Assembly: GCA_965235115.1 (NCBI GenBank)
Contig: OZ249436.1
Span: forward strand, 37,884,001 to 37,948,000
Reading direction: 5' to 3'
DNA from: Laetmonice hystrix
Taxonomy: Eukaryota
DNA: 64,000 nt
A program made the translations under genes and the position numbers. The notes under the pieces are model-generated. The model did not search any database. It had not been told where the DNA came from and worked only from the letters and a program-made list of their open reading frames with translations. Each line of letters opens with the position of its first letter. Positions within the stretch are counted from its first letter, which is position 1. This document shows positions 1 to 64,000 of this stretch, one piece after another.

Positions 1-276
1 GTACATGGTGGAAGTTGGTAGACCTTATGTATTTATAACACTGAAAGCCCCCAGAAAACAAACTGAGATTTTAACTTTTTATAGGCCTATAGGCATTAAC
101 TTTGGTAACACGAAATATGGAAATTTAATCACAGAAAGTATATTTCGAAACAGGGAGTTTGAAAGTCCATATAACAGTATAATTAAGATTTAGGCCTATC
201 TAAAAGCGATTGATGGCAATCCATAGGGTGTCTCGAGGCGAGATGGGTGTTTCAGGACTCTGCCATTCATTATTAA

Positions 277-543
277 AGTGGTATTCCAAATTCCTCAGAT
301 CTTTGGTCTTTGAACACCAGTGACACACCATGGTAAAATTTCAGGTTCGAGCGATACTAAAGCGAGAGTAGATTTATTTGTAAAATGGTGTTATGTTAGG
401 GCCCTGATGAGTTACGGTTCGGTCCGACCGTTATTTTCTGAAGCCAGAGCAGGCTGGTATTTAGCGGTAATCTATTTATAGATAATGTCAAAATTGCATC
501 CATTCCATTTTTAAAATACCTTTGACGAATTTGGTTTGCCACT
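277..543. mobile_element. Small TTAA-flanked MITE (Kolobok-type termini)
   Basis: TTAA at 273-276 and 544-547. Imperfect TIR AGTGGTATTCCAAATTC vs revcomp of right end AGTGGCAAACCAAATTC (14/17). Confidence 0.65.
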
Positions 544-602
544 TTAAAGGTGCAGTCCACTGCTTGCGTGTCTCTACTATCAGATGTTTTAAAATAAATA
601 CC

Positions 603-668
603 CGCCCGATGAGGGACTCGAACCCGCGACCCTCAGATTAAAAGTCTGATGCTCTACCGACTGAGCTA
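603..668 (-). pseudogene. 5'-truncated tRNA-Lys(UUU), positions ~8-73, interrupted by a transposon end
   Basis: Revcomp reads TAGCTCAGTCGGTAGAGCATCAGACTTTTAATCTGAGGGTCGCGGGTTCGAGTCCCTCATCGGGCG, with D arm, anticodon stem TCAGA/TCTGA around TTT, T-loop, and a T4 terminator at 591-594. The 5' acceptor strand (GCCCGG..) is replaced by CCCCAGCT. Confidence 0.92.
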
Positions 669-749
669 AAGCTGGGGGATAAAGGACTGTACGAAAGGGG
701 GGAAAAGAGGGGGGAAAGGGGGCAAAAGGGAAGAGAGAAAAGGAACGAA

Positions 750-2835
750 ACTTGGTCAAATTCACCTCCACCCGACGCCTTACTTTGAGCCCTTTACGGC
801 CTGGAGGAACATCGGAGTGTAACCAGCCCCCCTTCCAGGATATAATGAAGGAGTGTGCCAAAAAAAGAAGTTGGCACAAAAAGTGTAAGGGGCCGAAAAA
901 GTGCCCCAAACTTGGCCTTTCCCGCCGATACTGTAGCCAATATAGGGATTCATCTCCACCCGACGCCTTGCTGTGAGCCCTTTCCGGCCTGGAGGAACAT
1001 CGGAGTGTAACCAGCCCCCCTTCCAGGACATAATAAAGGGGTGTGCGAAAAAGCAAGTTGGCACAAAAAGTGTAAGGCGCCGAAAAATTGCCCCAAACAT
1101 GGCCTTCTCCGCCGATACTGTAACCAGTATGGGGAAATTTACGTAAACCCGACCCTTTACTGTGAGCCCTTAACGGCCTGGAGGAACATCGGAGTGTAAC
1201 CAGTCCCCCTTCCAGGACATAATGAAGGGGTGTGCCAAAAAAGAAGTTTAAACAAAAAGTGTAAGGGGCAGAAAAATTATTCGAAACTTGGCCAAATTCA
1301 CCTTCACCCGACGCCTTACTATGAGTCCTTTATGGCCTGGAGGAACATCGGAGTGTAACCAGCCCCCCTTCCAGGACATAATGAAGGAGTGTGCCAAAAA
1401 GGAAGGTGGCACAAAAAGTGTAAGGGGCAGACAAATTGCCCCAAATTTGGCCTTTTCCGCCCATACTCTAAGCAATATGGGGAAAAATTTACCTAAACCC
1501 GATCCCTTACTATGAGCCCTTTACGGCCTGGAGGAACATCGGAGTGTAACCAGCCCCCCTTCCAGGACATAATGAAGAGGTGTGCCAAAAAAGAAGTTGG
1601 CACAAAAAGTGTAAGGGGCGGAAAAAGTGCCCCAAACTTGGCCTTCCCCGCCGATACTATAGCCAATATAGGGAAATTCACCTCCACCCGACGCCTTACT
1701 GTGAGCCCTTGACGGCCTAAAGAAACATCGGAGTGTAACCAGTCCCCCTTCCAAGACATAATGAAGGGGTGTGCGAAAAAGCAAGTTGGCACAAAAAGTG
1801 TAAGGCGCCGAAAAATTGCCCCAAACATGGCCTTCTCCGCCGATACTGTAACCAGTATGGGGAAATTTACGTAAACCCGACCCTTTACTGTAAGCCCTAG
1901 ACGGTCTGGAGGAACATCGGAGTGTAACCAGTCCCCCTTCCAGGACATAATGAAGGGGTGTGCCAAAAAAGAAGTTTAAACAAAAAGTGTAAGGAGCCAA
2001 AAGATTGCCCCAAACTTTGCCTTCTCCGCCCATACTATAACCAATATAGGGAAATTCACCTCCACCGGACGCCTTACTATGAGCCCTTTACGGCCTGGAG
2101 GAACATCGGAGTATAACTAGCCCCTTTTCCAGGACATAATAAAGGGGTGTACGGAAAAAGAAGTTGGCACAAAAAGTGTAAGGGGCCGAAAAATTGCCCC
2201 AAACTAGGCTTTCTCCGCCCATACTCTAAGCAATATGGGGAAATTTACCTTGACCCGACCCCTTACTATGAGCCCTTTACGGCCTGGAGGAACATCGGAG
2301 TGTAACCAGCCCCCCTTCCAGAACATGATGAAGGAGTGTGCCAAAAAGGAAGGTGGCACAAAAAGTGTAAGGGGCAGACAAATTGCCCCAAATTTGGCCT
2401 TTTCCGCCCATACTCTAAGCAATATGGGGAAAAATTTACCTAAACCCGATCCCTTACTATGAGCCCTTCACGGCCTGGAGGAACATCGGAGTGTAACCAG
2501 CCCCCCTTCCAGGACATAATGAAGAGGTGTGCCAAAAAAGAAGTTGGCACAAAAAGTGTAAGGGGCAGAAAAAGTGCCCCAAACTTGGCCTTCCCCGCCG
2601 ATACTATAGCCAATATAGGGAAATTCACCTCCACCCGACGCCTTACTGTGAGCCCTTGACGGCCTGAAGAAACATCGGAGTGTAACCAGCCCCCCTTCAA
2701 GGACATAATGAAGGGGTGTGCCAAAAAAGAAGTTGGCACAAAAAGTGTAAGGGGCAGAAAAATTGCTCCAAACTTGGCTTTCTCCGTTGATACTCTAACC
2801 AATATGCGGAAATTTACCTAAACCCCATCCTTTAA
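750..2835. repeat. ~189-bp subterminal tandem repeat, ~11 copies (left arm)
   Basis: The motif GGAGGAACATCGGAGTGTAACC recurs at 803, 991, 1180, 1339 (short unit), 1530, 1719, 1908, 2097, 2286 and onward. Confidence 0.95.
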
Positions 2836-2868
2836 TGTGGGTTTATAATCGTAAACAAAACACTTTAA

Positions 2869-3208
2869 AGGTGCTATTCGTGAACAAAAATTCAATTTTT
2901 TTATTTTTAATTTTGTTGACGTTTATGTGATCCCATCTATCATGGAAATAGGTTCACAACAAAGGAAATCAAAATTTTTCATGGATAACGGCACAAATGG
3001 GGCTCTCTCAGAAGGCCTGTGGAGACCCTGACACGCCCCACCATAGGAAATGGCTCTATCTCGGTGCGCACCGAGATAGGTTTCAAATGCTGCACACAAA
3101 CTAATAGAAGGTTTATCAGGCCAATGGTATCGGTAGGAATTTTTTCTAGTACTATGTGCACAATGTATGATAGGAGAAATGCCATTCTGTGCGAGACGAA
3201 TAGCACCT
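2869..3208. mobile_element. 340-bp TTAA MITE (Kolobok-type) nested in left arm
   Basis: TTAA|AGGTGCTATTCGT ... ACGAATAGCACCT|TTAA (perfect 13-bp TIR). Internal palindrome CTATCTCGGTGCGCACCGAGATAG. Confidence 0.85.
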
Positions 3209-3539
3209 TTAAGACCCTAGCCTAGATTGAAATCAGTATTTCTTTACTGTCTGTAATAGCTACCATTGTTTGAACTCTTCAAAGGATTTGAATCTGGGAT
3301 CGTTCGGGCAATACTTTTCCCATCTTATTTGACTGTGGCCTGACTCATTTCAATGTTAAACAAATGCATAAAGTAATTCTAAGAACATTTATTACTCAAA
3401 CTGTAACTTGTCACATACCAACAGTGTTGGAACAACCTCCGGCTACACACTTTGGCATTTCGCAGGCTGAGACATGATTGAAACATTTAAGATATCGACA
3501 GAAAAATATCACATGGATGTCACAGAGGGCCTTTGAGAC

Positions 3540-3735
3540 TGACGGAATGCAGCGAAACAAGAGGCCACACAGCGTAAAAATATTTAAGGAGCGACTCCGA
3601 CTTGACTGCAGAAAATTTTCATTCGCTTATAGAGTGTCTGACCCCTCGAACAGCATCACAGAACATATATTACACCATCAGTACAAGTTTTTGAATGAAG
3701 ACTAGATAAATATTGGAAGAATCACAACTTTATGT
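3540..3735 (+). mobile_element. Degenerate 3' end of a CR1/L2-type LINE ORF2 (mirrored at ~6075-6270)
   Basis: Translation HSVKIFKERLRLDCRKFSFAYRVSDPSNSITEH followed by a RLDKYW motif resembles the conserved CR1-group RT C-terminus (recognised from memory of the family pattern). Confidence 0.65.
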
Positions 3736-4561
3736 ACAACTTTAGAGCTCTCCCAACTCTTGATCATGTACAAACACTATTACTACCATCAAGTAGTTTT
3801 CAAATAATGAGCTGGCATAAGAGATCTTATATGTTTTGTTTCATCACACGATGGTTCTTGTGTATGCTGGGTGTAATCACCCCATAACTTAAACATAGCC
3901 ATATATTGGCAGCTTCCATATCGACCACACCACAAGGACTGTCAGCATCCACTACCTTAACCCCTAAATATAAACAATACAATCTCAGCATATGTCACTC
4001 CATCTTTAAAGTATTGTAGTTGTATACACAGAAATTCCACTTTCTTGTATACTCCAAGTATATTCCATCCATTATGTAATAACACCATCACTCCTTGAAG
4101 GTTTACATATAACTTATGCTTTGATTGTTTGTAATCTTTTCTTTGTAACACTTCCTCTGTCAAACCACCTATCCGCTTGGTCACATGACTTTAATATTAG
4201 TCATTGGCTACAATCTATCCTCCAACCAGGAACATGTACAATACAAGTATTTGAACGAAGACTAGATAAATATTGGAAGAATCACAACTTTATGTACAGT
4301 GAACCAAACACTTTTTTGCAAACTTAACATATGAACTCTGCCTTTGAGCTTTGCCTCTGCGTTTCAATCAAAAATCATGTTAGTCATGGCAGTGCACCCT
4401 ATTTAAATGGTTGAGGTAAACAAACAACTTTACAGAATTCAAGATGCCAACTCTTTGGCAAAATTTCAACACGGAAAATTCAGCCAAAGACAATGCTATG
4501 TGCTATTGCATTCAAAAAATGCTGCTTTGCTTTAATAACACATCAAAATTTCTGAGCTAAC

Positions 4562-4768
4562 CTTGTGATAACCACAGCTGCATACGACATCTCGACCAAA
4601 CAGATCTTTACTTTTTCCTTGGCCTGGACAGTTCTTGATTTTTTCATATTCTTGTCGCCACGTGCTGTTTTTCGGTGGTACCTGGCCACGGCGAACTTTA
4701 AATGTGCCATTGGCAAAGCCCTTGAGGCGCGTCAGCCATTCTTTCTCACTGGGTCCCTCTTTTGGCAT
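4562..4768 (-). CDS. Orphan first coding exon (69 aa), putative transposase N-terminus
   Basis: Acceptor tttgcag at 4788, 19-nt UTR, ATG at 4768, MPKEGPSEKEWLTRLKGFANG...WRQEYEKIKNCP...CSCGYHK, then donor AAG|GTTAG at 4561. A candidate upstream donor GAG|GTAAAC lies at 4898. No downstream exons are seen. Confidence 0.6.
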
Positions 4769-6603
4769 GATTGATGATATCCAGGATCTGCAAATATAGT
4801 CAGGAAATAAAAACTAATTCTCCTGTCTTCTTGAATTTTAATTCTTGAAATTTTGCCAAAGAGTTGGCATCTTGAATTCTGTAAAGTTGTTTGTTTACCT
4901 CAACCATTTAAATAGGGTGCACTGCCATGACTAACATGATTTTTGATTGAAACGCAGAGGCAAAGCTCAAAGGCAGAGTTCATATGTTAAGTTTGCAAAA
5001 AAGTGTTTGGTTCACTGTACATAAAGTTGTGATTCTTCCAATATTTATCTAGTCTTCGTTCAAATACTTGTATTGTACATGTTACTGGTTGGAGGATAGA
5101 TTGTAGCCAATGACTAATATTAAAGTCATGTGACCAAGCGGATAGGTGGTTTGACAGAGGAAGTGTTACAAAGAAAAGATTACAAACAATCAAAGCATAA
5201 GTTATATGTAAACCTTTAAGGAGTGATGGTGGTATTACATAATGGATGGAATATACTTGGAGTATACAAGAAAGTGGAATTTCTGTGTATACAACTACAA
5301 TACTTTAAAGATGGAGTGACATATGCTGAGATTGTATTGTTTATATTTAGGGGTTAAGGTAGTGGATGCTGACAGTCCTTGTGGTGTGGCCGATATATGG
5401 AAGCTGCCAATATATATATGGCTATGTTTAAGTTATGGGGTGATTACACCCAGCATATACACAAGAAACAGTCGTGTGATGAAACAAAACATATAAGATC
5501 TCTTATGCCAGCTCATTATTGGAAAACTTGATGGTAGTAATAGTGTTTGTACATGATTAAGAGTTGGGAGAGCTCTAAAGTTGTACATAAAGTTGTAATT
5601 GTAGCCAATGACTAATATTAAAGTCATGTGACCAAGCGGATAGGTGGTTTGACAGAGGAAGTGTTACAAAGAAAAGATTACAAACAATCAAAGCATAAGT
5701 TATATGTAAACCTTCAAGGAGTGATGGTGTTATTACATAATGGATGGAATATACTTGGAGTATACAAGAAAGTGGAATTTCTGTGTATACAACTACAATA
5801 CTTTAAAGATGGAGTGACATATGCTGAGATTGTATTGTTTATATTTAGGGGTTAAGGTAGTGGATGCTGACAGTCCTTGTGGTGTGGTCGATATGGAAGC
5901 TGCCAATATATGGCTATGTTTAAGTTATGGGGTGATTACACCCAGCATACACAAGGACCATCGTGTGATGAAACAAAACATATAAGATCTCTTATGCCAG
6001 CTCATTATTGGAAAACTACTTGATGGTAGTAATAGTGTTTGTACATGATCAAGAGTTGGGAGAGCTCTAAAGTTGTACATAAAGTTGTGATTCTTCCAAT
6101 ATTTATCTAGTCTTCATTCAAAAACTTGTACTGATGGTGTAATATATGTTCTGTGATGCTGTTCGAGGGGTCAGACACTCTATAAGCGAATGAAAATTTT
6201 CTGCAGTCAAGTCGGAGTCGCTCCTTAAATATTTTTACGCTGTGTGGCCTCTTGTTTCGCTGCATTCCGTCAGTCTCAAAGGCCCTCTGTGACATCCATG
6301 TGATATTTTTCTGTCGATATCTTAAATGTTTCAATCATGTCTCAGCCTGCGAAATGCCAAAGTGTGTAGCCGGAGGTTGTTCCAACACTGTTGGTATGTG
6401 ACAAGTTACAGTTTGAGTAATAAATGTTCTTAGAATTACTTTATGCATTTGTTTAACATTGAAATGAGTCAGGCCACAGTCAAATAAGATGGGAAAAGTA
6501 TTGCCCGAACGATCCCAGATTCAAATCCTTTGAAGAGTTCAAACAATGGTAGCTATTACAGACAGTAAAGAAATACTGATTTCAATCTAGGCTAGGGTCT
6601 TAA

Positions 6604-6943
6604 AGGTGCTATTCGTCTCGCACAGAATGGCATTTCTCCTATCATACATTGTGCACATAGTACTAGAAAAAATTCCTACCGATACCATTGGCCTGATAAA
6701 CCTTCTATTAGTTTGTGTGCAGCATTTGAAACCTATCTCGGTGCGCACCGAGATAGAGCCATTTCCTATGGTGGGGCGTGTCAGGGTCTCCACAGGCCTT
6801 CTGAGAGAGCCCCATTTGTGCCGTTATCCATGAAAAATTTTGATTTCCTTTGTTGTGAACCTATTTCCATGATAGATGGGATCACATAAACGTCAACAAA
6901 ATTAAAAATAAAAAAATTGAATTTTTGTTCACGAATAGCACCT
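6604..6943. mobile_element. 340-bp TTAA MITE nested in right arm (mirror of 2869-3208)
   Basis: TTAA at 6600-6603 and 6944-6947, same 13-bp TIR. Confidence 0.85.
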
Positions 6944-6974
6944 TTAAAGTGTTTTGTTTACGATTATAAACCCA

Positions 6975-8660
6975 CATTAAAGGATGGGGTTTAGGTAAAT
7001 TTCCGCATATTGGTTAGAGTATCAACGGAGAAAGCCAAGTTTGGAGCAATTTTTCTGCCCCTTACACTTTTTGTGCCAACTTCTTTTTTGGCACACCCCT
7101 TCATTATGTCCTTGAAGGGGGGCTGGTTACACTCCGATGTTCCTCCAGGCCGTCAAGGGCTCACAGTAAAGGGTCGGGCTTACGTAAATTTGCCCATTTT
7201 GGTTACAGTATCGGCGGAAAAGGCCAAGTTTCGGGCAATTTGTCTGCCCTTACACTTTTTGTGCCAACTTGCTTTTTCGCACATCCCTTTATTATGTCCT
7301 GGAAAAGGGGCTAGTTATACTCCGACGTTCCTCCAGGCCGTAAAGGGCTCATAGTAAGGCGTCCGGTGGAGGTGAATTTCCCTATATTGGTTATAGTATG
7401 GGCGGAGAAGGCAAAGTTTGGGGCAATTTTTTGGCTCCTTACACTTTTTGTTTAAACTTTCTTTTTGGCACACCCCTTAATTATGCCGTGGAAGGGGGAC
7501 TGGTTACACTCCGATGTTCCTCCAGGCCGTCAAGGGCTCACAGTAAAGGGTCGGGTTACAGTATCGGCGGAGAAGGCCATGTTTGGGGCAATTTTTCGGC
7601 GCCTTACAATTTTTGTGCCAACTTCCTTTTTCGCACACCCCTTCATTATGTCTTGGAAGGGGGACTGGTTACACTCCGATGTTTCTTCAGGCCGTCAAGG
7701 GCTCACAGTAAGGCGTCGGGTGGAGGTGAATTTCCCTATATTGGCTATAGTATCGGCGGGGAAGGCCAAGTTTGGGGCACTTTTTCTGCCCCTTACACTT
7801 TTTGTGCCAACTTCTTTTTTGGCACACCTCTTCATTATGTCCTGGAAGGGGGGCTGGTTACACTCCGATGTTCCTCCAGGCCGTAAAGGGCTCATAGTAA
7901 GGGATCGGGTTTAGGTAAATTTTTCCCCATATTGCTTAGAGTATGGGCGGAAAAGGCCAAATTTGGGGCAATTTGTCTGCCCCTTACACTTTTTGTGCCA
8001 CCTTCCTTTTTGGCACACTCCTTCATTATGTCCTGGAAGGGGGGCTGGTTACACTCCGATGTTCCTCCAGGCCATAAAGGACTCATAGTAAGGCGTCGGG
8101 TGAAGGTGAATTTGGCCAAGTTTCGAATAATTTTTCTGCCCCTTACACTTTTTGTTTAAACTTCTTTTTTGGCACACCCCTTCATTATGTCCTGGAAGGG
8201 GGACTGGTTACACTCCGATGTTCCTCCAGGCCGTTAAGGGCTCACAGTAAAGGGTCGGGTTTACGTAAATTTCCCCATACTGGTTACAGTATCGGCGGAG
8301 AAGGCCATGTTTGGGGCAATTTTTCGGCGCCTTACACTTTTTGTGCCAACTTGCTTTTTCGCACACCCCTTTATTATGTCCTGGAAGGGGGGCTGGTTAC
8401 ACTCCGATGTTCCTCCAGGCCGGAAAGGGCTCACAGCAAGGCGTCGGGTGGAGATGAATCCCTATATTGGCTACAGTATCGGCGGGAAAGGCCAAGTTTG
8501 GGGCACTTTTTCGGCCCCTTACACTTTTTGTGCCAACTTCTTTTTTTGGCACACTCCTTCATTATATCCTGGAAGGGGGGCTGGTTACACTCCGATGTTC
8601 CTCCAGGCCGTAAAGGGCTCAAAGTAAGGCGTCGGGTGGAGGTGAATTTGACCAAGTTTC
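6975..8660. repeat. ~189-bp subterminal tandem repeat, ~9 copies (right arm)
   Basis: Reverse complement of the 750-2835 array, about two units shorter. Confidence 0.95.
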
Positions 8661-8738
8661 GTTCCTTTTCTCTCTTCCCTTTTGCCCCCTTTCCCCCCTC
8701 TTTTCCCCCCTTTCGTACAGTCCTTTATCCCCCAGCTT

Positions 8739-8804
8739 TAGCCCAGTCGGTAGAGCATGGGACTCTTAATCCCAGGGTCGTGGGTTCGAGCCCCACATTG
8801 GGCG
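8739..8804 (+). pseudogene. 5'-truncated tRNA-Lys(CUU), positions ~8-73, interrupted by a transposon end
   Basis: TAGCCCAGTCGGTAGAGCATGGGACTCTTAATCCCAGGGTCGTGGGTTCGAGCCCCACATTGGGCG, with anticodon stem TGGGA/TCCCA around CTT and TTTT at 8809-8812. The 5' acceptor strand is missing and the D stem has one mismatch. Confidence 0.92.
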
Positions 8805-8966
8805 AATATTTTACTGTGCTGCTTCTACAAAGCATGGGAGGAATCACCTTGCAAGGACGCAATTCGATGAAAAGGGGTTGTTAGGGAATATGTAGCGATT
8901 TTCACTGAGGCAGCTTTCCATGTAGTCTATGACGAAGTTACTATGTGCAAGGATCCGTAGCTGTAA

Positions 8967-10230
8967 TTATCCCATCATCACGGAGGGGATGGGATTTTGA
9001 AATTGTAGTTGTTAACCGTTGTAAACACTATGTCATAACTCGGTTGTTTTTCCAGATATCTCAACCAAACTTGGTACGCAATCTGACCATGACGAAGTCT
9101 TTTCAGACACTGAGTCCTTACATCATGTGCGTCACGTCGTGACGTCAAATTTTTGGGACTTTGGTGGCCATTTTTAAAGTTCATATTGGGAATTTAGAAT
9201 ATCTATCATGGAGTTTTGATGAGGCAAGGGTCTTGCCTAAGACTAACCCTCCATTTGACCTTTGACCTTTGACCTGAGGGAGAACTGGGTCCTAGGTCGT
9301 AAATCGGTTAAATCACTACTCCTTCCTCATTTTTTGGTAAAATTTGACAATATTGGGCAGAAGGACTCTCCAACAAGAGCTCCTCAAAAGTTATTTAAGG
9401 GATAATCGATTTGACCTATTTTCGCTGAGTCACGTGACGCTGAATTTGTGAACAGTGCCTAGTTTAGATATTTATGGCTATAACTCGAAAATGAGGGCCA
9501 TAAAGGGCCATGTTTACTATTGTAGACAAATAGGAAGTCATATGTTCTTTCGTTTGGCACCATTTTTCTTAAGGATTTAGCCTATTTTCGCCGAACCACG
9601 TGACTTTGAAGTTTTGAAGTTGGGTCATTTGGAAGAGTCCTGGGTGTAACGCTTGAAAGATTTAAGACAAAGCCTTAATTGTTCATGAACTGTATAAAGG
9701 TGTATGTCCTCTTGGATTACATCATTGGCATCTTCCAAGGCTTCTAAGTTTTAAGCCATTCCAGAAAGAGCTATACTTAGCGCTCTATCCTTCGACACCA
9801 TTATTTTTTAGGTCTATAGCGTCAGAAGGATGTCTATGTTTTAGCATGGTTGGCGTTAGAGACATAGTTAATATTAAACACTAATAGGAAGTCATATATG
9901 ATCTTTCACTTGACAATTTTTACGTGACGTGACCCATTACTTCATAAGGTGTCATAGGTATTTTTCTCAGGGCTATAACTTGTAAATGGTAGAAGTTAGG
10001 GCTATAGTTACTCTTAAACACTAATAGGAAGATATACATGCTCTTTCATTTGAGACCAAGATTTATTACGTAGCCTGTCGTGCCACCTCATAATTACGTC
10101 ATTGACATCTTCTAAATCTTATAAGTCATTAACTGCACCAGATTGAAGCATAGTTTACCCTACTCAGAACATGTCATATATTACGTGACTCCCCGGGGAT
10201 GGGATCAATTGTCGCCACAACGTGTCTAGT
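8967..10230 (+). mobile_element. Non-autonomous Helentron/HINE-like element
   Basis: 5' ATCCCATC (8969) with nearby inverted GATGGGAT (8988), a second GATGGGAT at 10198, a short hairpin TTGT..ACAA, and a CTAG end in T-rich context. This is the DINE-1/HINE architecture. Confidence 0.6.
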
Positions 10231-11157
10231 TTCCTATTGTCCAACTGCTGATTCCAACTAGGAATTCATTGTCCGCACAGTCCAAAGGCCACACACACAC
10301 ACCCAGGCTCTGAGCGGACGGATGATGAAACTGGCAGAAAAAAATGGATGATCTGGAGATCTGGTAGAACTGAAGATGACGGCGGAGACCAAGTCGATGG
10401 TGATGCCATGGTGATATTCAATCGTTCAGAGCCGTCTGCACTATGTGAAAGTTCCCTCATTCTCAGAAGAGCGGTTCTCCTTGTAGGATATAAATGGTGA
10501 AGTCCAATAGTTGATATATATATGCTAGCTTGATAGCTTAGCTAACTCCTTGGAGTTCAAATAATATGCTAGTATATAGCAGAGTCCAAAGTGGACATAT
10601 GTTCACAGCTGAGTTGTCGATGGTTCCCTCTCCTGAATACTAGGCATGGGGAACATTAACCTTTATAACCCTGGGTGATTATTTAATTGGTCCAATGAAA
10701 CTGACCAATAGCTGGACCGGCTACAGTAAGGTTGTATATTTTTAATGAGTCGAGCACGTGCGGTGAGCGGTGGTAAAGTGACACTTGTAAGGTTCTAGAC
10801 ATATAGTGGCGGCTAGTGGGGCTAAATACAATAGAACCCAGCGCGAGGTAATACAAATAGCCTTGGGCCGAAGCCGGAAATCTTTACAATGGGTGTGGGT
10901 ATTAGCCGTTTTCATTTGGTAATCTTTGTAATCGTAGTTTTGAACTTTCAATCGCTGGTTTCGCAGTTTTGAAATTGTGTTTATCATTTTCGATAATTTT
11001 GTCTTTTCTGATTTGTACATGTAGTCCACTCTAAAAAATATCTAGTCTCTTTTTGACCAGATCGCCTGATCACTTTTTTAAAACTATAAACGTGTTATTT
11101 TGATGAGAAGTTCTATTACTTTTCACATGAATATAGGATCAAATTAGAATGGTGCAC

Positions 11158-11294
11158 GGACATTTGGGCCACGGACATATGGGCCACGGACGTTTTGGGC
11201 CACGAACCTGCAACGTAGGAGATTTTGGCCACGTGGTTACGGTTAGGGTGCAGGTGCAGGTTCGTGGCCCAAAACGTCCGTGGCCCAAATGTCC
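11158..11294. mobile_element. Small palindromic MITE-like element
   Basis: GGACGTTTTGGGCCACGAACCTGCA ... TGCAGGTTCGTGGCCCAAAACGTCCGTGGCCCAAATGTCC form inverted arms around GGTTACGGTTAGGG. Confidence 0.6.
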
Positions 11295-11634
11295 TGCAAT
11301 GTTCCTGTTAAATATTTTGACTAGGTATTTTTAAGTGTGTCGTTTTTGCTCTTGCAAACTTGTTTTAGCTTTTGAATACATCGGTTTCGATTTGTATAAA
11401 TTTGTGGTTTTTATTTTGTATTTTGTTTTTGGCCATTGAATTCATGGTTTTATGTTTGCGTTCGTCGCTTCTTATTTTGGATTTCTAGTTTTTAAAAATA
11501 TTTGTATTTGAGTTTGGCACTAACTGGCCACCATAGTTTGGCGGAACACAGTAAACGCATGCGCCGTAGGGCCTATACATAATATTTCACCAATGTATAT
11601 AATTTCACCAATGTGTAGTTTAAACAACATTACT

Positions 11635-11840
11635 CAGGACTGTAGCCAGGGGGTGTATGTAACCCCCCCCCCCCTTCATGCCAAAGAAAAAAATCATTAA
11701 TGGTCATCAATACATTATATGGTCATCAAAGATGTCCACCATACATGGCTTCACTCGCTATTTAGGGGCCTACACAATGCCTATAGGCCTATTATATCTG
11801 TACCCCCTCCCCCCTGTATCACCCCCTGGCTACAACCCTA
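11635..11840. mobile_element. Short MITE-like element
   Basis: Inverted termini TGTAGCCAGGGGG ... CCCCCTGGCTACA. Confidence 0.5.
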
Positions 11841-14800
11841 TAGGCTAGATCTAAGCCGAGGCCTAGATCTATGCCGCCCGTTGTAGGGAATGACCGTGCA
11901 CGGTCATTCCCCCTCCCAGGGCATAACTGACATATTTGTGAATCCGCCCAGGCTGCTTTAGAATTTAATTAGGGGTGCATGTTATACATAGGGCTTGAAA
12001 ATTATCACTTTTGACATGTCATTTCAGACTTATTTTGTGCTCTAAGATGCAGCAAATGCCACCAAATTGGCCTACACCTTAAATTTCAAATTTTCCGGCA
12101 TGCCCTGGACCCCCCATGTGCAACACCGCCATCCAGGGTAAGACGCCCCATTGATCATTGTCTATATCAAAGGATATGCCGAATTAAAACTGGTTAAAAA
12201 TAAAATTAAATGCTTGGGTCCGAAAATGGCGTTTTTAATTGGGCTAAGGTTTAGGCCTACTAGGCGCAGGGTGCCGAAATAGGCCTAGGCATACTTTGGA
12301 TTTTGTCCTGGGGGCTATAGATCTAGACCCCCCATTCCCAATATAACTTTTTAATAGGAAAAGGGGCCAAAGGCCCCCCTCAAAATTTCGGAGCCTCCCC
12401 CCAGTCTGGGCATGCACCTTAGACCCAACTAAAATTCAACATAACAGGTTGGAAGGCCCACATTCAAAAGAAACGAAAATAACAAAATTATAAAAAAGGG
12501 AATCTGCCAGGCTTTTATGGCTTGGATATAGGCCCCAAGTCCGGGGGTGGGGCAAGATGCCTCCAGTATGAGGAAAGACGCCCCTTTGTAATTTTATCCT
12601 AAATAATTATTTTTTAATGTTGTAAAAAGAATACAGCCAAAGCTTATTAGCAATGTGTAGATATGTTTCTTTACACCAAAGAACTACTTATCCTGATAAC
12701 ACGAGACGGCCTGGTAATGCTTTAATTTGACCCTTAAAGGGGTCTGACCCCAGCCTACTCTACGGTAGTTTGTATGTAGTTATATTACGGTATCAGTTTT
12801 TCTTTGACGGCAGGCAGTATGATCATAGATATTGACAAATAATTTGATTTTTAAATTATTTCAAAAAATTCACTAACATCATTCCATTTCATCTTAGAGA
12901 CTTAACTTGTATTCGATTTCTTTTGGTCTGCGCTTTCAGGATAGGGGCGTAGACAAGTGGTAAAATCTGGGGGGGCTATGGATGGTTGTTAACTTGAAGA
13001 CTGTGCTAGAAAACAACCTGGGGCACAAAGGTCTCTGCTGTCCTTTAAAAGTCATGACGATTAGGGTATAGGTATCGAAATTGAAAGTAGGGGAAGGGGG
13101 GGGGGCAAAAGGAATCAGGCGGTAAGAGGAACCACTCTGGTTAGTTCGAAATCTGACCGCCCCTGGCGCTCCTCTTGCCGTGTGTTAATACGTCATAAGT
13201 TTTTGCATTCATGCAGTAGAGGTTCAAGACTAACGTCCACGTAGCTTGAAATAAGGAGCAAAAGTACGTTTTTTTACCTCATTGCTAAAATTTCTGTAAT
13301 AAATTCACATCTCGAACAAAGATCACAGAAGAGTTACTGAAAGCTGTTGATTATGTGTGCGACGTTATAGAAGGTCTACTGAATTCATGAAATGAACTTA
13401 AACTGTTCTGATACGAGATTCCAAAAATAACTGTCAAAGGTCACTTGTGTAATCGACGTGGGTCGGGCAAAAGGAACCGGGCAAGTGGAACCATCACTGG
13501 GCATAGATCTATAGACCAGGGGCCTGTTTCTCCAAAGCGTCGTATCAGTTAGGCTATATACGCCATGCGTATCCTGTCGTTAGTGTTTCTCGACGGCTGC
13601 GCAAATTTGCGCCGTTGCGTAAATCAGGTCTGAATTTACGACGACCAGCGAGGTGACGTACGCAACCGATTCTGAGTGGTTTGTGGAAAGTGACCATTGA
13701 CCAGTGAAGCAGGAAAACATTGGGCAGGTTAAAAGACATGTATACTCAATAAAAGTCCAAATTATGGGTAGAAAAGTGCCAGCAGTAAACTTGATTTTAC
13801 TTTGATTTTCCTCAACATTGTAGCATCATTTGCTTCACTGAAAAACGATGAACATTATTTTTATAAATTTTACGTAATCGAACATAGACTGTACATAGAA
13901 CAGGAAAATGAGAAAGATATAAACTTAGATCTATCGCTTTTCTGATAACGACATTTGGTACCGTATTAATGAATTTGTATCATTTGAATGCACAATCGTA
14001 CCCCTAGTTTCACTATGGGCTACTCTTGCTCAAAATAATGAACAAACATCTTATATGTCAGAACATAGAACCTGTAACAGTTCTATGGTCAGAGACAATT
14101 CTTATGTTCATTTCTAATGTGTCCCTACCTCTGATTTACCCCAGAAAGATTATAGGCCTATGTTCATTATAGACATTTGTATTCATTGTCTGCTACCAGC
14201 ATTAAGTTAACAAACAATATAATCAAATCAATATAATCTCTTGAGTAACATTATGTTCTCCATTGATGGTGTTCCCCAGCTTTCGTTTGGGAAGTTGTTT
14301 TATCAATGAAGGCAGTACAGTCATAGGGGCAGAGTCGCTCATCACAGCGAACATAATATTATAAACTATACATAGAACAGGAAAATGAGATAGATAAACT
14401 TATAAACTTATCGCTTTACTGATAACTGATAACTGATAACGACATTTGGTACCGTTTTAATGAATTTGTATCATTTGTGTCAGTGTCAGCTTATTTGACT
14501 GTGTCTTTAACAACAAATAGGCCTATACAATCCCCAAAGTGGCCTGCCCTGTGATGGTTTAGCCAATCGGGAGCCAGCATTTTTATGTTGTATATCATTG
14601 GTCATTGACATTGGTCTTCTCTATAACATATAACTTTGGACTACACTTGGAAGTGAACTGGAATAAAGTTCATATAGTTGACCAGCGATGGCCGTATCGC
14701 TGAACTATAAACGTTCAGCGATGGTCGGCCGATGGTCGGCCGACGGACTATAGGCCTAAACCGGCCTTAAGAGTTTTACAGATTTCAAAATAGAATAACT

Positions 14801-14996
14801 TCGTTCGTCTTTATCTTAGAGGCTTTATTTAACTTTCATGTGATTTCTTATGCCCTGTGCTTTCAGAAAATGTATAGTTTGCTGCACTTTTAAGGATTTA
14901 AAATTTTCGTCCAACATCGAGTCTTCATGCCATGATGCCATGAGGTGCTGCACACAGTGCAGGTGTACTGAGTAAACGTACGCGCCAGTCACAGTA

Positions 14997-15060
14997 TCAC
15001 GTGATCTATAGTCATGTGACGATCATACGACCTTCACCTTGAGACACCGGCTCACGTGAT
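14997..15060 (+). promoter_or_regulatory. Cluster of CLEAR/E-box (TFEB/MITF-type) motifs upstream of lysosomal gene
   Basis: TCACGTGA (14997), GTCATGTGAC (15011) and TCACGTGA (15052) lie within 170 bp upstream of the ATG at 15164. Confidence 0.7.
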
Positions 15061-15163
15061 CGGGTGTTTACAAGCAGCATCCCGAACACACAGGCAGGGA
15101 GGTAGGAAGAGCCTTCAAGAGGGGATTCATTACTGCCCCAACTCCCGACAGAAAGAAAACATA

Positions 15164-18100
15164 ATGAAGATCTATTTGTCGTTACTTGTAGTCGCGGTTA
15201 GTTGTACATGGTGCGTGCAGTGTAAGCCAGCCGACGCTACCTTCAATCAGGTGCTATTGTCACGTTCGCGGTCAGTGTCAGAGACAGAGCAGTTACTAGA
15301 GTTAGTTGACCTCATCAAGGCATTCAAGCCGAAAAAGCCAGTGTTCGAATCCAAGCTGACGAAGGGACCACACAAACATGTTACACATGACAAGGAACAT
15401 CAGAAAGACGACACTTGTGGCTATCAGGTAAACGTTGTGTGTGTCACATAATGTCTCCCCCCCCCCAACTTAAAGGGAGTCGTAAAATTCATTTTTTTCG
15501 ATTTATGGCAGTCTTAGAAACATATGATTCGCATACCTTGGACTCCCAGTAACATCATGTGAGACTGTTATGGCCCAGCGACCAGTATTTAGTAAGGAAA
15601 ATATGCCAAATCTCTCGCAAATACGTAGCTCAGAATTAGCGAGCGGCCCACAGTATATTTGAGTTGGCCGCGGTCGGGCGATGATGACGCGTGGTCACGT
15701 GACTTCCGGGTGTGGAAGGGAATCTCCCTCTAGTCTAGTGTTGACCTAAATACCGCATGTACACCCGTCACGTGATCACGCGTCATCATCGCCCGACCGC
15801 GGCCAACTCAAATATCCTGTGGGCCGCTCGCTAATTCTGAGCTACGTATTTGCGAGAGATTTGGCATATTTTCCTTACTAAATACTGGTCGCTGGGCCAT
15901 AACAGTCTCACATGATGTTACTGGGAGTCCAAGGTATGCGAATCATATGTTTCTAAGACTGCCAAAAATCGAAAAAAATGAATTTTACGACTCCCTTTAA
16001 GCCAAGGCCAAGCCAAATAAAAACTTAGAATCTATAATATGGATTATGATATCGGATAATCGGGCAGGGGCGGATCCGGGGCCAAGTTCATGAAGTTGGG
16101 AAGGGACAACACAAGGGACAGCAGTAATCTTGAGTTTAATCAAGTACATTACAACGGGCACGGCTAGGATACTATCTTTGATTTCTCTGCATGGTGTCCT
16201 GTATACCATATGTAGGCGGTCTGGCACTTAACAAAGTAACGATTACAAGTCAATAAAAAGAAGATAAAGAGATTCAGATCGAGTAGGGGATTAAAAGAAG
16301 TTAAAAACCATCATTAATTCTGTATTTTGAAATTAGACTGCGTACTTCATCCATCAGCGTATTGTTATACTTTACATTTGATATTTTGCAGACCTGTAAT
16401 CAGGGTAAGGCAAACATGCTGAATGTCCACCTTGTACCACATACACATGATGACGTCGGCTGGATTATGACTGTTGACCAGTATTACTACAAAGGTCTGT
16501 TAAACGTGAATAGTGAAATATTAAATCTTCCACAAGATTTGTGGACTCATAAATCTATGATTCAGTTGGTTAAACGATATCTGTTCTCTAGGCCAAAGCT
16601 GAAGTTATGTTTTACACTGTAGACAGGGCTGCTTGTATGATTTTGGGCATAATTCATACACATTTTCATTTAAGTTCTATTCAATGCTAAACCACATGGT
16701 TAGGAGGTCCCTACACTCACACTACACTTATTTATCCAATTAATTTGTTACTGCTGCAATTTTATATGTCATAATTATTTTCAAAACAAAATTGATTTTA
16801 CATGTTGATTCACATACACTTTAGATTCTGATTTCATGTGGAACTGTTTTTATTTTCATGTTTATAGAGGTACAGTACATCCTCGATAGTGCAATGGTTG
16901 AACTCAGCAAAAATTCCAAGCGTAGGTTCATTTATGTCGAGATGGCATTCTTCTATAGATGGTGGAATGAACAACATGACAGTATGCGACACGTCATCAA
17001 GAGACTAGTGAATGAAGGTGACATGATAATATTATGTATTACACACATTGATGTCTTTATGATGAATCCAGGCCTCGAATTAGAAGTTGAAAGGGGCACG
17101 GCAAAAACTGCTGTCGATACATAAGAATCAACGTCAGATTTTTCCAGGGCAAATTTACGATACAGGTATGGAAAAGGCATGATGGCAAATGCTGTCGATG
17201 CCGTCGTGTAATTCGAGGCCTGTGAACCTACAATGGTTGTAAAAAGAATAATGTATCATTGTTGCAGAAATAATACAACATCATCCTGCAGCCACCTTGA
17301 ATTTATCCTGGGTGGTTGGTAAGATTTAGTGTTAACCTATGATATGTTTTCATATTACAGGTCGCCTTGAGTTTATATTGGGAGGGTGGTGTATGAATGA
17401 TGAGGCATCGACTCATTACAACGCCATCATTGATCAACACACAACTGGCTTCAAGTTCATCAAGGATAACTTTGGCGAGTGTGGCCGGCCAAAGATCGGT
17501 TGGCAGATTGACCCTTTTGGACATTCACGGGAACAAGCTTCACTCTTTGCTCAAGTGTGTTCCAGGAGGGTTTTGTCTTTAAGAAGTTTGAAAAGTTTCT
17601 GTTATAATATATGCTCCTTTTACATGAATCAATTCTTTTATGTATGTTTTTGTCTTTGAAATTTGAAAATCATTTGTCTTAACAGCCAATTTTTGTAGCA
17701 AACACTAGATCACACTGTCAACTTTTTTCTCTCTTAAATGTAAATTTGCATATTGCTATATTCCTACTCAGTTTGGATTCGATGGTCTTTTTTTTGGACG
17801 CCTTGACTTCCAAGACAAAATAACTCGTCAGCACAGTAAGACCATGGAGATGCTGTGGAACGGAAGTCCCAACAACTTGGGTATGGTCGTAAATATAATT
17901 GAAGCATCAAAATCCCACTGATTTCATGTAACTCAAATACTTCTTTCTGCTTGGAAAATGAGAATGAGAAATGTGAAGGGTTACATGGCTGGTGTGTGGG
18001 GTTTGGTTTCCAGAAGGTGTTATAATTGTGTTACTAATTCTGATACAGGTGACCAGGGGGCACTGTTCACAGGAGTTAACTTCAATGGTTACTCACAGCC

Positions 18101-21100
18101 AAGTGGTTTCTGCTATGACATTTACTGCTCAGATTACATTCAGGTAAATTGGAATGAAAGTATAATCTATTCAATCATAATAGTACGAATGTTTGTGCCA
18201 CCACCCTTTACTAAAGGTACACTTGATATGAGTGTATTGTTATTGGTACAGTTACAATGGAGACACATAATAATGGATAATGAAGGATCACACTTTGTTG
18301 AACTTGAAGATATTTCAGGCTGTTATTATGTTTTCTAATCTTAGGATAATGATGATCTTGAGGACAATAACGTGGATGATAGAGTGAAGACTTTCATCAA
18401 ATCTGCCAAGGAGCAAGTAAGTCAGTGACAACTCGATCAAAGTGCATTCTCTGCTTGAAGACATGAGAGAAATTTGTCTACTAGTTCCAGTACCCTCATC
18501 ACGTGGATAAGAAAATATTTAAACACGTTAAATGCCTCATCCTAAACTTTGTGATTGTATTGTGGTTGTGTGCAGGCAGGTAGCTACAGCACCAATCATA
18601 TCATGATGACAATGGGAGGAGACTTCCAGTACCAGGCAGCACACAAAAACTTCAAAAACCTTGACAAACTGATTCAGTATGTCAATGCTGAGGTAAGAGT
18701 CCGATAACTAATACTCTTCTCTCTGTTAGAATATAGTTTGAATCCCGGTACATGTAGATCTTGTGAAGTGTTCAAAAACATTTAGGGATTCTTTGTACAG
18801 AATTTTAACTGTATGCATCCATTCTGCATGTGATTGTCTGAAAGATTAAAAAAAAAAAAATTTTTGTGGTAACAGTAGTATTTTTCAGAGACTAGTTCAA
18901 ATAGTTCTCGTCTGCATTATTATAATACACTGAGTTGTTTTTGTACAGCAAACAAAAGGAAGCAAACTGAAAATGTTTTACTCGACCCTGCCATGCTACC
19001 TATTATGTTATATAATGTGTTTATTATAACTTATTGTGTTATATAATATAATGCACCAAGTTATTTTTGTACAGCAAACAAAAGGAAGCAAAGTGAACGT
19101 GTTTTACTCGACGCCGTCATGCTACCTACACGCCCTCCACCAGACCAACCAGACATGGACCACCAAGTCGGATGATTTCTTCCCATACGCTCACCGTAAC
19201 CACACCTTCTGGACAGGATACTTCACAAGTCGGGCATCTCTCAAGGGATATGTCAGACAGGCTAATAATATCTTCCAGGTATTGTGCTGTCAATATGGCA
19301 TCATCCTACATTAGTAAACAGTACATGTTATTGTCAGACATTATTAGAAATATTAGAAGTCTTTTTATGATAATTTTATATTGTTTCAGGCATGTAAGCA
19401 GTTGGATACACTGACACAGCTTGAGGCAAAGTATGGCAGTGACCTCAAGATTGACATACTTCGTAAGTATAGATTGGCATGCTTTTTATAATGCATACAT
19501 TATATTCTGTGTCCAGTATTAGTCAGTGGAATTAACGAGGTCATATTATAATTCACCCTATAAGACCTATGACGCGTGATACACAGACATTGGAGGTTGT
19601 GTGCTTTAAAGTCCACTTGATTTGTTTCTCTCAGGGAGAGCCATGGGAGTGGCCCAACATCATGATGCCGTCAGGTAAGGACCTTTGTCAAATATGAAGG
19701 TTAAACATAAACCAATAATATTTGATGATCTGATATTGGGATTCAAAGAACCACGTAAAATCACTATTTATTCTAGAAGAACTAAACTAAGTAACAGTAT
19801 ATATTTTTCAAAAAGTAAGGTATTTCTGCCCATTATTTGTTGGAGTCTTTGCCCAAAAGTTTGATACTAAGGAGGGAAGTGTCTAAATAACTTTGTAATA
19901 TTGCATTTTATCTGGTGTTATAGTGGTACAGAGAAACAAGTTGTGGCTGATGACTACACAAAGAGACTCTCAGAGGGGGTCACTGCCTGCCAGGTTTGTG
20001 GTCACATAACCAAACCAAGAATACACATGTAACATTTTGGATTTTTAAAGTCTCAGATTTTAAATAAATAATGTGCGTGAATGGGTCTCATGTATAATCA
20101 GTTGATGTCTTTCTCATAGAAATACCGAGGATATGCAAATCTGTTCTAAATGAAAATGTTGTGGACAAGTGGTTAATTGTTTTGTAAGATCTGGTGATTT
20201 TTTCAGGACGTGATAAACTACGCGTATGGAAACCTTCTCCCCAAGGGAACGGGAGTTATTCCATCGCAGATCTTCTGTCCTCTTACAAACGTCACCTATT
20301 GTAACGTCACGGAGACTCATTCACAGGTAGACAACGTTAGGTGTTTGTGATAGTAATGGGTGTCATTCCGTCACAGATCTTCTGTCCTCTTACAAACATC
20401 ACCTATTGTAATGTCACAGAGACTCATTCACAGGTAGACAATGTTAGGTGTTTGTGATAGTAACTGGCGTCATTCCATCACAGATCTTCTGTCCTCTTAC
20501 AAACATCACGTATTGTAACGTCACAGAGACTCATTCACAGGTAGACAATGTTAGGTGTTTGTGATAGTAACTGGCGTCATTCCATCACAGATCTTCTGTC
20601 CTCTTAGGGCCCCTTAACACACACAGAGATTGTTGGGTGACCATTGAGCAATCAAAAATTGGCTCCATCTCTCAACGATCTCCTAAAGCCTCGAAAAAGC
20701 CGTTTCTGTGTAAATGTTTGGGAGATCCTAATGCGCTCGTTGTGCGATCAAAAATGCTTTTTTTCGCCAACTTTCATGGCGATCTATAGAGATCTTTGAG
20801 CGACCTTGGCGATCATTGAGTGCTCATTGAAAGATCCTTGAGATATCAATAGAGACTAGGCCTCCTACAGCGACCATTGAGAGTTTGCTGAGAGCTTGTT
20901 GTGCGACAAAGATCTACGGAGGTCCCTGAGAGACCAGGAGAGATCACTGAGAGACCAGGAGAGATCTCTGAGGGATCATTGAGAGTTCCATGGGCGACCA
21001 AGGAGGTTGCTGAGCTTCCCATCGCCGCGGCAATCTCCCCCCCCCCATCTCCCAATGAACGCTCAACAATCTCTTTAGTGGAAATTGATCACCCGATGAT

Positions 21101-24100
21101 CTCTCGGCGATCTCCAGCGCGGTCTTTCAATGAACTCTATTGGTCTTTCATCGCTCACTGATCTCTCAGCCATCTCTACCTTTGGAGGGGGGGGGGGAAT
21201 TGACATTCATTGAAAGATTGCTGAGAGATCATTGGGAAATCATTGAGTGCTCCCTGAGAGCTACTTGAAGGTTCGTTGAGGGTTCGTTGAGAGATCGCTT
21301 CTCTTGGCGATCGTTGACAGATTGTTTTGGACTGGTCAAAACTTTGAGAAGACTGTGGCAACCATGGAGATCACTGGAAGATCATTTAGAGCTCATTTAG
21401 AGATCTTGGCGATCACTGGGCACTATCTCCTTTGTTGAGAGATCTCGCCATTTCTTCATCGCTCAACGATCTCTCAATGATCGTCATCCCTGTGTGAAGG
21501 GGGTATTACAAACATCACGTATTGTAACGTCACAGAGACTCATCCCCAGGTAGACAATGTTAGGTGTTTGTGATAGTAACTGGTGTCATTCCATCACAGA
21601 TCTTCTGTCCTCTTACAAACGTCACCTATTGTAACATCACAGAGACTCATTCACAGGTAGACAATGTTAGGTGTTTGTGATAGTAACTGGCATCATTCCA
21701 TCACAGATTTTCTGTCCTCTTACAAACGTCACCTATTGTAACATCACAGAGACTCATTCACAGGTAGACAATGTTAGGTGTTTGTGATAGTAACTGGCAT
21801 CATTCCATCACAGATTTTCTGTCCTCTTATAAACGTCACCTGTTGTAACGTCACGGAGACTCATTCACAGGTAGACAATGTTAGGTGTTTGTGATAGTAA
21901 CCTGCATCATTCCATCACAGATCTTCTGTCCTCTTACAAACGTCACCTGTTGTAACGTCACAGAGACTCATTCACAGGTAGACAATGTTAGGTGTTTGTG
22001 ATAGTAACCTGCATCATTCCATCACAGATCTTCTGTCCTCTTACAAACGTCACCTGTTGTAACATCACAGAGACTCATTCACAGGTAGACAATGTTAGGT
22101 GTTTGTGATAGTAACTGGCATCATTCCATCACAGATTTTCTGTCCTCTTATAAACGTCACCTGTTGTAACGTCACGGAGACTCATTCACAGGTAGACAAT
22201 GTTAGGTGTTTGTGATAGTAACTGGCGTCATTCCATCACAGATCTTCTGTCCTCTTACAAACGTCACCTATTGTAACGTCACAGAGACTCATTCACAGGT
22301 AGACAATGTTAGGTGTTTGTGATAGTAACTGGCGTCATTCCATCACACATCTTCTGTCCTCTTACAAACGTCACCTATTGTAACGTCACGGAGACTCATT
22401 CACAGGTAGACAATGTTAGGTGTTTGTGATAGTAACTGGCGTCATTCCATCACAGATCTTCTGTCCTCTTACAAACATCACCTATTGTAACGTCACAGAG
22501 ACTCATTCACAGGTAGACAATGTTAGGTGTTTGTGATAGTAACTGGCATCATTCCATCACAGATCTTCTGTCCTCTTACAAACATCACCTATTGTAACGT
22601 CACAGAGACTCATTCACAGGTAGACAATGTTAGGTGTTTGTGATAGTAACTGGCGTCATTCCATCACAGATCTTCTGTCCTCTTACAAACATCACCTATT
22701 GTAACGTCACAGAGACTCATTCACAGGTAGACAATGTTAGGTGTTTGTGATAGTAACTGGCGTCATTCCATCACAGATCTTCCATCACTTATTGTAACGT
22801 CACAGAGACTCATTCACAGGGAGACACTGTTATAGATGATAGAAATATGATTTTTGGTTAAGCTGGTCATCCTATGTTATATTTCATACTGTGAAGACGA
22901 GGCAAAGCCAACCATTTCTTTGTTATGCTAGGTAGGTTACCTGTTGAACTTGAACCATCTGAAAGGTATCCTTGACATGTAATAAGATGATAGTGAAGGT
23001 GATAAGGAAAGAAACCCAAGCTGTGGATCTTCCAGAGTTCTTGGTGTAACTTGCCTCCCAAAACGTATAAACCAGAAGAAGACAAAACTCAGAGAAAATT
23101 AGAGGAAATTAACTATGATATAGTTGAGCTTTATGTAAGCAGGATTCTCTTCTGGCGCTTGGCAGTTCACTATACTGTGAGCACAAGTTATGTATGAGGA
23201 GGTTCAGCATTGTGTCATATGGATAATGTCAAATGTCATAAGTTGTGAATGAATTCTTGGTCAGGATTTATTATTTTCTGTCGACAGTTTACGGTAATCG
23301 TTTATAACCCAGTGGCCCGCCCTATGTCCCACTGGGTCCGGGTGCCCGTCACTGGCTCTGCCTACACTGTCATGGATGCTTCCTTGAAGACCGTCACTTC
23401 CGAGGTCAGTTTGAGAATAATCTATTTAATGATCTGTAGATTAAAACAATCAGTTTGAAAGTTCGTACTTAAATGTGTTCCCATAAGAGATTATTGATCA
23501 CGGAAATCCTGACGAGGATGGCCCTCAGAGTATAGTCCATCTGTTTGCCGCCAGGTGGTGCCCATAAGCCAGCAGACCAGAGATATTCCCGCCCACAGCG
23601 GAAGCAAGGCAACGGGAGAGCTGGTGTTTGGGGCGCCTCTGCCGGGGCTCGGCTACACCACCTTCTTTGTGACAGCCAAGAAAGGTATGTTTGTACAGCA
23701 GGGTCTACCTCCAGGTACCGGGCCAGGCCGACGTTGACGTTGTACTATATTTATAAGCGGTTTGGGAGGGTCCGAGGGTGGGGGTTGATAGGTTACCCTG
23801 AAATGGTTATGAGAGAGGCGAGATAGGAAGGTGCTGCAGGTAGCCTCATCAGTAGAACCTTGTTTCTGCTTACATAGTATGTATAGGTACAGTAATTATA
23901 GTTACGTGTTATTGTGTATTACACCAGGTAGTGCCCAGATATTGAAAGTTGAGAAACCAGCCGTAAACGAGGACACTGTCATTGAGAACCAGGTCAGTAG
24001 ATGTGTTACTACTCCTGTGTACTGTAACGTTCCTCAAACATTCATAGTACTTTGTAAGTTTTACGACGTCTCCCTAGAACAAGAGCTGGCGAACAGTATT

Positions 24101-27100
24101 ATCCCTGTGGTTCAACATTATTTGACATGATTGAAAGTACAGTTTCTTAGATTTTATTAGATTTTATTTTTTAATGTCATGTAAATTAAAAGCAATGACA
24201 TTGGCATGCTTGGCAGTGCTTGAGTAATACATAAACTTGTTTTTGTTCAACAATAATATAAGTATATATTTTTTTCAGTATCTCCGACTTACCTTTGATG
24301 GTGAGACTGGACTACTAAAGAGTTTGACCAACAAGGAGAAGTCACTGACCACTTCTGTCAGGCAACAATTCTTGTTTTACGTCGGTTACCAAGGAAACAA
24401 CAGTGCTGGCGAGTTCCAGGCATCAGGGGCATACATCTTCAGGCCAGTTAACCAATCAGCTAACAGCATAGCTGACAAGGTCACCCTCAAGGTTTACAAG
24501 GTCAGATTTCCTATATAGCTGTCAGTGCCATAGGGGTTATACTAGAAGCTCTTTACCAATACCAAATGTTATAATCAAAGACGTGTATAAAAAAAGTCAT
24601 GTTTTATCGCTTTTGTTGTTAATTTACCAACATAGCCTGTATGGTCAGGAAAGTGACATTTTGGTGAGGTGATGACGTCAGGACGTAGAGTGACAGCAGG
24701 GTCAGTAAAGTAACGTTTTGTTGAGGTCATGATGTCAGGACGTACAGTGACAGAAGGGCCAGTAAGGTAACGTATTTGTGAGGTCATGATGTCAGGACGT
24801 AGAGTGACGGAAGGGTCAGTAAAGTAACGTTTTGGTGAGGTCATGTTATCAGGACGTAGAGTGACAGTAGGGTCAGTAAAGTAACGTTTTGGTGAGGTCA
24901 TGATGTTAGGACATCGGGTGACAGAAGGGTCAGTAAAGTAACGTTTTGGTGAGTCATGATGTCAGGATGTAGAGTGACAGAAGGGTCAGTAAAGTAACGT
25001 TTTGTTGAGGTCATGATGTCAGGACGTAGAGTGACAGAAGGGTCAGTAAAGTAACGTTTTGGTGAGGTCATGATGTCAGGACGTACAGTGACAGAAGGGC
25101 CAGTAAAGTAACGTTTTGTTGAGGTCATGATGTCAGGACGTAGAGTGACAGAAGGGTCAGTAAAGTAACGTTTTGGTGAGGTCATGATGTCAGGAGGTAG
25201 AGTGACAGAAGGGCCAGTAAAGTAACGTTTTGGTGAGGTCATGATGTCAGGACGTAGAGTGACAGAAGGGCCAGTAAAGTAACGTTTTGTTGAGGTCATG
25301 ATGTCAGGATGTAGAGTGACAGAAGGGCCAGTAAAGTAACGTTTTAGTGAGGTCATGATGTCAGGACGTAGAGTGACAGAAGGGTCAGTAAAGTAACGTT
25401 TTGTTGAGGTCATGATGTCTGGACGTAGAGTGACAGAAGGGCCAGTAAAGTAACGTTTTGGTGAGGTCAGGGTATCAGGACGTATTTAACATGATGTTGT
25501 TTGTAGGGTGTCAGTGTCCAGGAAGGGTGGCAGGTATTTAACATGACTTTGTTTGTAGGGTGTCGGTGTCCAGGAAGTATGGCAGATATTTAACGAATGG
25601 ACCAGTCAGGTTGTCCGACTGTACGTTGTTTGTAGGGTGTCGGTGTCCAGGTAGTGTGGCAGGTATTTAACATGACGTTGTTTGTAGGGTCCAGGCAGTA
25701 TGGCAGGTACGGTATTTAACATACCGTATTTAACATGACTTTGTTCGTAGGGTGTCTGTGTCCAGGAAGTGTGGCAGGTATTTAACATGACGTTGTTTAT
25801 AGGGTGTCAGTGTCCAGGAAGGGTGGCAGGTATTTAACATGACTTTGTTTGTAGGGTGTCGGTGTCCAGGAAGTATGGCAGATATTTAACGAATGGACCA
25901 GTCAGGTTGTCCGACTGTACAACAATGACCGACACGCCGAGTTTGAATGGACTGTCGGACCAATCAAAGCTGAGTAAGGACAACTTTGATCCCTGTTTCA
26001 ACCTTCAGCTCCCTCATATTTAGAAAAACATCATTAGTAGTTAATGTCTCCTTCAGTTGTGTTAAGTACTTTACCAGTAGTTTATAACAATAAGAAGGAT
26101 AGCGCATTTCATACGAGGAATCTATAAAAGCGGTAATAAAAGTGTGCTTATACATACATTGTGTACGCATTGACTTTATCGTTGATGTGTAAGCCGCCAT
26201 GTTGAGTGGACCTGTTTGTGTGTGTAGTTGACGTGTAAGCCACCATGTTGAGTGGACCTGTTTGTGTGTATAGTTGACGTGTAAGCGACCATGTTGAGTG
26301 GACCTGTTTGTGTGTGTAGTTGATGTGTAAGCGACCATGTTGAGTGGACCTGTTTGTGTGTGTAGTTGATGTGTAAGCCACCATGTTGATGGACCTGTTT
26401 GTGTATATAGTTGATGTGTAAGCCACCATGTTGATGGACCTGTTTGTGTGTATAGTTGATGTGTAAGCCACCATGTGGAGTGGACCTGTTTGTGTGTATA
26501 GTTGATGTGTAAGCGACCATGTTGAGTGGACCTGTTTGTGTGTATAGTTGATGTGTAAGCCACCATGTTGAGTGGACCTGTTTGTGTATATAGTTGATGT
26601 GTAAGCCACCATGTTGATGGACCTGTTTGTGTGTATAGTTGATGTGTAAGCCACCATGTTGATGGACCCGTTTGTGTGTGTAGTTGATGTGTAAGCCACC
26701 ATGTTGAGTGGACCTGTTTGTGTGTGTAGTTGACGTGTAAGCCACCATGTTGAGTGGACCTGTTTGTGTGTGTAGTTGATGTGTAAGCCACCATGTTGAG
26801 TGGACCTGTTTGTGTGTATAGTTGATGTGTAAGCCACCATGTTGATGGACCTGTTTGTGTATGTAGTTGACGTGTAAGCCGCCATGTTGATGGACCTGTT
26901 TGTGTGTATATAGTTGATGTGTAAGCCACCATGTGGAGTTGACCTGTCTGTGTGTATAGTTGATGTGTAAGCCACCATGTTGATGGACCTGTTTGTGTGT
27001 GTAGTTGATGTGTAAGCCACCATGTGGAGTTGACCTGTCTGTGTGTATAGTTGATGTGTAAGCCACCATGTTGATGGACCTGTTTGTGTGTGTATAGTTG

Positions 27101-30100
27101 ATGTGTAAGCCACCATGTGGAGTGGACCTGTTTGTGTGTATCGTTGATGTGTAAGCCACCATGTTGATGGACCTGTTTGTGTGTGTAGTTGATGTGTAAG
27201 CCACCATGTGGAGTGGACCTGTTTGTGTGTGTAGTTGATGTGTAAGCCACCATGTTGATGGACCTGTTTGTGTGTATAGTTGATGTGTAAGCCACCATGT
27301 GGAGTGGACCTGTTTGTGTGTATCGTTGATGTGTAAGCCACCATGTTGATGGACCTGTTTGTGTCTATAGTTGATGTGTAAGCTACCATGTTGATGGACC
27401 TGTTTGTGTGTGTAGTTGATGTGTAAGCCACCATGTTGATGGACCTGTTTGTGTGTATATAGTTGATGTGTAAGCCCCCTGTTTGTGGTTGGTTACAGTG
27501 ATAACGTAGGCCGGGAGGTTGTCACCCTGTTTGAGACAGACCTCGACTCTAACGGAGCCTTCTACACCGACGCTAACGGCCGAGAAGTTCTCAAACGAGT
27601 GTCAGTAAATCTCTCGATGTGCTCTCAGTCCAGTAATAGGGGTTAGATTTATTATGATCAAAATGTCAGAATACAGGCGTGGTGAAAGCTACCAGAGGGG
27701 CACTGGAACGCGTAAAGCCAAAGGGAAGTAATTAGAGAATGGCTGATCAGAAAACGATAATATGTGGGGTAATGTTTTACCCCTCTGGACTATACTGGGG
27801 GTTTCTGATTGTTTAGGGTTTTTTTTAGCTTTTTTTTAGTAAAACCTGCTGTTGTGCTGACAGGAATAATGAATCAGACCTTCATAGATTCTTGAATCCA
27901 AAAGGTATTCGTTGGAAAGTCATTGGTCCTGCCCTTTATATAGCTGTGTAAACGTCGGTATGAATGATTTTCAGGAGAAACTTCCGCCCGACTTGGAAGC
28001 TGAACCAAACTGAACCGGTCGCCGGCAACTATTACCCAATTAACAGTAGGATTTACATACAGGTGATTCAACTACGTGAAATACGATCGTATCTTTATTA
28101 CAACCAATAAGAATTTCCTCGTGAGAGCTCTCCAGAGCCCCAATGTTTGTAACCTTTGAATTAATAGTCTCCCCTGCCTTTTTTCAACTTCCTGTATCCT
28201 CTAGAAATGTTCTCGTTTTAAAGCACCTGGTAAGTAATGTACTGTTTTTGATTGTTTTTATTATTTTTAGGATGAGTCCAAGAAGACCCAGTTTACCATA
28301 CTGACGGACAGATCAGAAGGGGGTGGCAGTATCAAGGATGGACAGATAGAGATTATGGTATGATGTCTAGAGGACAGATAATATTATGATATATATGGGT
28401 AAATGAAGCTATAGGAGGGCTAAAATCATGCAAAGATGTAATTTTGAAAGAATTGTTGCTCTGAGTAAACCTTTCAGTGATAGGGGTGTCACCTTTGACC
28501 TTGTGTGATTGTGTACCCCCCGCCCCTCAGGTTCACCGTCGTACGATGGACGATGACGCCCTGGGTGTGGGAGAACCGCTCAACGAAACGGGAATCTCCG
28601 GCAAAGGGCTCGTTGTGCGAGGTAAAGTATAATCTATTCTATCATTGTCGGCAATACGACAGTGCTATCCCATAAAACGGATAGCTGTTAAAGTTCTTGG
28701 GTTGGCTGAAGAGTTGGGAAAATGTAGGCAAGAGTTAGTCGGGTTTAGTCGTTGGTGGCGGGCGGCATTAGTTCTCCGTTCTACTCGCCAGGGGGCAGCT
28801 CTAATGCATGTTAAAGTTGTGAGGTTTTGGTGCTGGGACGAATCGCCAGGTGGCAGTGCAAAACGTGACATGGTCTGCGTTCTTCGGGAAAACGTGGCTG
28901 AATATATTTTATTCCGAACGAAAGCATGAATTTCTTTTTTTTTTAAGAATTATAAATATTTTTTGTCGACTTTGTTCGGTGTGTAGGTAAACACCTGGTC
29001 CTGTTCGACACAATTGAATCGTCAGCATCACTACACCGTGATCTGGGTGAAAGGGTCTACATGGCACCCTTAGTGAGCTTTGGTGTACCTCAGATGTCAC
29101 CGAGTGACTACAGCAAAACCTACCGGGTCGAGGTTAGTCAAATATACTGCTACCACTCAACACTCACAATGAAATAATAGATAATAGACTACACCAAAAC
29201 CTACCGGGTCGAGGTTAGTCAGAACACTCACAATGAAATAATTGATGTTTGTGTGTGTGTTTTGGTGGCAACTTAATTTTATAACTTCAAGTTAATCTGA
29301 TGTAATTTTGATCCTATGGAAGTGGAAGGTTATAATAGAGGTTTCTTGTCATAACCAGTGTTTCACTGTGAGCATTGACCAGATTTCAGTCAATGATTGT
29401 TACCGAGTAGAAGTAAAGATATCTCTTCTAAGTAACTTTGCCGAATTCTACAATTTTGTATATCATGTAGTCTGAACTTTACTTCTTAGCTGCTCTGCCT
29501 TGTGTTGGTCAAGGTTTGTTGTGTTATGTTATGTTTTTTTTTACGTAATATGACGTCATTGCTCTCAGTGGTCGGGATTGAAGACGTCACTTCCTGCCAA
29601 CGTGCACCTGTTGACCCTGGAGCAGTGGTACGGGAGGACGATCCTCCTGCGTCTCGAGCATTTCTACGAGACAGGCGAGGACGCCACACTCTCTCAGCCG
29701 GCCAAGGTCGCGCTCAAGGTCAGACCCCTGGTGGGGGTGAAAGGAAGCGTGTGAAGGGGGTTAACTTATGCAGATTTATGATGACTTCATAAAATGAAAA
29801 AACCTAGAGGAAGAAAAAAGTGCTGTCCAAGCCGAAACTTTCCATTTTAACCATGTACTTTTATTTATATTATATATATTATTTGCCGGACAGGACCTAT
29901 TCGTACCGTTCTCCGTGACGTCAGTACGGGAGCTCACCCTGGGAGCCAATCAGGATCTGACCATGGCCAAACGGTTGTCGTGGAATGTTGCTGGTCGCAG
30001 TACTAACGGAGGTCTGTACATGCTTTATTTATTGTTTTCTTTTGTATGCGTCATTCGTTTGAAAACTAGAATAGATCACTTCAAAGTGATGAGGGAAACA

Positions 30101-33100
30101 ATAAGAACATTGTCTTGGTCATTAAAGTTTTCGGTTACTCGTGAATAAAACTTTGAAGATTCCTGCAAAAAATAAGAATCAAAGCGTCAGATGCCCTAAC
30201 CTTGTAAGCCTACGATTGAAATAAGGTGTCGGTACTTCTTGGAATCGCCACGCTCTATGAAAGCTTCACTTGTGAAAACTAAAGTTACTGACACGCTTGA
30301 CAAGACAATGATGTCTTTATTCTTACCACACCTACCCCCGACCCTGTTCAGCATAATATCCTTGCAATATGAGTGTGGAACATTGGCATTTTTTTCCATG
30401 GCTGTAATGTAGAGATTTTTTCTTTCTCATCTATAAATGGATACTTACGCGAGCCGTGCATGTTAAGAATGTAAAGCGCTTACATTGACCAAGTGAGTTG
30501 GCAGTGATTTTTTAGTTGGTTTCTGTTTTGACGTGGAATTCAAATAAGTCTTAGTGTATTTTTCAGTTATTCTTGCCAAGAATACGTAGTCATTAGCAGA
30601 ACGTCGTATGTAATATGATCTCGACCCGTATCCGGAAGTGTGTACGCGGTACGCAATAATCGTTTCCGGTTAGGACGACATTACCCATCCGAGTAATGAG
30701 AACTCGCAAAGTTCATCTCAGTACAAACTCTGTGCCTCTTCACATTCTCACATGTTTCTTGGGGAGATATATGTTCCCAGATGGTAGAGGGGTTGAACCC
30801 CAGTAGACGTCAACGTTTGTACGTTGTGTGGTAACTGTTAGGTAGCCGTACAAGTTGCACTCAGTGGGGCCGAGTGCTGCTTGGCCTGCCAGGGTCACTT
30901 CACCCAGTTGTGGTCGTTTACCTGACAATAGTTGTTGCATGTCGTGATGTTGTGGCGGTAGGGACCACCCCCACACCAAATTTAATAGTTTGGGAGAGTA
31001 AATGCTGCACTTGTTGTAGGGTTTAAACTTGCATGGCTCCGTAGAACATGTTAGTACTATAGAAGGATGCGGGGACGTAAAACAGTTTTTTTTTTGAATG
31101 ATAGATCAGGAAATCCAGAGAATCCAGGTATAATATCATTTTTTTTTATAAATTATTGTAAAGCCGTGAAAATGAAATCATCGGCTATCAAGGATCCTTC
31201 AGTCTAGTGAGATAACGTTATGTTACGTTGACATAAGGTTTTAGGGGTTACACGAGGGGTGAGTGGGTGTGGTAGCTACCCAAGGGACGGGGGTAATCTC
31301 AGCCACCCCGCAGGTGTATGTCTCCACCACCAGTTTAACCGAACCACCGGCGGCCACATCCTGTACCCCCCCCCCGGCCGTCACGGCTCCCGTACATACT
31401 TCACGACCCGGCCCCGTGCCGCTCGGCCGGCGGTCCGAGCACAGGGCCGGGCTTTCCCCGCCCCACCCCGGCCGCCGCTGTTCCTGATCCCCGCCGGGGG
31501 CCGAGCTCGCTCACCCACCCACCCATCGTCCTCCCGCATACTGCCCTCAGGGCGGGCGCTGACATTTAGCAGGTTTTGTCCCAATGATGACGGTAACTTA
31601 ACCTCACAATTGAGTCACACGGCGCACATCAGACTGACTGTCTGCCTATTAACAATACCTCGACATTTCTTCACCGACCAACCCCAACATTACCTGTGAT
31701 CGCTGGTCGTGTAGGGATCAGACAGTCAACCAGACGCCGAGCCAAAGTCACCACTTAACTACTCGTAACAGGCCAAAGTGGGGTGTTCTCTAAATTAGCT
31801 CTTTGTCAGCATTCAGAATTAATTTATTTTCAGATTTCGTGAATTTCTGTTATTTTGTTGTCGTTTTGGACGGATAACGACGTTTCTGATCTCAGATTTG
31901 TAATTAAGTCTGACAAGGTGGGCTGGGTTACTCAGATGTTTTCGACTCACTATCGGTGTTATGTCAGGCTTTCACAGGGACAGACTGATGGACCTGCGTA
32001 TCTAAGGACGTTATTTTTACCATTTCTCTAACACAAACAACACTTGATGAAACCCATACAGACATACACTGTTTCTGTCAGGTTTTACTCATAACAAAAT
32101 GAAGAATGTAGTGTTACTGTTTACGGCTGGTCTTTGACACTAAAGTGACAAGCACTGACGTTAAGTAAGTACAGTGCCATGTTAGTAGACTGAAATCTTT
32201 ATCTGGTGAAACCTAATCATAATACCCTCATCATACAGGACGGAGAACCAGTACACTGACGTCACGCTAAAAGTTGCCATCCAATGATAATACTATGTAT
32301 TATATAAATGCGGAATATATACAATGCACAACTTTTACGAATTTTCTTATTGGGAAAGTTTTAGTTGGTGTTATTGGCTGCCGTGTAGCAGGGTTAGAAT
32401 ATTTCAATCTCTGAATGGAAACCGGTGAGGGTATGATCACAGATGTACGGTGGGTTTGATGTTGGAGGGTCTGTGGACCCAGAGATGGTTGAACACCCCC
32501 CCCCCCCCACCACCACCACCGCCACCACCACCACCACCACCACCACCACCACCACAAACATTGACCATTGATAGTAGAGGGTGACCGTAGACTGGTCTCT
32601 GAATGAACACCGGTCAGTCGACCCTGGGTGAGGGTATGATCACAGATGTACGGTGGGTTTGATGTTAGAGGGTCTGTGTACCCACAGATGGTTGAACACT
32701 GCCCCCCCCCCCACCACCACCACCACCACCACCACACAAACATTGACCATTGATAGTAGAGGGTGCCGTAGACTGGTCTCTGAATGGACACCGGTCAGCC
32801 GACCCTGGGTGAGGGTATGATCACAGATGTACGGTGGGTTTGATGTTGGAGGGCCTGTGTACCTACAGATGGTTGACCCCACCACCACCACCACCACCAC
32901 CGCCACCACCACCACCACCGTCATCTTAAGACACAAAGGTCCTTTTGTCACACTGATGTTTTTTGCTTTAATTTGTCTTTGAAAAAAAAGATTCTTTTAA
33001 CAAAAGTGATGTAACCTAGGTACCTTTTAACACAAAATGGGAAAAGTTTCGGACTTGGATAGTTTAGGAAATATAGCGACAACATTCCTCACCAGTGGTC

Positions 33101-36100
33101 CCTTTGTAACCCCCATCATATAATGTTGTCATGTAGACCTATTCAGTGTTCAAAATGCCCGAATAACGCTTTTGAATAAGAAATCCCTATTCACCGCAAC
33201 AAATTTCACCAAAATCAAAAAGAAAACAAAGTAAAATTTTGATTTCAAATTTTGAGCAATCAAGTTCATTCACAACCACGCCCCGACAGACCGTTTGCTA
33301 TCAAAAATACTGACCTATTGCAGTTTTTATTAAAATTATCGTTTATATAACGCAAATGTTACAATAAAGTAGCTTAGAACCTATGGATTGTGATTTAATT
33401 GTCAGGAAATCCTTTCTCGGCCGATTAATTATTTTCAGTGATTTTTGATCTATTAAATCCCGGCGGGTATATTTTATGGACTGGTCCCTTTGTCACTCGG
33501 CCGTTTTCATGTCTTTACAAGACTAGCAGCCATTTAGATTAATTTTACCTTATGTACTGGAATTAATCAAATATAATGAGCAATTTTATTTTTTTCAATT
33601 AAGTCCCAGTGATGTTATTTGTTTGAATGGCTAGGGTTAGGGTTAGGCTAGGGTTAGGGCTAGGGTTAGGGCTAGGGTTAGTTAGGGTTACGGCATCCCG
33701 GTATAGAGCAGGTGTCCCGGTATGGGGAAAAGTTGCCTGAAACCTGGAGCGTGATTATATTATCAGGAAAATATTTTTCGCCATATAAATTATTTGACAT
33801 TGATTTTCATATATTAAAACCTGCCGGGGTATTTTTTATTGAATGGTCCTTTTGTCACCTGACCTTTTCAGGTTCTCGTCGTTACAAGAATTGCAGCCAT
33901 TTAGAGAGATTTTACCTTATGTATTGGAATTAATAAAATATAATAAGCAATCTCACCTTTTTAAATTAAGTCTGAGGCATGGTATTTGTTAAAATGGCTA
34001 GGGTTAGGGTTAGTTAGGGTTACGGTTCGGTTTAGTTAGGGCTGGTATCCCGGTATAGAGCAGGTGTCCCGGTATGGGGAAAAGTTACCTGAAAGCTGGA
34101 GTGTGATTATATTGTCAGGAAAATATTTTCTGCCACATTAATTAGTTTTAATGGATTTTGATACATTAAAACCTGGCGGTGTATATTTTATTGAGTGGTC
34201 CTTTTGTCACCCGGCCGCTTGAGTGGTCAGGGTTAGGTAGGCCTTGCGTCCCGGTATAAAACTGGTGTCCGAGTATAGGGCTAATGTCTCGGTATAGGGC
34301 TGGTGTCCCGTTATAGGGCTTGTGACCCGGTATGGGGCTGGTGTCCCGGTATAGGGCCGGTGTCCCGCTATAGGGCTGGTGTCCCGTTATAGGACAGGTG
34401 TCCCGGTATGGGGCCGGTGTCCCGGTATAGGGCCGGTGTCCTGAAATGGGGCCGGTGTCCCGATATGGCACATGTGTCCCGATATGGGGCTGGTGTCCCG
34501 GTATCGGGCCGATGTCCCGGTATAGGGCCGGTGTCCTGATATGGGGCCGGTGTCCCGGTATGGGGCTGGTGTCCCGGTATAGGGCCGGTGTCCTGATATG
34601 GGGCCGGTGTCCCGGTATGGGGCTGGTGTCCCGGTATAGGGCCGGTGTCCCGGTATGGGGCTGGTGTCCCGGTATAGGGCCGGTGTCCTGATATGGGGCC
34701 GGTGTCCCGGTATGGGGCCGGTGTCCCGGTATAGGGTTGGTGTCCCAGTATAGTGCTGGTGTCCCGATATAGGACATGTGTCCCGGTATAGGGCTGGTGT
34801 CCCGGTATAGGGCTGGTGTCCCGATATGGGACATGTGTCCCGGTATAGGGCTGGTGTCCCGAAATAGGACAAGTGTCCCGAAATAGGACAAGTGTCCCGG
34901 TATGGGGCTGGTGTCCCGGTATGGGGCTGGTGTCCCGGTATAGGGCTGGTGTCCCGGTATAGGGCCGGTGTCCCGGTATAGGGCCGGTGTTCCGGTATAG
35001 GGCCGGTGTCCTGAAATGGGGCCGGTCTCCCGGTATGGGGCTGGTGTCGCGGTTTCGGGCCGGTGTCCCGGTACAGGGCCGGTGTCCCGGTATAGGGCCG
35101 GTGTCCTGATATGGGGCCGGTGTCCCGGTATGGGGCTGATGTCCCGGTATAGGGCTGGTGTCTCGGTATAGGGCTGGTGTCCCGGTATGGGGCCGGTGTC
35201 CCGATATGGGGCAGGTGTCCCGTTATCGGGCTGGTGTCCCGGTATAGGGCTGGTGTTCTGGTATAGGGCTGTTGTACTGGTATAGGGCTTGTGTCCCGGT
35301 ATGGGGCTGGTGTCCCGGTATAGGGCCGGTGTCCCGGTATAGGGCCGGTGTCCCGGTATAGGGCCGGTGTCCCGGTATAGGGCCGGTGTCCTGATATGGG
35401 GCCGGTGCCCCTGTATGGGGCCGGTGTCCCGGTATGGGGCCGGTGTCCCGGTATGGGGCCGGTGTCCCGGTATAGGGCCGGTATTCCGGTATAGGGCCGG
35501 TGTCCCGGTATAGGGCCGGTGTCCTGATATGGGGACGGTGTCCCGGTATGGGGCCGGTGTCCCGGTATAGAACCGGTGTCCCGGCATAGGGCCGGTGTCC
35601 CGGCATAGGGCCGGTGTCCCGGTATAGGGCCGGTGTCCTGATATGGGGCCGGTCTCCCGGTATGGGGCTGGTGTCGCGGTTTAGGGCCGGTGTCCCGGTC
35701 TAGGGCCGGTGTCCCGGTATAGGGCCGGTGTCCTGATATGGGGCCGGTGTCCCGGTATAGGGCCGGTGTCCCGGTATGGGGCTGGTGTCCCGGTATAGGG
35801 CTGGTGTCCCGGTATAGGGCTGGTGTCCCGGTATAGGGCCGGTGTCCTGATATGGGGCCGGTCTCCCGGTATGGGGCTGGTGTCCCGGTATGGGGCTGGT
35901 GTCCCGGTATAGGGCCGGTGTCCTGATATGCGGACGGTGTCCCGGTATGGGGCCGGTGTCCCGGTATAGGGCCGGTGTCCCGGTATAGGGCCGGTGTCCC
36001 GGTATAGGGCCGGTGTCCCGGTATAGGGCCGGTGTCCCGGTATAGGGCCGGTGTCCTGATATGGGGCCGGTCTGCCAGTATGGGGCTGGTGTCCCGGTAT

Positions 36101-39100
36101 GGGGCTGGTGTCCCGGTATAGGGCTGGTGTCCCGGTATAGGGCTGGTGTCCCGGTATAGGGCCGGTGTCCTGATATGGGGCCGGTGTCCCGGTATGCGGC
36201 TGGTGCCCCGGTATGGGGCTGGTGTCCCGCTATAGGGCTGGTGTCCCGGTATAGGGCTGGTGTCCCGGTATGGGGCCGGTGTCCCGATATGGGGCAGGTG
36301 TCCCGTTATCGGGCTGGTGTCCCGGTATAGGGCTGGTGTCCCGGTATGGGGCTGGTGTCCCGGTATAGGGCCGGTGTCCTGATATGGGGCTGGTGTCCCG
36401 GTATAGGGCCGGTGTCCTGATATGGGGCTGGTGTCCCGGTATAGGGCTGGTGTCCCGGTATGGGGCTGGTGTCCCGGTATAGGGCCGGTGTCCTGATATG
36501 GGACTGGTGTCCCGGTATGGGGCCGGTGTCCCGATATGGGGCAGGTGTCCCGTTATCGGGCTGGTGTCCCGGTATGGGGCTGGTGTCCTGGTACAGGGCC
36601 GGTGTCCTGATATGGGGCTGGTGTCCCGGTATAGGGCCGGTGTCCTGATATGGGGCTGGTGACCCAGTATAGGGCTGGTGTCCCGGTATAGGTTGGTGTA
36701 CTAGTATTGGGCAGGAGTCCCGGTAGAGGGCTGGTGTCCCGGTATAGGGCTGGTGTCCCGGTATAGGGCTGGTGTCCCGGTATAGGGCCGGTGTCCCGGT
36801 ATAGGGCCGGTGTCCCGGTATAGGGCCGGTGTCCTGATATGGGGCCGGTGTCCCGGTATGGGGCTGGTGTCCCGGTATGGGGCTGGTGTTCCGGTATAGG
36901 GCTGGTGTCCCGGTATAGGGCTGGTGTCCCGGTATAGGGCCGGTGTCCTGATATGGGGCCGGTCTCCCGGTATGGGGCTGGTGTCCCGGTATGGGGCTGG
37001 TGTCCCGGTATAGGGCCGGTGTCCTGATATGCGGACGGTGTCCCGGTATGGGGCCGGTGTCCCGGTATAGGGCCGGTGTCCTGATATGGGGCCGGTGTCC
37101 CGGTATGGGGCTGGTGTCCCGGTATAGGGCCGGTGTCCTGATATGGGGCCGGTGTCCCGGTATGGGGCCGGTGTCCCGGGATAGGGCCGGTGTCCCGGTA
37201 TAGGGCCGGTGTCCTGATATGGGGCCGGTCTCCCGGTATGGGGCCGGTGTCGCGGTTTAGGGCCGGTGTCCCGGTATAGGGCCGGTGTCCCGGTATAGGG
37301 CCGGTGTCCTGATATGGGGCCGGTGTCCTGATATGGGGCTGGTGTCCCGGTATGGGGCTGGTGTCCCGGTATAGGGCTGGTGTTCTGATATGGGGCCGGT
37401 CTCCCGGTATGGGGCTGGTGTCGCGGTTTAGGGCCGGTGTCCCGGTATAGGGCCGGTGTCCCGGTATAGGGCCGGTGTCCTGATATGGGGCCGGTGTCCC
37501 GGTATGGGGCTGGTGTCCCGGTATGGGGCTGGTGTTCCGGTATAGGGCTGGTGTCCCGGTATAGGGCCGGTGTCCCGGTATAGGGCCGGTGTCCTGATAT
37601 GGGGCCGGTCTCCCGGTATGGGGCTGGTGTCCCGGTATGGGGCTGGTGTCCCGGTATAGGGCCGGTGTCCTGATATGCGGACGGTGTCCCGGTATGGGGC
37701 CGGTGTCCCGGTATGGGGCCGGTGTCCCGGTATAGGGCCGGTGTCCTGATATGGGGCCGGTGTCCCGGTATAGGGCCGGTGTCCCGGTATAGGGTCGGTG
37801 TCCCGGTATAGGGCTGGTGTCCCGGTATAGGGCTGGTGTCCCGGTATAGGGCCGGTGTCCTGATATGGGGCCGGTCTGCCAGTATGGGGCTGGTGTCCCG
37901 GTATGGGGCTGGTGTCCCGGTATAGGGCTGGTGTCCCGGTATAGGGCTGGTGTCCCGGTATAGGGCCGGTGTCCTGATATGGGGCCGGTGTCCCGGTATG
38001 CGGCTGGTGCCCCGGTATGGGGCTGGTGTCCCGCTATAGGGCTGGTGTCCCGGTATAGGGCTGGTGTCCCGGTATGGGGCCGGTGTCCCGATATGGGGCA
38101 GGTGTCCCGTTATCGGGCTGGTGTCCCGGTATAGGGCTGGTGTCCCGGTATGGGGCTGGTGTCCCGGTATAGGGCCGGTGTCCTGATATGGGGCTGGTGT
38201 CCCGGTATAGGGCCGGTGTCCTGATATGGGGCTGGTGTCCCGGTATAGGGCCGGTATCCTGATGTGGGGCCGGTCTCCCGGTATGGGGCTGGTGTCCCGG
38301 TATAGGGCCGGTGTCCCGGTATAGGGCCGGTGTCCTGATATGGGGCCGGTGTCCCGGTATGGGGCCGGTGTCCCGGTATAGGGCTGGTGTCCCAGTATAG
38401 TGTATAGATTACCGGGGGTAACCTGAAGCTAGCTTCAAATAACCCCCCGGTAATCTAAAGTTGGTTTCAAAAAGCCCCTCGGTTAGGGTCAAGGTAAGTT
38501 TAGGGTTAGGTCTATTTGAATTAACGTGCGAAACATTTTTTATGCGAAGTTTATTTTTGTAACTTGAAACTGGGAGGAGGGGGGTAATTTGAAGCTAGCT
38601 TCAGATTACCGAGGGATAACGTCAATGGGGGGGGGGGGGGTAATCTGAAACTGTTACACCGGTATAGGACAGGCGTCCCGGTATAGAAAAGGCGTCCTGC
38701 TATGGGACAGGCGTCCAGTATTTTACAGGGTTAGTTTTACAATTACCGGACTGGTGCCCCCAGTCTTGCAGATGAGGAATGATGCAAAAGGACCATTGTA
38801 AAGAGAAAAAACAAATTAAATAACTCGACGCCCAAAGAATAAAAAAATATAAGAAATTTCATTATGATTGTATATTATATTCCTCCTCTGTTTTTTAGGG
38901 TAAATCAGAAAAAAATCATTTTCAAAAGTCCAAGTGTGACAAAAGGACCAATAATGGTTACTTTGTCACATCATGATACAAAAGGACCAGTCAAAGTGAC
39001 AAAGGGACCACAGTGGTCCCTTTGTCACAGGTGATGATACAAAAGGACCAGTCAGTGTGACAAAAGGACCATCTTAAGATGACCACCGCCACCGCCACCA

Positions 39101-42100
39101 CCACCACCACCACACAAACATTGACCATTGATAGTAGAGGGTGCCGTAGACTGGTCTCTGAATGAACACCGGTCAGCCGACCCTGGGTGAGGGTATGATC
39201 ACAGATGTACGGTGGTTTTGATGTTGGAGGGTCTGTGGACCCACAGATGGTTGAACACCCCCCCCCCCCCACCACCACCACCACCACCACCACCACCACA
39301 AACATTGACCATTGATAGTAGAGGGTGACCGTAGACTGGTCTCTGAATGAACACCGGTCAGTCGACCCTGGGTGAGGGTATGATCACAGATGTACGGTGG
39401 GTTTGATGTTGGAAGGTCTGTGTACACACAGATGGTTGAACACCCCCACATTGTTGTATGAAGTATTGAGGAGGATTTTATGATGTATCTCATTACATAA
39501 CTGACCATTGATAGTAGAGGGTGACTGTAGACTGGTCTCTGAATGAAGTTTGATGTTGGAAGGCCTGTGTACCCACAGATGGGTGAACACCCCCCACATT
39601 GTTGTATGAAGTATTGAGGAGGATTTTATGATGTATCTCATTACATAACTGACGAGCTTTGTTCAGTCTGACCTGTTTCACATAATCGTTGTAGTGGGAA
39701 TACCCGTGTCATATCTCCCAGTATTCACGTCAGAAACATTTCAGTGTTAAACAAACAGAAATCACTCTCATGGTCATCCTTAACGATATCATGAGAAAGT
39801 GTTTCTCCCAATAAAAAGACGATTTATTTTAGATTCAGTTTGCTATGTCAGACAAGTAATCTGTAACAGAAATTCTTCTTATATTTGACCTGGTTACGTG
39901 CCAGAAAAGGTCGGTGAAAACTTGGCTGAGTGTATTGTATGTTGGAGTTACTGTACATTACCGGTATATAGTATACGGGTGTGAGGACAATAGGAGGTAT
40001 TGTATCTGTGTGACCCGGCACAACCCTGGATAATGGTGCACGGATGACAATAGATGCAGGGTCTAACTTCTATTGTTCAACTAAGAACTTCAGCCGCCCT
40101 AAGTGCCCACAAACTTATATTTGTCTTCATTTTATATCCAGAAGATATATTTCTTCAATGTTATTCAAATTCTTTCGCCAAATCGAGGTCGTTTGACTTG
40201 GAATACCATTTAAGTTTTTCAACAGAACATTTCGGAGCACAAGCTCTATAGCACGGACATCCCCCTAGATTTAAAACTGTTACATTGGAGTCGGCGATAT
40301 TTCTGGATAGTTACAGATTACAAAGTGGTATAAATTTGCTCCGATATTATTATACGATTCCATGACAAATGCTCACAAGACAAATGCTCACTACACTCAA
40401 AGAAAAAGAGACAATGCTCACAAATTGTTTTATAATCTATCTAACAGAATTTCTTTTTGACAAATAAAGATTGTAAAACAATTTGTGAGCATTTGTCTCT
40501 TTTTCTGTTAGTGTTGTGAGCCTTTGTCTTGTGAGCATTTGTCTTGTGAGCATTTGTCTTGTGAGCATTTGTCTTGTGAGCATTTGTATGCACACCTATT
40601 AGACAGTCAGCTTTAGAGAGGGATCGAGTCTGCTCAACATGCTGTAGTAATTCTCTAAGAGGCAGAGTCAAAAATGTTATACATGTTTATGTGTCTCTTT
40701 TTGGACATCTTCTTTCCTCCTCATGAGCCTACGTTAGGGAGGTTGTGAATGTTACGATAAGATCTCCGTAATACCAGATTGGAGGTCATGCCATTTCACA
40801 AACGGTTGAACCCAGTTAGTGGTGGCAATCACTGCCCACCGTCCGAGCATTGTCTTCATGACAGGGGACGTGTCAACCATACCGACACCACGGCCTCCTC
40901 GCCCAGCGCTGACCAGACGACAAAGGTCAAGACTAGACTGGTCATTAGAGATCAGCCGCTGTGACCAAACAGATGGTCATCACAGAATTGGTCAATCCAA
41001 AACCATGCAAGGCTCCCCCTCCTCCCGCCCCTGACCCTCACCCCTCCTATAGCTGACCCTTACAGCTTTATTTATCACCCTGTCTGGGTCGTAATCATGT
41101 GCCATCCCTTAAATAATTTTCCCTACCACCTTGCGTATTATGCAGAAGGTTGAAACACTTGCGAAAATCTCTACAGGGCTTTCTTCCCGACACAGATAAC
41201 AAGAAATACATGACGAGAAGCACGTCTATGTTGTATTTCTAAAAGATTACTTAGATCTGAAGTGAGGGTCAGTAAGAGCTAGGGTTCGAGTAATGACCTG
41301 CTATAACAGCTGTTTCACGAGACAAGCGACCAGTGAGGTCCAGCGACAGGTTGTTATAATTGACTAAGTTAAGAGTTGCGACTCGATGAGCCCGTGCCTG
41401 GACTGGTTAATGTTGGTGATGAAGATGTTTGAGTCGGACAGGGAGTCAGCCAATGATGTATATTTGATGCCGGCGATGAATGAGCCGTGTGAGGAGGCGG
41501 GCAGGTTGGGGCAATGGCAGCTGTGTATCGGGCTATTGGAAGCCTTGATTAATAAGCGAGCCAAGATAAGGGCACGTCTAATTCCAGATTGATGTAATTG
41601 TTTCTGTTAAAAAAAGAGCAACAGCAAACGACCGCCCGTTTCATACGAGTTGCTACATCTGAGGAGAGGTTATAATTATCAGGACCCAGGTCTATAATCG
41701 GAGCTTCTGCTTGTAATTCTTCCCAAAACAGCATTTATGATAGTGTAATAGGACACCATAATTGGATTACAGAGCGGGGAGGAAGGGGGGGGGGGTATGG
41801 GGACGATTTTCCATGAGGGGGGTCGTTTAGGGGGTTAGGAGCGATGTTGCTGACACACTCAACATGCCATCTTGTTACGGGTTTCATACAGACCGAGTGC
41901 TGACTCCAACCAACCAACAACACTGTAAGAATCCATGTTCGTACATAGGAGATAACATAATCGATTAACGCATGAGTTAAACGAAAGGCCACCCTGATTG
42001 TTTGGAAACATGTTGACCAGAATCAAAGCACTGAAGCTAGGATTCATTCCCGAAATTGTATTTTGGTATTGTAAAATATGGATTATCTGCGTACGTAAAT

Positions 42101-45100
42101 GTCACTGTTGTGGAGAAAATAGAAAAAAATATGGATACCATAGAATTACACAAACACACAAAAACACCATTTTTTTTTATCAAAAACGTGAAGCACACTT
42201 ATTGAAGGAAGAGAAGGAAGAAGAATGATATATCCCTGATAAAATCATTTTTTCAAATACCTCACCCAAAATTGAAAAACATGTTAACGTGGCACACATT
42301 ATAGAGGTGCCCAAGCATGGAATAGCTTACCCCTTGCTGAACAAATTACTACTACATTGTATATGGATTTTTTTTAAATGGGAATAAATTGAAAAATGCT
42401 GATTACCTTAATTAATATGTAAAGACGTAAGTAGTTGGAAATTCTCTTTACGTGTTTGGGAATGAAACTAAAATCCATCTCATTCTTTCATTCATACCTA
42501 CTTATGCCTTCTTTTTTTTTGGGGGGGGGGGGGGTGTTGGACATGCTAGATGTTTACTTTGAAGCAGATTCGAGTCGTCTTGATGCCATATCTATATAAT
42601 ATTGCTGATATGAGTTATAATATATTGCTGGAGTACCACTGTACAAGCTGTGAGGATGGTCGGTGCTGAAAACCGGCGGTTTCGTCGAGCTACTCGCCAA
42701 TAAAGCAAATTGAAAAATATAAAAAAATATGAAGATGTAGGATTGATAAATCGGGGCACAATGGAAAGAAAGAGAGAGGGATAGAGACATAGAGAGATAG
42801 AGAACGGCCTGTAGTAGTCACCTATCATTTATGGTTGGCCATCATTACCAGAAAACCACTGACTCCGCAGTGCCTTACTATCTGTGGCGTCCAATTGTAG
42901 CCATAATGGTCAGTGACATTGTCTAGAGAGGCGATAATAGGATATATTAGGGTCTGCAAAAATAAATGACCACCGTGTCAACAGGTCTGCCACCTGCAAC
43001 GTCACATGACCGCAAGAGACGAATCGAGCCTAATTAGGAATCAATTTAAAAGGAGGCCAGATTTAATAGTAGCTGAAGTTGAGGCCAGTGGTGTGCTATG
43101 GCCAGGTCTAATACCCATAGCTTTGTGACGTTCACCCCAGTAGGTTTGACTTGCAGAGCGGCACAGACCGCGTGGTGGGAGGCCAAGTGGTGGTTGACTT
43201 TAGCCGACATAGTTTGTTGGTAGGTGGAGGTCTATAGCGTCAGCCGGGGCAGAACTTTGTGGTGGTCTATACATATAGCATAGAGGCAGCGACCGCTTAA
43301 GTTGTGCACTTTTTTAGGGGCAATATGTTGTGGCATTCAACCCGAGCAGATGGGATAAATAGTGCAATTTGGAGGGCCGTGTGAGAAATTGATTATCATT
43401 GCTGTCTTAATGACTGATATTAGGCAGGTAAAGAGGCGGGCTGGGACTGTGTCCGATCGCATGCTATATGAGCATCACCCATAGCGACCCACAGCTGAAG
43501 GAAGTGCCGTTGTATGGGATTGAAATAACAAGTCTATTAGTAAGACTTTCCGGAACACATTAACGCTTTGGTTATTGACATCATAACAGTACTGTTGCCT
43601 GGTAAGGCGTATCCTGGTCCCCAGGGCCCAGTTCGGAAAACATTTGCTCAATCTTAAGCTCAAATATGGCTGCCCTTTGCTCACCTGAGCATTTGCTCAA
43701 ATCCGGTTCGGAAAACCTTGCTTAGGCCTTGCTTCCGTAAGATCATCACAAAGCTGTTCCAGGAAGAATCAGAACCCCCCAGTAAAAGGATTGGGGAGAG
43801 GTACAGGTGGCACTACAATGTATTTCAATTTCTGGTAGGGTAATGATGCTCCATAGAACTGTTGATACTGATGAAAGTTTTAAATCTGCACCATTCAGTG
43901 GTCATGATGCGCCAAAAGGGAGGACAGTTCCCACAGAGGTTTTGATGTGCAAGTCGGTCGATAGATGTACTATTCCTAACCTCTTTCTAACAGCAAAAAT
44001 TGGCTCTGATCCTGGCATTACGATAGGCCTAGTTGTTAGACAAATTATAGTCCTATTCGTGTAGTCCATCTATTTATACATGATAAAGAACGATCTAGAA
44101 ATACATTATTTGAACCATGCTAGAGATGTTAGGTGCCCGGGTTCTCCACCACGGTTAAAAGGTGCACCTTAGATATGAATAGCCCCGAGTCCTTTACCAA
44201 ATGATACAGAAGAGTAAGACATCTTTGAAAGACGTCTTGCAGTCCCATCACCTGTAGACAGCCGAGGTTACACTGTTTGACGATAGATAAGATGGCTCTG
44301 TTATCTGTTATCTATGAATGTATAATACTAAAAATAGTACTCCATCATGGCAGTAAATTTTATCAAATGGGACCTCTCTAATTAGATTGAGGATCAGAGT
44401 CAGATATCTCTCCTCAGCTCTTCACTAGAGCTCTAGTTTTCTTTACTTTCTTGCTAACCCCCAGAGATTTCTGAGGCCAACATATCTGAGGGAACATCGT
44501 TGACTTGAGTTGTACTCATTACTTATCGGGGTGACAACTCGCCACCAGTATTTTGTTGCACTATCATTCATTGATGTCAACTGTATCCGTAATTTGTATA
44601 CGATACCGATAAAATTCCTCATTTACCAGACAGTTAAATACGCATGGGTGATCAAGCCTTTACAGGGCCATCACAAATCATTTGACGTCATCGTGGTTGT
44701 TTGATGGCAGAGAGTCGGGTAGATACGGGTGGTCAGGTGGCCGCCTCGGTTTCAATTTTTTCCTCCGTGTTTTGAAGAGTTCTGGTGGTTGCTGTGACTG
44801 GCCGACTGGTGATAGAGATTGACTGGTCTGTGTGGGTCTGTGTGTGGCCAGGGCAGTTTGACTGGTGATAGAGATTGACTGGTCTGTGTGGGTCTGTGTG
44901 TGGCCAGGGCAGTTTGACTGGTGATAGAGATTGACTGGTTGGTGTGGATCTGTGTGTGGCCAGGGCAGTTTGACTGGCGATAGAGATTGACTTGTGGGTG
45001 TGGGTTTGTGTGTGGCCAGGGCAGTTTGACTGGTGATAGAGATTGACTGGTCTGTGTGGGTCTGTGTGTGGCCAGGGCAGTTTGACTGGTGGTAGAGATT

Positions 45101-47746
45101 GACTGGTCTGTGTGGGTCTGTGTGTGGCCAGGGCAGTTTGACTGGTGGTAGAGACTGACTTGTGTGTGTGGTTCTGTGTGTGGCCAGGGCAGTTTGACTG
45201 GTGATAGAGATTGACTGGTCTGTGTGGGTCTGTGTGTGGCCAGGGCAGTTTGACTGGTGGTAGAGATTGACTGGTCTGTGTGGGTCTGTGTGTGTGGCCA
45301 GGGCAGTTTGACTGGTGGTAGAGATTGACTGGTCTGTGTGGGTCTGTGTGTGTGGCCAGGGCAGTTTGACTGGTGATAGAGATTGACTGGTCTGTGTGGG
45401 TCTGTGTGTGTGGCCAGGGCAGTTTGACTGGTGGTAGAGACTGACTTGTGTGTGTGGTTCTGTGTGTGGCCAGGGCAGTTTGATCGGAAGGCATTTCTAT
45501 GATCAGTGCAGATCAGGAGGCCGGGTAATTGTTTCTCATTTGATGAACTGGCGTAACGGACACTGTAGAACCCCCCTCCCCCCAAACCTTGCGTGAAATA
45601 TCTCCCGGACAAAGACCAACACTGAATGGTCCCAGTGAACTCTATAGAATATGACTCAATCCTTAAAAGTGCTTTCTGATCCGATTCACAGAATATAATT
45701 TGATGGAATTGTCGAGTCGAGTATGCATGTGTATGATGTCGCCATGTTGATGATGCAGAGAACAAAAGGCCGAGATTTACATCTTGATTGCCCAGGGCGA
45801 TGTAAACCATACGTCTAAGTGGCTGCGACAGGTACCACGTCATCTTTTGTCATACTATTCTGACTAACAAACTAAAGGGGTGGAGAAATTTTACTTTCAC
45901 ACTGAATACAAATGTATAGCGTGAACTGGGGTGACAGTGAATCGAATCTGTCTAATAAATGACCAGTCCGACCTTGACGTAGATGTCTAATGTGCACATT
46001 TGTCCGGGCCATTCCACACTCCTTTAATAGCATGTTACCCCGTCCAAGGTGGCAAATCAGCCACGAGTTTGTCATTCGCCATTGTTGCGTCCTAGGGGTA
46101 CCGTGAATTGTGCAGTCACAAAGTTACAGTAAGGTCGATGTTACCGTGTCGGTACACGTTGGTACGCCAAGCGGGGAGCCGTCAACAGGGTGCTTGTCAG
46201 CCCCGCCAGGGGGCGCGCCGCGTTGGCCTGAGCGTGCGGTGTGGCGGCCGGAGTGGAGGGCGGCTGAAGGCGGGGGGTTAGCTGGGTTACGGGCAGGTGG
46301 GCGGGCACCTGACAATGGGAGTTCATCTCCTGGCCTGTCTCCCGCGTTGCTACATCTCACAGTGCGGCCCCCGTGAGTTGAAGATTAATGACCTCACGAG
46401 CACAAGCCAGGCGGGTTTTTTTGTGCGAGTCGTGGTGCTGAACCTCCCCCCAACCACCGACTCGGCCAAGGTTCCTACTGTCACAAACAATAAGGTACAT
46501 AGATTGGATAATGAACGACACCCGAGTTCTGTACCGATCTTATCGGCCCTTATCACCGGGTAGAAAACATTGACTATTGATGCTCGTTTTGACGTGTACT
46601 TTCTGAAGGTAATCACCACATTTGGACGTTGCCACTGTCATCGTCCTCTCCCCCGCTGTACTCGCATTGTGAGTCCTCCCAAGAGTACCTTGCAGCACAT
46701 GGTACCCCAAGATAGCGCGCCAAATGACAGGGTTGTACAGCTAAGTATGCGAGCAGGTCTCTCAATGGACGTAATGGGATAAGGACATTAAGGTAATGAT
46801 TACAGCACGCCGGGTCGTCTTGGGCCACGCATACATAGTCAAGTTTAAATATCGCATGCCCGTGTCCAGCCCAGTCAATCACTGGGGAAGACTAAAGACG
46901 TCCAGCCCCAGGCCAGGAAGACCTAACTGAATTAACGTCAGCGTTTGTCCGACATGTTCCTTCAGGCCATACACACCGCTAAATTAAACACCTTCCATCT
47001 GATTATCCCATCGCGATCTGTTACCCCGGTGGAAACCATACCCAGATCGCCACAGATCCCGATAAGGTACCAAGTCCACTTCAGAAAGTGAAATTATCAA
47101 CTTGATATCTTTGAGCGTATGTCCTTATGTGTCCGCTGGTTCTTTGAACCATTCATCCTGTCTGTTGTGGTAAACAAACTGTGACCGTCACTTGATGGAT
47201 AAAGGCTTCAAAAAGACGGCGACGGTACAGACTGACTTTGGCAGGTTGATTTATTTCCCGGACTAAAGCGATACCTGACCCTCAGTAGGTGTGTTGTGTA
47301 TAGAGACATGGCAACTTGCTCGATCTTTTTTTCTGTTCTCGTTATCACAGCGTCGGGCAATCCGATCGGGGAGGGCGTTTACTGTGTCTATACACAGACA
47401 TGAATCAGTGCTAATCTAAAGACATGAATCAGTGTTAATCTTGTTATTCCATCTGAAGTATGGGCATTCGACATTTCATCTTAAAGATAAAGAACATATA
47501 TGTTTCTAGTCTAGTCTAGTCTACAATAGGTCTAGGCCTCAGCGGTTGCGAAAGAAAACCGACTAATGTTGATTAATTTTTCAGTATGAAACCTTACGTA
47601 TATATAATATGATGACCAGTTCATAATTTGATTGTCTTTCAGACATGTCGTCTTACGTTACACCCGTTGACCCCAGCAGTCTGGTGGTGGAACTGAAACC
47701 CATGCAGATCCGCACGTTCGAGGTGACACTGGCGCCATCTAGCTGA
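15164..47746 (+). CDS. MAN2B1: Lysosomal alpha-mannosidase (GH38), 26 coding exons, ~1049 aa
   Basis: GT-AG exons in consistent phase: 15164-15427, 16392-16494, 16868-17017, 17361-17554, 17772-17880, 18049-18143, 18345-18416, 18576-18692, 19075-19278, 19390-19462, 19635-19674, 19924-19993, 20207-20326, 23288-23404, 23555-23684, 23928-23992, 24279-24500, 25855-25973, 27499-27600, 27975-28062, 28271-28357, 28531-28621, 28987-29132, 29569-29718, 29894-30011, 47643-47746 (sum 3150 nt). Signal peptide and motifs [72 protein letters not shown] and PMQIRTF are present. Confidence 0.95.
15474..15996. mobile_element. 523-bp palindromic TTAA MITE (Kolobok-type) in intron 1
   Basis: TTAA|AGGGAGTCGTAAAATTC ... 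GAATTTTACGACTCCCT|TTAA, with ~230-bp near-perfect arms and a ~63-bp spacer. Confidence 0.92.
20255..22820 (+). repeat. 107-bp tandem array made of exon-13 3' half + splice donor + intron start (~16 units)
   Basis: CAG|GTAGAC recurs at 20327, 20434, 20541, then 21550-22727 every 107 bp. The unit carries the exonic ...TTCTGTCCTCTTACAAACGTCACCTATTGTAACGTCAC... Confidence 0.95.
20607..21505. mobile_element. ~900-bp non-autonomous TIR element (PIF/Harbinger-like) inserted in the 107-bp array
   Basis: Splits the unit CCTCTTA|CAAAC with TTA (or TA) duplicated. Imperfect termini GGGCCCCTTAACACAC.. / ..GTGTGAAGGGGGTA. Confidence 0.75.
24643..25482. repeat. 57-bp intronic minisatellite, ~14-15 copies
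   Basis: Unit GTCAGTAAAGTAACGTTTTGGTGAGGTCATGATGTCAGGACGTAGAGTGACAGAAGG. Confidence 0.95.
25482..25854 (+). repeat. ~52-bp tandem copies of exon-18 acceptor + exon start
   Basis: TAG|GGT(GTC)..CCAGG starts at 25507, 25559, 25636, 25688, 25751 and 25803, before the true exon at 25855. Confidence 0.9.
26180..27487. repeat. ~46-48-bp intronic minisatellite
   Basis: Unit GTTGATGTGTAAGCCACCATGTTGA(G)TGGACCTGTTTGTGTGTATA. It explains the long minus-strand ORFs. Confidence 0.95.
32424..32919. repeat. ~190-210-bp tandem repeat with (CCA)n tract, left part
   Basis: Recurrent GGTGAGGGTATGATCACAGATGTACGGTGGG ... (CCA)n CAAACATTGACC. The array continues at 39084. Confidence 0.85.
33629..33692 (+). repeat. 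Degenerate telomere-like (TTAGGG/CTAGGG) tract, with a second copy at ~33996-34042
   Basis: GGCTAGGGTTAGGGTTAGGCTAGGGTTAGGGCTAGGGTTAGGG... Confidence 0.8.
34248..38400. repeat. 19-bp GC-rich minisatellite, ~4.1 kb (over 200 copies)
   Basis: Unit GGTGTCCCGGTATRGGGCY with variants such as GGTGTCCTGATATGGGGCC. Confidence 0.97.
39084..39652. repeat. Continuation of the (CCA)n-containing tandem repeat
   Basis: Resumes mid-unit, in register with 32919. Confidence 0.85.
40364..40588. repeat. Small foldback with 15-bp subrepeats
   Basis: ACAAATGCTCACAAG copies on the left and inverted GTGAGCATTTGTCTT copies on the right. Confidence 0.7.
44805..45483. repeat. ~56-bp minisatellite, ~12 copies
   Basis: Unit GTGGCCAGGGCAGTTTGACTGGTGATAGAGATTGACTGGTCTGTGTGGGTCTGTGT. 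Confidence 0.95.
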
Positions 47747-48051
47747 TCTTCGAGTCAAACCGTCCAACATCCGGGGCGTCATATAATCACGTGACATCGT
47801 AAAGGCCCCTAGTCATTGGTCAATGTCTCAGGGAGCGTAAACTGAAGGCTGACGGCCTGAAAGGCCAGAGTCCATTATTATTCATCCTCAGAGGCGGATC
47901 CAGGGTTTTGGAGGGAGGGGTGGCGGCGGCAAGGGAAAAATCCTGACAAAAGAGCCCAAAATGGTCAATTCAGAAAGCTCTATAATAAAAAGAACGGTCG
48001 GCAAAGAGGGGGTCCTGCTCCCCCCCCCCAAAAAAAAAAAAACTACATTAA

Positions 48052-48947
48052 AAGCAGGGTAAACACCCACGGCAAATAAGGTTTCATAGACCAAATGAAA
48101 CACCAGCATTTAACTGAAGTCAGAATGAAGTAATTAACGTGTAACCGCCTGATGTATGACGCCGCTGGTTCTGACCTTGACCTTCTTGTGTGTTCATCAG
48201 AGCCGAATGCTGCACACCGCGGCGTATTGCGTAACATTACTTGTTACTCTGCTCACAGACCTTGTCTACACGATGTTTGGAGTCCCAACGTTTGTAAACG
48301 TCCGAGGTGTTGAACACACAAGCAGAACCAGCGGCCACTCGGAACACCGACGCTGCTTCTGATTGGCTGTTTCTAGGTCATATCCGGAGGCGAAGCAGGC
48401 CTCGGATGTATGAAGCGGCCATTTTCCCGTTTTTCGTGCAAAGTAGTGTAAAGCGGTCGCACATGAACACAGAGAGTAAATAGTCGACCCCTACGCACAG
48501 GCACATAGGCCTAGTTCAAATATAATTTCTCAGCATACCTGTACCTCGAATTTTGTATCGTGGAGACAAAACAGTCTCTTCTTCACCTGGGAGGAAACCC
48601 AGATCTTCTGACTTTGTATAAAGTCGGACACTAGCCGACTAGGGATCGAGTTCTACATTTTCGGCACGGCGGCAGCGCGCGAGTTTGTTGTTTACATCCG
48701 GGTCAGTGGTCCCGACCTCGCCACCCACCCACCCCACCCCCCAGCATGGCGACCTTCGTCGTACAGCCGAGATATGACGGAGTCAATCGTGGGTGAGCCG
48801 AGTGAACCAGCGGCGTCACACATCGGGCAGTTACACGTTAATTACTTCATCCAGACAATGTAATTGTGTCATTTATTGCCCTGAGGTAAATGCTGGTGTT
48901 TCATCCAGTCTACGAAACCTTATTTGCCGTGGGTGTTTACCCTGCCT
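48052..48947. mobile_element. ~900-bp TTAA non-autonomous element (Kolobok-type)
   Basis: TTAA|AAGCAGGGTAAACACCCACGGCAAATAAGGTTTC ... GAAACCTTATTTGCCGTGGGTGTTTACCCTGCCT|TTAA. Confidence 0.88.
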
Positions 48948-51726
48948 TTAAAGAGATTCTACATAATCCTAACCTCTCATGAACCGGTGCCCGAAAACTA
49001 TAACACCCATTTCTAAGTATCAGAAGGCTGTGCTGATGGCCAGCGGCGTTCACCTATCGATGTCATTTGCTGTAGTAATCGTTTCAACTTTCAAGATAAC
49101 GATTTTTGACAGTTGCAGTTGGTTTAGCCTACTCTGAGAATAATAATAGTAGGGGCGTGCATAGCACTGAAGGGTAGGGGGTTTTGTAGGTAGGATCTTG
49201 TTGGATAAATAGAAAAGGGGATAGAAAGAGGATGTACCCTGTTGTGTTTTGCACTCTTTGGTTGGATCTTCCGTGTCAAACGTTTAACCACCCCCAGTAT
49301 AGCCTACCGGTACCGTCAGAGTTGGTTTACTCTGAGAATGATAATAATAGGCCTTGGCTTACATGTTGACGGTATACAAATGATATAATGTGCGTAGACG
49401 CCGGAAGTTGGGGGCAGGTCCAGGGGTGTGGAGTTCAGAGCTGCATTGTCAGAATTGATGTGTATATCAGTTTTAGTTATAGAATAACCTATTGGTGCCA
49501 TTTCAACTGACAGATTGTGAACTAGCCACCCCCACCCCCAACCCACACAGAACATAGCGTGTGGCGCCTGTGTTTCATCATAGAGTCTATATTGATTTCA
49601 ATATTTCAATATAGATTCTATGGTTTCATATATATGTTGAATCATGTGCAATGTTAAATGGGCGGGTATACGAAATCATACACTCCTGGTGGAGACCTTG
49701 TCTATACTTACTGGGGTATTTTTGTTGGGGGGTCGCTTTCATATTTAGCAACACTGCCATTGTTGCGTCCTAGGGGTACCGTCAATTGGCAGTCACAAAG
49801 TTACAGTAAGGTCGAGTCACACACTCCTGGTAAAGACCGTGAATGTACTTACTGGAGTATTTAGGGGGGGGGGGTCGCTTCCACTTCAACAACACTGCAT
49901 CATCATGGTATAAGATATCTTCCTATTGGCTCGGTCAAAATGTTTTAACGTCCGACCTCCATAAGGTCATGCCTTGACCCATCGTGTCATTTATATAGGG
50001 TGGTATACTGCCACAGTGATACAAGTAGATCTACTTATCACACGCTTCGGAACTAACGGTGTATTATACATTCGAGTTATAGTGAAATTATTAGAGCATA
50101 AAGCACGCTTAGCGACGGTGACATTCCCGGTTTATTTAGACGCCATTTTGTCTTCGAATAGTTATGTGCTTAAATACAATATTGCATCTTGGAACGAGTT
50201 TATATGCCTAATGCAAGCACTCGGTTTCGCCTGGTGCACATAATGCCGAGATGTGTACAGAGCATAAATAACTGTTGATGTGATATAGTGCTACTTTCAG
50301 TGGCGCTCCAATGGTAGCTGTGGTGAGATTTGTTGGGAAGAACTACTTTTGGAAATTTGCATTCGATTATTGGTGTGAATGGCACCTCCAGTCTAAAAAC
50401 TGAAAGAAACAGTCCAGGTTATTGAAGGGTCATACCCTGATATCATGACCAACATTTTGTATGAAGTGAGTTTGGATGAATAAAACATGTACTTAAAAAT
50501 ACCTATAACGTGGACAATTGTTAAATATATATACGGGTTTAAATATGAGGTTTTTCTTAACCCAGCGATCTTTGATCACCCATTTATACTCTGGGGCACA
50601 CGGACGTGGTGGTTGCTAGTTTTGTTAGAAGACTTGTCAACTCAACAAGAACCAAGAGAACACAGTAATGAACATGTTGTAAATAGCCAAAAGCAGATTG
50701 TAAACAGAACTGTTTAAAATGTTAGGCAAAATTCAGGGTTGTAAATCGCAACATTCCGCAATTTAAAAAAGGCTTCAGATTGTTAGGACTTCTACTACGT
50801 ATATACCGTGAGAAAACGCGCCAAGTTCGCCTGCAGCCAAAGACATTAGTTTGTGGACAGATATATAAATAAGCCCAACTACCATTGAGTTGCTCTATAC
50901 GGTCTCCAAATAACAAGGTTCCGCGTTACAAATGTAAAACCTTACTCCGTAATTTGCGGGACTGTAAGAACTACTTCTGATCCGTCATCATTTGGTGCCG
51001 CTCGGACAAGGTCGCTGCCCTCAATTCCCATTGAACTGGCTGGGACAGCGGGTTGTTGGCCCTGAGGCCGGCGGGGCGATAGAAGACTCAGATCAGTGGG
51101 GTAATGAAGTCATAGTATCAGGAAATACGGGTCTACGGAAACCCATCGGCACGCCTCGATCCCTTTGAAATCCGCTCGCCGCCTGGGCGTAATTAAAGGC
51201 GATACCTGCCCTCAAACTCTGCATATTGCACACAATTTATCGAGTGTGAAGCAATGGATATGGGAGTTTAAGAGTCAGCTGGGAATGTGTCCCTGAGGGC
51301 AAGTTTCGTTTTAGGAGTTACAAACCATAGGTTTTGAGAAGACGAGGCGGGTCGGACGTGGGTGCTCAGACCGACCTTAGGAGGTGCTTGATGAAGGAGG
51401 GTGCCCTGAGAGAGACCCCCTCGAGGCGAGGCGCCTATACCATCGTACAAATTATTACACCTCGCGCCACCACCGAGCGCTACTCGCCGGGTCCGACTCG
51501 CTCGCCCGGCTCCCGCTGGAAACGTTTAATCACGACCGGCTTGTAACAAAAGACCGATAATCACCACTAACCACCGCCGCTATCACCGGGCTCGATTTCT
51601 CGATCATTGTCAATGAGCGTCAAAGGGAGAAAGGCGCGGCCTTCAATTGAGCAGGTACATAGCCGAAGGGTGCCCGTCTCCCGTGGGAACCCGTGGGGCA
51701 GGAGACAGTGCACGGTTGAGGGCCAG

Positions 51727-52590
51727 GAAAGTTAGGAGGATTTGGATATACGAGTTACAACCCAGGGAAGGCAGAGGGAGGGAAGGGGTGGGGGCAGGGA
51801 GGGTCAGGGAAGTTAGGAGGATTTGGATATACGAGTTACAACCCAGGGAAAGCAGAGGGAGGGAAGGGGTGGGGGCAGGGAGGGTCAGGGAAGTTAGGAG
51901 GATTTTGATATACGAGTTACAACCCAGGGAAGGGGAAGGGAGGGAAGGGGTGGGGGCAGGGAGGGTCAGGGAAGTTAGGAGGATTTGGATATACGAGTTA
52001 CAACCCAGGGAAGGGGAAGGGAGGGAAGGGGTGGGGGCAGGGAGGGTCAGGGAAGTTAGGAGGATTTGGATATACGAGTTACAACCCATGCAGGTAAACG
52101 GAGAGGGAGGGAAGAGGTTGGGGCAGGGAGGGTCAGGGAAGTTAGGAGGATTTTGATATACGAGTTACAACCCAGGGAAGGCAGAGGGAGGGAAGGGGTG
52201 GGGGCAGGGAGGGGCAGGGAAGTTAGGAGGATTTGGATATACGAGTTACAACCCAGGGAAAGCAGAGGGAGGGAAGGGGTGGGGGCAGGGAGGGTCAGGG
52301 AAGTTAGGAGGATTTGGATATACGAGTTACAACCCAGGGAAGGGGAAGGGAGGGAAGGGGTTGGGGCAGGGAGGGTCAGGGAAGTTAGGAGGATTTGGAT
52401 ATTACGAGTTACAACCCAGGGAAGGGGGAGGGAAGGAAGGGGTTGGGGAAGCTTCTGGCGGAGAGTAGGGGAGGGCCAGAGAAGTTATAGGAGGAGGGTT
52501 TGGATATACGAGGCAGAGGGAGGGAAGGGGTGGGGGCAGCTTCTGGCGGAGAGGGGAGGGCCAGAGAAGTTATAGGAGGAGGATTTGGAT
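51727..52590. repeat. 81-bp purine/G-rich minisatellite
   Basis: Unit GGAAGTTAGGAGGATTTGGATATACGAGTTACAACCCAGGGAAGG..GGGAGGGAAGGGGTGGGGGCAGGGAGGGTCAG. Confidence 0.93.
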
Positions 52591-55500
52591 TTGGATTCGG
52601 AGTGCATGGTCAGTTTTACTGCATGGTAGGAAACCGGAGTATACACTTCCCCACATCTGGCTCGAATGGGAGGGACCTGCGATGAGCAGGAGATGGTAGG
52701 GCGCAGGAGAGGGGAGGGCCGGGCAGAGGGTGGGGCAGGGGCCGGGCAGAGGGTGATGGGGGAGGGGCGGGCGGTGAGGAGGAGAGGGAGGCCGGGCGCA
52801 GGAGAGGGGAGGGGCCGGGCGCAGGAGAGGGGAGGGCCGGGTAGGGGGTGGGGAGGGGCGGGCAGACGTGCTCAGTGTCACCTAATGATCGGTCAGGTCC
52901 GTCCAAGGCCCCCCGCTGAGGAATGCAGCAATCACACACACGCACACCCACCCACCGCACGCACGCACGGACGCATACATCGACAAATAAGCTCCCTCGG
53001 GCGTTCCTCTCGAGACGCTAGGTTAGTTTACCCAAACAATAACGGCCACTTTATAGACAACATGTCACTAAAGACAGTAAGAAGAAAATTGAGATTGGAT
53101 TTATTTGGATTGGTGTGTGACACTGACTGGGCCACTCACATTGATTAGTGTTTTTAGTATATACCTATAAAGATATTTTCAGGTTGAGCACAGACACTTG
53201 AGACAGATGACCTTTTCAATTATTGTGTCCAATTGACCCGTTCTTGTCATTGGTGTTAGAGAAGACGGGATGGTGAAGTGCAGATCTTCGGTTTTTTCTG
53301 TTAGGGTTGTAGTAGTTTAGGAGTTTAACGCAAGAGATCGATGCATGCTATTTTCGAGTCAGTTATAGAACAACAGTATAGGCCACTACTGTGCATGGAA
53401 ATAGGTAATTAAAGACAGTGGCTCAGCATTCAAATGCACTTCATTTCTTACGTGTAATAAACCACTAACATTATTGAAACATATGATTGGGCAAAGATGG
53501 CGTTAACACCTGCATGGGTTGGTGGTGTCCCGGGGGTATTCCTGCTCTGGTTCCTCTTTACATAATGATTGGTTCAATCATTAATTACGAGATACATTAA
53601 TCATCACCTCAGGGGTGGTTACAATAATTATTATGTAAACACATTTAATAGGTAGTAACAGCCCTTGTCTGTAACCGGAGGGGTTGGTGTGTATAGGCGC
53701 CAGTGAGGGAAACTGTTCAGTTCCGTGGGTAATGATCGTATAGGTCGGGTAGGTGGCAAAGTCCCCTGGAATGCAGGTCTGACGGACCTGTATCCCTAAA
53801 ATGCAGGTCCCATTAACACGATGCAGCCTGTGTGAAAGGAATATAAGTCCGCCGGAGTGGAGCTCCGCCGGACCTGGATTCCTTGGTTATGCAGGTCCTA
53901 TAGGTCATCAACTTAAGACAATATTATTAATTAAATACAAATGGATCACGGTTAAGGTTAGGATTAGGGATACGTTTATGAAGAAATATTTAAATAATAC
54001 AACATCACGGACTTAAATCCTAGGAATGTAGGTCCGTCGCACTTATACTTCAGGGATAGCAGGCCCGTCGGAAATGCGGTTTGGCGGCCCAAACTGGCGA
54101 CAGCCAAATTCCGGTTCCGGTCATTTTGCCTTGCTAGGCCAGTTGAATAAACTTTCTCTCAACTTCAACCCGTGATATAACTCCACAATTATTGTTCTCT
54201 TATTCATCAAACTTGCCTACATCAGAACTAAAATCTCTTATGTATGAAATGTATTTTTTCTAACATAAGAGATTTTGGTTTTTGAGATATTTAATTGTCA
54301 AAAAATGTCAATATTTGGAGAGGTGTACGTTCACCCAATGTTCATGAATAACGAATGCTGCATTTCGCCAGCGAGGCTCAGTAACATAACGTTTTGATAA
54401 TTAGGTCACGTGACTTACGCTCCCTATGCTCATCTTAACCTTAACCTTACATAATGTTTCTCCTTATTTAAAATGTCTTACTTCACGAAGTGGACCTGCA
54501 TCTCCAGGGAATCCTGTTCCTGCGAACTTGCATCCCGCCAGACTATAGCTTACATTCCTTTCACAGGCATGAGGAGTTGGCACTACGGAAATCAGGATCC
54601 TATTCTAAATAAAGTTAGATTTTATCATCGTATAAACTATACAAATTTAAGTTATGTCGATCTCCTTGGTAGAACAGCCAACTATACAGTAGGCCTACTG
54701 TTGTCACTGACATCTGCTGTGTGTAGGCCTACAGACGTAGATCTATATGGCAGGGTGAGGTCTTCCCGACAACTTTTATTTTGTATCAGTCTCAGACAAG
54801 CGCGATAGATCGGATTGTAGAAAGAGATTGTCACATGAGCTCTATATATAGACCCACACTTACCGGATTGATATCTAAACCAAGTGTGGATGATGGTAAA
54901 ATTGTTTGCTACTGTAGGCCTACGTGCTGACTGGCCATGCGTGACGAGAAGTCCCGGACAATTTCTGGAAGGAGACTCGGTGTGCAGCCAGGTGGATCGG
55001 ATACCCCCTGCCCAGCGTTACACATCCGGGTGTTTACGGCTGGTTAGGCGGTCCGAGTGGGAACGCACACGCGTGCACGTGAGGCAGACGTCACAGTTAC
55101 GTTTATAATACAAAGTTCTCGGCCAGTGACGTCAATGACGAGATTTAAGTAGAATCCATTTCATCTGCTGGCTGTAGATAAATGACAAATGTTTTGTTTA
55201 GATCTCAGAATAAATAATATCCTCATTCCTGCACGCACATATGACGTAAACCCGTAGATCTATGTGGAAATGTTTGTACAACATGTACAACAAATTTAAA
55301 TGGGACGGCTGTTTGTTACCGAGGGATGGAAGCTAGGGCCGCTGTCAATATGCAACTCTTCATCTTTTTTTAAAGCATTGATGATATCAGGTGATATAAA
55401 TGACTTTGTGAAGGACATATTTCCTGGTAATGTTTGTCTCCACGACACCGCAGCAAGCCAAAAGTAGGATGAGTTTGCGGAAAACTTTAATCTTGACATC

Positions 55501-57276
55501 TATGATTATATAACACCCGAGTGGTGGACGAGGGGGGGGGGGGGTGAATTACCATGTGCACCCTTCGAACCGCTTTTTTTCTTTCCTTCCTTCATTTTCT
55601 TTCTCTTTCAGGCCCCTTTGCTCACTCCCTGTAGGACTGTGTCAAGAATATGCAGGCTAATCTTTAGTTACTTTGTACGTTGGCCTATACAATCCAATTA
55701 AATCTCGCACAGTTGGACTAAACAGGACTTAAAGTCATTTACGTTTATCTCTTAGTTCAATGAGGCCAAAGTGAAGACCTGCACTTTTAGGTTAGATTAT
55801 GCCTTACATAGATTACATAAATCAATAAATGTTTACCCACAAAAATGGAAAAGATCTAATGAAAACTATGAAGCGATCGTCTTATGGCTGCATGGTTGTT
55901 GACAAAATCGTTGACCTGGCATTGACTTGAACAGCCAATGAAATTCATCGGGCGATGAACCAATGAACAGCCCGTGTCTTCATTTTGGAGTCATTGAGCT
56001 AAGATGATGCGGATCTAAGCGGATCCAACGGCTTTTGACAATTAGATTTTACCTAAAATCTCTCTTTAACTGAAGGCTAATTTAATGTAAACATGCCCTG
56101 TATGAATACATGTATACCCTGCACTGCGTTTCATTTACTATTAATGGGAGATCACTAGCAAAAAGTCAAGTGCCCCCCCCCCCCCCAATCTTGAGCATGA
56201 TCACTTTTGACATTTCATATACATGTACCTCATTTTGTGCTCCAAAATGCACTAAATCCTTAATAAATCCTCACCAAATTGCAACTTTTATTTCAAAATT
56301 TTCCGGCGGGCATGCCCCTGGCCCCCCTAGCAAGGGTTCGCGCCTTCGGCGCTCGCCTTGTCCAAGGCTCCTTTAGCCACCCCCCTTAAAAAAAATCCTA
56401 GATCCGCGCCTGCATCCGAATTTTAGGAGACAGGAAATGGACCCACTGCTTTATTCATATTCCGATGGGATTGTAACAGTCGATCATCGGTAAATATTTT
56501 TTCGACTATAAATTATTATTCGATACTTCGGTACAAGTTTCACTCCGTGAGTTGATATATGATAGTAAAGTGCTGCAATGTTGCATGGACATAGCCTCGG
56601 CTTGTTCAGTCATGAGATGACCTCCGTGTGTCTATGGTGTTCTTAACGATCCTAGCACTGGTTCACACTCGCACTCAAGGGGTTACAGTGTTCTAGAGCC
56701 ATATATATAAGGTATAGGCCATACACATTATGCACCCAAACGTCGGAGTATTATGACGTCACAGCGTTCCTGGCGTCCCATCGACATCAGGTCAACCACA
56801 GAAATGCCGACCTTAGGCCGATATACGGTTCGTTCCGAGAAGTCGGTCTCGCTAGGCATCATGGGATTGGCACCCAGAGTACAAATTTGCCGAATTTTAC
56901 GGAAAAGATTAGATGATTCTGAAATATTGCAATGACTGGCGTCTATGACGCGTGCAGAGTATTCGAGGAAGTTCTTGATGGGTTCCAAGGGATGATGAGC
57001 TCACCTGTACCTGGTCACACCGAGCATAGGCCTACTTTGTGTCCAGGTAGACTCACAAAAATAGATTAATCTATAACAAAAAGGCCCAAGCCTTGTTTAG
57101 GTCCATAATTATCGAGGGTGAGTTAAAGGGGCTCAAGCTTGATGGGAATGACTGTGAAGGCCGGGGGGACTCTCCAGAAAGTTGCAAAAATTCACGTGTT
57201 CTGTAGATTACAGATCTGTAGGCTACGGGATCAATTTTAGTTGAAATCTTTGTTTCAGCTAAGAAGTTGGGCTATA

Positions 57277-58154
57277 CAGAGTGGCTCAATAAAAATGTTA
57301 CACTTACAAAATTGTCAATATCTTTTATAATTTTGGCATTTACCCTAAAATATGCATTTGTGCTTGAAGAGCAAGCTCTCTGGATTAATTTGACACCAGC
57401 AGATTCAAAATCCTTCCATGGTTGACTGCACAGGACAGGTTTTATTGACTCAAGTGAAATCTGACTTGCGCCAACTTCTCAGTGGTACATGTACGTATAT
57501 ACACAGCCATGGTGCGTCCTCAGTTAACGCCACAGCAGAGGGCTTTCCTTGTCTCTGAATACGCCCGTGCCAACAGTGCAGCAAGTTTTAGGCGCCAGTA
57601 CCCTAACTCTCGATGCCCTGCACGTATCACTGTGTACAGAAATTTTGCAAAGTACCGAAATCAGGGAACAAGCCAGAATCTGAACAAGGGACATTCAGGA
57701 CGTCCACGAACTGGCCGGTCACAACAGAACATCCAAGCTGTTCAGGACAGACTTCATCAAGCACGTCAGAATTGTGAGAGGGTCAGCTCAAGGCAGAATG
57801 GAATTGGTATGCCACATGCAACATTTAACCGCATCACCAGGATTGTTTTGCAGCTGCATCCATATCAAATGATACGACATCATCAGCTGCTCCCCGGAGA
57901 CTTTCCACGAAGAGAACAAAATTCTTTGTCGTTTGTCCTGTTCAACCACTGAGAAGTTGGCGCAAGTCAGATTTCACGTGAGTCAATAAAACCTGTCCTG
58001 TGCAGTCAACCATGGAAGGATTTTGAATCTGCTGGTGTCAAATTAATCCAGAGAGCTTGCTCCTCAAGAACAAATGTATATTTTAGGGTAAATGCCAACA
58101 TTATAAAAGATATTGACAATTTTGTAAGTGTAACATTTTTATTGAGCCACTCTG
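57277..58154 (+). mobile_element. Internally deleted Tc1/mariner-superfamily transposon (878 bp)
   Basis: TA|CAGAGTGGCTCAATAAAAATG ... CATTTTTATTGAGCCACTCTG|TA, with ~210-bp TIRs (57277-57486, 57945-58154). Confidence 0.92.
57509..57952 (+). pseudogene. Truncated Tc1/mariner transposase: N-terminal HTH DNA-binding region only
   Basis: MVRPQLTPQQRAFLV...TVYRNFAKYRNQGT..SGRPRT...LQLHPYQM (GRPR linker). The frame runs into the right TIR before any DDD/E domain. Confidence 0.8.
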
Positions 58155-60592
58155 TAGAGGGGTCTAGGTCTAGGCTAATTCCTATCTCCGTCGGTGTAGA
58201 CTCTACTGAAGTACCGGCTAACAAGACGAAGTTTCACAAGCATTTATAGGCCTAGATGATTGACTGCATTATGCCTACATACTGCCCTAGGGTCCTATAC
58301 AATCAATAAATGCTAGCTCCAATATCTTCCCTGAACCGTTATCCCTGCCCAGCACATGGCGAGGACATACGCGCCCCCTGTTGACGAGTTTTCCCACGTC
58401 GCGGCCGTACATCGCTGTCTCTTCCCGACATGCACTGCGCCGCTTGAGCTGGGTCCGGCACGCTCCGCCTGGCGGGCAGTAACCGAACCAACTATCAGAA
58501 CAACGCGGCGTCACCATTGTTTCTTTCAGCCGGTTAACCATATGTTGTGGGTGCGTGTTGACACCCCATGGCGTTCGCTTTATTACCCTCGGGGGTGTAT
58601 TGGCCGTATTTATGACAAGATAATCCGTACAAATAACCAGAGGGGGCGGGGCAGCTAGACTTACTGTCCCATCGGCTTGGCTCCTCCATCGATTATGTGC
58701 ATTCTGAATTAGGCCGACCCTCGTCTGCTTTGTTGGTTAACGATTTCCACTGGATCTCCGAAGAAAGTTTCTGGTCTCGTGCCCATTACTCTGTTTTACT
58801 TCTCGTGGGGTTCACATAGGCCTATTTATTGTAACATTCTGGTTGAGTCCTAATTTTCCTTGAATTCCACTGGGCTAGAGAAATGTTTTTAATGATCAGT
58901 TCCCAACGATTGCCTTTCTATTTTCTAATACATTTAAAACAACGCTAACGGACTTCTAAGGTTCACCATAGATATAGTTTCTGCTAACGTCACCTTGGCA
59001 ACAGGCACCTGGTCCAGGTGTTCCGGGGACCGTTTGATCCCTGATCTTACACGATCCCACAGACCAGTGAGGGGATTCCCCTTTAACAGACGCATGACCA
59101 CAAGATCATGTTGTCATACCTCAATATAATCAATGGCGTGAGGTGCCAGCAAACAGCACGGACCATAACGTTTGATGTTGTTTATATCCTTCGGATCGTT
59201 CTATCCCGGCAACCCTCCGTCCCGTCGTCCACCTGCGAGCGAACACCAGTACAACGTCCCGACCCACCTCCACCCTTTTCATAATTTTGGTTTAGGTACA
59301 TCACTTTCTCTCTTTGATCTTTTCTGCACCTGTCTATAGGATGCCGTATGCCCCTGGCGACCTCTTGACCCCACCAGGGCTCTGCCCATGTAAAAGTATG
59401 ATTGTTCATGAAAAGCCTTCCAGGACATGTTTACATGTCAGCCCCAGGTCGTCTTTGATGTTGGAGTCTAACATGATTCCTATTCGTTTAGTCATTTTAC
59501 ACTTGGCTGTAATGTTAATTTTCTTTCTTGATGGTCTGTCCTGCCTTTTCTCACTCTCCACTCATGTAAGACACACCCAGGGACAAAATGCCAGACACAT
59601 AACCGCATCAGTGGACGTAACAAACACGGTGGCACATTCTATACTCGAGACGTTAACCATCCCGACTTGACTGATTCCAAGAATTCCCTTCATATAGTAT
59701 AATTCTGATAGTCCTCCTATATTCTGACAATGATTGACAGTTTGATATCGTCGGAATTTGTTCCGGCAACAGTTAGTAAAACACCTGTAGAAGTCCTCGC
59801 CTGACAGTCGAGGAGATCCTGCCCTGAACATCACACTCTGTGATCTCTGGCCCGTGGCGTGGTTCCCCAGGAACCCTGGATCGTCTTGCCTGCCTACATG
59901 AACACAGCTGAACATAGCTGAACACAGCTGAACACGCAGAAACAACTGCCATTCTCTGGCACTGCTGCAACAGCATTTCGATTACCTGGGCGTCGTAGTT
60001 TGGAAGAAACGCCGCCTGCTTGCATGGCTGAAACTTAAAATGTATAATAAAAGGCATCGGGCCTTTGTAAGGAATATTACAACAACCCCCATATGGCCGA
60101 TGCGAACAATATTACTAAACCATGAATTAAGTTATAACCCTCATACACGATGAACACGGTGGCAATGTAAGAGCAAATCTGAGGAAATGTTTAAAAATTA
60201 CAAGGCATGCTTATGAAATTATAATAAACATTCCCTTCCCAGACCTAAATTTGTATTTTTCGAAGTACTATTATTTTTTAGCCATACATTTTTTTCTGAG
60301 CAGAATGTGTCCTCTATACTTAACGGCCTAATCAACATGTTATCTTCTCCCTGCGACATCATTTTCTGGCGGAGATGATCCTGGTATAAAGAGGATCAAT
60401 TGTCGATAGGATCAACTGTTGTTGGCAGAGCCTGATTACTTAGTACACATTGTTATGAGGAGAATAGCGGTTTCATCCTGTAGGGGGTTGGTTGTCCATC
60501 GCACTGCATCTGTCATCTCCACGCATCATCGCGTCCATTCACCCATTCTTATTGTCCGTGACGGGGGGGGGGGGGGCACGACGGGCTCTCAG

Positions 60593-62640
60593 CAGCTTCA
60601 CAAACTGTACGAGTCACACCTATACCACAGTCAGACTCCCGGGCTGTATACCAACAGCTTCACAAACTGTACGAGTCACACCTATACCACAGTCAGGCTC
60701 CCGGGCTGTATACCAACAGCTTCACAAACTGTACGAGTCACACCTATACCACAGTCAGACTCCCGGGCTGTATACCAACAGCTTCACAAACTGTACGAGT
60801 CACACCTATACCACAGTCAGAATCCCGGGTTGTGTACCACCAGCTTCACAAACTGTACGAGTCACACCTATACCACAGTCAGACTCCCGGGCTGTATACC
60901 AACAGCTTTACAAACTGTACGAGTCACACCTATACCACAGTCAGACTCCCGGGCTGTGTACCACCAGCTTCACAAACTGTACGAGTCACACCTATACCAC
61001 AGTCAGACTCCCGGACTGTATACCAACAGCTTCACAAACTGTACGCGTCACACCTATACCACAGTCAGACTCCCGGGCTGTATACCAACAGCTTCACAAA
61101 CTGTACGAGTCACACCTATACCACAGTCAGGCTCCCGGGCTGTATACCAACAGCTTCACAAACTGTACGAGTCACACCTATACCACAGTCAGACTCCCGG
61201 GCTGTATACCAACAGCTTTACAAACTGTACGAGAGACACCTATTAATACCACAGTCAGGCTCCCGGGCTGTATACCACCAGCTTCACAAACTGTACGAGT
61301 CACACCTATACCACAGTCAGACTCCCGGGTTGTATACCAAGAGTTTCACAAACTGTACGAGTCACACCTATACCACAGTCAGACTCCCGGGCTGTGTACC
61401 ACCAGCTTCACAAACTGTACGAGTCACACCTATACCACAGTCAGGCTCCCGGGCTGTATACCAACAGCTTTACAAACTGTACGAGACACACTTATTAATA
61501 CCACAGTCAGGCTCCCGGGCTGTATACCACCAGCTTCACAAACTGTACGAGTCACACCTATACCACAGTCAGACTCCCGGTTTGTATACCAACAATTTCA
61601 CAAACTGTACGAGTCACACCTATACCACAGTCAGACTCCCGGGCTGTATACCAACAGATTCACAAACTGTACGAGACACACCTATACCACAGTCAGGCTC
61701 CCGGGCTGTATACCAACAGCTTTACAAACTGTACGAGACACACCTATACCACAGTCAGGCTCCCGGGCTGTATACCACCAACTTCACAAACTGTACGAGT
61801 CATACCTATACCACAGTCAGGCTCCCGGGCTGTATACCAACAGCTTTACAAACTGTACGAGACACACCTATACCACAGTCAGACTCCCGGACTGTGTACC
61901 ACCAGCTTCACAAACTGTACGAGTCACACCTATACCACAGTCAGACTCCCGGACTGTATACCAACAGCTTTACAAACTGTACGAGTCACACCTATACCAC
62001 AGTCAGACTCCCGGGCTGTATACCAACTGCTTCACAAACTGTACGAGACACGCCTATACCACAGTCGGACTCCCGGGCTGTATACCAACAGCTTCACAAA
62101 CTGTACGAGTCACACCTATACCACAGTCAGACTCCCGGGCTGTATACCAACAGCTTCACAAACTGTACGAGTCACACCTATACCACAGTCAGGCACCCGG
62201 GCTGTATACCAACAGCTTCACAAACTCTACGAGTCACACCTATACCACAGTCAGACTCCCGGGCTGTATACCAACAGCTTCACAAACTGTACGAGTCACA
62301 CCTATACCACAGTCAGACTCCCGGACTGTATACCAACAGCTTTACAAACTGTACGAGTCACACCTATACCACAGTCAGACTCCCGGGCTGTATACCAACA
62401 GCTTCACAAACTGTACGAGTCACACCTATACCACAGTCAGACTCCCGGGCTGTATACCACCAACTTCACAAACTGTACGAGTCACACCTATACCACAGTC
62501 AGACTCCCGGGCTGTATACCAACAGCTTCACAAACTGTACGAGTCACACCTATACCACAGTCAGGCTCCCGGGCTGTATACCAACAGCTTCACAAACTGT
62601 ACGAGTCACACCTATACCACAGTCAGACTCCCGGGCTATA
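60593..62640. repeat. 62-bp minisatellite, ~33 copies
   Basis: Unit CAGCTTCACAAACTGTACGAGTCACACCTATACCACAGTCAGACTCCCGGGCTGTATACCAA. Confidence 0.97.
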
Positions 62641-64000
62641 CATGCTCGTGAGCGACACTCATCGCGATGAATTAAATTGTCGCCTCATCAAAATCTTTAA
62701 CCTATACGATCTAAAAAATCAAATCAAACTCTTGTTGATTTACTGTTTGAATATACCCTGCAGGGTAACATATACATGTAGTAGCAAAATGAAAACCCTT
62801 TTGCAGCCTGATCTGCATGGTCAACCTTGCCATTTATATAGGGAGAGCATGTATTATATAATACACGATCGATGAAGTCGGAATGACGGACCGTCTGCGC
62901 TGTGAAGTTCTATTTGGAGCATGTTGCAATACTTTTAACCAGTGATGGTATACCATTTCTCATAATATTATTGCCAATAAGATGACTACAATTAATATGT
63001 GTGCATGTACGACTCATTCCATTAGTCGTACTCAGAACTTGTGATTGCAGTCGTGTATAGGCGGCAGTATGTATAGATGTCTTTGAGGCTGGCAGTACAA
63101 GAGTGAAAGTTAATTGTTTTACAAATGGTCAAGATAAGGGGTCTGAACATTCATAATAGGGGGAAATAATATTTTGTGGTCAAATACCCGGTTTAATATT
63201 TCTCCAAATGGGCTAGAAGTTGTGTTCAAGATAGTCAATTGCCTCCCCCATAAAAATGACCGGTCGTTGATTTTCCTAGAAAGTAATCCACAACGTTTAG
63301 AGGGAGTATATTATGTTGCCATGTATAAAAGTGTGACGTAATCCTTAATGAGTTGCAAACAAAAACATGTTCATAGTACGGGGCAAAAATGTCTGTGCCA
63401 TCACTATGGACCTCATAGGACTACACCTTGCCATAGAGATATTTCTTAACGCCTATTCCGATATTTTCACACGCCAAAGTTCTTTGCCATGACAACGTCA
63501 TGAATCTTTAATAGAATGTCAAACAACTCTAGACTTAAGATTCTCGTGTCATAGAGAAAGAGGTGGCTGGACGGGGCTGGTTCGACTTCGTGCCAAATTA
63601 GGCGCCAGTTTTGGTTGTCACGTCATCGGGAGGCAGGTACATGTAGAGGTAGGTACATGGTCCAGTATCCGGGGCTCTGGGCTGGGGCCGGGGTATGCAA
63701 GGACCCTGGGCCGGGGGTCAGTTTGGCAGTGGGGTTCCAGGAGTGATCTCACTGGGTTTTAATGTGGACATGACGTAAGAACGCTGGGAGCAGGGGTGGG
63801 GTGGGGGGTGGGGTGGCCCGCAGTGCTCGCGTGTTTATTGTGGATATTGTGAGCAGTACCGCGTGTAAAATATCCATACAAGGTTGTCGTGTGTAAGGTG
63901 CTTTGTGACGTATACACTGCGTTTAATATCATAATAAGGTTTTCTATATTGTATATGGTATATGAAAAACTTTTGAACAATACTTTTATGAACTTATACT

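Follow-up and report, generated by a model that had tools for sequence, protein, structure and literature searches.

Back-to-back 3′ halves of a Dada DNA transposon joined to two tRNA-Lys genes in an invertebrate genome

The window analyzed here, a stretch of 64,000 nucleotides, contains two truncated tRNA-Lys genes on opposite strands, separated by a single 8,070-nt palindrome whose outer ends are the two element termini that meet the tRNAs (Table 1). The palindrome (669–8738) consists of two 3′ halves, placed back to back and belonging to a single family of Dada DNA transposons, and the copies in the window are non-autonomous derivatives. Both junctions are formed by the element 3′ end, each terminating in CCCCAGCTT at tRNA nt 8. 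A search pattern of 41 nt, spanning the element end and tRNA nt 8–27, had exactly two exact matches within the window, at 649–689 (−) and 8718–8758 (+), and none of 100 shuffled controls reached two matches. This confirmed both tRNA/element junctions as real, and with them the claim of the preliminary description that the same terminus is joined to two tRNA-Lys isoacceptors at one nucleotide. That description was also correct in assigning each tRNA its own 3′ flank and T4 terminator and in noting the missing 5′ acceptor strand: the two flanks are unlike, each of them contains a TTTT run, and nt 1–7, which read GCCCGGT in intact genes of this genome, are absent from both. Among the matches listed, the 3′ flank of the left fragment had a single genomic occurrence. 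ARAGORN called the right tRNA-Lys, filling its acceptor stem with element bases, and did not call the left. Both genes are dead, at little cost because the genome holds at least 103 intact Lys gene starts.

Table 1 Features of the palindrome and its flanks, with positions in the window.
Feature	Position	Strand	Remarks
tRNA-Lys(UUU) nt 8–73, pseudogene fragment without nt 1–7	603–668	−	hexamer TAGCTC at 663–668
Left arm, 3′ part of non-autonomous Dada copy	669–4805	−	ends CCCCAGCTT
189-bp tandem repeat array, element 3′ region	758–2825	−	left arm; array also in C2, C12, C3
340-bp insertion, TTAA-flanked, short terminal inverted repeats	2869–3208		left arm
Last transposase exon remnant (end of C-terminal zinc-finger region)	3263–3346	−	left arm
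First coding exon, Dada transposase	4562–4768	−	retained in left arm only
Palindrome center, strand switch	4806–4844		19-nt inverted remnant 4807–4825, then snippets copied locally
Right arm, 3′ part of sister Dada copy	4845–8738	+	internal ~500-bp direct duplication
Last transposase exon remnant	6466–6549	+	right arm
340-bp TTAA-flanked insertion	6604–6943		right arm; 2 differences from left-arm copy
189-bp repeat array	6973–8647	+	right arm; 7100–7640 colinear with C3 copy, unlike left arm
tRNA-Lys(CUU) nt 8–73	8739–8804	+	variant hexamer TAGCCC at 8739–8744
Right flank	8805–11093	+	8805–10231 matches tRNA-Lys array unit

The left arm starts just 5′ of coding exon 1 and runs to the element 3′ end, with 96–98% identity to the genomic copies C2, C12 and C3. 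The right arm is without ~310 nt at the palindrome center, exon 1 included, and its ~500-bp direct duplication was found in C2 and C12 too. The 340-bp insertion, which we take to be Kolobok-like, is missing from C2, C12 and C3. Exon 1 occurs in at least six genomic places (93–100% identical) and, by hand translation, resembles the N-terminus of fish Dada-tK; the left-arm remnant of the last exon has 86% amino-acid identity to the C19 copy over 28 residues. In their best-matched parts the two arms differ at 4 of 1185 and 2 of 1502 bases. They have in common the private 340-bp insertion and three private substitutions (23 of 26 arm-shared columns were excluded because they fall in misaligned blocks next to the 340-bp insertion and the duplication), and their last ~830 nt are identical. 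Since they share a private insertion and differ at so few bases, the arms are not unrelated insertions and, judged from their sequences, descend from one recent common ancestor. They differ in the number of whole repeat units (10 versus 8), by a 498-bp indel and by substitutions. The right-arm tract 7100–7640 has 16 mismatches to C3 and 35 to the left arm, and contains 63 25-mers exclusive to C3. The ancestry signals are mosaic, because the left arm, too, contains 14 C3-exclusive 25-mers and, like C3, is missing the duplication. Neither the palindrome linking the termini nor their shared 3′-end identity appeared in the preliminary description.

Evidence for Dada membership came mainly from other copies in the genome. 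When the opposite element end was sought next to 5′ tRNA halves, it was found in C2 (tRNA-Lys-CUU), C12 (Thr) and C3 (Phe), each with both element ends inside one tRNA gene. TAGCTC flanks C2 and C12 on both sides as a target-site duplication, of the 6–7 bp length characteristic of Dada, and the flanking hexamers of C3 are TAGCTC (plus one C) and TAGCCC. Terminal inverted repeats are lacking: the 70 nt at one end of C2 are not complementary to the 70 nt at the other. The broken transposase of C19, whose open reading frame is interrupted by stops and frameshifts, aligns its D-D-DxxH-E motifs with fish homologues (KLDAT, YLDRNCC, LDI*H with a stop where W is expected, and SLESFH). The transposase gene of the family has several exons and introns, and at least 15 fish homologues with 51–68% identity were found. 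A DUF6729 match (E = 2.9e-58) is a domain the fish homologues also have; its exon contains zinc-finger pairs C..C and C....C, and the last exon C..C...H...C, in line with the N-terminal CCCC and C-terminal CCHC fingers of Dada. Neither exon 1 nor the catalytic exon had a Pfam match, and the ESM Atlas matches were unnamed clusters from eukaryotes, at a low recognition score. Both the CCCCAGCTT terminus at the 3′ side and the insertion site, nt 8–13, agree with those of the Dada-tK/tN/tL/tY clade. The proposed Dada identity was thus borne out by the target-site duplications, the ends without inverted repeats, the C19 motifs and the fish-like 3′ end, and the element would fall in the A-box group (fish Dada-tK/tY/tN/tL type).

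Dada-tK is known from Fundulus, Larimichthys and Labrus, where it targets tRNA-Lys at TAGCTC, nt 8–13 (Kojima 2022, PMC8869645). The present family shares with it a 3′ end composed of a pyrimidine tract, TACAG and CCCCAGCTT, GCCAATC repeats close to the 5′ end and, on hand translation with the similarity to published sequences judged by eye, the first-exon, catalytic and C-terminal zinc-finger motifs. It differs in its invertebrate host, in targeting Thr and Phe genes as well, and in the 189-bp satellite of the 3′ region. The suggestion of an undescribed tRNA-Lys family in an invertebrate therefore stood as to the host, which is new, but not as to the target, since Lys-targeting Dada-tK is known from three fish. 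Goldfish Dada-tY_CaAu (PMC8869645 Fig. S2), with the 3′ end CCCAGCTT, uses the same site, has tRNA-Phe inserts besides those in its main target, and often shows replacement of the junction hexamer; it differs in that Tyr is the main target and that the hexamer is replaced by TGGCGG, as against TAGCCC and a GATAGC-initial junction here. Carry-over of the donor hexamer has been described for Dada-tA and Dada-tY (PMC8869645). Chimeric insertions of Dada-tL_DR, with flanks from different genes, were explained by one-ended transposition (Kojima and Jurka 2013, PMC3706591), and the C30 copy is of this kind. Those chimeras retain a 5′ and a 3′ end, whereas the window has two 3′ ends and no 5′ end, and a 3′-to-3′ fusion of Dada is without description in PMC3706591 or PMC8869645. 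The Dada-tI/tY/tG_PMar elements of the protist Perkinsus marinus use the same A-box position, with TAGCTC in three families, but are intronless, unlike the family here, and reportedly not close to the fish lineages (PMC3706591). A-box-targeting Dada families had been described from fish and Perkinsus only, and across animal phyla only Dada-U6 (PMC3706591, PMC8869645). The fish-described A-box group is here extended to an invertebrate; new are the host, probably a spiralian, the Thr targets and the 3′-to-3′ fusion.

Target choice was assessed by tabulating the flanks of terminus matches across the genome, the counts being lower bounds. Among the matches listed, 8 of 10 3′ termini abut tRNA nt 8 (four Lys, two of which are the window palindrome, two Phe and two Thr), and the two off-tRNA matches are diverged copies (82–83%). 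Four of five exact 5′ ends listed follow tRNA nt 1–13. Half of the eight tRNA junctions are thus Phe or Thr, which contradicts the proposed tRNA-Lys specificity, while the proposed A-box site agrees with insertion at nt 8–13, TAGCTC. Lys, Thr and Phe genes are used alike, so that it is the A-box sequence, whatever the isoacceptor, that is targeted; beyond the TAGCTCAGT they have in common these genes differ, consistent with primary sequence being recognized. TAGCCC was found at two of the eight junctions, the right arm and C3, and one altered junction starts GATAGC. TAGCCC was seen in none of 44 Lys A-box reads from fetched loci (the Lys loci overlap) and in none of 39 uninserted Phe genes from fetched loci. 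A pattern match at C10:27363782, which has neither element nor tRNA, was regarded as chance and excluded from the junction counts.

The locus lies between a SPRY/SOCS-box gene and an alpha-mannosidase gene. The right flank is shared to 11093 with one tRNA-Lys array unit (G000:C1:71033840-71036194) at 99.6%, and most units diverge from it at 10231. A boundary of captured array DNA at 11093/11094 was rejected, since a dispersed repeat continues through this point and most units diverge at 10231. Native Lys pairs are arranged UUU(−)/CUU(+), 409 bp apart, the same orientation as in the window, and the 3′ flank of the left tRNA differs from the array flank (the left-flank search was dominated by a common repeat, and the best 40 of 503 candidates were scored). 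Also rejected was an inversion involving the window and the Lys array at C1:42.76 Mb, as the copy there is an internally deleted insertion retaining its own tRNA nt 1–7.

For the origin of the palindrome, the reading we consider on balance probable is that the 3′ end of one lineage was joined twice, followed by loss of the 5′ halves and conversion between the arms. The DDE transposase of the family recognizes TAGCTCAG and downstream bases and inserts at tRNA nt 8–13 in the orientation of the tRNA gene, duplicating 6 bp. It would have joined the 3′ end of a recent MITE-bearing lineage once to a tRNA-Lys(UUU) gene and once to an oppositely facing tRNA-Lys(CUU) gene, whether by hopping locally into the adjacent gene of a divergent pair or through one-ended joining, which left a pair of copies in inverted orientation. 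Nearly symmetrical losses at exon 1 would then have removed the 5′ halves together with the 5′ ends of the two tRNA genes and whatever spacer there was, and recent common descent with arm-to-arm conversion would have kept the arms alike. No 5′ end that could belong to the missing halves was found in the assembly, the five exact 5′ ends among the matches listed all being assigned to other copies. A reciprocal product with the two 5′ halves was likewise not found; one hit on C6, with one mismatch, was at control level. Alternatively, and with a lesser though appreciable chance, one transposition sufficed: a Dada copy inserted into an isolated tRNA-Lys(UUU) gene suffered a break close to exon 1 and folded back on itself, and repair synthesis then produced a reversed copy of its 3′ half. 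The synthesis would have switched template at the 20 nt common to both Lys isoacceptors into an array CUU gene, copied ~1.5 kb of array and rejoined local DNA at 10232. This would directly explain the near-identical arms with their shared insertion, private substitutions and identical ends, the template-switch-like center with its inverted remnant and copied snippets, the unique left flank, and a right flank that for most units is array DNA to 10231 only and then local sequence. It predicts TAGCTC at the right junction, however, where the C3-type TAGCCC was observed, it leaves the C3-like satellite tract confined to the right arm, and a homology-driven switch should favor the many UUU genes, which match all 66 nt. 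Because the right arm carries TAGCCC and the C3-like tract, we somewhat favor two junctions made by the transposase over a fold-back with template switch, and the UUU(−)/CUU(+) arrangement matches that of native Lys pairs. Against two junctions stand also the C3-exclusive 25-mers and missing duplication of the left arm, with their mosaic ancestry, and the fast turnover of satellite units; moreover, as the left tRNA flank is not array flank, a native pair hit twice would need a further rearrangement. The earlier proposal of two independent targeting events may hold in part: the hexamer and satellite tract favor two junctions, but the arms are not unrelated insertions.

We consider it very unlikely that the palindrome is an assembly artefact, from a fold-back read or a misjoin of two loci. 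Long inverted and tandem repeats do assemble poorly, and the contig over 11093 has just 24 right-side bases, below the 31-base standard; on the other hand, the arms differ in unit number, the 498-bp indel, substitutions and flanks, the center is a novel adjacency with copied snippets, and contigs over 10986–11117 were without differences in 3/3 runs of one sample. These read contigs, which covered 8810–12500 and came from a sample possibly identical to the assembly source, showed no empty allele and were dominated by repeats. Most improbable of all is a single element with long terminal inverted repeats, or one that carries the tRNA fragment as its own part. The 4-kb inverted arms suggest such an element within the window alone, but C2, C12 and C3 refute both versions: the two-ended copies have unlike 5′ and 3′ ends and lie inside single tRNA genes with nt 1–7 upstream. 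Five different tRNA types adjoin the element, each with its own flanks, and there was no other palindromic copy among the 10 terminus matches listed. The tRNA is accordingly the target and not the cargo, as the preliminary description had it.

As a single dead locus, the palindrome is of interest chiefly because it hints at rearrangement of tRNA clusters by Dada ends. It is a tentative and rather doubtful proposition that the Dada 3′ end acts alone and carries its flanking hexamer, that it rearranged a tRNA array, and that the lineage is bilaterian-old or passed between phyla. If this were true, two such ends could each become attached to a different tRNA gene; here, an isolated Lys(UUU) locus would have become connected to a unit of the Lys array, the closest copy of which lies at a distance of 33 Mb, and 862 bp would have been exchanged between the two locations. 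Likewise, the occurrence of the CCCCAGCTT terminus and of the A-box site in both a spiralian and teleosts would point to such an old or transferred lineage. Dada is a rare strictly sequence-targeted DNA transposon that has been proposed for targeted gene delivery (PMC3706591). The use of Lys, Thr and Phe genes provides a natural test of its targeting specificity, and TAGCCC at two 3′ junctions bears on the cause of the hexamer "replacement" at Dada junctions.

The two tRNA-Lys fragments flanking the palindrome comprise nt 8-73 of tRNA-Lys(UUU) and tRNA-Lys(CUU), and their 3' flanks are unlike, each with a T4 run. Exact matches to the element end plus tRNA nt 8-27 were present at 649-689 (-) and 8718-8758 (+) and never occurred in 100 shuffles, in agreement with the two junctions reported in the preliminary description. 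Among the 10 matches listed for the terminal 82 nt in the genome (627 Mb, 35 contigs), eight adjoined tRNA nt 8 (Lys-UUU 2, Lys-CUU 2, Phe-GAA 2, Thr-UGU 1, Thr-CGU 1), and the remaining two were diverged copies (82-83%) with non-tRNA flanks. The junction pattern gave eight genomic matches, seven of them at these tRNA junctions; the other, on contig C10, was a chance match and was not counted. Because Lys, Phe and Thr genes are all abutted at nt 8, the target is TAGCTCAGT of the A box and not Lys as such. The proposed A-box recognition thus holds, while tRNA-Lys specificity does not, four of the eight tRNA junctions being Phe or Thr. Such targets are abundant: there are at least 103 Lys gene starts with one mismatch or fewer and, near the C3 and C12 copies, tandem arrays of Phe and Thr genes, respectively.

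Copies of the element with both ends in one tRNA gene (C numbers denote contigs of the same genome).
Feature	Position	Length	tRNA gene
Dada copy	C2:4671495-4678985	7,491 nt	Lys-CUU
Dada copy	C12:24063850-24074473		Thr
Dada copy	C3:7590468-7598544		Phe

These three copies provided the opposite end and the target-site duplication that the preliminary description had left to be found: tRNA nt 1-7 and TAGCTC precede each, and the hexamer after the 3' end is TAGCTC in C2 and C12 and TAGCCC in C3. No inverted repeats were found between the two element ends. Like the window arms, the three copies are non-autonomous: of the coding sequence, exon 1 and a fragment of the final exon remain. The middle transposase exons are kept, interrupted by stops and frameshifts, in a broken copy on C19 that starts in Phe-type sequence after TAGCTC. 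Aligned to fish proteins, these exons have the two aspartates, DxxH, the glutamate and both zinc fingers in place; the 15 longer proteins matched by the catalytic exon (51-68% identity) are all named from cypriniform fish, and the exon before it is DUF6729. In the parts of the published accounts compared, a Dada element is defined as one that encodes a DDE transposase carrying DxxH, lacks terminal inverted repeats, makes 6-7 bp duplications and occupies fixed small-RNA-gene sites (PMC3706591, PMC8869645). The suggested membership of the element in Dada is therefore hardly in doubt. Further Dada-like transposase exons (37-61% identity) at C21:10.82-10.84 Mb, C20:7.09 and 13.33 Mb, C3:6.65 Mb and C8:30.64 Mb probably represent more families with other targets.

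The insertion site of Dada-tK and Dada-tY is likewise nt 8-13, TAGCTC (PMC8869645). In the portion of that source compared, all three fish Dada-tK sequences close, as the element does here, with a pyrimidine tract followed by TACAG and CCCCAGCTT (one was deposited with three extra bases), and the first exons and catalytic motifs found here are similar to those of Dada-tK_LaBe when the latter is translated by hand (PMC8869645). Thr, hit here in Thr-UGU and Thr-CGU, is absent from the published Dada targets listed in the parts compared (PMC3706591, PMC8869645). The kind of element, its insertion site and Lys targeting are thus on record already; neither the host group nor Thr targeting nor the 3'-to-3' fusion appears in the portions of the two accounts compared. 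Among the papers listed by a literature search, none further dealt with tRNA-targeting Dada; most subscription journals and Repbase Reports lay outside its scope, so a deposited consensus is possible. The host is likely a spiralian invertebrate: among 120 matches listed for an alpha-mannosidase exon of the window, those of highest identity (82-91%) came from annelids, molluscs, nemerteans and rotifers, against 76-80% for the vertebrate ones, and the tRNA-Phe differs from the fish tRNA-Phe in the part of the PMC8869645 supplement compared. This single exon places the host no more finely than Spiralia. Of the supposed undescribed Lys-specific invertebrate family, the invertebrate host is therefore supported, whereas Lys targeting is neither new nor exclusive. 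The element is a real, recently mobile A-box-type Dada family, represented in the window by a dead 3'-to-3' fusion.

The sequence between the tRNA fragments (669-8738) is a palindrome whose arms, both 3' halves of the element, differ at 4/1185 bases in their outer, 2/1502 in their middle and 8/565 in their inner parts. At the centre, where the left arm stops just upstream of exon 1, there is an inverted remnant of 19 nt and then short stretches of locally copied sequence; the right arm picks up again some 310 nt farther along, lacking exon 1. The arms differ in repeat-unit number, by an indel and in flanks, so the structure is unlikely to be the product of a simple fold-back read. Three runs of one sample gave contigs that agree with 10986-11117 at every base, just 24 of these bases lying right of 11093.

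The arms descend from a recent common ancestor: an insertion of 340 bp flanked by TTAA and three substitutions are common to both and missing from the C2, C12 and C3 copies (23 of 26 arm-shared columns were discarded from this count as misaligned), and their final ~830 nt are identical. We somewhat favor an origin in which the transposase made both 3' junctions and the centre was lost afterwards. The transposase would have joined the element's 3' end twice, to tRNA-Lys(UUU) and to tRNA-Lys(CUU), and central DNA including both 5' halves would then have been lost; the assembly contains no spare 5' end of the element, which points to such loss. On the window's contig, native Lys arrays pair UUU and CUU genes divergently at a distance of 409 bp, an arrangement that the window fragments share. 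A single insertion with subsequent fold-back and template switch is somewhat less likely. The near-symmetric centre fits both it and the two-junction origin. Two features of the C3 copy occur in the right arm and not the left: the hexamer TAGCCC, present at the C3 junction but in 0/44 Lys A-box reads and 0/39 uninserted Phe genes at the examined loci (the Lys loci overlap), and the satellite tract 7100-7640, which differs from C3 at 16 positions and from the left arm at 35. On the other hand, absence of a 500-bp duplication is a trait that C3 has in common with the left arm, so the ancestry signal is mosaic.

The left flank of the palindrome is unique in the genome; the right flank corresponds to Lys array DNA as far as 10231, with the match to a single unit at C1:71.03 Mb continuing to 11093. 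In this unit (C1:71033840-71036194, against window 8739-11093) an 862-bp stretch with the same sequence as window 10232-11093 takes the place of the standard second half, and the standard unit resumes at a 3-nt overlap. DNA has thus moved between the window locus and this Lys array 33 Mb away.

A short copy at C30:10950613-10952646 (L035 613-2646) combines tRNA-Thr(CGU) sequence in its 3' flank with a 5' flank that is not tRNA, resembling chimeric Dada-tL copies. At C1:42759851-42760898 (L032 end/L033), a copy in tRNA-Lys(UUU) is cut down to ~1 kb of 3' end, with tRNA nt 1-7 fused directly to satellite. In the tRNA-Phe array at C3:7.57-7.61 Mb (L023-L027; ~880-bp unit), a truncated degenerate Phe copy directly precedes each intact gene, the two being fused in four units, and an orphan 3' end at the array edge (C3:7612700-7614628, L027 2700-4628) has an altered junction starting GATAGC. 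Diverged 5'-end relatives (76-88%) without tRNA flanks were found on C1, C3, C7 and C30 (L042-L049, L054, L055); in L042 the 5'-like end immediately follows a 3'-like end.

The palindrome lies between a SPRY and SOCS-box gene on its left (L036 4618-5904) and lysosomal alpha-mannosidase (GH38) exons on its right (15160-24515). Also in the window are long minisatellites, of 19-, 62- and 46-bp unit length, as well as a short GGGTTA tract resembling telomere sequence (34248-38400, 60593-62637, 26177-27483, 33629-33690).

Follow-up and report, generated by a model that had tools for sequence, protein, structure and literature searches.

An 8-kb palindrome in a stretch of Laetmonice hystrix DNA of 64,000 nucleotides (hereafter, the window) consists of two near-identical 3' ends of one non-autonomous Dada family, facing outward into two tRNA-Lys genes, and the 375-bp centre between the arms is part of the left Dada copy and holds the first coding exon of the transposase (Table 1). 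The explanation that we favour, at somewhat better than even confidence, is that fold-back repair of a break joined two outward-facing sister insertions lying on one chromosome, at the cost of their 5' ends and of the intervening DNA. The structure is likely a one-off DNA-repair scar and not a new mobile element.

Table 1. Features of the palindromic Dada locus (positions in the window)
Feature	Position	Strand	Details
tRNA-Lys(TTT) gene, nucleotides 8-73 only	603..668	-	Rfam tRNA, 48.9 bits, model positions 7-64
Left inverted arm	669-4469		3801 bp
Left Dada copy, non-autonomous	669..4805	-	3' end at 669, broken at 4805
Dada 3' terminal motif, left	669..691	-	TACAG-N9-CCCCAGCTT after pyrimidine tract
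Subterminal satellite, left	746..2825		11 units of ~189 bp (one of 159)
Kolobok-type MITE, left	2869..3208		340 bp; TTAA at 2865-2868 and 3209-3212
Likely decayed LINE 3' coding remnant (presumably CR1-type), left	3440..3760	+	approximate limits
Single ~495-bp unit, left arm	3720..4214		counterpart doubled in right arm
Dada transposase first coding exon	4562..4787	-	in the spacer, in the left copy's direction
Inverted snippet	4806..4825		extra base at 4806; compared by eye with X3/X4 loose ends
Filler	4826..4844		19 nt; 5-bp mini-hairpin at 4833-4844
Right inverted arm	4845-8738		3894 bp
Right Dada copy	4845..8738	+	3' end at 8738; begins opposite 4469, without exon
Tandem pair, right arm	5100..6092		units of 498 and 495 bp (5100-5597/5598-6092)
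Likely LINE remnant, right copy	6052..6372	-
Kolobok-type MITE, right	6604..6943		356/356 identical to left
Subterminal satellite, right	6973..8661		9 units
Dada 3' terminal motif, right	8716..8738	+	same sequence as left
tRNA-Lys(CTT) gene, nucleotides 8-73 only	8739..8804	+	outward-facing

The preliminary description of this DNA had reported inverted arms of about 3.8 and 3.9 kb, in agreement with the lengths measured here, and had called the structure a palindrome. The arms are indeed inverted, but the palindrome is not perfect, with a 375-bp spacer in the middle. When the arms were aligned with the variable array excluded, 3 substitutions were found in 2750 bp, all of them within the 750 bp closest to the centre, and the outermost 951 bp showed 0 differences up to the terminus. 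Outside the tRNA pieces, the left and right flanks show no relatedness.

Both Dada 3' ends adjoin nucleotide 8 of a tRNA-Lys gene whose nucleotides 1-7 are missing, so that a fixed site within a small RNA gene, as expected of the Dada superfamily, was found at both ends. The A-box-targeting Dada lineages comprise tK, tN, tY, tR, and tS (Kojima 2022, PMC8869645), and Dada-tK, described from FuHe, LaBe, and LaCr, inserts at tRNA-Lys nucleotides 8-13, TAGCTC followed by AG (PMC8869645). The left tRNA piece begins with exactly this hexamer (668-663), faces outward, and retains the A box, the B box, and the T-run terminator; the right piece begins with TAGCCC-AG, one base away from the published target. 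The two pieces differ at 10 of 66 positions. The tRNA 5' half had been described as missing, and a search for it in the 64-kb window, together with the target duplication and allowing at most one mismatch, returned 0 matches, with 1.02 expected by chance. Nor is the 5' end of either Dada copy present in the window: TAGCTC and TAGCCC each follow a 3' end, and there is no opposite side with which to pair them as the 6-7 bp target duplication expected of Dada. As a side observation, ARAGORN annotates the truncated right gene as a complete tRNA-Lys, since the lost 5' strand is half-mimicked by the Dada end. A restored tRNA was rejected as a candidate: by eye it would have no more than 4-5 acceptor pairs, and these shifted, and none of the predicted folds is a cloverleaf.

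The terminal motif TACAG-N9-CCCCAGCTT occurs exactly twice in the 64 kb, once per element end, and 0 of 100 shuffles matched it. It ends the two copies here (2/2) and, by eye, the three fish Dada-tK elements (3/3) in the supplement of PMC8869645, the end of Dada-tK_LaCr being assigned from its position in the supplement file. Related 3' ends are given for Dada tL, tN, tR, tY, and tS, so the motif marks a wider group (PMC8869645). As in fish Dada-tK, the motif is preceded by a pyrimidine tract, element and tRNA run in the same direction, and the N-terminal transposase domain is homologous. The 9-nt middle of the motif is nevertheless closer to cod Dada-tS (6/9) than to tK (4/9), and several fish ends show an internal B-box-like motif near the 3' end that is not seen here, both as compared by eye against the available fish sequences. 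In metagenome scans, the end-plus-target pattern gave 0 matches.

These ends had previously been labelled left ends; judged by the direction of the transposase exon, they are the 3' (right) ends. The exon is bounded by AG at 4789-4788 and GT at 4561-4560, with an ATG at 4768 and 69 codons. Its 69-aa peptide, in which the homology to Dada transposases resides, has 197 relatives at E<=0.001, including DUF6729 proteins (DUF6729 was found in 5 of the 13 longer relatives that were scanned), and two named fish matches have a Dada-tK-type N-terminus. By eye, the exon also matches the Dada-tK_LaBe coding sequence in the supplement of PMC8869645; the N-terminal domain lies in one exon here and in two exons in the fish families. 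In a tree of 40 rows and 71 columns, mostly unresolved and with long branches, the exon falls apart from the two fish tK-like proteins. The peptide returned no longer protein in a word-index search, no usable match in Atlas, and 217 pattern matches in metagenome scans, of which 0 were confirmed. Outside the exon, the best transposase hit in the 64 kb had an E value of 0.026 (153 queries, some including the core and the C-terminus), and an intact transposase with the DDE triad, the DxxH motif, and zinc fingers is absent from the window. The element is thus a non-autonomous derivative, comparable to Dada-U6N1_DR, an internally deleted derivative at the same target site as its relative (PMC3706591).

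A further difference from fish Dada-tK is the 189-bp subterminal satellite. Its copy number had been estimated at about 11 and 9, and these are the counts that we obtained. In the left array, units 9-10 duplicate units 4-5 (3 and 2 differences, respectively); in the right array, units 1-4 and the last one are identical to the left array, unit 5 is identical to left unit 10, and units 6-8 differ from left units 6-8 by 5, 6, and 24 substitutions. The tandem duplication of about 500 bp reported in the right arm only was likewise recovered, as a 498-bp unit that is doubled there and single on the left. The first right unit carries 7 substitutions and 5 indels relative to the second unit and also relative to the left one. 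We rejected the doubling as a signature of this locus, its junction being common among the contigs of the family: in public runs X4 and X6, 61-nt contigs cross 5597/5598 at depths of 310 and 63.

Regarding the nested MITE that the arms had been said to share, it is identical in both. The left copy has 13-bp inverted ends, starting with AG and ending with CT, and a 24-bp perfect palindrome at 3056-3079. A TTAA duplication and 5'-RR/YY-3' ends, the features by which Kolobok is defined (PMC9587614), were both found. The neighbouring region, on the left at 3420-3680, is identical to 6392-6132 on the right. It is likely a shared LINE remnant, as also proposed earlier, putatively from the ORF2 C-terminus and, judged by a CR1-type motif, presumably of CR1 type; two word-index protein searches and Pfam gave no named match, while Atlas returned unnamed clusters at 0.92-0.93. 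Pfam gave nothing above the curated cut-off on 15 other frames of the window.

The centre was compared with contigs of public runs X3, X4, and X6, all from the same sample: a total of 45 contigs aligned (21, 16, and 8), with depth computed over all of them, and run X1 (marine metagenome, share 0.09) had 0 contigs on the centre. The alignment took in four of the six runs; the shares of X1 and X2 say nothing about habitat. The position 4469/4470, formerly taken as the junction, is not one, because the X3 and X4 contigs are natively continuous there; the true join lies at 4806-4844. The X3 and X4 contigs exit the window sequence at 4805 into 150-174 nt of native sequence, which stops short of the native 5' end, and the common form of the family continues past 4805 into its native 5' sequence at a depth of 476-581. 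A loose end of X6 at 4795 was rejected as proof of splicing: it joins 8 nt off the acceptor, and the kind of run is unrecorded for X6. The Dada family is multi-form in the public contigs, with variants near the centre every 100-300 bp. None of the 45 aligned contigs (three runs with cover, one sample) covers 4806-4844, which we did not take as evidence of absence, as contigs drop rare variants. Indeed, the letters at 4988 and 5073 are common to both arms and occur in none of the aligned contigs, and because such shared alleles are missing from them, these contigs do not represent this locus.

The composition of the join is informative. Reverse-complemented, positions 4807-4825 match without any difference native 4801-4805 together with the next 14 bases of the common form; 4807-4820 correspond to the first 14 native bases beyond 4805, in reverse complement, and these bases have no other occurrence in the window. 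Within the filler, 8 bases (4832-4839) are in register with the arm, and a 9-base match lies 25 nt into the right arm; among 5000 shuffles, such a match was obtained in 0.7%, 1.9%, and 12.7% of cases at radius 50, 100, and 400, respectively. We read the join as an inverted copy of adjacent native sequence followed by filler, that is, a putative fold-back signature, because its offset from the register of the arms is at most 15 nt.

In the explanation that we favour, each 3' end would have been placed by normal Dada insertion, one copy probably being a recent relative of the other. A break would then have occurred in the intron directly upstream of the first coding exon (native 4805-4826), and the broken 3' end would have folded back on itself, generating the inverted snippet. 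The new strand could have been captured by the second copy, in opposite orientation, through annealing or, following a short fold-back, through end joining. A further deletion on one side only, of ~320-330 bp and with the 19-nt filler, would have widened the centre to 375 bp and stabilised it, and the middle of the satellite and the 498-bp unit would have been exchanged with other copies of the family at an earlier or later stage. The order of fold-back and then trimming is our inference and is not uniquely legible from the 39-nt join.

The precedents for these repair steps come from yeast and mouse and not from this animal. Yeast fold-back inversions are reported to be mostly resolved by annealing, either with an opposite-orientation copy carried by the lost fragment or with some other repeat, and they resemble this locus in having a small-loop hairpin signature at the centre and unique flanks that differ once a second repeat has been captured (PMC7467729). 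Also documented are short fold-back insertions (5-34 bp) completed by end joining, and a short inverted templated insertion is what is found at the join (PMC11724301). In mouse, one-sided central deletions stabilise palindromes, and the centre-break revision of a transgene leaves a spacer through a one-sided deletion beside the symmetry axis, as proposed here (PMC8701086). However, the yeast cases described are selected laboratory events in mutants (PMC7467729) and the mouse ones are transgene concatemers, not transposon ends (PMC8701086), whereas this is a natural animal locus that lies within a transposon and shows filler as well as a proposed second deletion. The idea of two copies in divergent tRNA-Lys genes, with deletion of the DNA between them, had already been put forward; it fits best, with Dada at its published site, both the deletion and the former proximity of the two genes being proposed. 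The arm differences near the centre and the differing array middles would fit two copies with partly separate histories. Conversely, the identity of the outer 951 bp in a variable family would fit a single-copy origin at least as well, unless the arms inter-convert.

Such a single-copy origin, which we regard as unlikely, would require that one Dada copy folded back (or that sister chromatids fused) and that the transposase moved one 3' end to nucleotide 8 of a second tRNA-Lys gene, by one-ended or hybrid transposition. Besides the identical outer 951 bp, it would account for the flanks switching exactly at the terminus and for the letters at 4988 and 5073, shared by the arms and seen in no aligned contig. 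A precedent exists in zebrafish Dada-tL_DR, in which a copy can likewise be flanked by two tRNA genes that differ (Kojima and Jurka 2013, PMC3706591); 8 of 12 copies have two-locus flanks, read as one-ended transposition (PMC3706591). On the other hand, the array middles and the extra 498-bp unit are ~3% or more apart, so later exchange with other copies would be needed; the three unique differences sit closest to the centre, although a single-copy origin would at first give no differences there; and there is no intact transposase within the window.

It is improbable, in our estimate, that the same repair join linked distant loci, which would make the scar an inversion or translocation breakpoint instead of a deletion. 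The flanks are unrelated past the tRNA pieces, and repeats on other arms or chromosomes also resolve yeast fold-backs (PMC7467729). Nevertheless, in element coordinates the breaks are no more than ~330 bp apart and the snippet is within 15 nt, which would be easier with a folded-back single molecule or close copies, and such a join calls for a reciprocal product or else for capture that was non-reciprocal.

We give a similarly low probability to an assembly or library artefact, in which a fold-back or chimeric read would have linked two real loci via near-identical repeats. The join is absent from all 45 contigs, and ~0.6% of nanopore genomic reads are reported to be fold-back artefacts, although such reads are virtually absent from HiFi data (PMC12870357). 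Against an artefact, the arms are not copies of one molecule, given the 3 substitutions, the 498-bp unit, the array middles, and the different tRNA genes, and a letter found only in the right arm, at 5084, lies 240 bp from the join. Moreover, no assembler can make up what the join contains, namely filler and 14 native bases absent elsewhere in the window, and the contigs lack the alleles common to both arms and hence do not represent the locus.

Foldback elements, Galileo and FB among them, carry true terminal inverted repeats together with a single target duplication and move as units. The locus resembles them in its long inverted arms, internal tandem repeats, and central spacer, but it has no target duplication shared around one site, its flanks being two genes that differ as given above, and no sign of being multicopy in the contigs of the three runs. 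The former proposal of an element with two like ends that moved as a unit, here a composite palindromic Dada derivative, is very hard to sustain, even though its two ends are intact and exact: had such an element entered a single target, one flank should hold the 5' part of the tRNA gene and a reversed target duplication, but each flank holds a 3' part, and the two parts belong to different genes; the common contig form proceeds natively past 4805 and none has the palindromic join; and Dada ends are described as asymmetric and without terminal inverted repeats (PMC3706591).

Compared with fish Dada-tK, the locus has two head-to-head 3' ends, no 5' end, and exon 1 only. Dada-tL_DR and tandem Dada-U1 keep one 5' and one 3' end, or a head-to-tail arrangement (PMC3706591), whereas the present double is inverted. 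No palindromic, foldback, or head-to-head Dada double is described in the available parts of PMC3706591 and PMC8869645, and our literature search found no head-to-head foldback DNA transposon at a tRNA gene.

Since it lacks a 5' end, the transposase past exon 1, and an element promoter, we expect the locus to be a dead scar. Cruciform extrusion, as previously envisaged, would be less likely because of the 375-bp spacer, palindromes being stabilised even by short spacers (PMC8701086); a hairpin in single-stranded DNA would still be possible (PMC10164571). Silencing of the family by hairpin RNA has a problem: it would need read-in from some further promoter, because the element 5' ends are lost and the tRNA promoters both face outward.

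The significance of these results is modest. Likely, they add an invertebrate to the three fish in which tRNA-Lys A-box targeting and the associated 3' end motif were described; we found no invertebrate tRNA-Lys Dada in the literature, while Repbase and subscription journals, outside the scope of the search, may record one. This bears on the suggestion by Kojima that Dada has long kept the nucleotide 8-13 target (PMC8869645). Furthermore, the locus preserves, to the base pair, a natural case of fold-back repair with subsequent trimming of the centre in a target-specific transposon, with tRNA genes as fixed landmarks. A bolder possibility, to which we assign little weight, is that the Dada transposase resolved the fold-back by taking the lone 3' end to another tRNA-Lys gene; an ancient end that reads the A box, kept from fish through to this invertebrate, would then act as a sequence-targeted joiner of tRNA genes. 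If this were true, Dada would be a site-specific source of rearrangements, with programmed-site deletions, inversions, and translocations between tRNA genes, and doubles with two 3' ends would be expected to recur at tRNA-Lys genes in this lineage.

The self-comparison of the window showed two inverted arms (669-4469 and 4845-8738) sharing the same nested MITE, as the preliminary description had stated; the MITE measures 340 bp, and the arms flank a 375-bp spacer. Excluding the variable satellite middle, the arms differ at 3 of 2,750 positions: 0/951 in the outer end, 0/1,049 in the MITE and LINE segment, and 2/495 and 1/255 near the centre. The satellite counts previously estimated at ~11 and ~9 also held, with 11 units on the left and 9 on the right. 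Units 1-4 and the last unit are identical between the arrays, and right unit 5 is the same as left unit 10. Between the two sets of units 6-8 there are 5, 6, and 24 substitutions. The likely LINE remnant in both arms, reported earlier, is presumed from a CR1-type motif and gave no named match in Pfam, protein searches, or Atlas. The right arm carries an extra 498-bp unit, with 7 substitutions and 5 indels relative to its neighbour and to the left unit. A 60-bp direct repeat (95%) brackets the 498-bp unit (3679-3738 and 4239-4298; 5016-5075 and 6074-6133), and its sequence looks as if the final codons of the LINE had been copied a second time. The MITE has TTAA on either side and AG..CT ends, reported as the Kolobok signature (PMC9587614), and is by this signature of Kolobok type.

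Arm identity ends at the first bases of two outward-pointing tRNA-Lys genes, whose pieces differ at 10/66 positions; as noted earlier, no 5' piece of either gene was found within the 64-kb window. Dada-tK, a lineage of the Dada DNA transposons, is reported to target tRNA-Lys nucleotides 8-13, the hexamer TAGCTC followed by AG (Kojima 2022, PMC8869645). The left junction is exactly this sequence and the right one is TAGCCC-AG. By eye, the three fish Dada-tK sequences in that report's supplement all have the same ending, TACAG-N9-CCCCAGCTT after a pyrimidine tract; this motif occurs exactly twice in the window, once per outer end, and in none of 100 shuffles. Since related 3' ends are also reported for Dada tL, tN, tR, tY, and tS (PMC8869645), and the middle 9 bases in the window are closer to cod tS, the motif marks a wider Dada lineage group. 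ARAGORN and Rfam scored the broken right gene (8731-8803) as a complete tRNA-Lys, misled by a Dada end that partly resembles the missing 5' acceptor strand; a restored tRNA was ruled out by the predicted folds, which are not cloverleaves. Each tRNA piece has one stem mismatch (D stem on the right, 8743; T stem on the left, about 626), and these 2 in 132 bases exceed the 0.1% arm difference. Judging from them, the insertions could be older than arm identity suggests, via arm-to-arm conversion.

A search among 1.84 billion proteins found 197 relatives of the spacer exon at E ≤ 0.001. The best named ones are from snail, limpet, and jellyfish (E 1.5e-15 to 5.7e-09), followed by fish (E about 2e-06 to 6e-06), which makes a marine invertebrate the likely host. 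DUF6729 was present in 5 of the 13 longer matches scanned, the limpet match carries the DxxH core, and two named fish matches have an N-terminus that Dada-tK_LaBe, a fish Dada-tK family, also shows by eye. Outside the exon, the best transposase match in the 64 kb had E 0.026 (153 queries); thus, this Dada family is non-autonomous. Since the exon points toward 669, both outer ends are 3' ends, rather than the "left ends" of the preliminary description, and the spacer belongs to the left copy. In a mostly unresolved tree, the exon does not group with the fish tK-like proteins; the assignment to Dada-tK is by target and end, rather than by descent.

Coordinates of the features in the window
Feature	Coordinates	Strand	Remarks
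tRNA-Lys(TTT) piece	603-668	minus	left flank; begins at nucleotide 8
Dada transposase exon	4787-4562	minus	inside spacer; bordered by AG and GT; ATG at 4768, 69 codons
tRNA-Lys(CTT) piece	8739-8804	outward-pointing	right flank; begins at nucleotide 8
Palindrome	11173-11294
Palindrome	15469-16001		533 bp, 93% self-complementary
Telomere-like TAGGGT run	33629-33690
19-bp satellite	34248-38400		about 219 copies; a related CCA-rich repeat of 181-185 bp (94%) on either side, within 32424-39653
Palindrome	40361-40546
Probable decayed DNA transposon	48048-48951		imperfect inverted ends (75%, about 130 bp) enclosing 900 bp
888-bp element, likely Tc1/mariner-type	57272-58159		215-bp inverted ends (97%); decayed helix-turn-helix transposase frame 57458-57952 (Pfam HTH_32 E 0.0007, below cut-off)

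Base composition predicts 0.93 occurrences of TAGGCCTA across the window; 16 were counted.

Six public sequencing runs, all available as contigs and four from one sample (shares 0.48-0.63), cover part of 2800-6990. Four runs were aligned to 4420-5660: three of that sample gave 21, 16, and 8 contigs and the fourth 0, with 24 contig pieces itemised and another 26 not; cover of the join (4806-4844) was read from a depth table. Among the matches listed, a single uninterrupted X4 contig spans positions corresponding to 4334-4805, and an X3 contig does so for 4334-4661; therefore, 4469/4470, previously proposed as the junction, is native sequence. Contigs of both runs match the window up to 4805 and then continue for 150-174 nt in other sequence, the normal upstream intron of the element. 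At 4988 and 5073, all the X3 and X4 contigs among the matches listed differ from the letter common to both arms, so they represent the family's common forms and not this locus, and the sample may come from a different individual. The junction between 498-bp units reaches depths of 310 (X4) and 63 (X6), which makes the doubling a common family variant: the ~500-bp duplication described as right-only does add a unit to the right arm, but is widespread among the contigs. Absolute depths of 430-640 may reflect many family copies. A form with a ~65-bp internal deletion in the 498-bp unit (about 5221-5285) was present in all three runs. In X6, the smallest run, a contig diverges at 4795, 8 nt upstream of the exon acceptor. 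The 28 letters beyond that point look like the CCAAT-rich 5' regions of fish Dada and could mark either a spliced leader or a form with a deletion.

Within the join, 4807-4825 matches exactly, in reverse complement, 4801-4805 together with the first 14 native bases beyond 4805 in the X3/X4 contigs. Between this stretch and the right arm lie 19 nt of filler, which has local matches. Such an inverted copy of break-adjacent bases, in arm register within 15 nt, is the trace that a self-folded 3' end leaves. End joining after short fold-backs (5-34 bp) is documented (PMC11724301), yeast fold-backs are reported to resolve mostly when the strand anneals with another repeat or with a copy in opposite orientation on the lost fragment (PMC7467729), and one-sided central deletions are reported to stabilise long palindromes (PMC8701086). 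On this trace and these cases, we lean, if only slightly, towards two sister Dada insertions facing apart. Fold-back repair would have joined them, both 5' ends and the intervening DNA being lost, and the right side would later have been shortened by 320-330 bp. The first idea of the preliminary description, two copies in divergent tRNA-Lys genes with the middle deleted, fits best; the deletion itself is something we infer.

The main rival, which we consider unlikely, is the fold-back of a single copy whose second 3' end was moved by transposase. It accounts for arms that are identical right to the terminus, and mismatched flanks ascribed to one-ended transposition are reported for 8 of 12 zebrafish Dada-tL copies (PMC3706591); however, the few arm differences sit nearest the centre and the middle satellite units are not alike. 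That the join formed in this way between distant loci is improbable. We hold an assembly or library artefact to be just as doubtful: no contig crosses the join in the depth table, although the contigs are common family forms and this is not read as absence, and fold-back reads reach about 0.6% in nanopore data, but they are virtually absent in HiFi data (PMC12870357), the arms are not copies of one molecule, and the join contains native bases that the window has nowhere else. A two-like-end composite element jumping whole, the other idea proposed earlier, is very improbable, both flanks being 3' pieces of different tRNA-Lys genes. Overall, the locus is a real-looking scar, made of known parts by repair of known kinds.

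No inverted Dada double was found in the open-access literature searched, where "Dada-tK" appeared in the fish report alone. The locus has neither a 5' end nor an element promoter, both tRNA promoters point outward, and B boxes occur only at 623 and 8784; a hairpin RNA from the foldback would need read-in from elsewhere. The cruciform suggested earlier is less likely across a 375-bp spacer, but a hairpin in single-stranded DNA may form (PMC10164571).
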